DNA of 64,000 nt from an uncultured Gammaproteobacteria bacterium (GCA_964441335.1 CAYTUI010000001.1:961-64960), one strand, 5' to 3'; numbered from the stretch's first letter, positions 1 to 64,000 are shown. Notes: generated by a model not told the origin, from the letters alone. Made by a program: numbers and translations.

Positions 1-12
1 AAAAAATCCTCA

Positions 13-96
13 GGAGGAGTCGCATAGCGGCCATTGCAACGGCTTGGAAAGCCGTGATCCGAAAGGGTCCCGCGGGTTCGAGTCCCGCCTCCTCCG
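13..96 (+). tRNA. tRNA-Ser (anticodon GGA), type II with long variable arm; CCA not encoded
   Basis: Cloverleaf read directly: acceptor GGAGGAG/CTCCTCC, anticodon stem ACGGC/GCCGT with loop TTGGAAA, long variable arm, T-arm GCGGG-TTCGAGT-CCCGC. Confidence 0.8.
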
Positions 97-219
97 CTTT
101 GGCAAAATTCATACCATTCGGTATTGAATTTTGACAACATGAGTGTGGGACTCGAAGGGCACGAGAGCGCGCAATGCCCAGGCCCGAATCGGAGTGAGGG
201 GAGTCCCGCCTCCTCCGCC

Positions 220-759
220 ATGACAATTTTTTATCGGCATGACCCGAGTACCTATAATAATAAAACAATTATGGCTTTTCCTAAGACAACCGAAGTTAGT
301 GAGGAGTATAAAGCAAGAATCAATTGGTTAGTACAGCCCACATTGAATAATGTAAAATTTCAACAATTACAAAACAAGCACTTGTTTAAGTTTATATTAT
401 ACTGGATGATATTTGATTCATATTTGACTGAAATTTCTCAATGTAGAGCGGATGAAGAAAAGCTAAAATATTTCTTTAAAGAAGATAGCGATTTTAAAAA
501 ATACATCGCAGATAAAAAAATTTCTGCAAAATCGCTAAAAGAACTTTCTCCCGTACAAGACATGCGTCCAAATTCAAACAGAAGCATTCTCCTAGAAGAC
601 GAAAATAATTTAGAGCAAATAATTAGATTTTTGTATCAAATTAGATGCAATCTCTTCCATGGCGCAAAGGATTTAAAAAAAGCCAGAGAGAATGACTTAG
701 TATATGAAGGCGCCAAGTACTTAGAATTATCAGTGGGAGGCTGGATAATAGGACAATAA
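220..759 (+). CDS. Hypothetical AT-rich protein with an Rx4HG (RCNLFHG) HEPN-like motif. ORF is open from 124; start set at the first ATG after the tRNA-Ser 3' echo copy
   Basis: ORF track 124..759; C-terminal motif IRCNLFHGAK fits the HEPN Rx4-6H signature. No other recognisable domain. Start codon uncertain (ATG 140, 220 or 271). Confidence 0.4.
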   Translation: MTIFYRHDPSTYNNKTIMAFPKTTEVSEEYKARINWLVQPTLNNVKFQQLQNKHLFKFILYWMIFDSYLTEISQCRADEEKLKYFFKEDSDFKKYIADKKISAKSLKELSPVQDMRPNSNRSILLEDENNLEQIIRFLYQIRCNLFHGAKDLKKARENDLVYEGAKYLELSVGGWIIGQ

Positions 760-975
760 TTTTAAACACCCAAACCCACGTGCCCCAAGCCTATCTCTTT
801 TCAGGCCATCAAAAAACCCTTACAATACTTGTATAACTTAGGTACATAACCCGAGTGTCCCGCCAAGGTGCACCTAGTAACGTTACGCACAGATCCTTAG
901 ACTATTACCATTATAAAATTAACAATCGGCAATACCGCTGTTTTTTTTATTCCCAAACGGAGTTATAATGTAAGT

Positions 976-1602
976 ATGAAAAGAGCAGAGGTTGTCGCTT
1001 TAATTATCGTTATTCTGGCCTTTATTTTGGGCTGGTATTTTTACCCGTTATTACCGGCGCAAACGGCCTCCCATTGGAATGCGGCCGGGCAGGTTGACGG
1101 TTATATGTCCGGTTTCTGGGGAGCTTTTTTAATGCCGGTAGTGGTCTTGGGTATGTGGCTGATGTTTTTTATCATCCCGCGCATTGATCCTTTGAAAAAC
1201 AATATTGAAAAGTTTCGGAAATATTTTGATGGTTTCGTAATTTTGATTTTGTTGTACATGATCTATATTTACGGTCTGACGATTGCTTGGAACCTTGGTC
1301 AGCAGTTAAACATTGTGCTCTGGATGACTCCGGCCATGGCAGTGTTGTTTTATTTTATCGGAGTTATGATGAAACACACAGAACGGAATTGGTTTGTCGG
1401 GATTAGAACTCCTTGGACTTTAAGTAGTGATAAGGTTTGGGAAAAGACTCACCGTTTGGCTGGCTTGATGTTTAAGATCGCGGCCGTTGTAAGTTTATTG
1501 GGAGTGTTATTTCCCGATCAAGCAATTTATTTTATTTTAATTCCGATAGCCATCGCCGGACTTTTTCCAGTTATTTATTCTTATTTTATTTTTAAAAAAT
1601 AA
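976..1602 (+). CDS. SdpI/YhfL-family (DUF1648-like) integral membrane protein
   Basis: Four or more TM segments; conserved HW..G and GIRTPWTLSSDKVWEKTHR motif typical of the SdpI immunity-protein family. Confidence 0.55.
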   Translation: MKRAEVVALIIVILAFILGWYFYPLLPAQTASHWNAAGQVDGYMSGFWGAFLMPVVVLGMWLMFFIIPRIDPLKNNIEKFRKYFDGFVILILLYMIYIYGLTIAWNLGQQLNIVLWMTPAMAVLFYFIGVMMKHTERNWFVGIRTPWTLSSDKVWEKTHRLAGLMFKIAAVVSLLGVLFPDQAIYFILIPIAIAGLFPVIYSYFIFKK

Positions 1603-1606
1603 TTAT

Positions 1607-1954
1607 ATGGCTAATAAAGCTTTTGATGATTTTGATAAAAAAAAGATTGGTTTCGGTAATAAATTCAGATCAGGCCAGGGTTATTTCCAGAGGACCGGCT
1701 TGGACGGCGCTTTCAAACGACTTAAAGACCCGTCTTATGGTGGAGTGGCTAAGAATCTGTCTTCACAAGATATTGATGCATTCAAGAAGATGCTGGAGGC
1801 TAAACTCAAAAGTAAATACGATTACAGCAAGGGTTTGAATTGGCAGGACAGAAGGGATATGACTCATGTACTGGAAACTTGGGTACGGGCCGGAAAAATT
1901 ACCAGAGAGGACATGGCTGATTTTGAAGAAATTATCGGCAAGTTGTCAGACTAA
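1607..1954 (+). CDS. Hypothetical protein (115 aa), first gene of the dnaG-rpoD transcription unit
   Basis: ORF with good coding periodicity and Lys-rich composition. No recognisable motif. Sits where rpsU usually is but does not resemble S21. Confidence 0.5.
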   Translation: MANKAFDDFDKKKIGFGNKFRSGQGYFQRTGLDGAFKRLKDPSYGGVAKNLSSQDIDAFKKMLEAKLKSKYDYSKGLNWQDRRDMTHVLETWVRAGKITREDMADFEEIIGKLSD

Positions 1955-2278
1955 AGATTTGACTATTTTTGGACAAGGTGTTAATAAATAAGCGTTTGCT
2001 AAGGAAGCTCATCACGTGAGTACGAATACGTAGCTCGCTGCTAACTCACAATCAGCGGCGACTTTTGTTCCGTCCGAGCAAAGTCTGACGATTACGGTCG
2101 TCAGGGGCTGCCGAATGGGCATGGGGCTCCTTTCCAGACTGCAGATCGAGCTGCGGTTTGACGTTGAGCAGAACGTTACCCCAAGTATGAACTGCCGGAA
2201 GTACCACACATGATCAATGGGGAAAGAGGCATTCAGGCCGAATTCCTGCTACGGGGTCTGGCTCGGCCTTAGCAAATT

Positions 2279-2319
2279 GCGCCTTCTGCACTGCTCTATG
2301 CGGAAGGCGCTTTTCTTTG
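2279..2319 (+). terminator. Rho-independent terminator (GCGCCTTC...GAAGGCGC plus T-tract)
   Basis: 8-bp GC stem with 16-nt loop followed by TTTTCTTT; closes the GC-rich structured region 1955-2330. Confidence 0.6.
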
Positions 2320-2353
2320 ACTTTAGACCTGTTTCAGATTAAACTAGGCACAT

Positions 2354-4144
2354 ATGACGCCAATTGAGGAAATAAAATCACGTCTGGATATAGTGGATAT
2401 TATCGGCGGCTATTTTCCGCTCAAGCAGTCAGGCACCAACTGGAAGGCTAACTGTCCGTTTCATCAGGAAAAAACGCCGTCTTTTATGGTTTCCAAAGAT
2501 AAGCAGATTTGGCATTGCTTTGGCTGTAATGAAGGTGGTGATGCTATTTCCTTTGTGCAAAAATATGAGGGTTTGGAATTTTCCGAGGCTTTAAAAATGC
2601 TGGCTGACAAAGCCGGTGTTATTTTACCCGATTTTAAAACCGGTGATCAGAGTTTTAAAAAAAATATTCTCTGGGAATTAAATGAGCAGGCTCTGAAGTA
2701 TTGGCAAAATATTTTAAATCAGGAAACCCCGAGCGCTGTTAAGACACGTGATTATTTACATCAAAGAGGTCTAACGCCGGAAACAATTACCCAATGGTCT
2801 TTGGGTTTATCTTCAGAAAAATGGGATGGTCTTTATAATTATTTGAAAGAAAAAAAATACCAAGACGAGGATATTAATCAGTCGGGGTTAATAATCAGGA
2901 AAGACAGTAAGGTTTTTGATCGTTTCAGACAACGTTTAATGTTTCCGATTCGTGACGGTCAGGGCAAAGTAGTTGGTTTTACCGCGCGGACTTTGATGGG
3001 CTTTGTTTTTGAAGGTGAAGATTTTGGCGGTAAGTATGTCAACACTCCACAGACCGCAGTTTATAACAAGAGCGCTATTCTTTATGGTTTGGATTTTGCC
3101 AAACAGGAAATTAAACGACATGATTATGTAATTGTTGTGGAAGGCAATATGGATGTCATCATGTCGCAGCAGGCCGGAGTAAAAAATGTGGTAGCTGTAT
3201 CTGGTACCGCTCTGACCCCAGATCAATTGAGAATAATTAAGAGATATACCAATAATATAATTTTATCTTTTGACGCTGACGCGGCCGGCTCGCAGGCGAT
3301 ATACAAAAGTGGAATAATTTCCGCGGCGGACTTTGATATGAATGTTAAAGCTTTAATTTTGGAAGGCGGTAAAGATCCGGCTGACATAGTTAAGGCAAAT
3401 TCGGAAGATTGGAAGGCTTTAATTAAAAAAAGTATTCCAATTGTGGATTTTTATTATAGTGAAATATTTAAACGAGTTGATATTAACCGCGCTGATCATA
3501 AAAAAATTGCGGTTCATAAAATATTGAGCATTTTGGCGATGCTGAAGGATAAGGTGGAGCAGGATCATTACATCAGGAAAATTGCCGATGATTTGAATAT
3601 CTCCTCACAAGTTTTGTGGGAACAGTTGGCCAAGTTAAATCGGCAGAATTCTTCGCAGGTTGGTGAGGTAGTGGGAGTAAAGACCAAACTTGCGGACGAC
3701 AGGGTTGATTTATTGAGTCAGACGATTTTGGCATTGGTTGGTTCATATCCAGCCTGTTTGCCGGCTTTAATAGATAAGGTAGAACCGGAGGTCTTTTCTT
3801 TGGAGCTCCAAGACCTTTACAAAAAGATAATAATCTATTACACTAAGAACCAATCTGACGATTTAAAGGGGCTTGGTACTGCCTTAGATAGTCAACAATT
3901 GAATCAGTGGAGCAAAATAGTTCACCAGTCTGAAGAATTTTATAATGATTGGGATGAACAACAGCTGGTCAAGGAGTTTGAGCAGTTATCCAAAAGATTG
4001 CTCAAGCGCTGGTTGCAAACGCGACTTAAAGCTCTGTCTCAAAGGATTGAGGCGGCCGAGCAGGCTGGTTTGCAGGAGGATGTTGACAGTTTAACCTTAG
4101 AATTTAGCGATTTGAGTAAAAAACTCTCTGAATATTTATCTTAA
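2354..4144 (+). CDS. dnaG: DNA primase DnaG
   Basis: CHC2 zinc finger (CPFHQEKTPSF...WHCFGCNEGGDAISFV), TOPRIM region (VVEGNMDV, SFDADAAG); followed by rpoD. Confidence 0.95.
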   Translation: MTPIEEIKSRLDIVDIIGGYFPLKQSGTNWKANCPFHQEKTPSFMVSKDKQIWHCFGCNEGGDAISFVQKYEGLEFSEALKMLADKAGVILPDFKTGDQSFKKNILWELNEQALKYWQNILNQETPSAVKTRDYLHQRGLTPETITQWSLGLSSEKWDGLYNYLKEKKYQDEDINQSGLIIRKDSKVFDRFRQRLMFPIRDGQGKVVGFTARTLMGFVFEGEDFGGKYVNTPQTAVYNKSAILYGLDFAKQEIKRHDYVIVVEGNMDVIMSQQAGVKNVVAVSGTALTPDQLRIIKRYTNNIILSFDADAAGSQAIYKSGIISAADFDMNVKALILEGGKDPADIVKANSEDWKALIKKSIPIVDFYYSEIFKRVDINRADHKKIAVHKILSILAMLKDKVEQDHYIRKIADDLNISSQVLWEQLAKLNRQNSSQVGEVVGVKTKLADDRVDLLSQTILALVGSYPACLPALIDKVEPEVFSLELQDLYKKIIIYYTKNQSDDLKGLGTALDSQQLNQWSKIVHQSEEFYNDWDEQQLVKEFEQLSKRLLKRWLQTRLKALSQRIEAAEQAGLQEDVDSLTLEFSDLSKKLSEYLS

Positions 4145-4147
4145 TCT

Positions 4148-5413
4148 ATGGTAGGTAAAAAACATAACACCAAGAAAATTTTAAAAAAAGTTGCCAAAAA
4201 GAAAATCGCCGTTAAAGCTAAGAAGAGTTTAAAAACTAAGGCGGCTAAAAAGATTATCACCGGACGCTCGGCAATAAAGAGTCCGGCGAAGATTAAGTTA
4301 ATGCCGGCCAAGAAGTTGATTTTGGAACAGGAGACTGTTGACTTCTTAGAAAAGAAAGGAGCTTCCCGCGGTTTTATTACTGAAGATGAGGCTTTGCGGG
4401 TTTTTGTTGATTTGGAAAATCACGTTCAAGAGTTTGAAGATTTTTTGGACGCTTTGGAAAAGAGCAGTATCCAACTGATTAGTATGGACGGCGGTATTCT
4501 GGATTTATCCAGCAAGGAGAAGTCCAATTCTGTTTTGAGTAAATTTGGTATTGCTGGAGATCAAAAGCGTTCTGATTTAGCTGACATTTCTGCTGACTCC
4601 ATCCAGATGTATTTACGGGAAATCGGTAAGGTTCATTTGCTGACTTCGGAAGAGGAGATCTCCTTGGCCAAGCGTAAGGAAAAGGGCGAGCTGGAAGCCA
4701 GACGTCGTTTGGTGGAAGCTAATTTGCGATTGGTAGTCAGTATTGCCAAAAAATTTACCGGCCGATCATTGACATTGTTAGATTTAATTCAAGAGGGTAA
4801 CATTGGTTTGTTCAGAGCCGTAGATAAATTTGATTACCGCAAGGGTTATAAATTTTCCACTTATGCTACTTGGTGGATCAGGCAGGCTGTCACCAGAGCT
4901 TTGGCTGATCAGTCCAGAACAATCAGAATCCCCGTCCACATGGTGGAAACCATCAATCGTTTTCAGCAGGTTCAAAGACGTTTGATTCAGGATTTGGGAC
5001 GCGAACCATTGCCCGAAGAAATTGCTTCAGAAATGGGTGAAGATATTGATAAAGTCCGACACATTATTAAAATTTCACAGGAGACAGTATCTCTGGAAAC
5101 TTCGGTCGGAGATGACGGTGATGACGATAGCACCTTAGGAGATTTTATTGAGGACATAAAGACCATTACTCCTGATAGAGTCGCCTCCTTGCAGTTATTG
5201 AAAAATCATGTTAATGCAATAATCAGTGATTTAAGTCCCAGAGAGCAAAAGATTTTGGAAATGCGTTTTGGGCTGAAAGACGGTATTGCTCATACTTTGG
5301 AAGAAGTCGGTCAGGAGTTTGGTGTTACCAGAGAGCGAATCAGGCAGATTGAGGCTAAAGCTTTGGAAAAGATTAAGCATCACCGGAGTATGAGGAAGTT
5401 GAAGGATTATTAG
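4148..5413 (+). CDS. rpoD: RNA polymerase sigma-70 factor RpoD with Lys/Ala-rich histone-H1-like N-terminal tail
   Basis: Regions 2-4 motifs ([48 protein letters not shown], region 4 HTH). First 60 aa are KKxAKK repeats. Confidence 0.95.
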
Positions 5414-5530
5414 GTTAGTGAGTAGTTTGTAGTGAGTAGTGAGTAGTTTGCCCCGCCATTTCTTTATAATTATATGGTTAGCGGGATAGGAGTAGTTAGT
5501 AGTTTAGGGTTTAGAGTTTAGGATTTATAA
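5414..5530. repeat. GTAG-rich low-complexity tract (GTGAGTAGTTT / TAGTAGTTTAGGGTTTAG)
   Basis: Tandem degenerate GTAG/TAGTTT units seen directly; same style recurs at 8160-8230, 12500-12560 and 52570-52640. Confidence 0.7.
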
Positions 5531-5554
5531 TTTGCAGGCGTTAGCCTGCTACGT

Positions 5555-5631
5555 CGCGGGGTAGAGCAGTCAGGCAGCTCGCCAGGCCCATAACCTGGAG
5601 GTCGCCGGTTCAAATCCGGCCCCCGCTACCA
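5555..5631 (+). tRNA. tRNA-Met (anticodon CAT), initiator-like (1:72 mismatch C.U, GG/CC in anticodon stem), CCA encoded
   Basis: Cloverleaf read directly: CGCGGGG-TA-GAGC..GCTC, anticodon loop CCCATAA, T-arm GCCGG-TTCAAAT-CCGGC, 3' CCCCGCTACCA. Confidence 0.8.
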
Positions 5632-5720
5632 CGCCATTCGCGAATGGCGTGGGCTACCCACATCGTTCCCGAACGACATGGGCTACCCATCACGCCATTC
5701 ACGAATGGCGTGAGTCCCCC
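5632..5720 (+). repeat. REP-like hairpin array directly abutting the tRNA-Met 3' end
   Basis: Perfect palindrome ACGCCATTCGCGAATGGCGT (centre TCGCGA), then two GGGCTACCCA-flanked hairpin units (GTGGG-CTA-CCCAC) and a second palindrome CACGCCATTCACGAATGGCGTG. Units contain CTAC and echo the tRNA GCTACCA end. Confidence 0.6.
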
Positions 5721-5811
5721 ACTTTATTATGGTGTCCACAATTTTACGCGCAGCTCGAGAACGATATAGTTTATTAAATAATTATCACAATAAACAGGGA
5801 AACCTGTTTTT

Positions 5812-6078
5812 ATGTTTTATTTTTATATTATACAAAGTCAAAAAGACAAAAATTGGTTCTATAAGGGTCAAACCGGCGATTTGCGAAATAGAATGCGGCG
5901 CCATCATAGTGGGATGGTTAAATCAACCGCTAAATATTTGCCAGTTAGATTGGTTTATTATGAGGCTTATATAACTAGGAGAGCCGCTAAACAAAGAGAA
6001 TGGAGTGTAAAATATCATGGATCGGTTTCTGTCCCGTTACTTAAAAGAATAAAGAGAAGCCTTGAAGATAAGGACTAG
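5812..6078 (+). CDS. GIY-YIG nuclease superfamily protein (UPF0213/YhbQ-like), 88 aa
   Basis: FYFYIIQSQKDKNWFYKGQTGDLRNRMRRH matches the GIY-x10-YIG..R..H core; small stand-alone gene between two tRNA-Met genes. Confidence 0.7.
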   Translation: MFYFYIIQSQKDKNWFYKGQTGDLRNRMRRHHSGMVKSTAKYLPVRLVYYEAYITRRAAKQREWSVKYHGSVSVPLLKRIKRSLEDKD

Positions 6079-6120
6079 GACTTGAAAAAATGCCTATTTA
6101 AGGTATGCTTTCTATGTTTT

Positions 6121-6197
6121 GGCGGGGTAGCTCAGTTGGTTAGAGCGCAGGACTCATAAGCCTGAGGTCGTGGGTTCGATTCCCACCCCCGCTACCA
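6121..6197 (+). tRNA. tRNA-Met/Ile2-type (anticodon CAT), elongator-like, CCA encoded
   Basis: GGCGGGG-TA-GCTC AGTTGGTTA GAGC, anticodon loop CTCATAA, T-arm GTGGG-TTCGATT-CCCAC, 3' CCCCGCTACCA. Confidence 0.8.
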
Positions 6198-6310
6198 CGT
6201 CGCTCGCGAGCGACGTGGGCTACCCACATCGTTCCCGAGCGACGTGGGCTACCCACATCGTTCCCGAGCGACGTGGGCTACCCACATCATTGCGAATGGC
6301 GTGAGCCACC
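6198..6310 (+). repeat. REP-like tandem array: palindrome CACGTCGCTCGCGAGCGACGTG plus 2.5 copies of 29-nt unit GGCTACCCACATCGTTCCCGAGCGACGTG
   Basis: Direct tandem repeats seen in sequence, no spacers (so not CRISPR). Each junction forms hairpin GTGGG-CTA-CCCAC containing CTAC. Confidence 0.65.
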
Positions 6311-6391
6311 CATAATGATTATAAATTAAATAAAGTATAACAGATGCCCGTAAGGGCTGTTTTTTTATTTCTGAACATGTATACTTGGCTA

Positions 6392-6958
6392 ATGAAGAAC
6401 TTTAAACAAATTTTCTTAGCAATACTTGTGCTAATTATTGCTAATGGCTGCAGTTTATTTATCAATAAATCCAATGTTCCGGTTAAACCGATCATGCCGG
6501 TTAATTCGCCGACTAACTCTAAAATATTAGACTTGAGTAACCAGGGTTTAACATCTATTAAGGCTGAACAGTTTAATGATGCTAATGTTACTGAGCTAGA
6601 TGTTTCTAATAATAATCTGATAGGGTCGCTGCCGGCGGAGGTCAGACGTCTCCCGGCGCTACAAATAATTAATGCTTCACACAATAATTTTACCGGTATA
6701 CCGGCGGAAATAGGTCAACTTAAAAATTTAATAAGTTTGGATTACAGTTACAATAATTTGGACACCATGCCGGATGAATTACAAAATCTTGTGGGCTTGA
6801 AGTATTTGTCGCTGGCCAATAATGACTACCAAGAAGTGCCGTTTGAGATAGCCAGTTTGAAAAATTTAAAGGTCTTGGATTTGGACGCTAATCCGATTCC
6901 GTCAGATCAGATTGATAAATTGCGTCAGGCTTTGCCCCAGACTGATATAAAATTTTAG
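6392..6958 (+). CDS. Leucine-rich-repeat (LRR) lipoprotein
   Basis: Signal peptide with lipobox LIIANGC; about seven LxxLxLxxNxL repeats (LDLSNQGLTSI, LDVSNNNLIGSLP, INASHNNFTGIP, LDYSYNNL, LSLANNDYQEVP, LDLDANPI). Confidence 0.75.
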   Translation: MKNFKQIFLAILVLIIANGCSLFINKSNVPVKPIMPVNSPTNSKILDLSNQGLTSIKAEQFNDANVTELDVSNNNLIGSLPAEVRRLPALQIINASHNNFTGIPAEIGQLKNLISLDYSYNNLDTMPDELQNLVGLKYLSLANNDYQEVPFEIASLKNLKVLDLDANPIPSDQIDKLRQALPQTDIKF

Positions 6959-6970
6959 GTATAAATTACA

Positions 6971-7010
6971 ACACCCCCGTCCAGTCAGATGACAGACGGG
7001 GGTGTTTTGG
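6971..7010. terminator. Bidirectional Rho-independent terminator between convergent genes
   Basis: ACACCCCCGTC-loop-GACGGGGGTGT flanked by T-runs on both strands. Confidence 0.7.
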
Positions 7011-7011
7011 T

Positions 7012-7719
7012 TCAGACCTCGGTGAAACAGGCATCGGCCAGTGTTAGGCCGGTTCGTTGCAGTTCCGGCGCCAGGAAATCCTGCAATAGCTGTTTGAATC
7101 GCGCTTGTTGCTCGGGATCCAAGGGATTGAAGAAGGCCGCCAGTTCATGTCTGCGCTTCTCGTTGAAGTCATAGAGCATACTGGTTAACCACGTTTCCAT
7201 CGCGCGGCTGTAGCTGTAAGACAGTTGACCAGGCTTTCTGAAGTTCAATGCTTTCCACATAGTAATCAGCCCCTCAGGGGTGGAGCAGTTAACCTGAACC
7301 CAGTATTTGATATCCCTGACGCCAGGATTGCTGGTGATTGGTCGCACATTCATCCAGACTAAGGACTCATTTTCCTTAGGCTCGATGTTGATGATGTCAG
7401 CACCATTGAGACGCTGATCCCAGCGCCAGAGACGCAGATTAGTTGCTGACTGCAAGACCAGCTTGGCATCTTGACTGTCGGGTTTGATGAAGGCAGCACG
7501 ATTAGGACCGACGCTGGTCACCATAACCCAGTGAGTGAGCGGCCAGATAAGCAGCCATGCCAGGCATGACAGAAATATTGCCATTGGCAAAGCTTCGGGG
7601 TCGCTCCTATTGGTGTAGGGATCGGCCAGGACGAGCAGATAAGTGGCAGTCAGAGCCAAGCCGTAGCCGATGACACCGGTCACGAAGAATTTGTTGAACT
7701 GGACGCGTTTCATGGTCAA
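7012..7719 (-). CDS. Hypothetical membrane protein encoded on a locally GC-rich (about 50%) patch
   Basis: Long ORF with RBS GGAGG upstream; two or three N-terminal TM helices. No recognisable catalytic motif. GC clearly above flanks. Confidence 0.55.
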   Translation of the reverse strand: MTMKRVQFNKFFVTGVIGYGLALTATYLLVLADPYTNRSDPEALPMAIFLSCLAWLLIWPLTHWVMVTSVGPNRAAFIKPDSQDAKLVLQSATNLRLWRWDQRLNGADIINIEPKENESLVWMNVRPITSNPGVRDIKYWVQVNCSTPEGLITMWKALNFRKPGQLSYSYSRAMETWLTSMLYDFNEKRRHELAAFFNPLDPEQQARFKQLLQDFLAPELQRTGLTLADACFTEV

Positions 7720-7787
7720 ACCTCCTCGGTGGTTGTGTAGAGAACAAAGATCAAAGTAGCTTAGGCCGAGCGGCTTTTTTTGTCAAG

Positions 7788-8156
7788 TTACTGACGGTTT
7801 GTTTTATAAATAAAATTCTCGTCCAGATACTCTTTGAGGATAGTTCGTTGGCAGTGCTGTGACTGCTTGGCATGGCCGACTAAAGTTATATTTTCATTTT
7901 CGGCCGCTTGGGCAATTTGCTCCAGAATATTTTGAATTCGCGGTTTTTTAAGTCTTTCTAAATACTGTTGCCGGAAATAATCCCAGTCAAATTTCTGACC
8001 GTGCCAATTTTTTATTAACTCCAACTCACTGCCGAGTTCCGGAAACCACATGTCAACAATATTACGCTCGGCAAATTTTGGCCAAAAACAGCTGACTAGA
8101 ATTCTCTTGCCGTCAGTCGGTTCAATAGGGTCGTGAACTGATTTAGTTTTTATCAT
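7788..8156 (-). CDS. DUF488 family protein (YeaO-like)
   Basis: RILVSCFWPKF...W.PEL.PS..L...W.G....W..F...Y..EL pattern matches the E. coli YeaO/DUF488 family closely. Confidence 0.7.
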   Translation of the reverse strand: MIKTKSVHDPIEPTDGKRILVSCFWPKFAERNIVDMWFPELGSELELIKNWHGQKFDWDYFRQQYLERLKKPRIQNILEQIAQAAENENITLVGHAKQSQHCQRTILKEYLDENFIYKTNRQ

Positions 8157-8159
8157 GGA

Positions 8160-8460
8160 TTAGAAGATAGGGAATAGTAGATAGAAGATGGGGAATAGGA
8201 GATGGAAGGTAGGGGATGGAAGATAGAAGATTGGGGTTGCCCCTCGTTCTTAAGTTCTTTGGTTCTTTCGTTCTGTGTTCTTCGGTTCTTTTGTTTTTAC
8301 GTTCTTTAGTTTTTAGATTATAGGTATTAGGTTCCCTCGTTCTTACGTTCTTAAGTTATTTTGTTCTTCGGTTCTTCAGTTCTTAAGTTCTTTAGTCCCT
8401 CCGTTCTTCCGTTCTTTCGTTCTTCGTTCTTCAGTTTCCCCGTCCCTCTGGTAACAAATG
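8160..8460. repeat. Composite low-complexity intergenic element: AGAAGATAG/TAGTAG purine tract followed by about 30 degenerate GTTCTT(A/C)(A/G) heptamer-like repeats
   Basis: Seen directly; the same two-part architecture recurs at 12500-12650. Confidence 0.7.
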
Positions 8461-9021
8461 CTTTGTAATACTGGCAACTGATAGAATTAAAGCCAGGTAG
8501 AAAATATAGAGCACTATTGTATTGTTAAACGTATTAGCGGGCATTATCAGCAACCACAGAACGCCTAAGGTTTGGAAGGCCATTTTATATTTACCGAATT
8601 TATTGGCACCCAAACTCCGGCGCTGACCGATTTTTTCAAAAAAAGGTTTAAGTAAAAATACCAAACAAACTAATAGTATCTCCAGACCGATGGTCGACCA
8701 GACTAACCAGAGTGGTAGAATTTTAATACCCAAGAAATAAAAAATCGGCAACACCATTACCTTGTCTGCAAAAGGGTCTAAAAGTTTGCCGTTGATAGTC
8801 GTTTGACCTCTAAGCCTAGCCAATGGTCCGTCAAGGTAATCTAGGGCGGCCATGATGAGGAATAATAAAATTGTGGTGAGATGAGCAGCGTAGATAACCG
8901 AAAATAACAAAGGGATGGTCATTACCAATCTAAGAACTGTCAGGTGCATCGGATGAACTCTGGTCGGAAAAGTAGAAACAATTTTTAAGGCCAGATTTTC
9001 TTTAAATTCAAAAAATGTCAT
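8431..9021 (-). CDS. CDP-alcohol phosphatidyltransferase (PgsA-like)
   Basis: D-x2-DG-x2-AR...G-x3-D-x3-D motif: DYLDGPLARLRGQTTINGKLLDPFADKV; multi-TM. Confidence 0.85.
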   Translation of the reverse strand: MTFFEFKENLALKIVSTFPTRVHPMHLTVLRLVMTIPLLFSVIYAAHLTTILLFLIMAALDYLDGPLARLRGQTTINGKLLDPFADKVMVLPIFYFLGIKILPLWLVWSTIGLEILLVCLVFLLKPFFEKIGQRRSLGANKFGKYKMAFQTLGVLWLLIMPANTFNNTIVLYIFYLALILSVASITKHLLPEGRGN

Positions 9022-9464
9022 AAAAATTTTTCAACCACCAAAGCGATAATTGTGGCGTAAATCCCGGCTAGAATGTCGTCGGCCATGATGCCAAATGTTT
9101 TGGGTAATGATTGCAGATAATTGATACCAACCCATTTAGTAATATCAAATAGTCTAAAAGCAATGAGACCCACCGCATATAACCAAATGTTTTGGGGTAG
9201 GAAAGTAACAACCAGTAGAGCACCGACGATTTCATCGGAGACGATAAAGTGAGGGTCTTGATAATTGTACTTGCTTCTGAACAGCTCGGTTGCTGGCCAT
9301 AGTATTAACAAACTAACAATGAAAATTAACGCTCGCCAGGTAATGTCCAAAGGACTGACAAATAAATAGGCCAAAATGAAAATTATTAGGCTGGTAATCG
9401 TGCCGGAAGCGGCCAGATAGCCCAAACCGAAAAAGGTGCTTAATAGTTTGCTAATTTTTAACAT
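9018..9464 (-). CDS. pgpA: Phosphatidylglycerophosphatase A (PgpA)
   Basis: FGLGY...G.T, DEIVG, FRLFDI, G.MADDILAG motifs characteristic of PgpA. Confidence 0.8.
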   Translation of the reverse strand: MLKISKLLSTFFGLGYLAASGTITSLIIFILAYLFVSPLDITWRALIFIVSLLILWPATELFRSKYNYQDPHFIVSDEIVGALLVVTFLPQNIWLYAVGLIAFRLFDITKWVGINYLQSLPKTFGIMADDILAGIYATIIALVVEKFL

Positions 9465-10338
9465 GGCGGTTGGTGATTATTGGTAAAGCTTGTTTAATGA
9501 TCTCTATATTGAGTGATTTCTGATTGTCTTCTAAATAATCTCCGTCAACTTGAACCTTATCGTCGGTTTCCAGACGGATGACGAAATGCCTACCTTCTAT
9601 GATAGATAAATGACGAGGTGGGCTATCATGAAAATAATAATAGTAGGTAGCTTCAATAAAGCTGAAAAAATTTTTATTGGTGGCCACGGTTAATTCAAAT
9701 TTTCCGTCCTGCAAATCGCTGTTACGCTTTGGCTCAAAGCCAAAAAGTCTGGAGGTGTTGACGACAAATAGACTGTTGCCCTGTCGCTGATAATCCTGAC
9801 CGTCCACAGTAAAACTAAAATTATATTGGGGCATTCTGGTTTTCCAAAGGAAACTCATTAAATAAGCCATAAAACCGAAAGATCTTTTTAGTTTTTGTTC
9901 GGCAGCCACAACTCTTTCCGATAAATAACCGATTGCAAAAGCCTCTAAGAAGTAATCTCTTTTGTTGATTAAGCCCACATCAATGTATTCTATGTTGCCC
10001 TCGTTAATAACCTCAAGAGCCTGATGGAGTGATCGGGGAATATAAAGACTTTGGGCCAGCACGTTTGCCGAGCCGGTAGGTAGTATTCCGATGGGGATAT
10101 TAAGCTTATTTTTTAGTATGAATTCTGCTACCCGGCGAATAGTTCCGTCGCCACCGGCGATAATAATAAGGTCGTATTTATAATCTTTGGCTAAAGGTTT
10201 GACGTTCAGAAAATTTTCAAAGTTTTTAAAATACAGCTGGTATTTGGATCGTTTAAGATTCTTTTTGATGGTTGGCAAAAGTCTGGAGCGGCGTCTGCGC
10301 CCGGCGGCTAAATTATAAATGACTAAAACTTTTTTCAT
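9451..10338 (-). CDS. Diacylglycerol/lipid kinase, catalytic-domain family (YegS/BmrU-like)
   Basis: VLVIYNLAAG..., IIAGGDGT, GILPTGSANVLA motifs of DAGK_cat lipid kinases. Confidence 0.8.
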   Translation of the reverse strand: MKKVLVIYNLAAGRRRRSRLLPTIKKNLKRSKYQLYFKNFENFLNVKPLAKDYKYDLIIIAGGDGTIRRVAEFILKNKLNIPIGILPTGSANVLAQSLYIPRSLHQALEVINEGNIEYIDVGLINKRDYFLEAFAIGYLSERVVAAEQKLKRSFGFMAYLMSFLWKTRMPQYNFSFTVDGQDYQRQGNSLFVVNTSRLFGFEPKRNSDLQDGKFELTVATNKNFFSFIEATYYYYFHDSPPRHLSIIEGRHFVIRLETDDKVQVDGDYLEDNQKSLNIEIIKQALPIITNRHVKN

Positions 10339-10339
10339 A

Positions 10340-10903
10340 TTACCACCAGACTTTTTTTATTTTGAAATAATAGCCGATTAAGTTAGAGACTGGATGAACC
10401 GCCAAAGTTATAATAACAGCCGCCCAGACAATTTCCGGAGTCCAGACGACTAATAGCCAGGTTAGTAGAAAAAAACCAACAATAAAATCTAGTTGGTCAA
10501 ACACCGGCCAAGCATTGCCGGATGTAATTTTAACCCGTCTTTTAATAAAACTTTTAACTAAATCTCCGCCTAAAGCTCCTAGGCCAGCCAAAAATCCGAA
10601 CAGCAAATAATTCAGCTCCCAGTAGTTAATCAAGCGTATACTGTCCAGCCAGCCTATTTGCTGGAAAAATGTCTGTATAATAACTGTTATCATGGCTACC
10701 AGCACGCCAATTATTAATCCCCGCCAAGTTTTACCTTTGCCCAATAAATCCTGGCCGAAAAGTTTTAATCCACCGTCAATCGGTTTAGCCAGTTGTTTCC
10801 AATAGCCAAGACGTTGGACAATCACTGGCGCCATGTTTGCTAAATAAACGGGCAACAGTAAATAAATGGTGGCCAGAATCAGCAGTATGTCTAATGTCAT
10901 CAA
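10340..10903 (-). CDS. CarS/CdsA-like (DUF46) CTP-dependent cytidylyltransferase-family membrane protein
   Basis: Multi-TM protein with DGG..FG...GKGKTWRG and GGDL.KS.KRR motifs resembling CDP-archaeol/CDP-diglyceride synthase-like DUF46 proteins. Confidence 0.5.
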   Translation of the reverse strand: MMTLDILLILATIYLLLPVYLANMAPVIVQRLGYWKQLAKPIDGGLKLFGQDLLGKGKTWRGLIIGVLVAMITVIIQTFFQQIGWLDSIRLINYWELNYLLFGFLAGLGALGGDLVKSFIKRRVKITSGNAWPVFDQLDFIVGFFLLTWLLVVWTPEIVWAAVIITLAVHPVSNLIGYYFKIKKVWW

Positions 10904-11982
10904 GCGTTTTTTAAAATTCTTAAAGTTTCAGCGGCTGTTTTTTCCCAGCGGAATTCTTGGCTACGTTTCAGTCCCTTGGTAATAAGGTCGGTCTGTAGGT
11001 TTTTGTCATAGTATAGTTTATTTATCGCCTCAACAACCTCGGGAATATTATTGGCGTCAACCAGTAGGGCGGCGTCCCCGGCAATTTCTGGCATACTGGC
11101 GGCACGATTGGTAATAATGGCTGTTTGGCAGGCCATAGCCTCAATTAAGCCAAAACAAAAGCCTTCATATTTTGCCAAATGGATATAAATAGCCGCTTCG
11201 GATATAAGTTTATATTTTTCTTCTTCATTAATCCAGCCGTGACGAATAACCTTTTCTTCCAGCCGAAACTGTTTGATCAGATTTTCAGCTTCTTGCCAGC
11301 CGCGGCTAGGATAACCGACTAAGTGTAAACTTATTCTTTTGCCCCAGCTAGTCTTTTGCATAGCCGCAAAAATCCTGATGAGTTGAGCAATATTTTTTTT
11401 ACTTTCCAGCCGCCCGACAAACAGCAGATAATTTTTTTTCTGTTTTGACGCTGGAGGAATTTTTTCGGGATTACTTAAACCAAGATAAGTTACCTGAATT
11501 TTGTCGGCGGCAATTTGATAGTACTTGATAATTTCGCTTTTAGAAAATTGTGAAACAGTGATAATTTGGCTACAAAATTTTTTGGCCCACTTAGCAGATA
11601 ATCTTTGGTAAGCTCGCCCCTTCCACGACAGATCGTTTTTATACGCTTCATAGGCCACGTCGTGCAGAGTGGTAACGGTTCTTTTGGGGGAGATGATAGG
11701 GATAATTGAAGCCGGGATAAATAAGACGTCAGGAGGGTTAAACAGCATTTCTAAAGACAGGCGAACTTGCGTCCAGAGATATTTAAAGGGCCAATATAGT
11801 CGGCGATATTCCACATTAGGACCCAAGTTCAGCAGTTCGGTTTCAGGAGCGCTATTGAAATAAAGCCTAAAAGTTATAGTTGGATCCAGTTTGGGCAGTT
11901 CCTTGATTAAAAAAAAGGAGTACCATTCTACCCCGGTTTTTTGTGGTTTGTTGGCCCTGGTCGCATCAATGCCTATAATCAT
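10900..11982 (-). CDS. Family GT4 glycosyltransferase
   Basis: C-terminal EX7E-type motif (YEGFCFGLIEAMACQTAII) and GT-B fold pattern. Confidence 0.85.
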   Translation of the reverse strand: MIIGIDATRANKPQKTGVEWYSFFLIKELPKLDPTITFRLYFNSAPETELLNLGPNVEYRRLYWPFKYLWTQVRLSLEMLFNPPDVLFIPASIIPIISPKRTVTTLHDVAYEAYKNDLSWKGRAYQRLSAKWAKKFCSQIITVSQFSKSEIIKYYQIAADKIQVTYLGLSNPEKIPPASKQKKNYLLFVGRLESKKNIAQLIRIFAAMQKTSWGKRISLHLVGYPSRGWQEAENLIKQFRLEEKVIRHGWINEEEKYKLISEAAIYIHLAKYEGFCFGLIEAMACQTAIITNRAASMPEIAGDAALLVDANNIPEVVEAINKLYYDKNLQTDLITKGLKRSQEFRWEKTAAETLRILKNA

Positions 11983-12348
11983 AATGAGGGTATTTTAGCA
12001 GACTATGGCTATAAAATGAAGCGTCCACAGATTGACAGCAGAGCATATTTTTAGTATCTTAACAACGTTATTTTGTTGCCGCTGTGTCCCTCGACTTCGC
12101 CATCAGCCATTGGCTGATCGGGACAAGCGGACGTAACGTACATGATAATAGTAAGTTTGTAAGTTAGCAGTATTATTGATATTTGATGCCGCTGTGGCGG
12201 AACCCCACTTCACTGAAGTTTCGTGGGGCAGGTTGGCAGACTCCGTATCGCTAAAGCTTTGCGGGATAGGCGTGCACGACTCTTGTCAGAGGCGAATAGG
12301 CAAAATCGCGCCTTGATAAGTGTATTATGTAAATTGTTATCATTTGTT

Positions 12349-12435
12349 GCCGCGGTGGCGGAACTGGTAGACGCGTAGGTCTCAAAAACCTATAGGAGTT
12401 CTCCTGTGAGAGTTCGAGTCTCTCCCGCGGCACCA
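12349..12435 (+). tRNA. tRNA-Leu (anticodon CAA), type II, CCA encoded
   Basis: GCCGCGG-TG-GCG..CGC, anticodon stem TAGGT/ACCTA with loop CTCAAAA, long variable arm, T-arm GAGAG-TTCGAGT-CTCTC, 3' CCGCGGCACCA. Confidence 0.8.
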
Positions 12436-12499
12436 AATGGAAGTAATATACACAGGTTCGCCTGCCCGCCGTAGCTTTAGCGTAGGCGGGACCCCGACC

Positions 12500-12650
12500 A
12501 GCGGCACCATTTAGTTAGTAGCTAGTAGTTAGTAGTCAGTAGCTTGCAGCCAGTAGCTTATGGAGTAGAGCTCGTAGTCCTTAAGTTCGTCAGTTCTTAA
12601 GTTCATCGGTTCATAGGTTATTAAGCATTAAGACTTAATACTTAATTATT
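12500..12650. repeat. Composite GTAG-rich (AGTTAGTAGCTAGTAG...) then GTTCTTAAGTTC-rich low-complexity tract
   Basis: Seen directly; same architecture as 8160-8460. Confidence 0.7.
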
Positions 12651-12656
12651 ATAATC

Positions 12657-13073
12657 ATGGATATTAAACTCTGGGTGGCTACTAAAGCTTTTATTGTTTA
12701 TCAGGGCAAGCTTTTGGTTATTAGGGAATCGTCAAAATATAGTGACGGAACTCAAACGGGTAAGTACGGAGAAGTGGGCGGACGGGTGACGCCTGGTGAG
12801 AATTTTCGCGACAGTTTAATCAGAGAGGTAAAAGAAGAAACTGGTCTTGATATTAAAATTGGTAAACCATTTTTCGTCAACGAATGGCGGCCGGTCGTCA
12901 GAGGGGAGCAATGGCAAATAGTAGGGATTTTTTTTGAATGCTTTGCCGATACTGATGAAGTTGTTTTAAGCGAGGATCATGATGATTACAAATGGATTGA
13001 GCCGGCTAACTGGCAAAACGAAGGAATGATTGAGAACTTACGGCCGGTTTTTGAAGCTTATTTAAAGAAATAG
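12657..13073 (+). CDS. NUDIX hydrolase
   Basis: Nudix box GGRVTPGENFRDSLIREVKEETGL (GX5EX7REVXEETG). Confidence 0.85.
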   Translation: MDIKLWVATKAFIVYQGKLLVIRESSKYSDGTQTGKYGEVGGRVTPGENFRDSLIREVKEETGLDIKIGKPFFVNEWRPVVRGEQWQIVGIFFECFADTDEVVLSEDHDDYKWIEPANWQNEGMIENLRPVFEAYLKK

Positions 13074-13176
13074 ATAAATACCATTTCAGGTTAGATTAAA
13101 AGAACAAATTATTGCTGAACTTGTCAAAATTATTGGACATGGTATACTATGCAGTGTAGTAGAAAATAAGAGATAT

Positions 13177-13563
13177 ATGGCAAAAAACAGTATAAAAATA
13201 TTTGGCGATTTGGAAGCAGAAATAATGGAAATCGTCTGGAAATCTGGCTCGGCATCAGTCAGGGATGTTCTATTGGCTTTAGAGAAAAGAAGAAAAATCG
13301 CCTATACCACCGTGATGACTGTTATGGCCAGGCTGTATGAGAAGGGCATTTTAAAACGCAAGATGGATGCTTGTAATGCTTTTATATATTTACCGACTCA
13401 AGGTAAACAGGCTTTTATGCAAAAAGCCTCTGAGAAAATAATCAAGGGATTCTTGAAGGAATACGGTGATGTTGCTGTAGCTCAATTTGTGGGTATAATT
13501 GAAACATCGGATGCTAAACATTCCGACGAATGGAAAAGAAAATTGAGAGGTCTGATTAAATAA
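13177..13563 (+). CDS. BlaI/MecI/CopY-family winged-helix transcriptional repressor
   Basis: N-terminal E.EIMEIVW..G..SVRDV........AYTTVMT...RL..KG pattern of the penicillinase-repressor/CopY family; paired with M56 gene downstream. Confidence 0.8.
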   Translation: MAKNSIKIFGDLEAEIMEIVWKSGSASVRDVLLALEKRRKIAYTTVMTVMARLYEKGILKRKMDACNAFIYLPTQGKQAFMQKASEKIIKGFLKEYGDVAVAQFVGIIETSDAKHSDEWKRKLRGLIK

Positions 13564-13567
13564 TATT

Positions 13568-14629
13568 ATGCAACGATCTTTTGCGCAGAAAGCCAATCTG
13601 ACATTTGTAGAAATTATAGCTATTGTTTTAAGCACAGTTGGCGTGGTTATTTTTTTATTTTGGGAAATTTATCAAAGAGTTTATTTATATGGTGGTGTCT
13701 TAATTCATAAATTACTAACCGCCTGTGGTTGTACGCAGATGGCCCAGTTAATTGCTATGCACCCATTAATATTTATTGCTGTAATTACTCTCGGTTTGGT
13801 CATTATGACCTATTTATTTTATACAGTTTATCGATTAATAAAATTAATTATTCAGACAAGAAGGTTTGTATCTTTATATTTAAAACGGGCAAAAGACCAA
13901 CACTCAACAAAATTGCGCGATGTTGTAGCTGGTTTAAATATTGATGCATCCAAGGTCATTGAAATTAGAGATGTTAGGACAGTGGTGTTTTGTTTTGGTC
14001 TTTGGCGTCCCAAAGTATGTATTTCTAGCGGTTTGATAAAAATGCTGGACAAAGGCGAGTTAGAAGCTGTTTTACTACACGAATATCATCACTTGATTTC
14101 CAGGGAGCCTGTTAAAATGTTTGCTATAAAATATTTTCAAAGTATTTTCTTCTTTTTACCGGGAATAAAAGCTGGTGTAAATAAGTATCTGACATATTCA
14201 GAATTAGCTGCTGATGAACGGGCGACGAATAATTTTCTTGATAAATTGAAGTTGGCCAGAGCTTTATACAAAATATCTGAAAAAGAGGAGAACTTACTTT
14301 TGCGAACTGGCTTGGCCTTATCTTTTTTCAGTTCCGTTATTGGGGTACGGGTTAGTAAGCTTTCAAATAATGACTACGTGCCTAATTTTAAATTGCAGGT
14401 CACGAGGTTTTATACGGGGTTAGGTATAGCAATCGTGGTTCTTTTGGGTATGATGTTATTTTTAACAGATAGCTCAAAAGCGTTCGCCATGCATGACACG
14501 GGCAGTTGTATTTCAAATATCAACGGAACTCAAAATAACGGCTTGGTTTGCGATGATAATACTCAGCAATCAGCCGGCTTAAATGAAGGCAATTACTCGG
14601 CAGCGTTAACCAACTGTAAAATGAAGTAA
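13568..14629 (+). CDS. BlaR1/M56-family membrane zinc-peptidase (signal transducer/antirepressor-like) without a recognisable sensor domain
   Basis: HEXXH (LLHEYHHLISREP) in a multi-TM context following a BlaI-like gene. Confidence 0.7.
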   Translation: MQRSFAQKANLTFVEIIAIVLSTVGVVIFLFWEIYQRVYLYGGVLIHKLLTACGCTQMAQLIAMHPLIFIAVITLGLVIMTYLFYTVYRLIKLIIQTRRFVSLYLKRAKDQHSTKLRDVVAGLNIDASKVIEIRDVRTVVFCFGLWRPKVCISSGLIKMLDKGELEAVLLHEYHHLISREPVKMFAIKYFQSIFFFLPGIKAGVNKYLTYSELAADERATNNFLDKLKLARALYKISEKEENLLLRTGLALSFFSSVIGVRVSKLSNNDYVPNFKLQVTRFYTGLGIAIVVLLGMMLFLTDSSKAFAMHDTGSCISNINGTQNNGLVCDDNTQQSAGLNEGNYSAALTNCKMK

Positions 14630-14796
14630 AGGTGGTTGTGGATAACCGGGGCTGGACAAAATATATAAACCCTACTATACTGTGTAGTAGGGTTTATTAA
14701 TTAACCATAAAATACTAATTTAAAGGCTTTTTGCGAGTTATTCAATGTTAACATCAGTAAAATATTTAATTTCATTAAACTAACTAAGAATTATTT

Positions 14797-16563
14797 ATGA
14801 GTAAAATTACAGTTCCTATAAAGGGCATGCACTGCCGGTCGTGTGAGATACTAATTGAGAATAATCTACATAACGTACCGGGTGTAAAAAAAGTTGAGGT
14901 AAGTCATAAAACTGGCAGAGCTGATATTTTTTATCACCATGAATTGCCGGCTGGAGATTTGATTGATCACGCTGTCCAAAACGCCGGTTATAGTATCGGG
15001 AAGAAAGATAAATTGGCTTGGCTTTCAAGAGACAGAAATGATTATCTCAATTTGCTCAAAGGAGCGGCAATTTTATTAATTCTGTATATTGCTGCCGAAC
15101 GTTTCGGTTTATTTAGTTTGGGGGTTAATACGCAAAGCACAAGTTTGTTTGTTGCCTTGATTGTTGGTTTGGTTGCGGGAATTTCCACTTGTATGGCTCT
15201 GGTCGGCGGATTGGTATTGAGTCTATCTGCGCGTCATGCTGAATTGCATCCAGAAATTTCCACAAAACAAAAATTTGTGCCGCACCTGTACTTCAATTTA
15301 GGCAGAATATTAGGCTTTGCTTTTTTAGGAGGCGTTATTGGGTTGGTTGGCTCCGTGGCCAGACCATCAACTGGCGTGCTTGGTTTTATGACCATAATCA
15401 TAGGTGGCGTGATGATTTTCTTGGGACTCAAGTTAGTTGAAATATTCCCGATATTAAAAGATAAATCCATATCTTTACCTAAGAGTATCTCAAAATTTTT
15501 TGGCTTAGGTCGGGAGCAAAAAGAGTATAGCCATAAAAATTCAGTTATCACAGGCGCCTTAACATTTTTCCTGCCTTGCGGTTTTACTCAAGCTATGCAG
15601 TTATACGCTGTTTCTACAGGTAGTTTTGGAAAGGGTGCATTGATTATGGGATTATTTGCTTTAGGAACCGCACCTGGATTACTCGGGGTTGGTGGTTTGG
15701 CCTCGGTCTTTAAGGGTAAAAAAGCTAAAGTATTTTTTGCTGGCACTGGGTTAGCGGTTATGTTGTTGGGTTGGTTTAATGTTGCCAATGGTAGCCAGTT
15801 GTTTTTTCAGGGCAGAACACAAGCCAATGTGGGCGTAGCTAATTCCACGGGAGTTCAGGAAGTTAAAATGGCTCAAGGCAGTTCAGGTTATTCGCCCAAT
15901 GTATTTACAGTAGAAAAAGGTAAAAAGGTAAGATGGATCATTACCTCGACTAATCAATTTACCTGTGCCAGCTCACTTGTTATGCCAAAATATGGCATTA
16001 ATAAAGGTCTGCAAAAAGGTGAAAATATTATTGAATTTGTGCCGACAGAGGTTGGGGAGATTGCTTTTTCCTGTTCAATGGGCATGTATCGGGGGAAATT
16101 TATAGTGGTTGAATCAGGTCAGGTGGGCTCTGCTGGTAAAAATTTGGCAGTTGCGCCAAGTGCTAACCTGCCCGCAGGTGGCGGGTGCGGTGGTGGAGGC
16201 GGAGGAGGGGGCTGTGGCGGGTGCGGTGGTGGTGCAAAAAAACCTTTAGATGCGGTTTCAACCAACGCCAAAGAGAACGCGACCGGTGAACAAGTAATAC
16301 AGTCGGAATATACTTTAGCCAAAGATATCGTGCCCAATAAATTTACAGTGAAAAAGGGTCAACCGGTTAGGTTTGAAGTTAACGTTAAGGAAAACGGGCG
16401 GGGTTGTATGAGTACGATTATGATACCAAACTTGGTTAATGACCCTCAGTATTTGCAGGGTGGGACAAAAATCGCCCTGACTTTTACGCCGGATAAAGCT
16501 GGGGACTATAATATTACTTGTGCTATGGGAGTGCCTCGAGGCGTAATTACCGTAACAAATTAA
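14797..16563 (+). CDS. HMA-domain fused to a DsbD_2/UreH-like polytopic permease with a Gly/Cys-rich linker and two C-terminal cupredoxin-like domains
   Basis: N-terminal GMHCRSCE (MxCxxC HMA); permease with conserved ISTCMA and FLPCGFTQAMQ cysteines; GGGCGGGGGGGGCGGCGGG linker; two ~90-aa domains with C....C.MG.Y/C.MGVPRG. Confidence 0.6.
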   Translation: MSKITVPIKGMHCRSCEILIENNLHNVPGVKKVEVSHKTGRADIFYHHELPAGDLIDHAVQNAGYSIGKKDKLAWLSRDRNDYLNLLKGAAILLILYIAAERFGLFSLGVNTQSTSLFVALIVGLVAGISTCMALVGGLVLSLSARHAELHPEISTKQKFVPHLYFNLGRILGFAFLGGVIGLVGSVARPSTGVLGFMTIIIGGVMIFLGLKLVEIFPILKDKSISLPKSISKFFGLGREQKEYSHKNSVITGALTFFLPCGFTQAMQLYAVSTGSFGKGALIMGLFALGTAPGLLGVGGLASVFKGKKAKVFFAGTGLAVMLLGWFNVANGSQLFFQGRTQANVGVANSTGVQEVKMAQGSSGYSPNVFTVEKGKKVRWIITSTNQFTCASSLVMPKYGINKGLQKGENIIEFVPTEVGEIAFSCSMGMYRGKFIVVESGQVGSAGKNLAVAPSANLPAGGGCGGGGGGGGCGGCGGGAKKPLDAVSTNAKENATGEQVIQSEYTLAKDIVPNKFTVKKGQPVRFEVNVKENGRGCMSTIMIPNLVNDPQYLQGGTKIALTFTPDKAGDYNITCAMGVPRGVITVTN

Positions 16564-16573
16564 AATAATCATT

Positions 16574-16777
16574 ATGCAAATAAATTTTACAATTACCAAC
16601 ATCGACTGTGCGGCTTGTATTAAATTAAGCCAGACAGCGCTCAAAGGTTTGCCCGGGGTGCTAAGAGTGGAGGTAAAAAATAACGGTTTAGTGTTGATAG
16701 AGTCCGAACAGGATATTGCCTGGGAGGAAATCACTGAAGCCTTAGTTAAGGTCGGTAAAAACGCCAAACAAAATTAA
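16574..16777 (+). CDS. copZ: CopZ-like copper chaperone (HMA domain)
   Basis: 67 aa, NIDCAAC metal-binding motif. Confidence 0.8.
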   Translation: MQINFTITNIDCAACIKLSQTALKGLPGVLRVEVKNNGLVLIESEQDIAWEEITEALVKVGKNAKQN

Positions 16778-16795
16778 GTTACTATTAATAAATAT

Positions 16796-17839
16796 ATGCA
16801 CACAAAATTGGACATAAAAATCAGAGGAGCGGTCGGAGTTGACGATCTTAAATTAATCGAAGGTAATTTAAAATCACAGAGCGGAATCAATACCATTAGA
16901 GCCATGCTTACTAAAGGACAGGCTATAATTAGGATTGAATTTGACAGCAAAAAAATTAGTCAACAACAAATTTACGCAATAATTAAACTGAGTGGCGATT
17001 TTAGCGTTGAAGAGCAAAGTGAAACAGATACGATACACTCCAAAGAGCTAGAGAGAGCGCCTCTAAAATCAGTAATGTCTCTGCCTGCTATGGTTAACTA
17101 TGGCTCAGAAGCTAATCCAAACAGAGCTCCATTTATTTGGGGTCTGTTGTGCGGTATTTCTATAGGTTTGAATATAATTTTTGGATTCTTGTTAATGACA
17201 GGCGGTGCTAATAACTTGCTAGCCACGAATTTATTTGCTAAGACAAATGGTCAGGTTGTCCAACAGGCAGTACAGCCACAGGCTGTTGCTCCTTCACCAA
17301 GCCAAGACGCTGGCGTGATTCAAACTTTTAATATCACTAAGAGTGATCATGTCCGCGGTGATTTCAACGCCCCGGTTACCTTGGTGGAGTATTCAGATTT
17401 TCAGTGTCCGTTCTGTGGTAAACACTTTCCGACCCTAAACAAGGTTTTGAGTGATTATACTGGGAAAGTTCGTTTGGTTTACAAACATTTCCCTTTAGGT
17501 TTTCATGAAAATGCCCAGAAAGCCGCGGAGGCGTCAGAGTGCGCTAACGAGCAAAATAAATTTTGGGAGTATCATGATAAATTATTTGAGAATCAGGCGA
17601 GTGGTTTTAGTCTAGCTAATTTTAAACAGTGGGCCAATGATTTAAGTCTTAATGCCAGTAAATTCAATGATTGTCTGGACTCTGGCAAGTACGCTAGCAA
17701 GGTACAGGCTGATGCAACTGATGGTCAAAGTAGAGGTGTACAAGGCACTCCGACGACATTCGTTAACGGGCAGGCGGTATCAGGAGCGGTTCCGTATGAA
17801 TCATTGAAAGCGGTCATTGATCAAGTTTTAAATAATTAA
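16796..17839 (+). CDS. DsbA-like thioredoxin-fold oxidoreductase with N-terminal HMA-like (Cys-less) domain and one TM segment
   Basis: C-terminal [12 protein letters not shown] (CPFC active site) in a DsbA-family context; N-terminal ferredoxin-like beta-alpha-beta-beta-alpha-beta pattern. Confidence 0.7.
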
Positions 17840-17847
17840 TCAAACCT

Positions 17848-20811
17848 ATGGATAGAACTGTAAAATTAGGCATTGAGGGAATGCATTGCGGGTCTTGTGA
17901 AAAAATTATTGAAATGCAATTGCTGGAGATCCCGGGAGTAAAAGAGGCGAAAATAAGCTTTCAGACTGGGGAAGGCCAGATTGTTGTCGGATCAAATGTC
18001 AGTACTGACCAGTTGGTTGAAGCTGTTACTCAGGCTGGTTATAATAGCCGAATCATTAATGACCAAAATATCAACGATCAAGTGAGTAGTCAAGATGAGT
18101 CAGATGTTATTATTGAACAAAGAATTGTTGATTCTGAATCGCCAGTCAAGATTAGACTGGAATCATCAGTCCTGACGGATGGGGAATTTTCACAGAAAGA
18201 CAGTGTACCCAGTTTTAATGGTAAGGTTAATCACATTAAGAAAGGAGAGTTCGAAATTCCTCAAGGTCGGCCGGACATTGAAAAAATTATAAAGAATTTA
18301 TTTAGTGTATCAAAAATTAATCAAATGTTTGGTTTAATCTCGGACGAAGCCCCGGCCGGAGCCCCTGCCATAATCGCATCATCAATGCCCGTTACGGGTG
18401 TTGAATCGGTTTCAGTAGCAACAATACCTGATGGCCTTAAAGATAAAAAGGAAGAGCAAGTGCAGTTGACTTTAATAGGTATGCACTGCGCATCATGTGC
18501 TGGATTGATTGAGCGTGGACTTAAGAAAGTTTCCGGGGTTAAAACTGCTAATGTTAATTTTGCGGCAGAAAAAGCTAGAATTATTTTTGATTCTTCGCTG
18601 GCGTCGGTTAATCAGCTCATCAGTGCAGTGGAAAAATCTGGTTATAAAGCACGTTTGACAGATAGTAGCGATCCCGAAGCAGATAGGAGACGACGTGAAA
18701 ATGTAATAAAGGGCTATTGGAAAAAATTCGTCTGGAGTCTTGTTCTAAGTTTGCCGTTGTTATATTTTATGTTTTTGGATTTTTTCTTTTTCCTGCCTGG
18801 ACGGATGCTCTTGTTACCATATATAGGCGTGGTGTCGTTGATTCTTACGATACCGGTGCAATTTATCATTGGCTACAGTTTCTATCAGGGCATGTGGAGT
18901 AGTTTGCGAATGAAGACCTTTAATATGGACAGCCTGATTGCTATTGGTACCAGCACAGCCTTCTTTTATAGTTTATGGCAATTTCTTGATTATGTCGGTC
19001 GCACAGGCAGTGTAATTGGTTTGAATGGAGAAAAAATTCCCGAGCTATATTTTGAAACAGCGGCTTTCCTGATAACTTTCGTTATACTAGGTAAGTGGCT
19101 AGAAGCTAGGACCAAAGGTGCAACATCGGATGCTATAAAGAAGTTGATGGGGCTTCAGGCTAAAACAGCTAGGGTCATAAAAAATGGCGTGGTGGCAGAT
19201 GTACCGATTGAACAGGTTATCGCTGGCGATACTATTGTTGTCCGTCCGGGTGAAAAAATACCGGTCGATGGCATAGTCAGTAAAGGGCAGTCCAGTGTGG
19301 ACGAATCCATGATTACCGGCGAAAGTATCCCAGTAGAAAAAAATGTCGGTGATACGATTATCGGGGCTACGATTAATAAACATGGCAGTTTTGAGTTTAC
19401 CGCCACCAAAGTGGGAAGTGAAAGTACCCTGGCGCAGATTATTCGTGTTGTGGAGGAAGCCCAAGGGTCCAAGGCGCCAATTCAGGCATTTGCCGATAAA
19501 ATTTCCGCCTATTTCGTGCCGATCGTAATTGTTTTGGCTATCCTTACGTTTTTGATTTGGTATCTGTTGCTCGGTGCCACTTTGACTTTTGCTCTCATGG
19601 CCTTTACCTCGGTCATAGTTATTGCCTGTCCTTGCGCATTAGGTTTAGCCACGCCTACCGCAATAATGGTTGGCACCGGTAAAGGAGCCGAGCATGGCAT
19701 TTTGATTAAAGGCGGTGAACCGCTGGAAGCGGCCTGTAAAATTAAAGCTGTGGTCTTTGATAAAACCGGGACTTTAACCAAAGGCAAACCAGAAGTGACC
19801 GATGTTATAAGCGCGGGTCTTTCTGATGAAGAAGAAATTACTTCTATCGTTGCGAGTTTGGAAAAACTTTCCGAGCATCCCTTGGCCGAGGCTATTGTTA
19901 AATACGCCGAAGAAGAAAGTATCTCGCTGCGGGAAGCCACAGAGTTTCGAGCGATTCCAGGACATGGTGTGGAAGCTAGTATTGATGGTCAAAAATATTT
20001 TTTTGGTAACCGTAAACTTGTTACTGATGTCGTTAATTTGGGTCAAGAAGTAATAGAAAAAATTGAGCGCAAGATTCGTAAACTTGAAGAGAGTGGTAAA
20101 ACAGTAATGATTTTGAGCTCGACACAGGAAATTCTTGGTCTGATAGCGGTCGCCGATACTATTAAGGAAACCTCAATGGAAGCAGTGCGGGCTCTACAGG
20201 ATCGTCATATCGAAGTCTTTATGATTACCGGTGATAATCGTCGGACAGCCGAAGCGATTGCCCGGCAGGCTGGAATAAAAAATGTCTTGGCCGAAGTACT
20301 GCCAGAAGACAAAGCTAATGAAGTAAAAAAATTGCAGGGAACCGGTATTAAAGTAGCTATGGTTGGCGACGGTATTAATGACGCACCCGCCTTAGCTCAG
20401 GCTGATTTAGGCATTGCCATGGGCAGTGGCACTGATGTGGCAATGGAAACGGGCGGAATTGTTATTATCAAAAATGATTTACGGGATGTTATTACTGCCA
20501 TTCAGCTTAGCCGTGAGACAATGGGTAAAATTAAGCAGAATATGTTCTTTGCTTTGTTCTATAATGTCATTGGCATTCCTATTGCCGCTCGCGTTTTTAT
20601 GGCTTTCGGGTTGGTACTTAAACCGGAGTTAGCTGGTCTGGCCATGGCGTTCAGTTCAATTTCGGTAGTTTCCAATTCCTTGCTCTTGCGCTGGTTTCGG
20701 GCAGGCAAACCTAATTATTTTTCGCAGATCGCTCCTTATGTGTTAGCAATTATTTTTACCTTGGTTTTTGTGGAATTTAGTAGAATTAGTTCTGGCATGG
20801 CCACTACTTAA
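17848..20811 (+). CDS. copA: Copper-translocating P1B-type ATPase CopA with two N-terminal HMA domains
   Basis: GMHCGSCE and [11 protein letters not shown] motifs, TGES, CPC ([12 protein letters not shown]), [15 protein letters not shown]. Confidence 0.95.
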
Positions 20812-20822
20812 CTTAATGACGT

Positions 20823-21332
20823 ATGAAAAATAATAAAAAATTGGACAATTTCAGTTTGTGGGTGATTATTGGTACTGTTATTTTATTATCCTTGATGATT
20901 TTTTGGGGTTCTTCAGTCCAAAAGGGTGAAGCGACTAGCAATGATGATAAAGGTAGTCAACTTCAAGCCTCCGAGAGCAGCTATGACTTCGGTTCAATTT
21001 CCATGGCCCAAGGAAAAGTTACAAAAGTTTTTAGTTTTAAGAATAACACTTCAGAAGCGATTAAGGCCAAAAAACTTTACACCTCATGTATGTGTACTAA
21101 AGCCACTCTAATTAAAACTGATCAGACCCTTGGTCCTTTTGGTATGCCAGCACATGGGTTTATTCCAGAAATTAACGTGAATATTGAGCCAGGAGAAGAG
21201 GCTAAAATTGAAACCGTATTTGATCCGGCTGCGCACGGTCCAGCTGGCGTCGGTCCCATCGCCAGAGAAGTAATATTAGAAACTAGTGATGGTAAGTTAA
21301 TATTTAAATTTAACGCCCAAGTAACTCCTTAA
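20823..21332 (+). CDS. Secreted DUF1573-family protein
   Basis: Signal peptide; YDFGSI...G.....F.F.N......I......SCMCT pattern resembling the DUF1573 conserved SCGCT core. Confidence 0.5.
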   Translation: MKNNKKLDNFSLWVIIGTVILLSLMIFWGSSVQKGEATSNDDKGSQLQASESSYDFGSISMAQGKVTKVFSFKNNTSEAIKAKKLYTSCMCTKATLIKTDQTLGPFGMPAHGFIPEINVNIEPGEEAKIETVFDPAAHGPAGVGPIAREVILETSDGKLIFKFNAQVTP

Positions 21333-21342
21333 GACCCAAAGC

Positions 21343-22128
21343 ATGAAAAACCAAAGATTATACTTTATTTTATCGGTGTTAGGGATACTCATAGCCGCTT
21401 TATTGTTATTAAAATCCAGTACTGGCTCCGCGCAGTTTATTTGGAATCTCTCCAAGGGCGGAACCTTCCTTTTTCCTTTGGTTTCTTTATCGGCTCTGAT
21501 TGACAGCATTAATCCCTGTGCTTTTTCCATCTTACTTTTGACCATCGCATTTTTATTCAGTCTGGACACTTCAAGGTCTGATCTGATTAAAATTGGCTCG
21601 GCCTATATCAGTGGAATTTTTTTGGCCTATTTACTGATTGGTCTGGGTATTTTGGGTGCTTTGCACATTTTTAACACCCCGCATTTTATGGGTAAACTGG
21701 GAGCATTTATATTGATTGCCATGGGCCTGATAAATTTGCTTGGCCAATTCATTCCGCGTTTTCCGATAAAATTACAAATTCCCGGCTTCGCGCATAACAG
21801 AATGGCAGAGTTGATGAAAAAGAGTTCGGTATCGGCGGTATTTTTCTTAGGTATGCTGGTTGGGCTTTGCGAATTTCCCTGTACCGGCGGCCCTTATCTG
21901 ATGGTTTTGGGTTTATTGAATGACGGCGCATCATATGTCAGAGGCCTGTTGTATCTTGTTTGGTATAATATTCTGTTTGTTCTACCGTTAGCGGCAATTT
22001 TATTCGTGGCCAGTGATAAAATATTGCTAACCAAATTACAGAATTGGAAGCGGAATAATTTGAATCAGACCAGATTAATCGGTGGCATAATTATGGTCGT
22101 TTTGGGAATAGTCATATTATTAATCTAA
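21343..22128 (+). CDS. CcdA/DsbD-family thiol:disulfide interchange membrane protein-like
   Basis: 6-8 TM helices with conserved Cys in TM1 (NPCAFSIL) and in a CxxC-like CEFPCTGGP segment. Confidence 0.5.
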   Translation: MKNQRLYFILSVLGILIAALLLLKSSTGSAQFIWNLSKGGTFLFPLVSLSALIDSINPCAFSILLLTIAFLFSLDTSRSDLIKIGSAYISGIFLAYLLIGLGILGALHIFNTPHFMGKLGAFILIAMGLINLLGQFIPRFPIKLQIPGFAHNRMAELMKKSSVSAVFFLGMLVGLCEFPCTGGPYLMVLGLLNDGASYVRGLLYLVWYNILFVLPLAAILFVASDKILLTKLQNWKRNNLNQTRLIGGIIMVVLGIVILLI

Positions 22129-22132
22129 AATT

Positions 22133-22642
22133 ATGAGAGAAATAAGAAATTATCAGGACTTAATGCAAAAGGTTAATCAGATCAAACAAGACGGCAAAAT
22201 TGATTTGTCCATGGAAGAGGATTTGAGTATTGCTGTCATGAATTTAATCAGTTTGGAGGAGCATTTCTTTTTTACGGCGGAAAAAACCGGTAAAGACTCC
22301 TATATTAATCTATTGGAAACAGTTAGAGATATGAGGAAAGAGCTTTTGGCTATGATGATAAAAAAGTATGAGGGAGAGACTTGGTGTATTGCCAAACATT
22401 TGCTGGCCGCCTCAATGAGATTAATGGAAGTAGGGACAAAATTACAGTCTGGGGGGCAGCCTGATCAGGCCAAAAATATGTTTGCTAAATCTTACGAACT
22501 GTTCAATTTATTTTTTGCCGTACGGCTTAAACTTATTGACTTGCCTGAACTAAAAAATAACGCAAAGTCAGAAATTAATTTGGATCAGCCATGGACCAAG
22601 GAAGAGATAATGAATAAATTATTGGATTGCTGCAAAGAATAA
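22133..22642 (+). CDS. Hypothetical cytoplasmic protein
   Basis: ORF with RBS; no recognisable motif. Confidence 0.45.
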   Translation: MREIRNYQDLMQKVNQIKQDGKIDLSMEEDLSIAVMNLISLEEHFFFTAEKTGKDSYINLLETVRDMRKELLAMMIKKYEGETWCIAKHLLAASMRLMEVGTKLQSGGQPDQAKNMFAKSYELFNLFFAVRLKLIDLPELKNNAKSEINLDQPWTKEEIMNKLLDCCKE

Positions 22643-22878
22643 ATCAAATTTTTATGCATCACGATTATAAAGGAGATCATGATAGCCACAAAAAAGTAAT
22701 GTGGCTAATGATGTTAATCTGTGCCCTGCCGATATTATTTATTCTCTTCTCCGCAGCTAAGACACGTTTTTTCGCTATATTATTTTTAGCAGCTTGCTGT
22801 ATTGATGGCCATTTTTTGCTGATGAAATTATTGGGGCATTCAGGCCATACTAATAAGGACAAGCCAGATAAAGAGTAA
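22627..22878 (+). CDS. Small His-rich membrane protein (possible metal-binding)
   Basis: HHDYKGDHDSHKK N-terminus, two TM helices, C-terminal HSGHTNKDKPDKE. Confidence 0.4.
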   Translation: MLQRINQIFMHHDYKGDHDSHKKVMWLMMLICALPILFILFSAAKTRFFAILFLAACCIDGHFLLMKLLGHSGHTNKDKPDKE

Positions 22879-23025
22879 TATATTCTTTGGCAACTGGTTC
22901 GGCATATTTAATCCGCAGTTAGAAGTTAGTCGAATATTTGCTGATAAAAACGTCCGCGGTTTAAAAAAAGAGGTCATTCTGGCTAGTGGGTATACATGAT
23001 ATAATACAGTGGCAACAATATTATC

Positions 23026-25290
23026 ATGCAGACAATAAAAAATAGTCATTATTCTAGCAATCAGAAAAAAAAGTGCTCTGATTGTATCAACTGTAGTGCT
23101 TGTCAGGTAAATCATCTAAGCGTCAGCTGTGGCTGTGACAATGAGGCCAAACAATTCGAATACCGCGGACATATTCACAGCGAGCATCATGATCATGGAG
23201 GTCGGGCGCCAATCACAGCGCAAACCAAAAAAGCACATTCTGGTCATGCTAGCGCTAAGATGAATCATGCAGATCATGCGGCTGCCATGAGTAATCCGGC
23301 GATAGCGAAATTTATGGAGGAAGATATGCGCCGCCGTTTTTTTATCTCTCTGATATTGTCCATACCGACTTTTCTGTATTCCCCTGTGGGCATAGATTTT
23401 TTTAAATTAAATTTACCTACTCCTATTCCCGTCAATTTGTTGCTGTTAATTTTTACCACGCCAATCGTTCTTTGGGCTGGCTCAATTTTTATTAGCGGGA
23501 CATATCATTCTCTGCGGGCAGGAAAATTAAATATGTCAGTATTGATTTTTACCGGGGTCATGACCGCCTATTTGTTTAGCCTTTTTTTGACCTTTACGGG
23601 TGGTCAGGAAACATTTTATGAAGCCGCGGCCTTGTTGGTGACTTTTGTACTCTTTGGGCACTGGATGGAAATGCGTTCGCGTCGGGGAACATCGGATGCT
23701 TTGCGCGCGCTTTTTGATTTAGTACCGCCACAGGCGATTATAATTCGTGACGGTCGGGAAATGACTGTTGCTAGCGCGGAGATAATTAATGGCGACGTGG
23801 TAATAATTAAACCTGGCAATAAAATTCCTGTTGATGGAGAGGTGGTTGAAGGGGACACGTATATTGATGAATCTTTAGTAACTGGCGAGTCGCTGCCGGT
23901 GCATAAGGCTAGTGGCAGTTCGGTGGTTGGGGGGTCAATCAATAAGAATGGCACGATTAAATTCAAGGCCACCAAAGTCGGTAGTGATACTGTTTTAGCT
24001 CAAATCATTAAACTGGTTGAGAGTGCCCAGAATTCCAAGGCACCGGGGCAGAGGATTGCGGACAAAGCGGCTGCGATATTAGTAATTGTTGCTATCGGTT
24101 CAGGCCTAGCCGCTTTTATTGGATGGTACGTGATAGCTGGCGTCAGTTTTATCATAGCTTTGACTTTTGCTGTTTCGACTATTGTTATTGCTTGTCCGGA
24201 TGCTTTGGGGTTGGCGACTCCTACTGCGGTGGCCGTGGGCACCGGCATAGGTGCTAAACATAATATTCTAATTAAAGATGCCACAACGCTGGAAAAAACC
24301 GCTAAAATTAATGCCATTGTTATGGATAAAACAGGTACCTTGACCAAAGGACAACCGGAGGTAACCGATGTTGTTTCCTTTAACTCTTCTTTGGCAGACG
24401 AGGCTGCTGTATTTCAACTGGTGGCATCAATAGAAAAAAATTCAGAGCACCCTTTGGCCAGCACTATTATCAAGAAAGCTGTCAAAGATAAAGTTGAATT
24501 TTTACCCCTTCATAACTTTGCTGCTATTACTGGTCAGGGCGTTAAGGGGACGACTACTGATAACCAGCAAATATTTTTAGGCAACATAAAATTATTAGCT
24601 GACGCTGGCATTTCTTTAACGGCAAAAGATCAGCAAAGAGTGCAATCTTTACAGACTGAAGGCAAAACAGTAATGATATTGGCCAAAGATAAAGAGGTTT
24701 TAGGGGTTATAGCTGTAGCCGATACTGTGCGCGATAGCTCGAAGAGGGCAGTAGAATTACTGCAAAGGATGAAAGTTGAAATAATTATGATTACTGGTGA
24801 TAATATTCAGACGGCGCAGGCCATCGCGGCCAAGCTGGGCATTGAACGCGTGTTTGCCGATGTCTTGCCGGCGGACAAAGCAAACTGGATAAAAAAACTT
24901 CAAACTGAAGGCAAATTCGTGGCTATGGTGGGTGATGGCATTAATGACGCGCCAGCCTTAGCCCAGTCTGATATTGGTATTGCTATCGGCGCCGGAACAG
25001 ACGTAGCTATAGAGACAGCTAGTATTGTTTTAATGAAATCCGATCCTTTGGATATCGTCGCTGCTATTCGCCTTAGTAAGGCGACGGTAAATAAAATGCG
25101 GCAGAATTTATTTTGGGCGGCAATTTATAATCTAATAGCCATTCCTTTTGCGGCTGGCGTTTTTTATAACTCTCTAGGATGGTCTTTACGACCGGAAATC
25201 TCGGCCTTACTGATGTCAGTGTCATCAATTGTTGTCGCTACCAATGCGGTATTGTTAAAAAGAGTAGAACCAAAATTAACAGTTAATTAG
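23026..25290 (+). CDS. CopB-like heavy-metal P1B-type ATPase with Cys/His-rich N-terminus and atypical CPD transmembrane motif
   Basis: N-terminal CSDCINCSAC..SCGCD and HIHSEHHDHGG.. His-rich stretch; TGES; IACPDALGLATP (CPD instead of CPC/CPH); DKTGTLT; GDGINDAP. Confidence 0.9.
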   Translation: MQTIKNSHYSSNQKKKCSDCINCSACQVNHLSVSCGCDNEAKQFEYRGHIHSEHHDHGGRAPITAQTKKAHSGHASAKMNHADHAAAMSNPAIAKFMEEDMRRRFFISLILSIPTFLYSPVGIDFFKLNLPTPIPVNLLLLIFTTPIVLWAGSIFISGTYHSLRAGKLNMSVLIFTGVMTAYLFSLFLTFTGGQETFYEAAALLVTFVLFGHWMEMRSRRGTSDALRALFDLVPPQAIIIRDGREMTVASAEIINGDVVIIKPGNKIPVDGEVVEGDTYIDESLVTGESLPVHKASGSSVVGGSINKNGTIKFKATKVGSDTVLAQIIKLVESAQNSKAPGQRIADKAAAILVIVAIGSGLAAFIGWYVIAGVSFIIALTFAVSTIVIACPDALGLATPTAVAVGTGIGAKHNILIKDATTLEKTAKINAIVMDKTGTLTKGQPEVTDVVSFNSSLADEAAVFQLVASIEKNSEHPLASTIIKKAVKDKVEFLPLHNFAAITGQGVKGTTTDNQQIFLGNIKLLADAGISLTAKDQQRVQSLQTEGKTVMILAKDKEVLGVIAVADTVRDSSKRAVELLQRMKVEIIMITGDNIQTAQAIAAKLGIERVFADVLPADKANWIKKLQTEGKFVAMVGDGINDAPALAQSDIGIAIGAGTDVAIETASIVLMKSDPLDIVAAIRLSKATVNKMRQNLFWAAIYNLIAIPFAAGVFYNSLGWSLRPEISALLMSVSSIVVATNAVLLKRVEPKLTVN

Positions 25291-25307
25291 GGAAGGAGGT
25301 GTATAAT

Positions 25308-25442
25308 ATGATTAATTATAGTTATATGATGGGCAGTTCGGGAGGCGGCTTGATGTTTTTTTCATGGACCACTTATATTCTGTTAACTGCATTGCTGATT
25401 CTTGGCATAGCCGCTTTATGGAAATATATTAATAAAAAATAG
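25308..25442 (+). CDS. Small membrane protein (44 aa), not in ORF track
   Basis: Strong RBS GGAAGGAGG 7 nt upstream of ATG; MINYSYMMGSSGGGLMFFSWTTYILLTALLILGIAALWKYINKK, one TM helix. Confidence 0.45.
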   Translation: MINYSYMMGSSGGGLMFFSWTTYILLTALLILGIAALWKYINKK

Positions 25443-25443
25443 T

Positions 25444-25698
25444 ATGATTAGTGCGAAACATTTACTTAAAGTCAGTTTAGTATGGGTCAATATCGTTTAT
25501 GTAATTTGTTTTTTGGTCGTGGTAATTTATCCGCCGCTAAGGGAACAATTCATGCTCTACGCGTTACACACTAACGTGGAGTTAGGCCAGGACGTGACCA
25601 CGGTTACTACGTTTATTACAGGCTTGATTTGGTGGAACATTTTAGCGGTGTCGGCAGTTGGACTGTTCGCTTGGTTAGACCATAAAATTAAGAAGTAG
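25444..25698 (+). CDS. Small hypothetical membrane protein
   Basis: 84-aa ORF, two TM helices. Confidence 0.4.
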   Translation: MISAKHLLKVSLVWVNIVYVICFLVVVIYPPLREQFMLYALHTNVELGQDVTTVTTFITGLIWWNILAVSAVGLFAWLDHKIKK

Positions 25699-25852
25699 AG
25701 TTACTTAGGGGACATTTTGGTGATCCTGGTAATTGATGTTGATTAATGTTGGGATTTGTTTATTTAGGCGATGTTATAAAATTTTTCGTCTTTTAGAGTT
25801 TCTATAATGACTGATTTTTTATGATTTTAAGATTGAAAATTTAATTGAAATT

Positions 25853-26878
25853 ATGTCAGACAGCAAAACATATGTATTTCACGTGGCCGGCATGCACTGT
25901 TCGGCCTGCGAGATATTAATTGAAGACGAATTAGGAGCGGCTCCGGGCGTTAGCCAAGTGAAGGCCAATTTAGCTAAAAATCAGGTGACAGTTACTTTGG
26001 ATAATCCGGGCGAGCCAGAAGCTATTACCAAAGAGTTATCGGCTAAAATTGCCTCCAAAGGCTACAGCCTGCAGACTGAAAAAATTAAGCCTAACCGGCA
26101 GTGGCAAGATTTCTGGTATGCCGTGCCTTTGGCCGCTATTCTGATTATCATATTTGTCTATCTGCAAAAGATTGGTTTAGTAAACTTAGTTAGTGGCTCA
26201 AGAGTTAATTACGCGACAGCTTTGTTAATCGGCGCTATTGCTTCTGTGTCCACCTGTTTAGCGGTAGTCGGAGGATTAACTTTATCGTTGTCGGCTAATT
26301 ATGCTAAGAGTGGCGCTAAATTTTTACCGCACGTAATGTTTCACACTGGACGATTGGTCGGTTTTTTTCTATTAGGTGGTTTACTGGGTTTGTTAGGGAA
26401 GTCATTTAATATGAGTTTAAGTATCGGAAATACTTTGGGTTTGGTAGTAGCTGTAATTATGTTAATACTAGGGTTAAATTTATTGGATGTTTTTAAGTTC
26501 ACAAAGAAATTACAGTTTAGGATGCCGAAAATTACGGCCAAGCATGCTACTAGACAATCAGTTAAAGGCGGGCGACTAACGCCGATAATAATTGGCGTAA
26601 TAACTTTTTTTCTGCCCTGCGGTTTTACGCAATCCATGCAGGTTTATGCTTTGACAACTGGTAGTTTTCTAACCGGCGCTCTGACCATGGCGACTTTTGC
26701 TTTAGGTACGCTACCTGCTTTGGCTTTATTGTCTTTTGGCTCATTTAGCCTAGCTCATAAATCCTGGTCAGGTATATTTTTTAAGACCGCTGGTCTGATA
26801 GTTATGACCATGGCGTTATTTAATCTGGCCAATATTTTAGCAGTGATGGGCATTATTAATCCAATCTTTAATTTTTAA
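25853..26878 (+). CDS. HMA-domain fused to DsbD_2/UreH-like permease (paralog of 14797..16563 without cupredoxin domains)
   Basis: GMHCSACE HMA motif; conserved VSTCLA and FLPCGFTQSMQ positions shared with the paralog. Confidence 0.6.
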   Translation: MSDSKTYVFHVAGMHCSACEILIEDELGAAPGVSQVKANLAKNQVTVTLDNPGEPEAITKELSAKIASKGYSLQTEKIKPNRQWQDFWYAVPLAAILIIIFVYLQKIGLVNLVSGSRVNYATALLIGAIASVSTCLAVVGGLTLSLSANYAKSGAKFLPHVMFHTGRLVGFFLLGGLLGLLGKSFNMSLSIGNTLGLVVAVIMLILGLNLLDVFKFTKKLQFRMPKITAKHATRQSVKGGRLTPIIIGVITFFLPCGFTQSMQVYALTTGSFLTGALTMATFALGTLPALALLSFGSFSLAHKSWSGIFFKTAGLIVMTMALFNLANILAVMGIINPIFNF

Positions 26879-26886
26879 TTATAAAA

Positions 26887-27279
26887 ATGAAAAAAATTAT
26901 TATTCCAATCGTCATAATAGTTGTTTTAGTGGGAGGGGTATATTTATTAGGTAAGCAGGCGAGTGGCGGCACCGATAATACTGGGATTTCCGACAACGTT
27001 AAACAAGTTGGCGGACAACAGGTAGTAGAGATTTTTGCCAAAGGCGGCTATTCGCCAAGAGTTGCCAATGCTCAAGCCGGGGTAGAAACAGTTTTGAAAA
27101 TTTCCACCAACGGAACGTATGATTGCTCTTCCAGTTTGGTAATCCCCAGCTTAAATTACCGTAAATTTTTACAACCGACCGGCGTGGAAGAGATTACTAT
27201 CCCTAAAGATAAAGCCATCGGCAAATTGCGAGGACTATGCGGTATGGGTATGTATTCTTTTGAGATTAGGTTTCAGTAG
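26887..27279 (+). CDS. Small secreted cupredoxin-like protein
   Basis: Signal anchor; domain homologous to the C-terminal modules of 14797..16563 (YDCSSSLVIPSL...GLCGMGMY). Confidence 0.5.
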   Translation: MKKIIIPIVIIVVLVGGVYLLGKQASGGTDNTGISDNVKQVGGQQVVEIFAKGGYSPRVANAQAGVETVLKISTNGTYDCSSSLVIPSLNYRKFLQPTGVEEITIPKDKAIGKLRGLCGMGMYSFEIRFQ

Positions 27280-27439
27280 TCTGTTTTAAACATATATAAG
27301 TCAGAGTAGTGCGAGGTTGAAGCTTTTTAGCGTTTTTAACTGCCTGTTTTAAACATTTATAACGCCGCCAACCGGGTCATTGACAAATTTTTGGAGTAGC
27401 GTTACTATGTGTATATAATACAGTAAGTAATCCACAGGT

Positions 27440-28114
27440 ATGACAGTTAATAGAAAATATGAATTCGCCGTAATTGCTACCGACATTGCTATTTTCGCCG
27501 TAATTGATGGTAAATTACAGGTATTAATGATTGAGATGGTGAAACCACCTTTTACCGGTCAGTGGGCTTTACCGGGCGGACTGATAAAAATCACAGAGAC
27601 CGTTGAAAATGCGGCTAAGCGCACTTTGCTGGAAAAGACTGGCGTCCAGGATGTTTATCTGGAGCAGCTCTTTACTTTTGGTGAGGTTAACCGTGATCCT
27701 TTTGGGAGAGTGGTATCGGTAGCTTATTTTGTTTTAATTTCTGATCCAACCAAGTTAAAACTAAAGGCCGGACGAGAATATAGAAATATAGGCTGGAAAT
27801 CAGTTGATCGGTTGCCTGTTTTGGCTTACGATCACAAGAAAATAGTAGCGGTAGCTATTGAGCGTTTACGATCTAAATTATCTTATACTAATATTGTTTA
27901 TGGTCTATTGCCGAAAGAATTTACTTTAACAGAATTCCAAAGTCTATATGAATTAATTTTAGATCAGCAGTTTGATAAAAGAAATTTCCGTAAAAAAATG
28001 TTGTCATTAGGACTAATAAAGAAGTCAGGACGAAAACAGAGTGGAGTGGCTAACCGACCAGCCAACCTTTTTTCCTTTTCCAGCCGCTCCCCAAAAGTAG
28101 TAGAAATATTATAA
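27440..28114 (+). CDS. nrtR: NrtR-type regulator: Nudix-like ADP-ribose-binding domain fused to C-terminal winged helix
   Basis: Degenerate Nudix fold (QWALPGG...E....AAKR.L.EKTG) plus ~90-aa C-terminal domain; sits directly upstream of pnuC-nadR. A paralog lies at 40501. Confidence 0.7.
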   Translation: MTVNRKYEFAVIATDIAIFAVIDGKLQVLMIEMVKPPFTGQWALPGGLIKITETVENAAKRTLLEKTGVQDVYLEQLFTFGEVNRDPFGRVVSVAYFVLISDPTKLKLKAGREYRNIGWKSVDRLPVLAYDHKKIVAVAIERLRSKLSYTNIVYGLLPKEFTLTEFQSLYELILDQQFDKRNFRKKMLSLGLIKKSGRKQSGVANRPANLFSFSSRSPKVVEIL

Positions 28115-28162
28115 TTTTTTTTAATTAAAGATAGTGTAAATTTTACAATAAATAATAAAGCC

Positions 28163-28741
28163 ATGAGTACATATGAAATTATAGCGGTAGTCTTTGGTCT
28201 AATCTCGGTCTATCTGACTACCAGTCAAAATATTTGGAGTTGGCCAACAGGCTTAGTCAGCGTAGTAGCTTTTGGCTTATTGTTTTTTGACATCAAGCTC
28301 TACGCTGATGTTATTCTGCAAGCCTTTTTCTTTGTTACGGGTTTATTGGGCTGGTATTGGTGGAAGTTTGGAGGAAAGAATAAAACTGAGCTCCAAGTTA
28401 AGTTGTTGAAATCCGTAAGCCGCTGGTGGATATTTCTGTCTATAATTCCTTGCCTTGCTTTGATGGGTTGGCTGTTGTCAAACTACACCGACGCCTCATT
28501 ACCCTATTGGGATTCTTTTATCAGTGTCGTCAGCATTTTTGCACAGTTATTACTGACCAAAAAAATTTTTGAAAATTGGATTCTTTGGATAGCGGTAGAT
28601 ATTGTGGCTATAGGAGTTTATAGTTTTAAAGAAGTTTATTTAACAACCGGTTTGTATGTCATATTTTTATGCTTAGCGACAGTCGGATTAATAAAGTGGT
28701 ATAGATCATGGCAACAGCAAAAAAAAATAACGATAGCATAG
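28163..28741 (+). CDS. pnuC: Nicotinamide riboside transporter PnuC
   Basis: PnuC-like TM protein; the WxxW signature appears in variant form GWYWWKF; adjacent to nadR. Confidence 0.8.
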   Translation: MSTYEIIAVVFGLISVYLTTSQNIWSWPTGLVSVVAFGLLFFDIKLYADVILQAFFFVTGLLGWYWWKFGGKNKTELQVKLLKSVSRWWIFLSIIPCLALMGWLLSNYTDASLPYWDSFISVVSIFAQLLLTKKIFENWILWIAVDIVAIGVYSFKEVYLTTGLYVIFLCLATVGLIKWYRSWQQQKKITIA

Positions 28742-29712
28742 GTTTGGTGCTGGGAAAGTTTGCCCCGCTGCACAAAGGCCATCAGCTGCTAATTGAAACC
28801 GCCCGCCGGGAAATGGATAGGGTTAAGGTGATGATTTATAACTGTCCCGAAACAACAAATATTCCGTTGAACGTACGTTCCGGCTGGATCAAAAAGCTTT
28901 ATCCCGATGTCGAGGTGATTGAAGCCTGGGACGGACCAACTGAAACAGGACGGGCGGCCTGGATAAAGAAAAAAAATGAGGATTATGTTCTTAAAAAAAT
29001 AAATGAACCAATTTCAGCCTTTTACAGTAGTGAGTGGTACGGGGACCATATGAGCAAATTCTTAAACTGCGCCAATATTATGGTTGATAGGCCTCGTCAA
29101 AATTTTAACGTTTCAGGCACTAGAGTAAGAAACAACTCCTATCGTTACAGAAAGTATTTAGACCCCATTGTTTACAATGACTATTTGATCTCAGTTGTTT
29201 TATTGGGCGCTGAATCTTCTGGTAAGACAACTTTAACAAAAGCTTTGGCAAAAAAGTACAAGACAGTTTGGCTGCCGGAATACGGTCGCGAGTATTGGGA
29301 GAAAAATCAGCAGAACGGTTTATTGACTCATAATCAGCTGGTTGAGTTAGCAATTGAACATCGTCACCGTGAGTATGAGTTGATTATGAAAGCTAAAATT
29401 TTTTTATTTATCGATACTAATGCCATGACCACAGCGCTGTTTGATGAATATTACCATGGAGAAATAGATAGTCGACTCCAGAAAATGGCCAACGAAGATG
29501 CCGAGAGGCAGAATATTTTTCTGCTCTGCGATATCGATATTCCTTATGAAGACGACGGTAGCCGTTCCGGCGCAGAACATAGGATCAAATTTGCCAGGCG
29601 GATAGAGGAGGATCTACAGGCCAAAAAAGTCTCTTATTATAAGATCAGGGGAACATTGGAACAGCGTTTAAAACAGGTTAAGAAAATTTTAAATAGGATT
29701 GACATTTATTAG
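28708..29712 (+). CDS. nadR: NadR-like bifunctional NMN adenylyltransferase / ribosylnicotinamide kinase
   Basis: HxGH-type nucleotidyltransferase motif (GKFAPLHKGH) and P-loop kinase motif (LLGAESSGKTTL). Confidence 0.85.
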   Translation: MATAKKNNDSIGLVLGKFAPLHKGHQLLIETARREMDRVKVMIYNCPETTNIPLNVRSGWIKKLYPDVEVIEAWDGPTETGRAAWIKKKNEDYVLKKINEPISAFYSSEWYGDHMSKFLNCANIMVDRPRQNFNVSGTRVRNNSYRYRKYLDPIVYNDYLISVVLLGAESSGKTTLTKALAKKYKTVWLPEYGREYWEKNQQNGLLTHNQLVELAIEHRHREYELIMKAKIFLFIDTNAMTTALFDEYYHGEIDSRLQKMANEDAERQNIFLLCDIDIPYEDDGSRSGAEHRIKFARRIEEDLQAKKVSYYKIRGTLEQRLKQVKKILNRIDIY

Positions 29713-29957
29713 ATGGCTAATATTAGCAAAAAAATCCATCAGAATATTTTCGATAAGTATCTAAAATAAGGATTTTTATCGAAGATCTGCTGATTAATCT
29801 TCCTGACTTGACAAAAATGGCTAATTTTAGTAAACTTGGCCGTTTACTGTCAGGTCTTGGCAGGTAAATTTTTTTGCTCTTTGTTAAGGAATTTAGCAGT
29901 TTTAAACGCAGACCTTTTGGTCATCAACCACTACCCAGAAACGAGGAGGTATAGGCT

Positions 29958-30875
29958 ATGAAGAAGCCTTTCGGTCTCTACGATCCGTCTTTGGTCGGGA
30001 TAAACTACAAGCCGCGTATTGAAGAAGCGCGGGCAGAGGGTCGCGCGGCAGGTCTCAGTGATGCCTCAACGGATACCTTCCGGACCATGCTGGCGCTGAT
30101 CGATTTCCAGCAGTGCTTCACACGTCCGGGTATGCCGCTGTGTGTACCGGGGGCCGTGGATGATATCCGACGGATCATCGCCTGGATTCTGACCCATCCG
30201 GAGGAGATCACGCGCGTTCTGATTACCCTGGATTCTCACAGCGCCTTGCAGGTCTTCACCCGCTGGTGGTGGAAACATCGTGACGGCTATCATCCGGATG
30301 ACTTTACCGATATCCTCACCGACCGTGTGGAATCTGGTATATGGATTCCGCAGGTGATGCCGAAGTGGTCGAGAACCTACCCGCGCCGTCTTGAAGAGAG
30401 CGGACAGGCTCCGCTCAAGATCTGGCCCCAGCACGGCGAGGTGGGTAGTGAGGGCTGGCAGTTGGACCCGGCGTTGATCGAGGTGATCGAGTGGCTGTGC
30501 GCCGCCCGCAACATTGCCCCCACCTATCTCTTCAAGGGCAATGTGCCGGAGTCCGAGTACTACGGAATTTTCCGTCCCTGCATTCTGGTGCCGACTCACC
30601 CGGATGGGGGATGGAACTATCCACTACTCAACTGGTTCCCGACCTTCGACCGCGTCATTGAAGCTGGTGAAGCGGAGGAATTCTGCGTTGGCGAATCCAT
30701 GAAACAGCAGATCGCTCACTACCGCGAGGTTGATCCCGAGGTTCTCAAGAAGATCGTCTTCTTGCGCGACTGCACCTCCACTGTTCTGCCTGAGAACCGA
30801 GGCCGAGCGGATGAGCTGCTGGACACGATGAAGCACGTGGGCATCCAGGTGTCTACCACAACTGAGTTGGTCTAG
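29958..30875 (+). CDS. Isochorismatase-family hydrolase (nicotinamidase PncA-like), GC-rich
   Basis: ALIDFQQCF..G.PLCVPGA pattern resembles the isochorismatase/PncA N-terminal catalytic-Asp region; later FCVGES Cys. First gene of the GC-rich NAD island. Confidence 0.55.
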   Translation: MKKPFGLYDPSLVGINYKPRIEEARAEGRAAGLSDASTDTFRTMLALIDFQQCFTRPGMPLCVPGAVDDIRRIIAWILTHPEEITRVLITLDSHSALQVFTRWWWKHRDGYHPDDFTDILTDRVESGIWIPQVMPKWSRTYPRRLEESGQAPLKIWPQHGEVGSEGWQLDPALIEVIEWLCAARNIAPTYLFKGNVPESEYYGIFRPCILVPTHPDGGWNYPLLNWFPTFDRVIEAGEAEEFCVGESMKQQIAHYREVDPEVLKKIVFLRDCTSTVLPENRGRADELLDTMKHVGIQVSTTTELV

Positions 30876-31060
30876 TTGCTGGCTGGTTGGCAGACTGCTT
30901 GGGATGTTAAGCCGGGCTTGTGGGAGGGTCACGTCAGTGACCCTCCCACACCTAATTTTTTAGAAACTTGTTCCCAACAATCGTTGGAGACAAATTTCTA
31001 ACCTTGATTTTTTTGAGGTTATGCACCTTTCCAAGTCAACAACAAACAAGGAGGTAGCCG

Positions 31061-32449
31061 ATGCCTAAGGTGGCGGTTTTCGGAGGCAGTTTCAATCCGC
31101 CGGGTCAGCATCATTTTCTGATCGTCAGGGAATTGTTAGAGCGGGGCGGCTTTAATCAAGTGATTGTAGTGCCCTGCGGCCCGCGGCCGGATAAATTGAC
31201 TACAAACGATATCGATTCTGTCTCCAGAGCCACTATGGTCGATCTGACTTTCCGCGGCCTGGCGAACGTTGAAGTCGACCTGTTCGATCTGGAGAACGGT
31301 ACCTTTACCAGAACTCACCAGCTGGACAAGCGCTATGGCCAACGAGGTGATCTCTGGCATGTGGTCGGCACTGATTTGATCAGTGGCGGAGCCGTCGGTC
31401 AGTCCCAGATTCAGCGAGTTTGGAAAAACGGATCGGAAATTTGGAGTAGCCTCCAGTTTCTGGTCCTGGTGCGCAACGGGTACAAGCTGAATCAGGCAGA
31501 TTTGCCGCCGCGCAGTCAGGTTCAGCAACTGGATCTGGACGGTGCCAGCTCGGATATTCGGACGGCAGCCATGAATCACCGGTCGTTGGCCGGACTGGTC
31601 AGACCGGAGGTAGCCAGCTACATCGAGCGTCATGAACTCTATCGCGGTTCCTGGCCGCGGCGGACCACTCGCTTGCGCCTGGTGCAACCGCAGATCCTGG
31701 TCTTTCACGATCAGCGCAATGAGCGTGCGGTGGAAGTTGCTGCCGCTTTGCGCCGCTGGGAGTCGGATGACCCGAATCTGGTGGTGGCCGTTGGTGGAGA
31801 TGGCACTATGCTGCGCGCCATTCATCAGCACTGGCAGAGACATTTACCGTTTATCGGTATCAATGTCGGACACCGGGGGTTTCTGCTGAATAACCTGGAA
31901 GGCGATCAGCTGGCGGAAGTGGTTTCACAGGGTCTGGAGGTCCATCGTTCGCCGCTGTTGTACGTTGAGACCGTTACCAATCAGGGAGCTGAGCAACGGT
32001 CTTTGGTGGCCAACGATGCTTGGGTGCAGTGTCAGCCTGGCACTACGGGCTGGTTGGAGGTAAAAATTGACGGTCAGGTTCGCCTGCCACGTCTGGTCTC
32101 CGACGGTGTTCTGGTTTCAACCGCCGCCGGTTCTACCGCTTATGCCAGAGCCATGGGAGCAACGCCCATACCGGTTGGCACGCCGGAGCTAGTCCTAGTC
32201 GGTAACAACGTTCTGGAACCACCCAACTGGCGCTCGGCCTACCTGCCGCTGGACTCGCTGATTCAAATCAGGAGTCTCGATCAGGCTAGGCCGACCAAAA
32301 GGCCGATTCTGGGCTTTGTGGACGGTTTGTCTCTGGGCGAGATTCGGCAGTTGGATATCCGCGCCAGTCGGATAGCGGCTATTGAGCTAGCTTTCTTGCC
32401 CGGTTATAACCTCGGACACAAGCTGGCCGAGATCCAATTCCCTTCCTAG
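31061..32449 (+). CDS. Fusion protein: N-terminal NMN/NaMN adenylyltransferase (NadD/NadM-like) plus C-terminal NAD kinase (NadK)
   Basis: N-term GGSFNPPGQHH (HxGH-class); C-term GGDGTML, GINVGHRGFL and DGVLVSTAAGSTAYARAMG NAD-kinase motifs. Confidence 0.8.
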   Translation: MPKVAVFGGSFNPPGQHHFLIVRELLERGGFNQVIVVPCGPRPDKLTTNDIDSVSRATMVDLTFRGLANVEVDLFDLENGTFTRTHQLDKRYGQRGDLWHVVGTDLISGGAVGQSQIQRVWKNGSEIWSSLQFLVLVRNGYKLNQADLPPRSQVQQLDLDGASSDIRTAAMNHRSLAGLVRPEVASYIERHELYRGSWPRRTTRLRLVQPQILVFHDQRNERAVEVAAALRRWESDDPNLVVAVGGDGTMLRAIHQHWQRHLPFIGINVGHRGFLLNNLEGDQLAEVVSQGLEVHRSPLLYVETVTNQGAEQRSLVANDAWVQCQPGTTGWLEVKIDGQVRLPRLVSDGVLVSTAAGSTAYARAMGATPIPVGTPELVLVGNNVLEPPNWRSAYLPLDSLIQIRSLDQARPTKRPILGFVDGLSLGEIRQLDIRASRIAAIELAFLPGYNLGHKLAEIQFPS

Positions 32450-32459
32450 TCGTTGAAAG

Positions 32460-32491
32460 CCGCAGGGACGAGCAGCAGCTCGTCCCTGCGG
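32460..32491 (+). terminator. Hairpin terminator CCGCAGGGACGAGC-AGC-AGCTCGTCCCTGCGG
   Basis: 14-bp perfect stem; followed by AT-rich spacer with a second palindrome CCTTGTTTCAAACAAGG. Confidence 0.55.
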
Positions 32492-32600
32492 ACCCAATTT
32501 TGAAATAAAGAATTGCCAGTTTTATAAGTTGTCAGTTCCTTGTTTCAAACAAGGCCAAGTTCTTTGTAAATCTAAGAGATCAAAACCAAGGAGGAAAAAC

Positions 32601-33188
32601 GTGGAACGTACGGTGATTCATAGCGGTTTTTTGCAGCTGGAAGTTGTGGCAACACCACAGGGCCAGAGGGAGCTGGTGCGTACCACTGATTCTCTTTGCC
32701 TGTTGATTTTCGATCAGCTACGCAATCGGCTGATCTTAGTTCGACAGCCGCGGCCTTCACAGATGTCTGAACTCAATCCCGATAGTCCCCTGGCCAATCG
32801 CGAGGGGCTGATCACCGAGTGCTGCGCCGGCCGTTTCGACGGTCGGTATTCTCCGCTGGAGTTGGCGGTCAAGGAAGCCGAGGAGGAAACTGGTATTCAG
32901 GTCAATCCGGAGAATGTCGAGCTGCTGAACGGCGGGCGGCCCATGGCTGTGTCCGCCGGGGTCATCACGGAGTTATCCTATCTGGCGTACGTGAGGATCA
33001 CTTCAGATACCTCCGGTCTCGACCAGAAGTTGCACGGTCGGGCAGATGAGGGTGAGGAGATTCGTCTGGTCAGTCTGGACGCGGATCCTCGTTATCTGCA
33101 GGTGTACTTGGGCGGAGCTTGTCAGGACATTCGTGTCTTCACTCTGCTGCAGTATCATCTCAACAAGATGGAATGTCAGGTGTCCTGA
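32601..33188 (+). CDS. NUDIX hydrolase, ADP-ribose pyrophosphatase-like (start GTG at 32601 after AAGGAGG)
   Basis: Nudix box AGRFDGRYSPLELAVKEAEEETGI; strong SD 7 nt upstream of GTG. ORF track lists 32529..33188. Confidence 0.7.
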   Translation: MERTVIHSGFLQLEVVATPQGQRELVRTTDSLCLLIFDQLRNRLILVRQPRPSQMSELNPDSPLANREGLITECCAGRFDGRYSPLELAVKEAEEETGIQVNPENVELLNGGRPMAVSAGVITELSYLAYVRITSDTSGLDQKLHGRADEGEEIRLVSLDADPRYLQVYLGGACQDIRVFTLLQYHLNKMECQVS

Positions 33189-33212
33189 CAGTTTCCAGGA
33201 GAGGAGTTTTCA

Positions 33213-34838
33213 GTGAGGAGTCTGTATCAAATCGTTCAGCAGATGTTTCCCCTGCAGCGTCTACCCTGGGATGAGTACTTCGCGGCCATGGCGCAGTCCG
33301 ACTTCAAGCTCGGGCGGCACCAGATTCCGGCCACCAAGTCATTCTTTATCAGGTCGGCGCCGTTTGGCGGATCGTTTGCGCTGCTGGGCGGTATTACCGA
33401 AGCCCTACGAACCATCAACGAGTTGCGCTTTGACGCAGATTTCCGGGCGATCATGGAGGAATTCGGCTACGAAGCCGATTTCCTGGACTGGTTGCAATCG
33501 GAAGAACGGTTGAAGGTTCAGGTCTACGCGCCGCCGGAAGGCAGCGTTTTCTTCCCCAGCGAGCCCGTGGTCACTTTTCGTGGGCCGTTGGCGCACATTC
33601 GGCTGGTCGAAGGCATGATGATTGAGGCGCTGAACTTCTCTACCTTGTCACTGACCAAATGGCAGCGACTGGTCAGGGTGGTGCGCCCCGGCTCTGTGTT
33701 GGAGTTCGCTCGTCGGCGATCGCAGCATCATCTCCGATCCTCGCTTTACGGTTTGCTGGCCGGTTGCCGGCAGATCAGCAACAGCGAAGCGGCCCGTCTG
33801 ATCGGCGTAAAGCCGGTCGGTACCATGGGTCATGAGTGGATGCAGTCGTTCGGCGATGTCCGCGAGGCCTTCGATGCCTGGCTCAAGGTCAATCCGCATA
33901 AGCCTGTTGGCTTGGTGGATACCTTGCAGTGTCTGGAGATCGATTTTCCGGCTTGGCTGGAGGCGGTCTACGAGCAGCGCGAGGTTGTAAAGGCCGCTGA
34001 CAGTCCGATCTGGGGCTGGCGCAACGATTCGGGTGACCTTGCCTACCTGACTATTGAGCAGTACATTCGCTTTTGGAAGCATCTGCTGTCTCAGGATCAG
34101 TGGTTTGCCGACCGCATGCACATTGTGCTGACCAACGATCTGGATGAGTACTCTTCGGAGGAAATCATCCAGCAGATTCGTAGCCAGGCCGGAGCCGCCG
34201 GTTTGGATGCCGAGGATCTGCTCCGACGGATCATTTGGGCGGCCGGTACCAAGCCGGGCACCTGCTATGATCAGCCGGCTTTGGGCGGCGTAGCCAAGCT
34301 GATGGAAGTCGATGGTCATGGCTGCATCAAGCTGGCTTTCGATGCCGACGGTAATCCGGGCGCCAAGACCTCGATTCCGGGGTTCAATCGCTCAGCGCTG
34401 ATCCGCGATCGTGATTCCGGTGAAGTTCACTGCCTGTTGATCTATCCGGCCGAGGACACTACTTTCCATCTGTTTGAGCATGATGGAGAAGGTTACTTCG
34501 GTGACGGGCGGAAGGGAGACGCTTGGGAGACCATTACCGCACATCATCCGGACACGCCCGGTTCGGAGCTGCACATCAAGAACTATCTGGTTCAGGGACG
34601 ACAGCAGCTGGTCTTTGATACGATCGATCAGAACGGCCTGACCGACGAGTGGATAGAGGACACTGTACAGTCGGTGGCTGAACGGGTTGTGAGGGAAATT
34701 GATTCCCTGCACTGGACTGTCAGCCGTCTCCGCAAGCCTCATCGGGTCAAGGTCTCTGTCACAGAAGGTCTGTTTGAGCAGCGGACGAATCTGATTCGTA
34801 CCCGCTGTCTGCGAACGGACAAGATGTGGAAGCAGTAG
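33213..34838 (+). CDS. pncB: Nicotinate phosphoribosyltransferase (PncB/NAPRT family, long form)
   Basis: N-terminal DEYFAAMAQ...SFFIRSAPFGGSFALLGGI..AL..L.ELRF and VYAPPEGSVFFPSEPVVTFRGPLAHIRLVE..MIEALNF.TL match type II PRTase NAPRTase conservation. Confidence 0.75.
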   Translation: MRSLYQIVQQMFPLQRLPWDEYFAAMAQSDFKLGRHQIPATKSFFIRSAPFGGSFALLGGITEALRTINELRFDADFRAIMEEFGYEADFLDWLQSEERLKVQVYAPPEGSVFFPSEPVVTFRGPLAHIRLVEGMMIEALNFSTLSLTKWQRLVRVVRPGSVLEFARRRSQHHLRSSLYGLLAGCRQISNSEAARLIGVKPVGTMGHEWMQSFGDVREAFDAWLKVNPHKPVGLVDTLQCLEIDFPAWLEAVYEQREVVKAADSPIWGWRNDSGDLAYLTIEQYIRFWKHLLSQDQWFADRMHIVLTNDLDEYSSEEIIQQIRSQAGAAGLDAEDLLRRIIWAAGTKPGTCYDQPALGGVAKLMEVDGHGCIKLAFDADGNPGAKTSIPGFNRSALIRDRDSGEVHCLLIYPAEDTTFHLFEHDGEGYFGDGRKGDAWETITAHHPDTPGSELHIKNYLVQGRQQLVFDTIDQNGLTDEWIEDTVQSVAERVVREIDSLHWTVSRLRKPHRVKVSVTEGLFEQRTNLIRTRCLRTDKMWKQ

Positions 34839-34970
34839 AGCTGCTACAAGCCGGTGGTCACCAGCAGGTGACCACCGGCCCTTACTTCAGCCTTGTCATA
34901 AAGAAAATGAAAGGGTTGAAGAGAGGCTAGTTCATTCAATGTCTATTCTAAAACCAAGGAGGTGCTCTAA

Positions 34971-35927
34971 ATGAGTTCTGCTCAGCCGATCGCTCACGGT
35001 AGCGGTCAAATGGGGGCGCAGTCTATCTCCATTCAGGTATCCACGCGGGAGCGTTGCAACGCCGGTTGTCGTTTTTGCATTTCGCGAACAACGCCGGGAG
35101 TGGAAACACCGGGCAATCCTCATGAAGTTAAGTTCTGCGATGAGCCGCGTCTGCAGGTCGGGTTGAACTATGCCCGGCAGTTGGGTGCGACGCATGCTAT
35201 CCTGACATCACGAGCTGATCCTTCGCAGGAGGACCCAAGGTATCTGCACCGACTGATCAGTACCAGTCGTCAGTTCTTGCCGCTAGTGGACATGCATACC
35301 AATGGTTTTCTTTGGCTGCCTGGTAAGCCGCAAGCCGATGATCTGTCTATACTGGTGGTTTCGGGTCTGACCATGCTTACTCTGTCGATCGCTTCTTTCG
35401 ATCAAAATCAGAATAGAGAGCTGATGATGATCCGCGAAAGCGGTGCCGGTTTGATCCGTCGGGCTCGGGATTTGGGTCTGCTGGTCCGCTGCTCTTTGGT
35501 TGTCAATTCCCAGGGAGTCAACGATTACCAGGGGGTTATCAACTACATCAAACAGGCCGGCAACCTGGGAGCCCACATGGTGGTCGTTAGAGAAGTCTGG
35601 CGACCGGAAGTGTATGGCGATTTCCAGCCCGAAGTGCTGGACTGGAACAACTGCAACTGGGTGGATATCGGTCCGATCCAGAGTCAGTTTATCCAGGCCG
35701 CCGGCCAGAGGGACAACCCTTACGGCTTGCAGCTTCGTGACCCCTTGCCCTGGGGCACACCGGTTATGGTGATGGGCGGAGTGTTCGACGACCCCAATCA
35801 TGGGGTCAATATCACTTTCGCTCGTTGCGAGGAGGGTACCAGGGGCTCGACCATTAAGAGCATCGTCCATAAGCCCGATGGTCACGGTTATCGCAACTGG
35901 GATCACAACGGCGATATCCTCTACTGA
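34971..35927 (+). CDS. Radical SAM domain protein (CX3CX2C)
   Basis: RERCNAGCRFCISRT cluster-binding motif near N-terminus; no further family assignment possible by eye. Confidence 0.6.
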   Translation: MSSAQPIAHGSGQMGAQSISIQVSTRERCNAGCRFCISRTTPGVETPGNPHEVKFCDEPRLQVGLNYARQLGATHAILTSRADPSQEDPRYLHRLISTSRQFLPLVDMHTNGFLWLPGKPQADDLSILVVSGLTMLTLSIASFDQNQNRELMMIRESGAGLIRRARDLGLLVRCSLVVNSQGVNDYQGVINYIKQAGNLGAHMVVVREVWRPEVYGDFQPEVLDWNNCNWVDIGPIQSQFIQAAGQRDNPYGLQLRDPLPWGTPVMVMGGVFDDPNHGVNITFARCEEGTRGSTIKSIVHKPDGHGYRNWDHNGDILY

Positions 35928-36057
35928 TTAGGTGGAGGACGGGGCATCTGCGTCGGCGCAGATGCCCCCTTTCCCGAGGTCTTATCATCTATAGATAAGG
36001 TCTTAGGAGAGTTCAGTTCTTTAACACGCAACCATCTAAAACCAAGGAGGAGAGGGA

Positions 36058-38082
36058 ATGCTAAAGTCCGAACAGTTTATGGACGTTCGACAGCATGGGT
36101 TTATCCGTTTGGCCGTGATTGTACCCAGAGTTCATTTGGGCAATGTACCGGCAAACGTGGCTGAACATCTGATGAAGATCAGCGAGGTTCGCAGACAAGG
36201 CGCCAGTTATATAGTGGCTCCTGAGTTGAGTCTGACCGGCTACTCCAACGGCGATCTGTTTCATTCACAGGCACTGCTGGAAGCGGCCGTGATCGGTTTG
36301 GGCGAGTTGCTGGAGGCAACGGCAGCCTGGCCGCAGATCATCTCGGTCGGCCTGCCCCTGCTGGTGGACGGCGCGGTCTACAACTGTGCTGTGACCATTC
36401 ATCGGGGCGTTATTCTGGCGGTGGTGCCTAAGGCCTATCCGCCGGAGTATCGCGAGTTTTATGAGCAGCGGCACTTCGCCTCGGCCTATGAGGCTCAGTC
36501 CACTGTTATCAACCTGCTGGGTCAGACAGCTGCTTTCGGAACCGACATTTTGTTGGTTTCGGATCACAACCCGCGTCTGACGATTCACACCGAGGTCTGC
36601 GAAGATCTTTGGGTGCCGATTCCGCCCAGCACTGAGGCGGCTCTAGCTGGCGCAACGGTGCTGGCCAACCTGTCGGCTTCCAATATCACCATCGGTAAGA
36701 GCGGATATCGGGAGCTGTTGGTGGCCGGATCGTCAGCCAAGAATCTGGCTGTGCAGATGTACAGCGCGGCAGGTTTCGGTGAGTCCACGACTGACCTGTC
36801 CTGGGACGGGGAAGCCCTGATCGCCGAGCGTGGCGAAATTCTGGTCAGGGGTCAGCGTTTCAGCCTTGACGGCGGCACTTCAGTTGTGGCCGACGTGGAT
36901 CTGGAGCTGTTGGCACTGGAACGCGCCAGGCAGAATTCCTTCAGGTCAAACGCCAGTCAGCATCCCCGTAAGTTCCGGCGCATCCTGATTACTGGACAGT
37001 TATCTGATGCTGTTCAGGACGGGCTGGAGCAGGTGCATCACAAGTTGCACCGCTTCGTGGATCCGCATCCCTTCGTGCCTAGCGACCAGTCTCAGCGCGA
37101 TGAGCGCTGTCGGGAAACTTTCCTGATTCAGGCAACGGCTTTGGCCAGACGGCTGGAACAGCTGCCACAGGATCGTCGGCACGTGGTGGTGGGTATTTCC
37201 GGTGGACAGGATTCAACGCACGCGCTCAACGTGGCGGTCCATGCTATGGATCTCATGAAGATGCCGCGTCGCAACATCCTGGCGGTAACCATGCCGGGGT
37301 TCGGCACAACCGACCTGACAAAGAACAATGCCGTGGCATTGGTCAAAGCGGTCGGCGCTGAACTGCTGGTGATTCCCGTTAGTGAACTGTCGCTCCTGAT
37401 GTTCCAAAACATCGGGCATAATCCGGATGAGCACGACCTGACCTACGAGAACGTTCAGGCTTGGGCCCGGATGTATACGGAGCTGTCATTAGCTGCCGAG
37501 AAAGGAGGGTTGGTACTGGGGACTGGTGACTTGTCGGAGCTGATGCTTGGCTGGTGTACTTACCTGGGTGATCACGCCAGTCATTATGGTATCAACGCCG
37601 GTGTGCCCAAGACTCTTATTTCCTATCTGATCGCCTGGACCGCAGAGCAGGTCTATGGAGAGAAGGAACCGGAAGTTAGGGGTATTCTGCAGAGCATTCT
37701 GGTAACTCCGATATCACCGGAGCTCTTACCACCGGCGGCTGACGGTTCTATAGCGCAGAGAACGGAAGACAAGGTTGGACCATATGAGCTGCATGATTTC
37801 TTCGGTTATTACTTCGTTCGCTTTGGTTTCAGCCCCAAGCGCATCGTGCGTCTGGCATTGGCTGCCTTTGGCGACAAGTACTCCATCGGAGAGATCAAGT
37901 CTTGGTTCAGGCTCTTCCTGACTCGTTTCTTCCGGAATCAGTTCAAGCGATCTTGTTTGCCCGATGGTCCCAAGGTAGGTCTGACGTGCATCTCGCCTCG
38001 CGGTGACTGGCGGATGCCCTCGGATGCTGACCCGACTGTTTGGCTTCAGGATCTGGAGCTGGTACCGGACAACCTCAACTAG
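36058..38082 (+). CDS. nadE: Glutamine-dependent NAD+ synthetase NadE (nitrilase-like glutaminase domain plus NAD synthetase domain)
   Basis: N-terminal CN-hydrolase fold (IVAPELSLTGY, ...CEDLW); C-terminal PP-loop VVGISGGQDST and long 674-aa architecture like actinobacterial NadE. Confidence 0.9.
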   Translation: MLKSEQFMDVRQHGFIRLAVIVPRVHLGNVPANVAEHLMKISEVRRQGASYIVAPELSLTGYSNGDLFHSQALLEAAVIGLGELLEATAAWPQIISVGLPLLVDGAVYNCAVTIHRGVILAVVPKAYPPEYREFYEQRHFASAYEAQSTVINLLGQTAAFGTDILLVSDHNPRLTIHTEVCEDLWVPIPPSTEAALAGATVLANLSASNITIGKSGYRELLVAGSSAKNLAVQMYSAAGFGESTTDLSWDGEALIAERGEILVRGQRFSLDGGTSVVADVDLELLALERARQNSFRSNASQHPRKFRRILITGQLSDAVQDGLEQVHHKLHRFVDPHPFVPSDQSQRDERCRETFLIQATALARRLEQLPQDRRHVVVGISGGQDSTHALNVAVHAMDLMKMPRRNILAVTMPGFGTTDLTKNNAVALVKAVGAELLVIPVSELSLLMFQNIGHNPDEHDLTYENVQAWARMYTELSLAAEKGGLVLGTGDLSELMLGWCTYLGDHASHYGINAGVPKTLISYLIAWTAEQVYGEKEPEVRGILQSILVTPISPELLPPAADGSIAQRTEDKVGPYELHDFFGYYFVRFGFSPKRIVRLALAAFGDKYSIGEIKSWFRLFLTRFFRNQFKRSCLPDGPKVGLTCISPRGDWRMPSDADPTVWLQDLELVPDNLN

Positions 38083-38088
38083 AGGTTT

Positions 38089-38131
38089 GACCCCGCCCCA
38101 ACACTTTTGTGTCATGGGCGGGGTCTTTTTT
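38089..38131 (+). terminator. Rho-independent terminator closing the GC-rich NAD island
   Basis: GACCCCGCCC-loop-GGGCGGGGTC followed by TTTTTT. Confidence 0.7.
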
Positions 38132-38312
38132 AATTTGATAGACCTTCGTACCGCCAGCCATTGGCTGATCGGGGCTTCGGTTTGGGGGCCTTAGATTTGT
38201 TTATTTTGTTAAATATATAAGCTTCAATGCTTAGCGCAGAAGTAGTTTGATCATCCTTGACAGCCTTAATTTTACCAGCTTAAATTAAGTTATAATTTGT
38301 AGTTATAAAAAT

Positions 38313-38597
38313 ATGAAGCCCTTGAGAATAACAATTTTAATGCTGGCGATAGTTGGTTTAAATGGCTGTTTTAAACTGTCGCAAAACAATTTAAAGGATG
38401 GAAATACTAATAAAGTAAACGATGAGGTAAATACTGCAGAGATATTACCGACGACTCCCACGACAACTCCAGAATCAGATATTAGTAAAGATGATGATAG
38501 CATTAAGGATTGTGTCTTATTAACCGAGCAGGAATGTCTGGTTAGAGAAGGTTGTCAGGGAAATGGATGGAGAGGAACGTTGTTTAGAATAAAATAA
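38313..38597 (+). CDS. Small lipoprotein, Thr/Pro/Asp-rich
   Basis: Lipobox LNGCF after signal peptide; AT-rich native composition. Confidence 0.5.
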   Translation: MKPLRITILMLAIVGLNGCFKLSQNNLKDGNTNKVNDEVNTAEILPTTPTTTPESDISKDDDSIKDCVLLTEQECLVREGCQGNGWRGTLFRIK

Positions 38598-38622
38598 TTT
38601 TAAAAAGTAATTACTCAATTAT

Positions 38623-39843
38623 ATGAAAAGGTTTTCTATTTTATTAATAGCGGGCGCGATAATTTTAAGCGGTTGCATTGATAGTAGACATTTTTCTAAA
38701 ACGGAAAGATTTAATGACCCGGATATTAAGAATGAATTTTGCGGCGCGGTCATAAGTTTTCAATACTGTAAATGTGCTTTTCATAACGATTATTGCGACG
38801 AAATTGGCATGTCGCGTCCAGAAGCAGATGCTTATGTTGAATCTGAATATGAAAAATGGCGTCAGGGGCAACTTCTAACTTTTAAGGAAAACTGTAAAAA
38901 TTACGGCGGGATATTTGTTGATGACGAATGTAATTATTGTGATGAAGATTTTGCTGTCCAGGATGATAAATGTGTCCTACAGGAAGAGGTTACTGTGGCT
39001 GACAATCAGGAATTTAAACCAGACGGACCTTTGGATGAAGATTGTACTATTAAAACAGAAGAGTTTAATCAGGACTGGAAGAAATATTCAGATATTGATA
39101 ATGCCATCCCCAAGGAAGACAGGAGTTATGAAGCGCAGCAGGCTTTAACAGCCTACGAAACAATGATTGGCAAGTTGGTGGAAACTTTTGAATTACAGCG
39201 CGATATTGAAATTGAAGAGCAATCGCAGACTGATTTGAATGAGTATCGTCAGGCTTTAGTTCAGAATCAGAAAGCCAATTTGTTAAAAGCGTTTTGGCGC
39301 ATGTCCTGGGTAACTTATTCAACTATTAAGAGTGGCGTCTCGGCTGGAACATCGTATAGTAAGTTGTTAACTAGCGCCGGTAGCGCCGTCCAGAGTATTG
39401 GTTCGGGTTTAAAAACTATTCAAGCTACGATTCCGTCTAATTCAGATATTGCTATAGATAAATCCACTGTGACGGGTAAAGCTCTAAGTGTCGGGTCTAA
39501 GACGGCTATGGAAGCAGTGGAAAGTTTAGGTGATCCGACAAAAATTGCTGTGCGTCTAGCGAAATCAGCGGCTGATATGACTCTTCCTTCGGCAAATTTG
39601 ACTGACGCTGAAATTAATATTTTAAGGCAACAACAGATTGATAAGGGCGTGTTAGACCAAGTGTTAGCGGCTAGTCAGGCGGCCAATGCCGAACGTCAGG
39701 CCAGGCTGACTATCTTGGAAACAGAGATTGACGGTTTAGAAGTGCAGATTGCCGATTGGGAAACAAAAGAACAGGAAAGAGTAAAGTCTATGTTAGAGGA
39801 TAGTTGTCAGAAACAAAAAGACGGTGCAGAGACAGAGGAGTAG
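38623..39843 (+). CDS. Lipoprotein with Cys-rich N-terminal domain and C-terminal coiled coil
   Basis: Lipobox LSGCI; about 14 Cys in first 130 aa; heptad-rich C-terminus. Confidence 0.55.
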   Translation: MKRFSILLIAGAIILSGCIDSRHFSKTERFNDPDIKNEFCGAVISFQYCKCAFHNDYCDEIGMSRPEADAYVESEYEKWRQGQLLTFKENCKNYGGIFVDDECNYCDEDFAVQDDKCVLQEEVTVADNQEFKPDGPLDEDCTIKTEEFNQDWKKYSDIDNAIPKEDRSYEAQQALTAYETMIGKLVETFELQRDIEIEEQSQTDLNEYRQALVQNQKANLLKAFWRMSWVTYSTIKSGVSAGTSYSKLLTSAGSAVQSIGSGLKTIQATIPSNSDIAIDKSTVTGKALSVGSKTAMEAVESLGDPTKIAVRLAKSAADMTLPSANLTDAEINILRQQQIDKGVLDQVLAASQAANAERQARLTILETEIDGLEVQIADWETKEQERVKSMLEDSCQKQKDGAETEE

Positions 39844-40132
39844 AGATAATTGTTGAGATTTGTTTATCACAAAAACAGCTGATAAAAGCTGTTTTGTGTA
39901 ATTTATAGCGTTTTAGTTTCTAGCAGGGTGTCAAATATTGACTTTTTGCCATTTGTCCATTAACATCTATCCTTGTGATATCAACTATGACTTTTGCTTG
40001 CTGTAGCACTATAGATATCGATGGTTTCAAAAAATCACTTGGTATTGGAAACAGCCCGCTCTTCGGAATTAAGTATTTAGGAAATTGTGATTTGTTTAGT
40101 ATTTTGGTTTTGGGATTTGAAATTTATTAAAG

Positions 40133-40208
40133 CGGGGTGTGGCGCAGTTGGTAGCGCGCATGCATGGGGTGCATGAGGCCGTGGGTTCAAGTCCCGCCAC
40201 CCCGACCA
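40133..40208 (+). tRNA. tRNA-Pro (anticodon GGG), CCA encoded
   Basis: CGGGGTG-TG-GCGC AGTTGGTA GCGC, anticodon stem CATGC/GCATG with loop ATGGGGT, T-arm GTGGG-TTCAAGT-CCCGC, 3' CACCCCGACCA. Confidence 0.8.
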
Positions 40209-40369
40209 AGTGATTCTGAAAAAATTCACAGGAGATGTAGTTGCGGGTTTCGCCCAAAGGGCGACCCGGTCGAATGACCGGGCAAGTCCTGTCACCCCGA
40301 CCATTCGACTTTGTTCAGCTTAGCTTGACCAAGAAAATTATATAACAATATTAAATCTCGTTTGATGGA

Positions 40370-40444
40370 TCCGCGGTAGCTCAGTGGTAGAGCAGCTGAC
40401 TGTTAATCAGCGGGTCGTCGGTTCGAACCCGACCCGCGGAGCCA
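40370..40444 (+). tRNA. tRNA-Asn (anticodon GUU), CCA encoded
   Basis: TCCGCGG-TA-GCTC AGTGGTA GAGC, anticodon loop CTGTTAA, T-arm GTCGG-TTCGAAC-CCGAC, 3' CCGCGGAGCCA. Confidence 0.85.
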
Positions 40445-40500
40445 TCAGGTGAGATTTTTTTGTACCACATGTTTCTGATATACAATTTGACTTTTCCCCC

Positions 40501-41202
40501 ATGAAGTGTAAATATAACACTAGAAATATGACTCGACCTAAAAGTATTGACGTTAAAAAATTAAAGTTTGCTATTATTGCTGTTGATGTGGCTGTCTTTC
40601 GGATTAACAACGGGATTTTAGAAGTGTTGCTGGGGGAGGTTATGAATCCTCACTTTAGAAACAGACCTGGTCTGATCGGTGGAGTTATCGAGACAACCGA
40701 AACAGCCGAGCAGGCAGTTGTTAATCATTTAAAAAATAAGACGGGCGTCAAAGTTGATTTTATTGAACAACTTCAGACATTTAGTAGAATTGACAGGGAT
40801 CCCCGCGGTCGCGTTTTGTCGGTTGCCTATTTGGCTATTATCAATAAGATAAGCCCTGTCGGAGGAAATATTAGAACCGTTTGGGTTCCAATTAACCAGG
40901 CCAAAAATTTAGCCTATGACCACGATGAAATATTGCGGGTAGCTGGTGAAAGACTGCGGGCTAAATTTGGTTATACTAATATTGCCCAGCATTTTTTACC
41001 GTTGAATTTTACTTTAACCGAACTGCAACAGGTTTATCAGATTGTTATGAATCAAACTATAGACAAGAGGAATTTTAGACGTAAAGTATTGAATGTCGGT
41101 TTAGTAGCACCGACCGGCAGAACAACGACTAAAGGCACCAAGAAACCTGCGCAACTGTTCAGATTCGCATCGTTGAAGCCAAAAATCATTGAACTGTTTT
41201 AA
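40501..41202 (+). CDS. Second NrtR-like regulator (Nudix-like domain plus C-terminal wHTH), paralog of 27440..28114
   Basis: Same architecture and alignable motifs (GG.IE..E.....V...L..KTGV, AYDH..I...A.ERLR.K..YTNI, FTLTELQ.VY..I....DKRNFR.KVL..GL). Confidence 0.7.
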   Translation: MKCKYNTRNMTRPKSIDVKKLKFAIIAVDVAVFRINNGILEVLLGEVMNPHFRNRPGLIGGVIETTETAEQAVVNHLKNKTGVKVDFIEQLQTFSRIDRDPRGRVLSVAYLAIINKISPVGGNIRTVWVPINQAKNLAYDHDEILRVAGERLRAKFGYTNIAQHFLPLNFTLTELQQVYQIVMNQTIDKRNFRRKVLNVGLVAPTGRTTTKGTKKPAQLFRFASLKPKIIELF

Positions 41203-41418
41203 TTTATCAGGGCGATATTTTTTTGCTTGTGAATAAGTGTCTACTTGACACTTATTTTGATTGTTGCTAAGGTAGAGGCAGAGGAGAAAGTGGACAACTA
41301 TTTAAGGGATTGACAAAATTCTATAAATATTGTAGGTTCACCAACTCTGTTTCTTTGACAATTTATAAGATATTTATAGTGAAATGGCCAAGAAACCTTG
41401 AAAGGAGGTGGACGACCA

Positions 41419-42245
41419 TGATTGTGAAACACGGAGACCGGCAATTCGAAGCCGGTCGTCTGGTGGCCGATAACGGCCGTTATCGCCAGTATCTCTGCGT
41501 GGAGATTGGCGCTGACAAGGAAAAGGAGTGTTTGTTGCAGATCGCCACCGCTACCAATGGTAACGGTCAACTCGATCGGGCAGCCTACTTCCTTCAGGAA
41601 CTTGAGCGTCGAGCTCGCGAAGTGGAGAAGGAGTTCAAGAAGGTCAGAACCGATCCCAAGGTGATGCTCAATTACGGGCTGGGCTTTCCCAAGCTGGTTG
41701 ACAGCTTCGTCTGTCAGGAGCAGGGCGGCCGCCGTATCAACATCCTGGCTTTCAGACGCGTTGATCAGGTTGGTCAGATGATCCCTTTGAGTAGTGTGAT
41801 CAAAAGCAACCTGATGATTGACCGTCGTACTAGCGTCTGGATTCTGGGAAAGCTTCTCAAGCTGTTGACTTTTAGTCACAGTGAAGGGATTGCTGTCGGA
41901 CGCCTGGACGCTGACAACATTCTGCTTCAGCCGAATCAGCACTACGTGGTGTTGTTTGACTGGTCGGAAGGAAGTCAGTATCCGGAAAAAGTGCCTGCGG
42001 AAATCGCCTGTCAGGAGATCACTCAAGCTGCCATATCAGTTATGGCCGCCCTGTACTATGATCCGGAGTCTGGGAAATTCCCTGACGATCCGGATGATCC
42101 TGACGATCGTTATGTCAAGCACCTGATGACTCTGGCTAAAGGTCAGGAGCATCGGGCGGATCAGGCTCACCAGGAATTCTACAAACTGGTTGACACTATC
42201 TGGGAAAGGAGATTCTACCCCTTTACGACTCGACCGAAGTTCTGA
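41419..42245 (+). CDS. APH/ChoK-like (aminoglycoside-phosphotransferase-fold) small-molecule kinase-like protein, GC-rich
   Basis: Catalytic-loop-like GRLDADNILL and metal-binding VVLFDWSEG (IDWE-type) motifs; start ATG 41419 after AAAGGAGG. ORF track lists 41310..42245. Confidence 0.5.
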
Positions 42246-42288
42246 AGCTACGCTACGTTAGACCAACGAAAGAAGGAGGACGAGTACT

Positions 42289-43452
42289 ATGGGACGCGAT
42301 ACCTTGTCTCGTGATGCCTTTACCAGAGTCAGCTCGTTGGCGACGAGGGGTGGCAGGAAAGCCACTCACGATGCTGAAGAGCAAGTCAGACAAGGCAAGG
42401 GTATTGATCCCCTTGTTGATCCGAAAGGGCCGTCTCATCTCGGTCCGATTCGTAGGTCGCTGCCGCGTTTTGAGAAGCAGAAGTCGCTTTGGCGATTGGT
42501 GATGAACATGCCGATGGCCGAGGAGACCCTGCTGGATACGACCGGTTCTATGCAACAAAACGTGGAGCTGGCGTTCGCGGCGTTGCCGAAGTCGTTCGGG
42601 ATGTACACCGAAGGATCTTGTCCGGTACTGGGTAGATACGATGTCCAGATCGCCACCGGAATCTTCAACGACGTCGACGATCTTGATGCAAATCCGTATG
42701 CCCAGGTCCTGTGTCGTTCGCAGTTTGAAATGGGCGAGAAGATCGCCTTGCAGATGACTCGGATGATCCCGGGACGCAACGGCTGCGGCAACTTCAAGGA
42801 GGATTCACAGTTTGGGCTGTTCGGAGCCGCCTATCTGACGGATGCCAGGATCACGAAGTACGGCCTCAGGACCTATCATTTCACGGTGTCGGACGAGCCG
42901 ACCGTGGAAACGATCGAACTGGGCTGGCTGAAGAAGATCTTCGGCGACGACGTGCTGGAGCGAACGGCCGAGAACGGCTGGGACTTCACCGCGCGTACTC
43001 TGCCGGACACGGCGCAGGCAGTTCGTGACCTGCAGACGCGGGCTCACGCCTTCTTTCTGCAAGTTCCGGGTTGGCATGATGAACGCAGGGTCACGAATCA
43101 GTGGACCGAGCTTTACGGCCCGGCTCATTTCGTGATGCTGCCCGGCGGGACTGAGTATGTGCACGCTGTCAAGGGCTGCATCATCGGTCTGACCGAGGGT
43201 GTTATCAGTCTCTCGTCGGCCAAGGACTTCCTGCGCGAGCATGGGGTTCCGGCTGACGCGGCTGCCAAAATCGTCCGCGCAGTCGCGCATATTCCTCTGG
43301 CAGCGCAGACCCTGGCTCCGAACTTCGACAAGCTGCCGAAGGTTGGGGATCTCTTCAAGGAAAAGACCGACCTCTGGCCGGTTGATCCCCAAGAGGTGCC
43401 GGAAGCGACTGTTGAAGACAAGGACAAGGGCGAGGAGACCGAGTGGCTGTAG
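42289..43452 (+). CDS. von Willebrand factor A (vWA) domain protein, TerY-like
   Basis: MIDAS motif LLDTTGSM after a ~70-aa N-terminal extension; strong SD GAAGGAGGA. Confidence 0.55.
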   Translation: MGRDTLSRDAFTRVSSLATRGGRKATHDAEEQVRQGKGIDPLVDPKGPSHLGPIRRSLPRFEKQKSLWRLVMNMPMAEETLLDTTGSMQQNVELAFAALPKSFGMYTEGSCPVLGRYDVQIATGIFNDVDDLDANPYAQVLCRSQFEMGEKIALQMTRMIPGRNGCGNFKEDSQFGLFGAAYLTDARITKYGLRTYHFTVSDEPTVETIELGWLKKIFGDDVLERTAENGWDFTARTLPDTAQAVRDLQTRAHAFFLQVPGWHDERRVTNQWTELYGPAHFVMLPGGTEYVHAVKGCIIGLTEGVISLSSAKDFLREHGVPADAAAKIVRAVAHIPLAAQTLAPNFDKLPKVGDLFKEKTDLWPVDPQEVPEATVEDKDKGEETEWL

Positions 43453-43498
43453 CTCCTTAACCTGACAACCGTAAATCCTAAACCAAAGAGAGGTGACT

Positions 43499-44884
43499 AT
43501 GACCAAGAAGGTCTACCTGGTCACCGATCTCGGTCCTGGAGACGGTGGTAAAGGTGGAGTGGTACACAAAGTCTCCAAGCTGATGCGTGCCCACACCATC
43601 ATCAAGGTTGGGGGTGCGCAAGGAAGCCATGGAGTCAGAACCTCAACAGGCGAACACTTCGCTTTCAGCCAATGGGGTTGCGGCACATTCGAGGGGGTGA
43701 GGTCTTACCTCTCCCCTCGGATGGTCGTTTCCCCGGAAGGGCTACTGAACGAAGCTGACGTTCTCCGCTACCGCTGGGGTATTTATAACCCCTTTGATCT
43801 ACTGATAGTGGACCAAAGGGCGTTGTGTGCCACGGCGTATCACGGGATTGCTTCGCGTCTAAAAGAAATGGCGCGCAAGGATAATCCCCGTGGCACGATC
43901 GGTACCGGAGTTGGCGAGGCTTACCGCGCTGCACAGCGGTTCCCTGATCTGGCGATTTATGCCCGTGATCTAAAACGGGCTGATCTGCGAGATCGGTTGG
44001 CCGTTGTTAGGCAACAACAGCAACAGGAATTGGCGCCGATCATAGCGGCGGAGTTTCTGCTCTATGATCAAGACGCCGTCGCCAAGGAAGTTAGTTGTCT
44101 GTTTGATGACGACTTCCTGGATTTCGTCGTTAGGCGGTTCCAAGAAGTATCCCAAAGAGCAACCATTGTTGACCAGGACTATCTGGGACGGGAAATCCTG
44201 TCCCGAGACGGTGTGGTCGTCGTGGAAAGCTCGCATGGGGTGCTGACTGATCACTACGCCGGGTTCCATCCGCACACCAGCGCCATTCGGACATTGCCTT
44301 GTTTCACCGAGGTGATGCTCCGGGAGGCTGGTTACAACGGACCAATCATCAACCTCGGGGTAACCCGAGCCTATCAGATACGCCACGGCGCAGGTCCGCT
44401 GCCAACTGCTGATCCAGCGTTGTCAGAGAATCTGTTGCCCGGCAGTCACAAGCAGGACAATCGTTACCAGGGCCAGGTTCGCGTTGGACCTCTGGACTTG
44501 GTGCTACTGCGCTACGCTCTGGCGGCTTGCGGCGGTCCAACTAGTTTTGATGGTTTGGCCATTACCTGGTTTGACCAGATTCAAGCTAATGGAGTTTGGC
44601 GTTTCTGTGACCGTTACCAAGGCAGTGACGACCCGACCTACTTCACGCCGTCCGGTGAGTTGCGGGTGCGGTTCGGAGCTGATGAAGAGCAGTTGTCCTT
44701 TCAAGAAAATCTCGGGCGTCAGCTTGGCAGTTGTCGTCCGGAGATTACTACCCAAGATATCCCGACGAGCATGGGGCGTGATGATCTGTATGATCTTTGC
44801 GCCAATACTCTGAAGGAGAAACTGGGTGTCCCTGTTCGCATGGTTTCGTTCGGTCCGACCGAGCGGGACAAAGTCTGCAAGTAA
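43499..44884 (+). CDS. Divergent adenylosuccinate synthetase (PurA)-like enzyme
   Basis: Alignable with PurA: P-loop TDLGPGDGGKGGVV (vs GDEGKGK), GGAQGSHGV (vs QGGHNAGHT), PRGTIGTGVGEAY (vs IGTTGRGIGPAY), VVESSHGVLTDHYAGFHPHTSA (vs [22 protein letters not shown]), TRAYQIRHGAGPLP (vs KAYSTRVGAGPFP). Confidence 0.65.
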   Translation: MTKKVYLVTDLGPGDGGKGGVVHKVSKLMRAHTIIKVGGAQGSHGVRTSTGEHFAFSQWGCGTFEGVRSYLSPRMVVSPEGLLNEADVLRYRWGIYNPFDLLIVDQRALCATAYHGIASRLKEMARKDNPRGTIGTGVGEAYRAAQRFPDLAIYARDLKRADLRDRLAVVRQQQQQELAPIIAAEFLLYDQDAVAKEVSCLFDDDFLDFVVRRFQEVSQRATIVDQDYLGREILSRDGVVVVESSHGVLTDHYAGFHPHTSAIRTLPCFTEVMLREAGYNGPIINLGVTRAYQIRHGAGPLPTADPALSENLLPGSHKQDNRYQGQVRVGPLDLVLLRYALAACGGPTSFDGLAITWFDQIQANGVWRFCDRYQGSDDPTYFTPSGELRVRFGADEEQLSFQENLGRQLGSCRPEITTQDIPTSMGRDDLYDLCANTLKEKLGVPVRMVSFGPTERDKVCK

Positions 44885-44913
44885 ATGCGTGAACGCGAAA
44901 GGAGATAGTGCAG

Positions 44914-46083
44914 ATGAGTGAAGATCGGGAAGGAACGCGGCAAATTTCCGCGGGTGATGCTATCGCTTTGTTGCTCACCGACCACGGCTTGGAAGCCGCG
45001 GTTATCGACAAGATCAAGACCGATCTGGGCGCCGCTACCGTTGAGGATTTGTCGGCGCTGACCGAAGCCGACCTCGTCGGTATCGGCATGAAGAAGCTGC
45101 CGGCTCGCAAGCTGGTGGCGGATCTGAAGCCGGTGGAGGTTGCTCCGACACCTGCGGCCAGTCCGGTCAGTACCATGTCCTTCGATTCCATCCTGCCCAA
45201 CGTCCCTACGGACTCTTCCTGGCTGGAAGCGCTTCGGACGGGCGGTGTTCTCAAGGTCGATCAGTCCACCGTCATCGGCGCCATTCGGGCGGCCTTGGCT
45301 CACAAGGCCAGGCTGTATGACATCCCGGACGGGCTGGTGACCATGTTGGAACGGTTCGCCGAGGAGAACGAGGAACAGGTGGACGTCGAGTTCTTCAAGT
45401 TGAAGAAGCAGCTGACCCGCCGAAACTACGCCGAGATCTTCTCGGCCATCGAAGGGCTGGACGGCAGCTACGTGACCGAGGGTCGGAAGAAGCAGCTGTT
45501 CGGTCGCATCGACGAGCATCTCTGGCCGTCGATCGAAACCTTCTACGGCCAGTTGAAGGGCTGGCAGGAGGCTTGGCTCCAGGGCGGGGCCAATCCGATG
45601 ATCATGATGAGCGCGATCATGGCGGCTTCGGGCGGCGGCGCGGGTGTCATGCCTCCCGGCGTGATGCAACCGCCGGATACCGGGGGGCTCCGTGATCATG
45701 CCGACGCCGTGGCCGACGCCATCAACAAGTGCTTCGCTGGCACTGGCGTGCAGATCGCGTCGGCTTTGGCCTACGATGCCACCAAGATCCGGGAGACGTT
45801 GGAGAACCCGCGTCTGCCGGCACTGGTCGGAGCTGCCAACCGCGATCAGATGCTCCGGCAACTGGGAGTGGCCGTTTCGGCCACCTACCCGCGGCTGGAG
45901 ACCAATCTGACCCGCTTCGTCCTGTCGACGTTGCAGGTCAAGGACCAGGCGGCCGGCACCGAGGAGCTGCAGTACTTCAGCTCCCTGTTCATGCTCGGGT
46001 CGCAGATCCCTTGGGATCAGCTTGGTAACAAGCGTCCCAGTGGCAAGCTCTCGGGCATCGGCGTCACGAGGCGCGACCTCTAG
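44914..46083 (+). CDS. Hypothetical protein, last gene of the GC-rich 4-gene operon
   Basis: ATG 44914 with SD AAAGGAG; 389 aa, Ala/Gly-rich, no recognisable motif; followed by terminator. Confidence 0.5.
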   Translation: MSEDREGTRQISAGDAIALLLTDHGLEAAVIDKIKTDLGAATVEDLSALTEADLVGIGMKKLPARKLVADLKPVEVAPTPAASPVSTMSFDSILPNVPTDSSWLEALRTGGVLKVDQSTVIGAIRAALAHKARLYDIPDGLVTMLERFAEENEEQVDVEFFKLKKQLTRRNYAEIFSAIEGLDGSYVTEGRKKQLFGRIDEHLWPSIETFYGQLKGWQEAWLQGGANPMIMMSAIMAASGGGAGVMPPGVMQPPDTGGLRDHADAVADAINKCFAGTGVQIASALAYDATKIRETLENPRLPALVGAANRDQMLRQLGVAVSATYPRLETNLTRFVLSTLQVKDQAAGTEELQYFSSLFMLGSQIPWDQLGNKRPSGKLSGIGVTRRDL

Positions 46084-46111
46084 ATCCAACGCGGTTCTGG
46101 AGTAACCTTGG

Positions 46112-46148
46112 GGCCGGACAACGACATGTTGTCCGGCCTCTTTTTTTA
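46112..46148 (+). terminator. Rho-independent terminator (GGCCGGACAACG-ACAT-GTTGTCCGGCC plus T9)
   Basis: Perfect 11-bp stem then TCTTTTTTTT; marks end of GC-rich island 2. Confidence 0.75.
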
Positions 46149-46198
46149 TCCAAAAAAATAAACCGCGATATTTTATTAGGCAGTTTATTATTGTTTGA

Positions 46199-48127
46199 TT
46201 ATTTAGAAATTTTTGGCAGAAAAACCCGGCTGGCAAATAGTTTGGTAGCTGTTTGCCGATAACCAGAATCCCAAAAGGTGCTTTGACCGTCAATCAAATC
46301 AGAATGCGGAGTGCTAATACCACCAAAGGTAGGGAAATATCGGCTATAACCTTTATGCATTAGTCGGTAGTGCAAAGTGTCCCGTTCCATTTCTTCAAGA
46401 TATAAACCTCGTGCTTCCCGATCGTAAATTATTTTATCTGTGTCATACATATATGGCGTCAGCAATTGGCCTTGCAATTGTTTAATGGTTGTCTTATCAC
46501 CTTCCCAGGCCGCTCCAAACAAGACATGTGTCCAGGTACTATGACCAAGTGAAACATCAGGTTTGTCAAAGTCGCGGACAGCTAAGCCGTCAGCAGTTTC
46601 TTCCAGCCAAAATTCAACCACTTGCCCCTGTATCTTTTCATGAGAGAATATTTTTCTTAGTGCAGCCTGTAATTGACCGCGATTATCCGAAGAGGTGCCG
46701 GGTTTGATAAATACTCCAACATCAATGTCGGCGTTTTGCTGACCATAACCTTTGAGGCGCGAGCCAAAAATCAAAGCCACTGGGTAGATGAATTTTGTCA
46801 GTTCATGATCAGATTCAATTAAGCCAATAATATCTTGGACATCGCTCATCTCGGTTTTCATAGTTTTAAGGTTTTCGGAAAACGGGCCAGCTAATTGAGG
46901 GATGGTGATATCTAGTTTGTCTAACTGTTGATCATCTAAAATACCTAATCCGTGCAACCGACAAAATGTTTTGGACAAAGCCTCGCGGATTTCCATCGTG
47001 TCATTATCCCATAAAGATAGCAGTGTTTCCCGATAGCGATCGTATAGTGCCAGAGCTTCATCATTGGACGCAGTTTCAACAGCCATTCTAATGCCTTCAA
47101 TTAAAGCCAGTTGGCAGGTAGGATCAGCTTCAGCTGTGGCTAATTGTGAGACAATCTCAGCCGACAGTTTATTGTCGGCAATGGCCAGACTGATATCCTC
47201 GGCGGCTGATTTAACGGCTTGCTGTTTCTTTTCTTGTTTAAGCCAAGCTGTCCGTTTTTTAGTGATGCCCCTAATCTCTTCAGCGTCAATGCGACTAAAT
47301 TCTTCTCGCAGTTTATTTTGTAGTGTTGATAATGTTATGTCTGACGATTGAACTTTATCGTCATCTTTATTTTCCCATGAGCTGATAAGTATTGCCATAT
47401 TGCGAGCTAGCGGATCGGCAGAGGCCTTAAGACGCGCTATTTCAGGTTTTTGTATGAACCCTAGATCAGCTAACACGGGCAGGGTATCGGCAATACTTTG
47501 TTTTAAAGTCTCATCCTCGCTGGTTTCCAATAGTTTAAAAACGTCTTCAATTGCAATTAAATTATTTTCTACCAATTTAGGAATTAGATGAGCAGCTTTG
47601 ACGACTCGGGGTAAATCAGACACTCGCGATTCTACTTCCAGAACATCGCCGTCAACAAAATTAGCCCGGACATCATGTATATGCAGTAAATCATTCCAAG
47701 CGGCTAAATAGGCTTCTTTAAATTGTGCGGCTGCCTTTTTGAGTTCTGGCGATTCAGGCTGCCAATCAGCCTTTGGTAAAAATTCAAAAGGCAGATAGAG
47801 AACAAGACGTTTATAGTCCGAGCTGGTCTCTAATAAATTGCTTAGTGAGACGTATAATTCAGCTACCTGGCTTTCAGTTAAATGATTTTCAGAGACAGCA
47901 CTTTGTAAAGTGATATCTGGTCGCGGCAGTCTGGAGATAACAGCGTCCAGCCGTTGGTTAAGCTCTTGCCTGTCGGCCACTTGTTTTAAAAATTCTTTAT
48001 TGTCGCTAAGGTGCTCGGGCCAGGCAATTTTGGCTTGTTCAGGATCAAGCAGTAACTCTACGGCCGGTGGAGTAAAAATGTCGATTTTGGGTAACTCTTT
48101 TTGGTTGTCTAATCTTTCGTTATTCAT
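46199..48127 (-). CDS. Large (642 aa) protein with C-terminal Pol-beta-superfamily nucleotidyltransferase domain and long helical N-terminal region
   Basis: GSRLKGYGQQNADIDVGVFIKP (GS-x10-DxD) NTase signature near residue 490, with downstream acidic EFWLEE. The N-terminal 480 aa are helical and unassigned. Confidence 0.55.
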   Translation of the reverse strand: MNNERLDNQKELPKIDIFTPPAVELLLDPEQAKIAWPEHLSDNKEFLKQVADRQELNQRLDAVISRLPRPDITLQSAVSENHLTESQVAELYVSLSNLLETSSDYKRLVLYLPFEFLPKADWQPESPELKKAAAQFKEAYLAAWNDLLHIHDVRANFVDGDVLEVESRVSDLPRVVKAAHLIPKLVENNLIAIEDVFKLLETSEDETLKQSIADTLPVLADLGFIQKPEIARLKASADPLARNMAILISSWENKDDDKVQSSDITLSTLQNKLREEFSRIDAEEIRGITKKRTAWLKQEKKQQAVKSAAEDISLAIADNKLSAEIVSQLATAEADPTCQLALIEGIRMAVETASNDEALALYDRYRETLLSLWDNDTMEIREALSKTFCRLHGLGILDDQQLDKLDITIPQLAGPFSENLKTMKTEMSDVQDIIGLIESDHELTKFIYPVALIFGSRLKGYGQQNADIDVGVFIKPGTSSDNRGQLQAALRKIFSHEKIQGQVVEFWLEETADGLAVRDFDKPDVSLGHSTWTHVLFGAAWEGDKTTIKQLQGQLLTPYMYDTDKIIYDREARGLYLEEMERDTLHYRLMHKGYSRYFPTFGGISTPHSDLIDGQSTFWDSGYRQTATKLFASRVFLPKISK

Positions 48128-48650
48128 AGTGGGTATTATAAACTACTGTCTGCCTAGAACACAAGCGGGTATTTTTACGCAACAACTTGTGGTTATCTTT
48201 AGATAGAATGGAATAGATGAAGCCCCGTCCAGATGTACCGAACGGGGCTTCGCGAGCATTCATCGCACTTGCGTGCGGGCAGGAGTGAACCAACCGGTTC
48301 TGATGTCGTTTCGCCTACATATAGGGTGTCGTCTTTTGTTCCACTTGGGGAACTGTGTCCCGCTTGGGAACCCCTTTGCGAAAACGTTGCCACCAGTCAC
48401 TCCTGATTGTGCCTGATTGCCGCTCCGAGCGCTATCTACCAGCTACGGGGGATGGTCCGTCACGAGATTCACGCGAACCTCCTAGTTGATCCGACACTGG
48501 TCGATGGATAGCTAGCTCCCGAAGGAACCGCTGGCAACATACTATACTTTATTTGGTAAATTGTCAATATCAGTCGGTTTAGGGCTAAATAAATGGTATA
48601 ATATAATCATGAAATTTAAGTTTAGAGGCTTTACCCAGCACCGTTTTTGT

Positions 48651-49349
48651 ATGTCGTTTGGTGCAACTGATGCGGGGGTTAAACAGTTTATCGGAAGATA
48701 TTTTTACCAGATAAAAAAGGGTGCTGGGTTTACGTTGATTGAACTACTGGTGGTTATTTCTGTGATCAGCATCTTAAGCTCTATCACTATCGTTAGTATG
48801 TCCAAGGCTAGAGCTAAAGCCAGGGATGCTGTTAGGTTAAGTGAGATAAATACTATATTAACTGCCTTGCAGGCTTATTACCAAAATCACAATGGTTGGC
48901 CGCTAGGAGATACGGGTTCGTATTCTGCCCCCGTAGGTTTTCCAGCGACTGGTAAGTGTTCAAAACCATTAAATTATTATGTTTGTCGTTCTTATGAGCC
49001 CTGCCAGTCGCAGAAAACTGATGGGACCCCAAATGATAGTAATTGGATTGATGCTCTAGGCCCTTATTTTGCATCTGGTCATCCTCCAATGGGCCCGACT
49101 TTTTCAGGAGATAAATGTCCACATCCGGGCGCTCCTGCAGCGACACAATCTAACTATTTTTATACTTATGTACGGTATAATGAAGAAAGCTCCCGCTTCG
49201 GAGAAATGGATCTTTTCTATATTCTAGAAAATGATAATTCATTAAATAACTTAAGAGGGGAATATTTTGCAATTTGTCCTCTACAGGAGTTAAGCTCTTC
49301 TTATTGTATGCGTATAACGGGACAGGCTGATGGCAAGATAATAGATTGA
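48651..49349 (+). CDS. Type IV pilin/pseudopilin-like protein (prepilin N-terminal methylation motif) with large Cys-containing C-terminal domain
   Basis: KGAGFTLIELLVVISVISIL class III signal/N-methylation site. Start uncertain: the nearest in-frame ATG gives a 32-aa leader, and a non-ATG start closer to the G|FTLIEL site is possible. Confidence 0.7.
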   Translation: MSFGATDAGVKQFIGRYFYQIKKGAGFTLIELLVVISVISILSSITIVSMSKARAKARDAVRLSEINTILTALQAYYQNHNGWPLGDTGSYSAPVGFPATGKCSKPLNYYVCRSYEPCQSQKTDGTPNDSNWIDALGPYFASGHPPMGPTFSGDKCPHPGAPAATQSNYFYTYVRYNEESSRFGEMDLFYILENDNSLNNLRGEYFAICPLQELSSSYCMRITGQADGKIID

Positions 49350-49398
49350 GTATAAGGCATTTTTCTTGTACAATAGAACAGTTGATTTTAAATTTATT

Positions 49399-50163
49399 AT
49401 GGCCAGAGTAATCGCGATTGTTAATCAAAAAGGCGGGGTAGGTAAAACTACTACCGCTATTAATCTGGCTTCTTATTTAGCGGCGGCCGGCCGACGGGTG
49501 TTGGTTATAGATATTGATCCGCAGGGCAATGCCACTTCCGGTTTGGGACTAAATCACCGTTCGGAAGAGGCCGGCATTTATCAGGTATTGGTGAACGAAC
49601 CGTTAAAACTTAGTTCTGTTGTTAAGGTAGTCAGCGATAATTTACATTTAGCGCCTTCAACACCGCATCTGGCCGGAGCAACTGTGGAATTAGTTAATTA
49701 TCCGGGGCGGGAGTATGTTTTGCATAAGAATATTCAGGAGGTTCTGCCTTATTATGATTATATTTTAATAGACAACCCGCCGTCTTTAGGGCTGTTGACT
49801 TTAAACGGTTTGGTGGCTGCGAATGAAGTATTGATTCCGGTGCAGTGTGAATATTATGCTCTGGAAGGTTTGAGTCAGTTATTGCATACAATTAGTTTGG
49901 TGAAAGACAGCTTGAACCCTGACTTGCAAGTTTTAGGCGCTGTTATGACTATGTTTGACGGTCGCAATAAATTATCCGAGGCGGTATTTGAAGAACTTTA
50001 TCAATTTTTTCCCAATAAGATTTTTCGTTCAGTTATTCCGCGCAATGTCAAATTGGCAGAGGCGCCTTCGCACGGCTTGGCCATTAAAGATTATGATAAT
50101 AAATCACGTGGCGCTGTCGCTTATCAAAAATTAGCTGAAGAAATAGTAAAAGCATATGAATAA
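49399..50163 (+). CDS. parA: Chromosome partitioning ATPase ParA/Soj
   Basis: Deviant Walker A IVNQKGGVGKTTTAINLA. Confidence 0.9.
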   Translation: MARVIAIVNQKGGVGKTTTAINLASYLAAAGRRVLVIDIDPQGNATSGLGLNHRSEEAGIYQVLVNEPLKLSSVVKVVSDNLHLAPSTPHLAGATVELVNYPGREYVLHKNIQEVLPYYDYILIDNPPSLGLLTLNGLVAANEVLIPVQCEYYALEGLSQLLHTISLVKDSLNPDLQVLGAVMTMFDGRNKLSEAVFEELYQFFPNKIFRSVIPRNVKLAEAPSHGLAIKDYDNKSRGAVAYQKLAEEIVKAYE

Positions 50164-51025
50164 TAATACTTTAGGCAGGGGATTGGGCGCACTAATCCCG
50201 GGGTCAGATTTAAAAGATAGTCAGAAGTCACAGCCGGCTTTTAAAAGCGAGCCTGATGTTTTGGGACAGCAGATTATTAAAGTCCCGCTGGCAAAAATTA
50301 TTTCTAATCCTTGGCAGCCGCGTACCGGCTTTGATCATGACAAAATGGCAGAGTTGGCGGCCTCAATCAAGAGGTATGGAATTATTCAACCCTTAGTTTT
50401 GTCACCCGGTGACAATGACGGTTATCAGTTGATTGCCGGCGAAAGGCGATTTAAGGCGGCTCAATTGCTTGGTCTGACAGAAGTGCCGGCGATTATCCGC
50501 AAAGCGCAGGATCATGAGAAATTGGAATTGGCACTGGTGGAAAATATTCAAAGACAGAATCTTAATCCTTTGGAAGAGTCTGGTAGTTACCAGAGATTAA
50601 TGGACGAGTTTGGTTTGACGCAGGAGGAAGTGGCCGAGCGGGTTGGTAAAAGCCGTTCAACGGTAGCCAATTGTTTACGTCTGAAAAATTTACCTGATGA
50701 AGTTAAGCAGGCCTTACGTGATGAAAAGATTTCTTTTTCCCATGCCAAAGTTTTATTAGGTTTGTCTACAAAGCAGGAACAGCTGAAATTGATGAAGAAA
50801 ATTATAGACGACAGTATACCGGTGGCCGTTTTACAGCAGAAGCAAACAGTTGTTAGGCAACATACCAGACAGATTAAAGACCCTGTTTTATCAGCTTTGG
50901 AATTAAAATTAACACAGTCATTGTCAGCACGTGTGAATGTCAAGAAATCAGGTTTGGGCGGGACTGTAGAGATTGCCTGGGAATCGGAAGAAGACCTTAA
51001 ACGTTTGGCTGATCGTTTGAGTTAG
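50156..51025 (+). CDS. parB: Chromosome partitioning protein ParB/Spo0J
   Basis: ParB box GERRFKAAQLLGL and HTH region; overlaps parA stop. Confidence 0.9.
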   Translation: MNNNTLGRGLGALIPGSDLKDSQKSQPAFKSEPDVLGQQIIKVPLAKIISNPWQPRTGFDHDKMAELAASIKRYGIIQPLVLSPGDNDGYQLIAGERRFKAAQLLGLTEVPAIIRKAQDHEKLELALVENIQRQNLNPLEESGSYQRLMDEFGLTQEEVAERVGKSRSTVANCLRLKNLPDEVKQALRDEKISFSHAKVLLGLSTKQEQLKLMKKIIDDSIPVAVLQQKQTVVRQHTRQIKDPVLSALELKLTQSLSARVNVKKSGLGGTVEIAWESEEDLKRLADRLS

Positions 51026-52482
51026 TTCCAAAATTTTTCTGAACTATTTTTTCTTAGTTGATTGCGAATTTTATCACGGGCCTTACCAGTTTTGGCCATT
51101 CTTAACCAGTCGGCATTCGGCTGTTTTCTGTTTTTATCCTTAATGATTTCCACCACGTCGCCGCTTTTAAGAGGCCTATCCAAGCTGGACATTTGCTGGT
51201 TAACCAGAGCGCCTGACATGTGACCGCCAATCTCTGAATGAATGTGATAGGCAAAGTCTATCGGGGTGGCTGCTTCCGGCAAATCAATAACATCACCTTC
51301 GGGTGTAAAGACAAAAATTCGATCCTGAAAAATATCGTTTTTAATATCTTTGAGATATTGCATGTTGTCCTTAATGTCCTTTTGCCAGCCCAGCAAGTCG
51401 TCTATCCAATGCAGACTCTTTTTGGAATAAAATTTATTGGTAATTTCTTTGTATTTAGTATGGGCGGCAATACCGTATTCGGAAATTTCGTGCATCATTT
51501 CGTCGCGAATCTGAAACTCCACGACTTTGCCAAATTCGGTGAAAACAGAAGTATGTAAAGATTGATAACCGTTTGGTTTGGGTTGGGCGATATAATCTTT
51601 AACGCGGCCTTTCAGTGGCGTCCAGCGACGGTGGATAACACCCAATGCCTGATAACAATCGGCTACAGTCGGAACAATAATGCGCAAGGCTATCAGATCA
51701 TAGATTCTGGTTATATCTTTTCCGCGGCTAAGTAATTTTTTGTAGAGACTGTAGATATGTTTAACTCGGCCCTGAATTTCAATTACCGGCACATTGTTTT
51801 TCATCAGTTGGTGGTAAGCAATTTTTTGGGCCTTGTCAATGTATTTACGTTCGTTTTTTAGACGATCTTTGACCAGAGAATTGACCCACTTATATTCTTC
51901 CGGATAGACAAAGGGGAAAGAATAATCCTCTAGTTGGCTTTTTAATTCAAACATACCCAGACGATTAGCAATCGGCGCGTAGATTTCCAGGGTTTCTTGG
52001 GCAATACGCTTGGCCTTATCCGGGCGATGAATGTCTAAGGTTTTTATATTATCCAACCGGTCGGCCAGTTTGATAATGATAATTCTTAAATCGCTAGCCA
52101 TCGCCACGAACATTTTTCGCAGGTTTTCCGCGTAGCGTTCAATGCCGCGGTATTTTAATGTCCCCAGCTTGGTAATACCGGATACTAGAGTGCAGATATC
52201 ATCGCCAAACTCCCGTTTAATATCCTCTAAAGTTTTGTCAGTATCTTCAGGCACATCATGCAGTAGTCCGGTAACGATTGTGGCCATGTCCATTTTTAAT
52301 TCCACCAAATTATAAGCGGTGGCCAGACTGTGGTAGATGTATTCCTCGCCGGTTTTTCTTTTTTGACCGGCGTGCGCCTGGCGGGCAAAGTCATAGGCTT
52401 TAACCAATAAAGTAATATCTTCATCAGGATGAAGCTGAATAACAGCCGATTTCAATTTTTGCCAGGTAATTTTTGGGGTCAT
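51022..52482 (-). CDS. Short bifunctional (p)ppGpp synthetase/hydrolase Rel/SpoT homolog (HD + synthetase + TGS, no ACT/RRM tail)
   Basis: HD-domain HD motif (LHDVPEDT), RelA/SpoT synthetase region (RVKHIYSLYKKL, LIALRIIV), TGS-like C-terminus (IFVFTPEGDVIDLP). Confidence 0.85.
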   Translation of the reverse strand: MTPKITWQKLKSAVIQLHPDEDITLLVKAYDFARQAHAGQKRKTGEEYIYHSLATAYNLVELKMDMATIVTGLLHDVPEDTDKTLEDIKREFGDDICTLVSGITKLGTLKYRGIERYAENLRKMFVAMASDLRIIIIKLADRLDNIKTLDIHRPDKAKRIAQETLEIYAPIANRLGMFELKSQLEDYSFPFVYPEEYKWVNSLVKDRLKNERKYIDKAQKIAYHQLMKNNVPVIEIQGRVKHIYSLYKKLLSRGKDITRIYDLIALRIIVPTVADCYQALGVIHRRWTPLKGRVKDYIAQPKPNGYQSLHTSVFTEFGKVVEFQIRDEMMHEISEYGIAAHTKYKEITNKFYSKKSLHWIDDLLGWQKDIKDNMQYLKDIKNDIFQDRIFVFTPEGDVIDLPEAATPIDFAYHIHSEIGGHMSGALVNQQMSSLDRPLKSGDVVEIIKDKNRKQPNADWLRMAKTGKARDKIRNQLRKNSSEKFWN

Positions 52483-52559
52483 AGGCTTATCATGAATCTT
52501 AGGCTAAAAAGCCGAGGTTTTCAAGACAGCGGTATGTTAGAAATAATAAACATGTCCAA

Positions 52560-52680
52560 TTGAATTATGGATTGAAAGAGGTAGTAGGAAGTAGGTAGTA
52601 GGAAGTAGGTAGTAGCTAGTAGGTAGTAGGTTATCGCCCAGTTGGTGGTGGGCGAAGGTTGTGGGCGGGGGTTCCGATTA
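52560..52680. repeat. GTAG/CTAC-rich low-complexity tract plus terminator hairpin (CGCCCA..TGGGCG on minus strand) downstream of topA
   Basis: AGGTAGTAGGAAGTAGGTAGTAG... repeats seen directly. Confidence 0.65.
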
Positions 52681-52681
52681 A

Positions 52682-54880
52682 CTAATTTTGGTATTTGCAG
52701 TTAGAGTTGGAACACTTAATTTTATCGTTAGCGGCGTAGGTTAACAGTGAACGGCAGTCTGGGCATTTGTCGCCTGTGGGTTTTTGCCAGAGAGCAAATT
52801 TGCAGTCCGGATAGCGATTACAGCTATAGAAAATTTTGCCTTTGCGACTTTTCTTTTCGGTTATTTCTCCCTGATTACATTCCGGACATTTAACGCCGGT
52901 AGAAACCGAGTGGTTCTTAATATTTTTACAGTCAGGATAACCGGTGCAGGCTAAAAATTTTCCGAAGCGGCCGTGTTTGAAAGCCATAGGCTTACCACAC
53001 TTGTCGCAGATTTCATCAGTAGTTTCTGCCGGAGCCGGCTCGCCGTCACCGCCCAGCTGTTTGGTATTTTTGCAGTCCGGATAACCGGTGCAGGCTAAAA
53101 ATTTGCCGAAACGCCCCATTTTTACCACCATCGGCTTACCGCATTTTTCGCAAATCTCGTCGGTAGCTTCTTCAGTCAATTCTTTTTTGGTTAAGTCTTG
53201 TTCCTTTTGCATGAGATTATCTTTAAATGGATAATAAAAGTCGGCAATGACCGGCTGCCATTTGATTTCTCCTTGGGCAACTTTGTCCAGGTTATCTTCC
53301 ATGGAAGCTGTAAAATCATAGTCGATAATTTGACTAAAATGTTCTTTAAGAATATTCGTGACTAACTTACCCATGTCTGTTGGTTTGAGACGCTTTTCCT
53401 CTTTGACGACATATTTTCTGGCAATCACCGTAGAGATAGTCGGAGCATAAGTAGATGGTCGGCCAATACCTTTTTCTTCTAAAGCCTTAACCAAACCGGC
53501 TTCAGAATAACGGGCCGGTGGTTGGGTATAATGCTGATTGGCTAGTAATTCTTTTAAAGTTACTTGATCGCCTTGAGCTAAAGTCGGCAATTCTTTGTCA
53601 CCATTGCTGCTATGATAAACTTTTAACCAACCGGGAAATTTAACAACTGAACCGGTAGCTCTTAAAGTATAGGGTGTTCCTTCGGCTTTAATATCTACCG
53701 AAGTCATAGCGACTTTGGCGTCAGGCATTTGAGTAGCCAAAGCTCTAGACCAGATTAAATTATAAAGTTTGTGTTGACGGCTATCCAAGTATTGTTTGAT
53801 TGACTCTGGTTCGCGGTTGGGGTCGGTCGGTCTAATTGCTTCGTGAGCTTCCTGTGCCAGTTTGGACTTTTGTTTGAAAAAACGGGGTTTATCCAAACTG
53901 TAGTCTGAACCAAATTTTTGATTTAAATAGGTCACGGCTTGGCCGGTAAATTCGTTAGACAAATTTAAAGAGTCGGTTCTCATGTATGTAATTAAACCGG
54001 TGGAGCCTTCAGAGCCGATATCTATACCTTCGTATAGTTGCTGGGCGAGCATCATAGTTTGCTTGGCTGAAAAACCCAGTTTACGGTTAGCCTCCTGCTG
54101 TAAGGTGGAAGTGGTAAAAGGTGTTGGGGCTTTGCGGCTAATTTCTTTGCCGTTAACTTCAACAACCTTTAGTGTGCTGTTTTTGATTTGCTGTTCAGCT
54201 TCTTTGGACTGCTGTTCCTGAAGGTCAAATTTTTTGAATGGTTTATCGTCTTTGGAATATAAACTTATTTCAAAATCAATCTTATCTTTGGTTGCCAGAC
54301 CGTCCACGGTCCAGTATTCCTCTGGCTTGAATGCCTCAATTTCTTCTTCCCGTTCCACAATTAATCTGACAGCCACCGATTGAACGCGACCGGCGGATAA
54401 ACCGCGGGCCACTTTTTTCCAGAGGAAAGGCGACAGTTCATAACCGACCAACCGGTCAAGAACACGACGAGCCTGTTGGGCGTCTATTAGATTGATGTTC
54501 AGAGAATGAGGATGTTTTAAAGCGTCTAAAATAGCCTGTTTGGTTATTTCATGAAAAGTAATTCGTTTAACTTTGTCAGCCGGCACTTTAAATATCTGCT
54601 GTAAATGCCAAGAGATGGCTTCTCCTTCACGGTCTTCGTCAGTCGCGAAGTAGATTTCATCAGCCTTATCGGCCAACTTCTTTAACTCTGTGACAATTTT
54701 TTTGGCTTTCAAAGGAATAACATATTGAGGTTCGAAATCATTCTTTATATCTATACCCATCTTGCTTTTTGGCAAATCACGGATATGACCAAAGGAGGAC
54801 TTGATGGTGTAGTCCTTGTCTAAAAATTTAGAAATTGTTTTGGCTTTTGTCGGAGATTCGACGATGACCAGATTTTTCAT
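52682..54880 (-). CDS. topA: DNA topoisomerase I TopA with C-terminal zinc ribbons
   Basis: Toprim N-terminus (LVIVESPTKAKTI), active-site region, three C4 zinc-ribbon repeats (CxxC...CxxC). Confidence 0.95.
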   Translation of the reverse strand: MKNLVIVESPTKAKTISKFLDKDYTIKSSFGHIRDLPKSKMGIDIKNDFEPQYVIPLKAKKIVTELKKLADKADEIYFATDEDREGEAISWHLQQIFKVPADKVKRITFHEITKQAILDALKHPHSLNINLIDAQQARRVLDRLVGYELSPFLWKKVARGLSAGRVQSVAVRLIVEREEEIEAFKPEEYWTVDGLATKDKIDFEISLYSKDDKPFKKFDLQEQQSKEAEQQIKNSTLKVVEVNGKEISRKAPTPFTTSTLQQEANRKLGFSAKQTMMLAQQLYEGIDIGSEGSTGLITYMRTDSLNLSNEFTGQAVTYLNQKFGSDYSLDKPRFFKQKSKLAQEAHEAIRPTDPNREPESIKQYLDSRQHKLYNLIWSRALATQMPDAKVAMTSVDIKAEGTPYTLRATGSVVKFPGWLKVYHSSNGDKELPTLAQGDQVTLKELLANQHYTQPPARYSEAGLVKALEEKGIGRPSTYAPTISTVIARKYVVKEEKRLKPTDMGKLVTNILKEHFSQIIDYDFTASMEDNLDKVAQGEIKWQPVIADFYYPFKDNLMQKEQDLTKKELTEEATDEICEKCGKPMVVKMGRFGKFLACTGYPDCKNTKQLGGDGEPAPAETTDEICDKCGKPMAFKHGRFGKFLACTGYPDCKNIKNHSVSTGVKCPECNQGEITEKKSRKGKIFYSCNRYPDCKFALWQKPTGDKCPDCRSLLTYAANDKIKCSNSNCKYQN

Positions 54881-54965
54881 AAGTCTGACTATAATAGAAA
54901 AGCTTTATTTTGGCAAGTTTTTGGTTGTTGATAGTCAAAGTCATATATAATATTGTCCGTTGCGA

Positions 54966-55556
54966 TCAATCAGCATCGTTAGAATTATTTCGGTCTTTTA
55001 GCCAATTAATCGGGTTATTTTTAATGTACATACGAATTTTATATAGAGATTCTTCATTCCGTATAATATGATCGTGGAATCGCGATTGCCAGAATTGTCG
55101 TCCGAGGGTGCCGCGGTGCTGGTTAATGCGGCGGGCCGAAAATGTTTTAAAACCGCGAATTATTTCTGATACCGAATAGCGCCCGGTTGGGTAATCGTTG
55201 AAATGACGTTGATTTAATGCAAAACCCGTGGAGGCGGGTTTGAAACCCGCCTCTACAGGACGCCGGTTGCAATTATACCGGGCGTTAATGCGGATTATTC
55301 CATGAACGTGGTTCGGCATTATGACAAATGCGTCCAATCGGCAATCGCAATAATGTTTTGTTAAATCACGCCAGCATTTTTTCACGATTTGTCCCAATGG
55401 TGATAGTTGCATTTTACCGTTAACAATTTGTCCTAAATCGCAGATTCTGTTTTTGACGCAAATGGTTATAAAATAATATCCTTGATTTGAATAATCCCAA
55501 TATGGTAAACGTGTTGATTCGATTCTATATCTGCCTAGGTATTTTGAATATTTCAT
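54966..55556 (-). mobile_element. IS200/IS605-type Y1 (HuH) tyrosine transposase, RAYT/YafM-like, carrying an in-frame GTAG+hairpin (REP-like) insertion
   Basis: HuH motif MPNHVHGII and C-terminal FWQSRFHDHIIRNEESLYKIRMYIKNNP (YafM-like catalytic region). Perfect palindrome GAGGCGGGTTT-G-AAACCCGCCTC + CTAC at 55231-55256 lies inside the reading frame. Gene sits between topA and dprA. Confidence 0.75.
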
Positions 55557-56608
55557 TTCAATTCAATAATATTCCCCGGTTTTTTTTCAATCCAATTATT
55601 CAATTCCAGCTGCGAAATTGTTGAACGAACTGTGGAATTGTCTGTTGAAAGTTTTCTTAATAGTTCATTAATTTCTTGCGAACCATTTTTTAATATTTCG
55701 ATAATTTGTTTTTCTAGCGGATTGGCAGATTGATATTTGTCGGTTTGTTTCGGCGAAATTACCGGCAAACCCATTATTTCCAAAATGTCCCGGCCGGAGG
55801 TTATTAAATGAGCGCCTTGCTGTAACAGATAATTACTGCCTTCAGATAACGGCTGATTAATATTGCCCGGTATAGCCATGACCTCACGGTTAATATCAGC
55901 CGCCAGACGAGCAGTGATCAGGGCGCCGGATTTAACCGCCGCCGAAACTATCAGCACCGATTTAACTAAACTGGCGATTGTTTGATTACGTCTGGGGAAG
56001 TTAATGCGATCAACCGGACTGTTTTTTGAAAATGGCGAAATAATTAAACCGTTGGCCTTTAATATATTTTTGGCTAGTCCTAAATTTGATTGCGGATAGA
56101 TTTCCTGATCGGAAATAGGTGTGCCAAGGACCGCAATTGTCGGTAAATTATGTTCCAGAGCTAATTGATGCGCTAGGGCGTCTATGCCGTAAGCCAGACC
56201 GCTGACAATCGTTAAACCACTGTTGTTTAAATCTTGGAAAATTTTTTTTAAAGCCGGCGCATTATAGTTATCCAATCGCCGGCTACCAATAATAGCTAAA
56301 CAAGTGGTTGTTAATAAATTTAGATTACCCCGATAGTAGAGTAACGGCTCGGGATAGCCGTCTTTAAGGATCTCCGGATAATCATCATCAACCATGGTGA
56401 TGAATTGAGGATTGTTCAGCCGATGCTCTTGCCATTGGGCCAGAGACCCATTAAGACCGCCCCTTTTTTCCTGCTCCCAGGCAAATTTAAAAGAACCATA
56501 ATGGTCCCTGATTTTCATTAAGCTGGCCGGTCCGATCCCTTTGGTATTTAGCCAAGCAAAAAAATAAATTTTTTCTTCTTCAGTTGTCATAAAATCGCTT
56601 TTCCGCAT
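55553..56608 (-). CDS. dprA: DNA processing protein DprA (Smf)
   Basis: Rossmann-like DprA core (GLAYGIDALAHQ, VLGTPI, AVKSGALITARLAADINREV) plus C-terminal wHTH-like tail. Confidence 0.9.
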   Translation of the reverse strand: MRKSDFMTTEEEKIYFFAWLNTKGIGPASLMKIRDHYGSFKFAWEQEKRGGLNGSLAQWQEHRLNNPQFITMVDDDYPEILKDGYPEPLLYYRGNLNLLTTTCLAIIGSRRLDNYNAPALKKIFQDLNNSGLTIVSGLAYGIDALAHQLALEHNLPTIAVLGTPISDQEIYPQSNLGLAKNILKANGLIISPFSKNSPVDRINFPRRNQTIASLVKSVLIVSAAVKSGALITARLAADINREVMAIPGNINQPLSEGSNYLLQQGAHLITSGRDILEIMGLPVISPKQTDKYQSANPLEKQIIEILKNGSQEINELLRKLSTDNSTVRSTISQLELNNWIEKKPGNIIELK

Positions 56609-56725
56609 TAGTTGTCCCCAAAAACTCTGGAGCCCTAGACTAATATTGACATTTTAAATCATTGGCGATAAATTTCAAGTGCAGTTCATCGAAAACCCCG
56701 TGTTTTCTTGCGAAAGGAGAAAACC

Positions 56726-56983
56726 GTGTCAATCAGCGTGAATACGGAGCAGCCAAGCAAAGGCCCGCCGCCGATAGCTCGAATGTCCAACAGACAGTTG
56801 GCAACCGAGCTGGCAACCTTTGGCAATCAGAGCGACATGGCGCTGTTGAAGCCTCAAGATTTTCTTACCTTCAATGGTCGTCAGGTGCCGCGACAAGATC
56901 TGTTGGACGAAGTCCAGTATGTTCGGACCAACGGCAGATCGCTGTGGGTCAAGGAGGTTCTGGAGAGAAAGAGTCGGACGTAG
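56726..56983 (+). CDS. Small hypothetical protein on a GC-rich (about 52%) patch
   Basis: GTG start after GAAAGGAGAAAACC; 85 aa; followed by hairpin terminator 57028-57062. Confidence 0.35.
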   Translation: MSISVNTEQPSKGPPPIARMSNRQLATELATFGNQSDMALLKPQDFLTFNGRQVPRQDLLDEVQYVRTNGRSLWVKEVLERKSRT

Positions 56984-57027
56984 GCTCTAGATAGGGGGAG
57001 CGGTGTGGTCAATACGAGAGCTGCGAT

Positions 57028-57062
57028 AAAGCCTGTTTTCCATCATGGACGGACAGGCTTTA
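57028..57062. terminator. Bidirectional hairpin terminator (AAAGCCTGT...ACAGGCTTT)
   Basis: 9-bp stem, 16-nt loop, between convergent genes. Confidence 0.55.
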
Positions 57063-60008
57063 CCTTTGTAGCGAAATAACAGAATCTTTTAGATATTTAT
57101 GCCAGTTCTGCAGACTGGATTTTTTTATTTTCAATTTATCCTTAGTCCAGATCCAGTCAGGAAATTTTTGTAGTAGCGTTTTGAGATAATCAACAGACGG
57201 TTCGTTGGTAAAAAATATTTCCAGCCAGTAATCAGCAACTGGCGATTGACCTCGGGCAGAAATTTTTTCAATTAAACTATCCTGCGCTAAAATTCGCAGT
57301 CCTTGAATATAGCGGATGTTATCAAAAACCTGACCGTCATAGTTTTTAAAAAAAGCCTGAAGCTCATGAGTGGTTCTGATAGCCGCCAGTTGTTGCCAGA
57401 AAAATATTTTGGCCTGGACATGCGGAAATAAATTATCGGGTAAAGCCGTGTCTAACGGCAACTCAATTTCCACCTGACGCCAGATTTTTGTTTCCATTCC
57501 TCTTAGCTCGTTCACTGATTGTTCAATCAATTCCTGATACAATTGCAGACCAATCGCCTTTACTCGGCCATGCTGATTTTTACCCAGAATATTTCCTACA
57601 CCCCTTAACTCCATATCACGGTTGGCAATTCTAAAGCCACTGCCCAAAGCTGTCTCTCTTTTGATGGTTTTTAATCTTTCCAGAGCATCGCCTTGAAGTT
57701 TTTGCTGATTGTAAAGAAAATAAGCATAGGCCTGGCGATCACTACGGCCGACTCGTCCTCGTAACTGGTGTAATTGCGCTAAACCAAAATTAACCGTGTC
57801 AGTTACAATGATAGTATTGACGTTGGCCAAATCCAGACCGTTAGTAATAATAGTAGAGCAGATTAAAATATCTATCTTTCCTTCGTCAAAATTATGCATG
57901 GTCCTGGCCAGCTGTTTATCGTCCATTTGCCCATGAGCAATGGCTAGCTTGGCTTTGGGGAATAGTTTGGTTAAAGTTTGTTTGGCAAAATCAATAGTCT
58001 CTACTTTATTATGTAGATAATAGACTTGGCCGTGGCGTTTAAGCTCATTGCTGATAACTTTTTTTATCAGCTCTTCGTTCCAAGGTAAAACTTCGGTTTT
58101 AATATCTTGGCGTCCTTTGGGCGGCTCTGTCAGCAAACTGATATTGCGGATGTTGGATAGTGATAAGTGTAAAGTCCGAGGGATAGGAGTGGCTGATAAA
58201 CTTAAGACATGAATTTGATCGGCCAGCTCTTTAAGTTTTTCTTTATCTTTAACGCCAAAATTTTGCTCCTCATCAATAATCAGTAATCTTAGATTGGAAA
58301 ATTTAATGTCTCGGGATAATAAGCGGTGCGTACCGACAACGATATCGGCTTTAGCTTGGCTGATTTTTTTTACAATGTCGTGTTGTTGTGTTTTTGTCTG
58401 CCAGCGGGATAAAAGTTCAATATCAGCGCCGTATTTGCTTAATCGTTTATTAAAGGTGTCAAAATGTTGTTGCGCCAAAATAGTTGTCGGACAGATTAAA
58501 GCAACTTGTCCGCCATTCAGAACAGTCCGCCAGCTGGCTCGCAGAGCAATCTCTGTTTTACCAAAGCCAACATCGCCGCAAATCAGTCTTTCTGTCGGGT
58601 AATCCTTCGCCAAGTCGTTCAAGGTATCAGACAGTGCGGTTAACTGCGAAGGAGTTTCTTCAAAAGGGAAATCATCAGCTACTAGGCGTTCATCTTTTTG
58701 TTGACTTAGGGGTCTAATGTGTCGCAGTTTTCTTTGCGCTTCATGACGCAAGATTTTTAAGGCCAAAGCCCAAGTTTCCTCTTTGATTTTTTTAATACTG
58801 TTGATCCAAGAGCTGTCATTAGATAAACGTGAAATTTTGGGCTGACTGGGCCCGACATATTTGGAAATTTTGTCAGCCTGATCGGTCGGCAGGTAGATTT
58901 TATCTTGGGCCGCGTATTCAATGGTTAAATATTCTCTGGTAATACCATCCACAGTCAGCGGTTCAATATTAATTAATTGACCAATACCATGGTCACGATG
59001 CACTACATAATCGCCTGGTTTAATTTCCGCCAGCCAGATATTAGACCGTTTAGTCAGTTTTTCAGCCGGTGGTAGCAGATGATTATCGTTTAAAACCAGA
59101 ATTTTATCTTGGGCCGATTGCCAGCCGGGAGGAGTCTGTAATAAATTATTCGACAGTTTCAGTAAGTTAATTTTTAGATGGTGTTCCTTAATAATTTTCA
59201 GCGCTTGTTGTGACTGACTGCTTAACCAATAAATAGAGTAATTAGATAATTGACGGAGCTGTTGCCAGTTCTGTGCGCCCTGTAAATAGGAAAAATCCGG
59301 CCAGGTTTCATTTTTGACAATGTCCGGTTCCTGATCAAGTTCGGAAATAATTAATTGCTGGGGTAAATTATTATCCTGATAGCCGATAGTTAATACCCGG
59401 TCGCTTAAATAATCCTCCAAATGGCCCTTGGGCATGGTAATGTTGAGTGGTGGTATTTGAACTATATTTATGGAAGCTATTTTAGTTTGATCATGGAGTG
59501 TTAACCAGTGAATACTTTCCAAATTATTACCGCTAAATTCCAGCCGCAAAATTTTTCCAAATAACCCAAGATCAATAATTCCACCGCGGGCAGCCACTTC
59601 ACCCTCTAGATTAACCTGAATGTTCGGCTCAAAACCAATATTTTGACATTGTGTAATTAGTTTGGAAAAATTATAGGTTGAGCCAACTTCCAGTGATAGG
59701 CTGTATTTTTTTGTTTGTTCAAGACTGGGAATTTTTAACTTCAGATTGTTGGTAGTCGTTAGGATGATTGCATTTTTATGATGGAGAAAAGCATCGGTGA
59801 CAGCTGGAGATAGGGGAGAATCGCTGACCCAAGTTAGAATTGGTTTAGAATATTTCCAAATGTTTAAACTGTCAGCTAGATTTTTTATTTGATGATCGTC
59901 TTCCAGTAAACACAAAAGCACCTCATACTTATTTAAGAGGGGGGTGTTCGCCAGCCAATAGCCCAGCGAATTATAGTTCCATATGCCGTTTACGATAATT
60001 TTTTTCAT
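57060..60008 (-). CDS. mfd: Transcription-repair coupling factor Mfd (short form, 982 aa)
   Basis: RNAP-interacting domain, SF2 helicase motifs (GDVGFGKTEIALRA, LLIIDEEQNFGV), TRCF C-terminal domain. Confidence 0.9.
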   Translation of the reverse strand: MKKIIVNGIWNYNSLGYWLANTPLLNKYEVLLCLLEDDHQIKNLADSLNIWKYSKPILTWVSDSPLSPAVTDAFLHHKNAIILTTTNNLKLKIPSLEQTKKYSLSLEVGSTYNFSKLITQCQNIGFEPNIQVNLEGEVAARGGIIDLGLFGKILRLEFSGNNLESIHWLTLHDQTKIASINIVQIPPLNITMPKGHLEDYLSDRVLTIGYQDNNLPQQLIISELDQEPDIVKNETWPDFSYLQGAQNWQQLRQLSNYSIYWLSSQSQQALKIIKEHHLKINLLKLSNNLLQTPPGWQSAQDKILVLNDNHLLPPAEKLTKRSNIWLAEIKPGDYVVHRDHGIGQLINIEPLTVDGITREYLTIEYAAQDKIYLPTDQADKISKYVGPSQPKISRLSNDSSWINSIKKIKEETWALALKILRHEAQRKLRHIRPLSQQKDERLVADDFPFEETPSQLTALSDTLNDLAKDYPTERLICGDVGFGKTEIALRASWRTVLNGGQVALICPTTILAQQHFDTFNKRLSKYGADIELLSRWQTKTQQHDIVKKISQAKADIVVGTHRLLSRDIKFSNLRLLIIDEEQNFGVKDKEKLKELADQIHVLSLSATPIPRTLHLSLSNIRNISLLTEPPKGRQDIKTEVLPWNEELIKKVISNELKRHGQVYYLHNKVETIDFAKQTLTKLFPKAKLAIAHGQMDDKQLARTMHNFDEGKIDILICSTIITNGLDLANVNTIIVTDTVNFGLAQLHQLRGRVGRSDRQAYAYFLYNQQKLQGDALERLKTIKRETALGSGFRIANRDMELRGVGNILGKNQHGRVKAIGLQLYQELIEQSVNELRGMETKIWRQVEIELPLDTALPDNLFPHVQAKIFFWQQLAAIRTTHELQAFFKNYDGQVFDNIRYIQGLRILAQDSLIEKISARGQSPVADYWLEIFFTNEPSVDYLKTLLQKFPDWIWTKDKLKIKKSSLQNWHKYLKDSVISLQR

Positions 60009-60052
60009 CGGCCCAGTCAGTTTAGCTGAAGACTGGTTTTTGGTCTAGCTGG

Positions 60053-60127
60053 GTCACGCCTCTCGCGAGAGGCGTGACTAATGTTTACGAGCGACGGGAT
60101 TGACCCAGCACCTCGCGAGGTGCTGGG
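60053..60127. promoter_or_regulatory. Two perfect GC-rich palindromes centred on TCGCGA (26 bp and 24 bp) in the mfd upstream / divergent promoter region
   Basis: GTCACGCCTC-TCGCGA-GAGGCGTGAC (60053-60078) and CCCAGCACC-TCGCGA-GGTGCTGGG (60104-60127). Confidence 0.5.
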
Positions 60128-60501
60128 TTGACACAAATCTCAATTTATGATAGCTTCGGCTGTTAACCTTTGGTTCTTATATCTACTCGCCAGGCAGTGA
60201 TGGAAATGACACCCCCTCCTTGTTGTTGAAATCATTGCGCTAAGGCCGCGGTCTTCATGGCTTTAGGTCTTGGCTTTTGCTGGTGGGTAGTTATAAGTGT
60301 CAGAGGTTTTTATTTTTGTTAATTTTTATTACTTCATTAATGACATTGAAGTTGGAAAATTAAGACGGAAAATTATTAAACTGAGAATAGATTATTTGTA
60401 ATTTTGGGTTGACTTTTTCCAAAAAAAGGAGTATAATTAATCAATAAGACTAAATTTTGTGGATAATTGAGAACACAAAATAATACTACGCGAGCGCACC
60501 C

Positions 60502-61170
60502 ATGGCGCCTAAAAGAAAAACTTTATCAGCACTAGTTATTATCTCGACACTGATGTTGATGGTTTTTTTTAATTTTCCATGGTTACGGACAGTCTGGGCG
60601 GTCAACACCACTACTTTATCCCAGACGATTAATGCGGGCACCTTAGCGGTTAGTATTGTTGATGGCGATGGTAACGCGGTAGGGTCTCCGGCAGTTGCTT
60701 TTGGAGCCTTGGCTTTTTCTTTTGATGCCGCCACTACAACAGCTACATTAGGCACAGCATCGGAAAAGATTCGTTTATCAAATCCCACTGCTACTGCCGC
60801 TTGGAGTGTGACTTTGGCCGGCAGTGCTCCGACCGCAGTCTGGACTGACGGAGGCAGTAATACTTTTGACTTTAATGATTCTGCTTGGTCGCAGGATGGA
60901 GCAGATGACGATACTAAAGGTGGCAGGTTAGCTGTAGATCCTTCTGCCGGTACCATCACTGGTGTTAACGGTTGTGCCACCACCAATACTTCCCTAGGGT
61001 CTTCATCGGCCTTTGTGGAAACATCCAATAATTCTATCACCTTATTTTCCTCCACCACAGCTGCTACTTATTGTCGTTTTGAGTTGATAGATGTGTCCTT
61101 GTCACAAGCTATACCGGCGGCTCAACCAGCGGCAGTTTATACCTTGGGCTTGACACTGACCGCTAGTTAA
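60502..61170 (+). CDS. Secreted Thr/Ala/Ser-rich cell-surface protein, WxL-domain-like (small)
   Basis: Signal peptide; domain shared with C-terminus of the 62723.. protein (TL[AS]VSIVD[GA]DG..VGSP.V, TLG.AS.KIR). Confidence 0.5.
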   Translation: MAPKRKTLSALVIISTLMLMVFFNFPWLRTVWAVNTTTLSQTINAGTLAVSIVDGDGNAVGSPAVAFGALAFSFDAATTTATLGTASEKIRLSNPTATAAWSVTLAGSAPTAVWTDGGSNTFDFNDSAWSQDGADDDTKGGRLAVDPSAGTITGVNGCATTNTSLGSSSAFVETSNNSITLFSSTTAATYCRFELIDVSLSQAIPAAQPAAVYTLGLTLTAS

Positions 61171-61275
61171 AATAATTTGATGAAGAGAGATATTTGACGC
61201 AGCAGTAATGCGGCGTTTTAATTTGTGGCAGAGCTGAATAGATGGTATAATTTATGAGTTAATAGCTATATTTAA

Positions 61276-62700
61276 ATGACAGAAAACTCAAGAAATTTTT
61301 TTATAAAACGGCACTGGATCATCTATTCGCTGATAATTATTTTTTCATTATTAATATCTAACGCCAGTATTGTTCGGGCTCTGGATTATGGCGGTATTGG
61401 TGGTAGGCCGGCGACTTCTGATCCGAATGTTCAAAACTCACAGAGCTGGTTTATTTATAATTTGGCGGCCAAAACTCAAAAGCAAGATGTTTTGATTGTG
61501 GTCAATTCCACCAATGAAGAACAGGAAATAATGGTTTATCCGGCCGACTCCACGCCCTCTTCTGACGGGGCGTTTGCTTTGAAACAAAAAACTGAAGCCA
61601 TGACCGATATCGGTAGCTGGATTAAATTATATCCGTCCGAAGCTGTCTTTGCAGATGAGGCGGTTTGGAAAGCGCTGTATCCTAAGGAAGCTGATTCTAA
61701 GTCTATTATTGATCGATGTTCGATTATACAGTTGGGCGCTGGTGATTTAGCCAAGTCATTGGAAGTGGTTGAGTCGCTCAAAGGAAAAAAAATATCTGCT
61801 GTGGAAATAGCTTACCTGACAGCTTTAGTTCCCTGGTGTCAGGGAGTCAGCGAATATACTTTTAAATTAGCGTCGAACACTCAAACAGAACTACCTTTTG
61901 TTATTAGTATTCCGGAGACAGCCGATGTGGGGGAGCATACCGGCGGTATTATGGTACAGAAAGTTGAAGCTCAACAGGTTCAGGGCACCGGCATCGCTTT
62001 AACTACCAGAGTGGGTGTCAGGGTTTATGAGACTGTTCCGGGTGAACAAATCTCCAAAATTACCTTGGGTAATTTTAATTATACCTATGATGTGGTCAAA
62101 AAATCTTATTCATTTTCTGTAGCTGTGAAGAATGAGGGCAATGTCGGTAAAGATGTTTTAATTACTTTGCATATTATTAATAAGTTGACAGGTCAGGAAG
62201 TTATATTAGACCAAGGCAAGAAGTCAACTTTTGAACGACCGTTGCAAGTTATGCGTAATGATCAGTTGATTTCTAATTTTGAATGGCAGGCGCCTGTCTT
62301 TGGCTATTATCAGGTGCGGGCGGAAGTATCTTACGATGATAATGGTCAGGCGATGACTTTAAATACCAGTGATTTAATAATCATTGTTGTACCTTGGCTG
62401 TATGTAGGAGCGATATTAGTTTTGATGGTTTTAGTCGTAGTTATTATTATATACAGAAAATCCCGATATCGTCAGAAGGTTAAGAAACATCAGTGGAAAC
62501 AGTATCGCATGAAAAAAGATGTTTCGCTGATGCAGTTGGCCCGCGTTTCCGGTGTTAACTGGAAGACCTTGGCTAAGGTCAATAAAATTAGGAAGCCATA
62601 TTTTGTCGAGGCTGGTCAAACTGTTAAACTGCCCGCGGTAGCTGTTAAACCAAAAGCGCGAAGGTCAGCGACTGGGGTTAAGAAAACGAAACGCCCATAG
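61276..62700 (+). CDS. Cell-surface protein, DUF916/DUF3324-like, with C-terminal TM anchor and LysM domain
   Basis: Signal peptide, long beta-rich ectodomain, TM helix (VVPWLYVGAILVLMVLVVVIIIY), C-terminal LysM (DVSLMQLARVSGVNWKTLAKVNKI...GQTVKLP). Confidence 0.55.
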   Translation: MTENSRNFFIKRHWIIYSLIIIFSLLISNASIVRALDYGGIGGRPATSDPNVQNSQSWFIYNLAAKTQKQDVLIVVNSTNEEQEIMVYPADSTPSSDGAFALKQKTEAMTDIGSWIKLYPSEAVFADEAVWKALYPKEADSKSIIDRCSIIQLGAGDLAKSLEVVESLKGKKISAVEIAYLTALVPWCQGVSEYTFKLASNTQTELPFVISIPETADVGEHTGGIMVQKVEAQQVQGTGIALTTRVGVRVYETVPGEQISKITLGNFNYTYDVVKKSYSFSVAVKNEGNVGKDVLITLHIINKLTGQEVILDQGKKSTFERPLQVMRNDQLISNFEWQAPVFGYYQVRAEVSYDDNGQAMTLNTSDLIIIVVPWLYVGAILVLMVLVVVIIIYRKSRYRQKVKKHQWKQYRMKKDVSLMQLARVSGVNWKTLAKVNKIRKPYFVEAGQTVKLPAVAVKPKARRSATGVKKTKRP

Positions 62701-62722
62701 CTTAACTCATTTTTGTTTAACC

Positions 62723-64000
62723 ATGGAGGAGTGTTGGCAGAAAAAATTTTCATTCAAGTTAGTCAAAGTCACTGCTGTGGCTTTGATTGTTTTTATGATT
62801 TTAAGTCAGTGGGGGAGAGTTGTTTTTAATATTTCATATTACGAACTGAAGAAAGTTCAAGCGGTGGCGACTGATAATTTTATTGCTTTTTGGGCTGGAG
62901 GATCCGCACCAACTGACTGGACTATTATTTCCGATGATGTAGGAGAAGATTTTTATCAGAAATTTCCCCGCGGTGCCTCCACCTATAGCAGTACTGGCGG
63001 AGCCACCATTCATAGTGATCATACTATCACCCGTGTCTCAGTTGCCGCGCAGTCCGCCTCTCCACTCACAAAAACTGCTGGGGCTGTTAGTCAAGCGAGC
63101 AAAGCTCATACCCATGGCACAATTTCCAGCACTACAATGGGGTCAGGAACTTTACTGCCGGTTTACCGGGATATTGAGGTGATTAAGTATAACTTAACAG
63201 GAACTCCTACTGTGATTCCTTCGGGAGTCATACTGATGTTTGATGCCGCCCAATCAGCCCCGTGGTCTAGGTATACAGTGCAGGACGGAAACTTTATTTA
63301 TGGTGCCGCCGATGTCTCAGGAACAGGCGGTAGTGCCACCCATACCCATGGGAGTGTGGGTTATACTGTGGACGCATCTTCTGGCGCCAATACTTTAGCT
63401 TGTGTCACTTGCGCTGGTTCGGGTTCGTTTAATCCTCATACACATACTGTATCAGGTAAGACAACAGCATCAGGCGATCATACACCGCCTTACATGGATG
63501 TTCTGCTTTATCAGGCAACGACGGATACTACTTTGCCTGATGGCGCAATTGCTATGTGGGACGCGACTCCGGCAGATACTAACTGGACAGTCAATTCTGG
63601 CGCCTCGCAGACGTTTAACGGAAAATTTTTACGTGGTACTGCAAGCTATACAGGCACGCCGGGAGGAAATTCAGCACATAACCATAGTAATTTATCAAGC
63701 GCTACAAGCGGGTCAGTAGAAGGAGCTAATTATGCTGATCAGTCTACGTTTGGTGGCGCGACTTCAAATCACACACACACCGCTGTTGTTTCTTTTGGTA
63801 ACTCCAATAATTTACCGCCGTATATTGATGTGATTATGGCCAAATACACGGCGCCGCCGGCTGGTACGTTATCAGTCTCAATCGTTGATGCTGACGGCGT
63901 TGATGTCGGTAGTCCGTCTGTTACTATGGATGCGGGAGAATATTCTTTCGTTTACCAAACTGTCAGTGGCACGCTGGGAGCAGCTAGTCAAAAAATCAGA
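62723..64000 (+). CDS. Large surface protein (partial, runs off window end) with about 50-aa repeats each carrying an H-T/N-H motif and a WxL-like domain
   Basis: Open frame from ATG 62723 with no stop to end of window (absent from ORF track because incomplete). Repeats KAHTHGT, SATHTHGS, NPHTHTVSG, SAHNHSN, SNHTHTAV. 3' part homologous to 60502 protein. Confidence 0.6.
   Translation, partial: MEECWQKKFSFKLVKVTAVALIVFMILSQWGRVVFNISYYELKKVQAVATDNFIAFWAGGSAPTDWTIISDDVGEDFYQKFPRGASTYSSTGGATIHSDHTITRVSVAAQSASPLTKTAGAVSQASKAHTHGTISSTTMGSGTLLPVYRDIEVIKYNLTGTPTVIPSGVILMFDAAQSAPWSRYTVQDGNFIYGAADVSGTGGSATHTHGSVGYTVDASSGANTLACVTCAGSGSFNPHTHTVSGKTTASGDHTPPYMDVLLYQATTDTTLPDGAIAMWDATPADTNWTVNSGASQTFNGKFLRGTASYTGTPGGNSAHNHSNLSSATSGSVEGANYADQSTFGGATSNHTHTAVVSFGNSNNLPPYIDVIMAKYTAPPAGTLSVSIVDADGVDVGSPSVTMDAGEYSFVYQTVSGTLGAASQKIR

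What the first reader, a model, noticed from the sequence alone, without database searches (positions are those of the whole stretch)
60502..64000. Cell-surface protein cluster resembling WxL/DUF916/DUF3324 (Csc-like) loci, with an H-T-H repeat protein
The cluster holds a small secreted WxL-like protein, a DUF916/DUF3324-like TM protein with LysM, and a large protein. The large protein's N-terminal part is built of about 50-aa repeats each carrying (A/T)H(T/N)H(G/T/S) motifs and ends in the same WxL-like domain as the small protein. Regularly spaced HxH motifs are known metal-coordinating features of some phage tail-fibre and adhesin beta-structures. A Csc-like adhesion complex would be relevant for an epibiont attaching to host cells.
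Basis: partly seen in the sequence, partly recalled or inferred. Interest (0 to 1): 0.5.

Follow-up and report, generated by a model that had tools for sequence, protein, structure and literature searches.

The report
Cell-surface anchor cluster with phage-fibre head
An uncultured groundwater bacterium of the ultra-small Patescibacteria group carries a very divergent version of the WxL/DUF916 cell-surface protein cluster known from lactic acid bacteria, and its large subunit displays a three-part histidine-motif module related to the receptor-binding tail fibres of phages, which makes it a concrete candidate for how such bacteria attach to other cells.

Summary
The three genes are real and lie at the stated coordinates. 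The window cuts the third gene. An identical public contig completes it at 560 aa.

The middle protein passes Pfam's threshold for DUF916. It has a C-terminal membrane helix and then a borderline LysM. DUF3324 was not detected.

The small protein and the last 180 aa of the large protein are 56% identical. Neither they nor any of 90 relatives match Pfam WxL directly. Their profile does match, at 97% probability and over the full length, small proteins that pass the WxL threshold and also flank DUF916 genes. This is therefore a divergent WxL cluster, and it recurs across Patescibacteria.

The "about 50-aa repeats" are really three units of about 110 aa, each with two His-x-His motifs. The unit has no Pfam family but is common, with 2,583 cluster representatives. 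It almost always comes in threes or sixes. It is homologous to one-unit tail-fibre genes in prophage-like contigs and to three-unit tail proteins Pas28 and Pas29 of phage phiAsp2.

Best reading: a membrane-tethered WxL complex displays a single-chain, probably metal-clamped, phage-fibre-like binding head. The adhesin role and the metal binding are inferred, not shown.

The parts
60409..60437 (+). Promoter-like site (TTGACT-17-TATAAT) upstream of the small gene
   Evidence: 11 of 12 consensus matches at L001 9134-9162, which is window 60409-60437. This is a consensus match only. The region as a whole had 21 sites against 13.6 expected.
60502..61170 (+). Small secreted protein, 222 aa: N-terminal hydrophobic signal-like segment (aa 5-29) followed by one WxL-like domain
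   Evidence: ORF. Hydrophobic segment. 104 homologues, all Patescibacteria where named and none with a Pfam domain. AlphaFold2 mean pLDDT 91.6, all-beta.
60634..61167 (+). Divergent WxL-type domain of the small protein (aa 45-222). First motif W101-S-V at 60802-60810. Y213-T-L at 61138-61146 stands in place of the second WxL motif.
   Evidence: hhalign of the family profile A1 against four small proteins, of which two pass the Pfam WxL threshold: 97.1%, E 4.9e-11. W101 and Y213 are conserved in at least 90% of 91 sequences.
61276..62700 (+). Membrane-anchored DUF916 protein, 474 aa: signal-like N-terminus, DUF916 domain with an insertion, a second beta-rich region, a transmembrane helix, a basic stretch, and LysM
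61411..61599 (+). Pfam DUF916 / WxLIP_PGBD match (aa 46-108, profile positions 6-68 of 121)
   Evidence: PF06030, 29.9 bits against a threshold of 27.3, E 6.2e-7. Compared with shorter homologues such as L009_348, an insert of roughly 60-80 aa follows, so only the first half of the profile aligns (sequences).
62392..62463 (+). Transmembrane helix (about aa 373-396), followed by the basic stretch RKSRYRQKVKKHQWKQYRMKK
   Evidence: Peak mean hydrophobicity 3.13 over aa 362-398. Sequence.
62527..62634 (+). LysM-like domain (aa 418-453), C-terminal to the membrane helix
   Evidence: PF01476, 20.5 bits against 20.9. NCBIfam ActS/NlpD LysM region, E 1.4e-8. Most homologues carry PF01476.
62723..64000 (+). 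Large protein, first 426 of 560 aa. The gene would end at window-equivalent position 64405, outside the window.
   Evidence: Translation. Full gene at L001 11448-13130. L001 is identical to the window over this stretch.
62858..63190 (+). HxH unit 1 (aa 46-156). Motifs HSDH at 63011-63022 and HTH at 63107-63115.
63203..63517 (+). HxH unit 2 (aa 161-265). Motifs HTH at 63341-63349 and HTH at 63437-63445.
63521..63847 (+). HxH unit 3 (aa 267-375). Motifs HNH at 63677-63685 and HTH at 63770-63778.
63860..64000 (+). Start of the C-terminal WxL-type domain of the large protein (aa 380-560, cut by the window end)
   Evidence: 56% identity to the small protein over 181 aa, E 3e-53.

Best explanation
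This is a Patescibacteria version of the WxL (Csc-type) cell-surface complex.

Shown or strongly supported:
- The locus encodes one DUF916 membrane protein and two proteins that share a divergent WxL-type domain. One is the bare domain. The other carries it at the C-terminus.
- The arrangement is conserved in several Patescibacteria lineages.
- The N-terminal two thirds of the large protein is a module of exactly three homologous units of about 110 aa, each with two His-x-His motifs. The unit is homologous to phage tail-fibre or receptor-binding proteins.

Inferred mechanism:
- All three proteins are exported.
- The DUF916 protein stays in the membrane through its C-terminal helix. It holds the WxL-type domains of the small and large proteins at the cell surface, probably by adding a beta-strand to their pilin-like beta-sandwich, as AlphaFold2 predicts for the Firmicutes proteins.
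- The three units of the large protein fold together as a single-chain mimic of a fibre trimer. At each of two levels, one HxH from each unit supplies the six histidines of an octahedral metal site, as in trimeric phage fibres.
- This rigid head binds a ligand on another cell or on a polymer.
For: Cluster identity:
- DUF916 is above Pfam's threshold.
- The small protein and the large C-terminus are 56% identical.
- Profile A1 against the small proteins of L009/L007: hhalign 95.6% and 97.1%, full length. Two of those four score 28.8 and 26.6 bits on Pfam WxL against a threshold of 25. The other two score 22.5 and 13.5. The 489-aa large protein of L010 scores 30.7. All flank a DUF916 homologue of the window protein.
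- Controls gave 0.07% and 0.6%.
- The WxL cluster definition in PMC10599100 (one WxLIP plus two WxL proteins in adjacent genes) and the small/large architecture in PMC9772566 both fit.
- A small gene sits next to a DUF916 gene in 6 of 6 loci that hold the small-protein family: L001, L011 (Komeilibacteria), L012, L016, L017, L018.
- The shared domain sits at the C-terminus of many unrelated N-terminal regions in homologues, as expected of an anchor module.

Fold:
- The model of the small protein has pLDDT 91.6.
- This is compatible with the DUF916 strand-insertion model in PMC10599100.

HxH module:
- Exactly three units, or 2x3, in every complete protein examined. 143 of the 150 best of 2,583 hits in an exhaustive HMMER search have 3 or 6 matched stretches. 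The exceptions I inspected were split units or a fragment.
- Units at the same position in different proteins are more alike than units within one protein: 40% against 31%.
- The second HxH is invariant in 25 of 25 units.
- The unit profile scores 44-69 bits on one-unit proteins of 177-235 aa, encoded by 2-3 tandem genes after a tape-measure gene in IMG/VR contigs. Two of these proteins match PHROG 8469, 'tail fiber protein'.
- Foldseek against viral models: Pas28 and Pas29 of phage phiAsp2 at E 3e-14 and 5e-13, and a 'Phage tail collar domain containing protein' at 5e-6.
- Pas29 is annotated as a possible receptor-recognising protein with HXHY motifs. Pas28 and Pas29 each hold three units with four HxH per unit.
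- Three symmetry-related HxH motifs form the octahedral iron site in R-pyocin fibres, T4 gp37 and the P2 spike (PMC6116203).
Against: - No family member matches Pfam WxL directly.
- The second Trp-x-Leu motif is replaced by Tyr-x-Leu.
- DUF3324 was not detected.
- There is no LPxTG partner.
- LysM lies after the membrane helix and a strongly basic stretch. By the positive-inside rule it should be cytoplasmic, which does not fit a peptidoglycan-binding role.
- In the AlphaFold2 model of the three-unit module only the cores are confident (about 90). All segments that carry the HxH motifs have pLDDT below 50, and the alignment had only 9 sequences. Convergence of the histidines on one axis has therefore not been seen.
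- tblastn of the module against 50,697 phage genomes found nothing.
- Pfam's tail collar family does not match.
- No experiment or expression data bear on surface location, metal content or ligand.
Confidence: 0.6

Rival explanations
1. Fibre or pilus reading. The small protein is the major subunit of a surface filament that polymerises by donor-strand complementation. The large protein is the tip adhesin, with a binding head plus a pilin-type domain as in FimH. The DUF916 membrane protein is the base or assembly platform.
Confidence: 0.2
2. Polymer-capture reading. The complex binds and holds environmental polysaccharide or cell-wall debris for uptake, as first proposed for Lactobacillus plantarum Csc clusters. 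The HxH module would act as a lectin-like domain rather than a cell-cell adhesin.
For: The Csc clusters were first proposed to act in carbohydrate utilisation (abstract of PMC1534035). WxL proteins of Lactobacillus brevis bind cellulose and xylan (title and abstract of PMC9026416). Phage fibre tips commonly bind glycans. The organism is from groundwater and its lifestyle is unknown.
Against: No glycoside hydrolase, transporter or sugar-metabolism gene adjoins the cluster. Nothing distinguishes a free polymer from a cell-surface glycan as the ligand.
Confidence: 0.15
3. The His-rich region is low-complexity, disordered spacer sequence with chance HxH motifs, and the gene adjacency carries no functional meaning.
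For: The region is rich in T, A, S and G (48% together). Nearly half of the AlphaFold2 model has pLDDT below 50.
Against: 0 of 20,000 shuffles reproduce the motif count. There are invariant columns across 25 units, position-specific conservation and 2,583 homologous cluster representatives with a strict three-unit count. The cores have pLDDT about 90. Homology to phage fibre proteins is significant. Synteny holds in 6 of 6 loci.
Confidence: 0.03

Closest known systems
WxL / Csc cell-surface gene clusters of Lactobacillales, Listeria and Enterococcus (small WxL, large WxL, WxLIP = DUF916-DUF3324-TM; PMC9772566, PMC10599100, PMC1534035)
   Same: The three-part layout is the same. It has a small exported protein that is only the domain. 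It has a large protein with the same domain at its C-terminus and a variable N-terminal region. It has a DUF916 protein with a signal sequence and a C-terminal membrane helix. The genes are adjacent and co-directional. The first motif region aligns: a hydrophobic residue at W-10, Gly at W-1, then W-x-L.
   Different: The domain is too divergent for Pfam WxL. Tyr replaces the second Trp, and the Asp/Arg pair before the first motif is replaced by Asn/other. In Firmicutes the small and large WxL domains are said to differ in structure, whereas here they are 56% identical. No DUF3324 match was found. The DUF916 domain carries an insert of roughly 60-80 aa. A LysM domain follows the membrane helix, and longer relatives add a second helix and a LytR_C domain. 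There is no LPxTG protein. In its place is a conserved membrane-anchored protein of about 465 aa with Cys-rich DUF4215 repeats. The host is a Patescibacterium from groundwater, not a gut Firmicute.
Phage tail fibre or receptor-binding proteins with HxH metal sites (T4 gp37, T4 gp12, R-pyocin fibres, P2 gpV; PMC6116203) and tail proteins Pas28/Pas29 of Actinoplanes phage phiAsp2
   Same: The HxH motifs are conserved at fixed positions. The unit is homologous to one-unit phage tail-fibre proteins, and there is fold-level similarity to proteins annotated as tail collar proteins. Pas28 and Pas29 also carry three tandem units in one chain, with equal numbers of HxH per unit.
   Different: The classic fibres are homotrimers of one chain, whereas here three diverged units sit in one polypeptide. 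The module is not in a virion protein. It is fused to a cell-surface anchor domain of a cellular gene cluster with no phage genes nearby. Each unit has two HxH motifs, against four in Pas28 and Pas29. Pfam's tail collar family (PF07484) does not match.
Donor-strand-complemented pilins (archaic chaperone-usher CsuA/B, CupE, type 1/P pilins, TasA, archaeal cannulae)
   Different: There is no sequence similarity (9-15% identity), no chaperone or usher gene, and no evidence of polymerisation.

Membership tests
WxL gene cluster (as defined in PMC10599100) | Adjacent genes with at least one DUF916-containing WxLIP protein and at least two WxL proteins | tested here: met
   One DUF916 protein lies between two proteins that share one domain. 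That domain is linked to WxL by hhalign at 97.1%. The result depends on accepting the remote WxL homology.
WxL gene cluster (as defined in PMC10599100) | Small WxL protein = signal sequence plus a single domain of about 180 aa. Large WxL protein = C-terminal WxL domain after other domains. | tested here: met
   The 222-aa protein has a hydrophobic N-terminus and one domain. The 560-aa protein carries the domain at aa 380-560, after the three-unit module.
WxL gene cluster (as defined in PMC10599100) | LPxTG sortase-substrate protein in the cluster (frequent, not obligatory) | tested here: not met
   No LPxTG-like motif near any C-terminus in the five cluster proteins.
Pfam WxL domain (PF13731) | Score at or above the gathering threshold (25 bits) | tested here: not met
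   No match at E<=1 for the small protein or the window part of the large protein, none at E<=10 for the full large protein, and none at E<=1 for any of 91 family members.
Pfam WxL domain (PF13731) | Homology to sequences that do pass the threshold | tested here: met
   Of the four small proteins in A5, L009_195 and L009_193a score 28.8 and 26.6 bits, while L007_193 and L009_193b score 22.5 and 13.5. The large protein L010_489, which is not in A5, scores 30.7. hhalign A1 vs L009_195: 95.6%. A1 vs A5: 97.1%, E 4.9e-11, 151 aligned columns. Controls 0.07% and 0.6%.
Pfam WxL domain (PF13731) | Two conserved Trp-x-Leu motifs on adjacent strands | tested here: inconclusive
   The first Trp (W101) is conserved in at least 90% of sequences, within the consensus G-W-T-L. 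At the second position Tyr (Y213, at least 90%) replaces Trp.
Pfam WxL domain (PF13731) | Non-covalent binding to peptidoglycan or the cell wall | not testable with these tools
   Needs a binding assay.
WxLIP (DUF916-DUF3324-TM protein) | DUF916 / PGBD domain (PF06030) above threshold | tested here: met
   29.9 bits against 27.3. Many homologues carry PF06030. L009 and L007 homologues score 56 and 52.5 bits.
WxLIP (DUF916-DUF3324-TM protein) | DUF3324 / HBD domain (PF11797) following DUF916 | tested here: not met
   No match at E<=1, and none among the precomputed domains of 120 homologues. A beta-rich region of similar size (about aa 240-370) occupies that place.
WxLIP (DUF916-DUF3324-TM protein) | N-terminal signal sequence and a single C-terminal transmembrane helix | tested here: met
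   Hydrophobic segments at aa 8-37 and 362-398. Unlike the Firmicutes proteins, 78 further residues with a LysM follow the helix.
Phage tail collar domain (Pfam PF07484) | Profile match | tested here: not met
   No Pfam match at E<=10 for the 560-aa protein. None for the one-unit viral homologues, Pas28/Pas29 or ten other family members.
Phage tail collar domain (Pfam PF07484) | Fold similarity to proteins annotated with the domain | tested here: inconclusive
   Foldseek: 'Phage tail collar domain containing protein' E 5e-6, probability 1.0. Further tail-collar and MdpB entries only at E>0.1. A Pas28 unit matches PHROG 1800, 'tail collar fiber protein', at 1.2e-6. The query model is only partly confident.
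HxH metal-clamped trimeric phage fibres (T4 gp37 type) | Conserved His-x-His motifs | tested here: met
   The second motif is invariant in 25 of 25 units. The first His of the first motif is conserved in at least 90%. Chance is excluded.
HxH metal-clamped trimeric phage fibres (T4 gp37 type) | Three copies of each motif meet on a three-fold axis and bind Fe or Zn octahedrally | not testable with these tools
   The HxH segments have pLDDT below 50. Indirect support comes from the strict three-unit count and equal motif number per unit.
HxH metal-clamped trimeric phage fibres (T4 gp37 type) | Homotrimer of one chain that is part of a virion | tested here: not met
   Here three diverged units lie in one chain of a cellular protein. 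No phage genes lie in the neighbourhood.
Chaperone-usher or donor-strand pili | Pilin-type incomplete beta-sandwich | tested here: inconclusive
Chaperone-usher or donor-strand pili | Dedicated chaperone and usher genes in the locus | tested here: not met
   None among the Pfam assignments of the 19 genes in L001.

The most novel reading that the evidence does not exclude
Patescibacteria have taken a phage receptor-binding fibre tip and fused its three protomers into one chain, giving a single-chain pseudo-trimer held by two six-histidine metal sites. They mount it on their own surface through a WxL-DUF916 anchor and use it to recognise and hold the cells they live on. The same un-annotated three-unit module, present in thousands of giant surface proteins in metagenomes, would then be a general host-recognition device of these bacteria.
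Probability: 0.3. Interest if true: 0.8.

Novelty: new variant of a known kind. Interest (0 to 1): 0.6.

Why it matters
- How ultra-small Patescibacteria recognise and attach to partner cells is largely unknown. Type IV pili are the main system studied so far.
- This locus gives a defined three-protein candidate, with an anchor, a partner and a binding head, that can be expressed and tested.
- It extends the WxL/DUF916 system far beyond Firmicutes. The reviews read here report that over 91% of known WxL sequences are in Firmicutes. Current Pfam models miss this branch.
- It also brings to light a large family with no Pfam model: 2,583 cluster representatives of a phage-fibre-related unit that obeys a strict rule of three.
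- That family is a natural test case for the idea that a trimeric, metal-clamped fibre tip can be converted into a single chain.

Tried and rejected
**Searches that found nothing**
- Direct Pfam and NCBIfam scans of the small and large proteins.
- Pfam on all 91 small-protein relatives: no WxL.
- Profile searches of both domains against PDB sequences: only noise, E>0.07.
- tblastn of the three-unit module and of a one-unit viral homologue against 50,697 phage genomes.
- Literature searches for WxL plus Patescibacteria, tail collar plus Patescibacteria, and phiAsp2/Pas29: nothing relevant.

- The AFDB fold library, the natural test for WxL, was not available.
- With the single protein, the genome scan returned only two loci.

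**Weak or uninformative results**

**Ideas considered and rejected**
- The locus is a prophage remnant. Its neighbours are housekeeping genes (mfd, dprA, topA, relA, pth, der), and its GC content (0.43-0.44) matches the genome background.
- The 190-aa ORF on the minus strand at 60486-61058 is a gene. It lies wholly inside the small gene and is an Ala/Val-rich shadow frame.
- The repeats are about 50 aa long.


Full report
**What is there.** The last 3.5 kb of the window hold three co-directional genes. They lie downstream of a divergently oriented mfd gene and of a near-consensus promoter-like site at 60409-60437.
- Gene 1 (60502-61170) encodes 222 aa.
- Gene 2 (61276-62700) encodes 474 aa.
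- Gene 3 starts at 62723 and runs off the window.

An exact-protein look-up found the same contig in several groundwater metagenome assemblies. Locus L001 is identical to the window over 60502-64000. It shows that gene 3 encodes 560 aa. Gene 3 is followed without a gap by a 467-aa protein, which has Cys-rich DUF4215 repeats, a Big_13-like region and a C-terminal membrane helix. A 92-aa membrane protein comes next. Ordinary housekeeping genes surround the locus, and its GC content matches the genome background.

**The organism.** It is not named. The closest named relative of the cluster is a Candidatus Komeilibacteria genome, at 71% identity for the small protein and with the same four-gene order. 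All named homologues are Patescibacteria.

**The middle protein.**
- It matches Pfam DUF916 (WxLIP_PGBD) at 29.9 bits against a threshold of 27.3, over the first half of the profile. Alignment with shorter homologues shows that an insert interrupts the domain.
- It has a signal-like N-terminus and one strong membrane helix at about aa 373-396.
- After a very basic stretch comes a LysM-like domain. Pfam scores it 20.5 bits against 20.9. An NCBIfam ActS-type model gives E 1.4e-8.
- Of 120 listed homologues, most carry LysM, many carry DUF916, and the long ones add LytR_C. None carries DUF3324.
- In a long homologue the LysM sits between two membrane helices. The LysM is therefore predicted to face the cytoplasm, which is odd and unexplained.

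**The shared domain.**
- The small protein, after its signal-like segment, and the last 181 aa of the large protein are 56% identical, E 3e-53.
- The family is widespread in Patescibacteria, with 104 relatives found, and none carries a Pfam domain.
- In other proteins the same domain closes many unrelated N-terminal regions, which is the behaviour of an anchoring module.
- Direct Pfam scans of all 91 aligned members gave no WxL match.

The link came through context. A distant DUF916 homologue of the window protein (P0248) is flanked by proteins of 193-195 aa and followed by a 489-aa protein. Three of these proteins pass the Pfam WxL threshold of 25 bits, at 28.8, 26.6 and 30.7. The profile of the window's family aligns to these small proteins over the full domain. 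The hhalign probability is 95.6% against a single sequence and 97.1% (E 4.9e-11) against four sequences. Two composition-matched controls scored 0.07% and 0.6%.

The first WxL motif region lines up, with a hydrophobic residue at W-10 and G-W-T-L. At the second motif a conserved Tyr stands in place of Trp. I conclude that the domain is a divergent WxL domain. It is homologous, but outside the current Pfam model.

**The cluster.** Two papers define the WxL cluster as a small WxL protein, a large WxL protein with the domain at its C-terminus, and a DUF916-DUF3324-TM protein, in adjacent genes (PMC9772566, PMC10599100). The window locus has that layout. Every one of six loci holding the small-protein family also has an adjacent DUF916-family gene.

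The differences from the Firmicutes clusters are these:
- no detectable DUF3324;
- no LPxTG protein;
- a LysM tail on the DUF916 protein;
- small and large domains that are close paralogues, not structurally distinct;
- a conserved fourth gene of another kind.

No paper in the searchable library links WxL to Patescibacteria.

**The His-motif region.** It is not a series of 50-aa repeats. It consists of three homologous units of about 110 aa (aa 46-156, 161-265 and 267-375). Each unit has a conserved start (I-P-x-G-x-I-x-x-F/W-D ... P-x-G-W), a G-T-G-G-x-x-T-H-x-H segment, a second H-T-H about 32 residues later, and an N-L-P-P-Y-I-D-V-I ending. Twelve of the 13 histidines lie in the motifs, and chance is excluded.

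The rule of three holds everywhere I looked:
- Every complete homologue has three units or two sets of three.
- An exhaustive HMMER search of 1.84 billion representatives found 2,583 proteins at E<=0.001, and 430 at E<=1e-30.
- Of the best 150, 143 have 3 or 6 matched stretches. The exceptions I read were split units or a fragment.
- Units at the same position in different proteins are more alike than units within one protein, 40% against 31%. The triplication is therefore old and position-specific.
- No Pfam family covers the unit.

**Relation to phages.**
- Two IMG/VR contigs encode two or three tandem genes for proteins of 177-235 aa that each hold one unit. The unit profile scores 44-69 bits on them.
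- Two of these proteins match a PHROG tail-fibre family. In one of the contigs (L013) the genes follow a tape-measure gene and lie near an integrase.
- Foldseek of the partly confident model of the window module (pLDDT about 90 in the cores, below 50 in the HxH segments) against viral models returned Pas28 and Pas29 of Actinoplanes phage phiAsp2, at E 3e-14 and 5e-13. It also returned a tail-collar-domain protein at 5e-6 and a tail fibre at 5e-3.
- Pas29 is annotated as a possible receptor-recognising protein with HXHY motifs.
- Both Pas proteins contain three tandem units with four HxH each. One Pas28 unit matches the PHROG 'tail collar fiber protein'.

**Mechanism proposed.** In solved fibres, three symmetry-related HxH motifs form one octahedral iron site (PMC6116203; PMC11705849). 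Three observations fit a single-chain version of such a trimer with two metal sites:
- the strict count of three units per module;
- the same number of HxH motifs in each unit of a given protein, two here and four in Pas28 and Pas29;
- the existence of one-unit phage genes in tandem.

This is inference. The model does not resolve the histidine segments. The module would be the outward-facing binding head. The C-terminal WxL-type domain would tie it to the DUF916 membrane protein and the wall, alongside the small protein. What it binds is unknown. A partner-cell surface is the attractive guess for a Patescibacterium, and a free polysaccharide is the main alternative.

**Verdict.** It is wrong on DUF3324 and on the repeat anatomy, and it is untested on function. 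The locus is a new variant of a known kind of system, in a lineage where the system has not been described. It carries a passenger module from a large, un-annotated, phage-related family.

Noticed in passing
window 30000-38100 and 42000-46100: Two islands have GC 0.55-0.59 against a background of about 0.40. The first encodes an NAD salvage and synthesis set: cytidylyltransferase-like plus NAD kinase, NUDIX, nicotinate phosphoribosyltransferase, a weak radical SAM match, and CN-hydrolase plus NAD synthase. The second includes adenylosuccinate synthetase. tRNA-Pro and tRNA-Asn lie between them. They look like horizontally acquired metabolic islands.
   Followed up: partly
window 62464-62700 (tail of the 474-aa protein): The LysM domain lies after the membrane helix and a strongly basic stretch. 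In long homologues (e.g. P0175) it sits between two membrane helices, with LytR_C after the second. Its predicted location is cytoplasmic, which is unusual for a LysM.
   Followed up: partly
L001 13131-14823 (just beyond the window end): A fourth and a fifth cluster gene. The fourth encodes a 467-aa protein with Cys-rich DUF4215 repeats (33 bits against a threshold of 27), a Big_13-like region and a C-terminal membrane helix. It is conserved in the Komeilibacteria locus (27% identity, E 6e-42). The fifth encodes a 92-aa membrane protein. The 467-aa protein occupies the place where Firmicutes clusters have an LPxTG protein.
   Followed up: partly
proteins P0269 and P0271: In some relatives, a unit of the three-unit module is interrupted between its two HxH motifs by a long Gly-rich insert (GGxGG-type repeats). 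These proteins also carry DUF2341-like and fibronectin-like regions. The module tolerates large insertions at that point.
   Followed up: no
L013 4839-6804 and L014 4857-5933 (IMG/VR contigs): Two or three tandem paralogous genes each encode one HxH unit behind a conserved N-terminal A-W-T-x-P ... W-N motif. They lie in a temperate siphophage-like tail module. They could form hetero-trimers, a possible intermediate between homotrimeric fibres and the single-chain three-unit form.
   Followed up: partly
L019 and L020 (one 492-kb metagenome contig, Ga0172379_10000007): Two giant proteins, more than 2,100 and more than 2,500 aa, each carry one three-unit module that is 57-62% identical to the window's. 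They lie about 47 kb apart on the same contig. Many other hits in the big search are 2,000-6,800 aa long.
   Followed up: no
window 60486-61058, minus strand: A 190-aa Ala/Val/Pro-rich ORF lies entirely antisense to the small-protein gene. It is most likely a shadow frame and not a gene.
   Followed up: no
window 54966-55556, minus strand: A 196-aa protein with a weak Y1 transposase (PF01797) match overlaps the start of dprA by 4 bases and sits next to topA.
   Followed up: no
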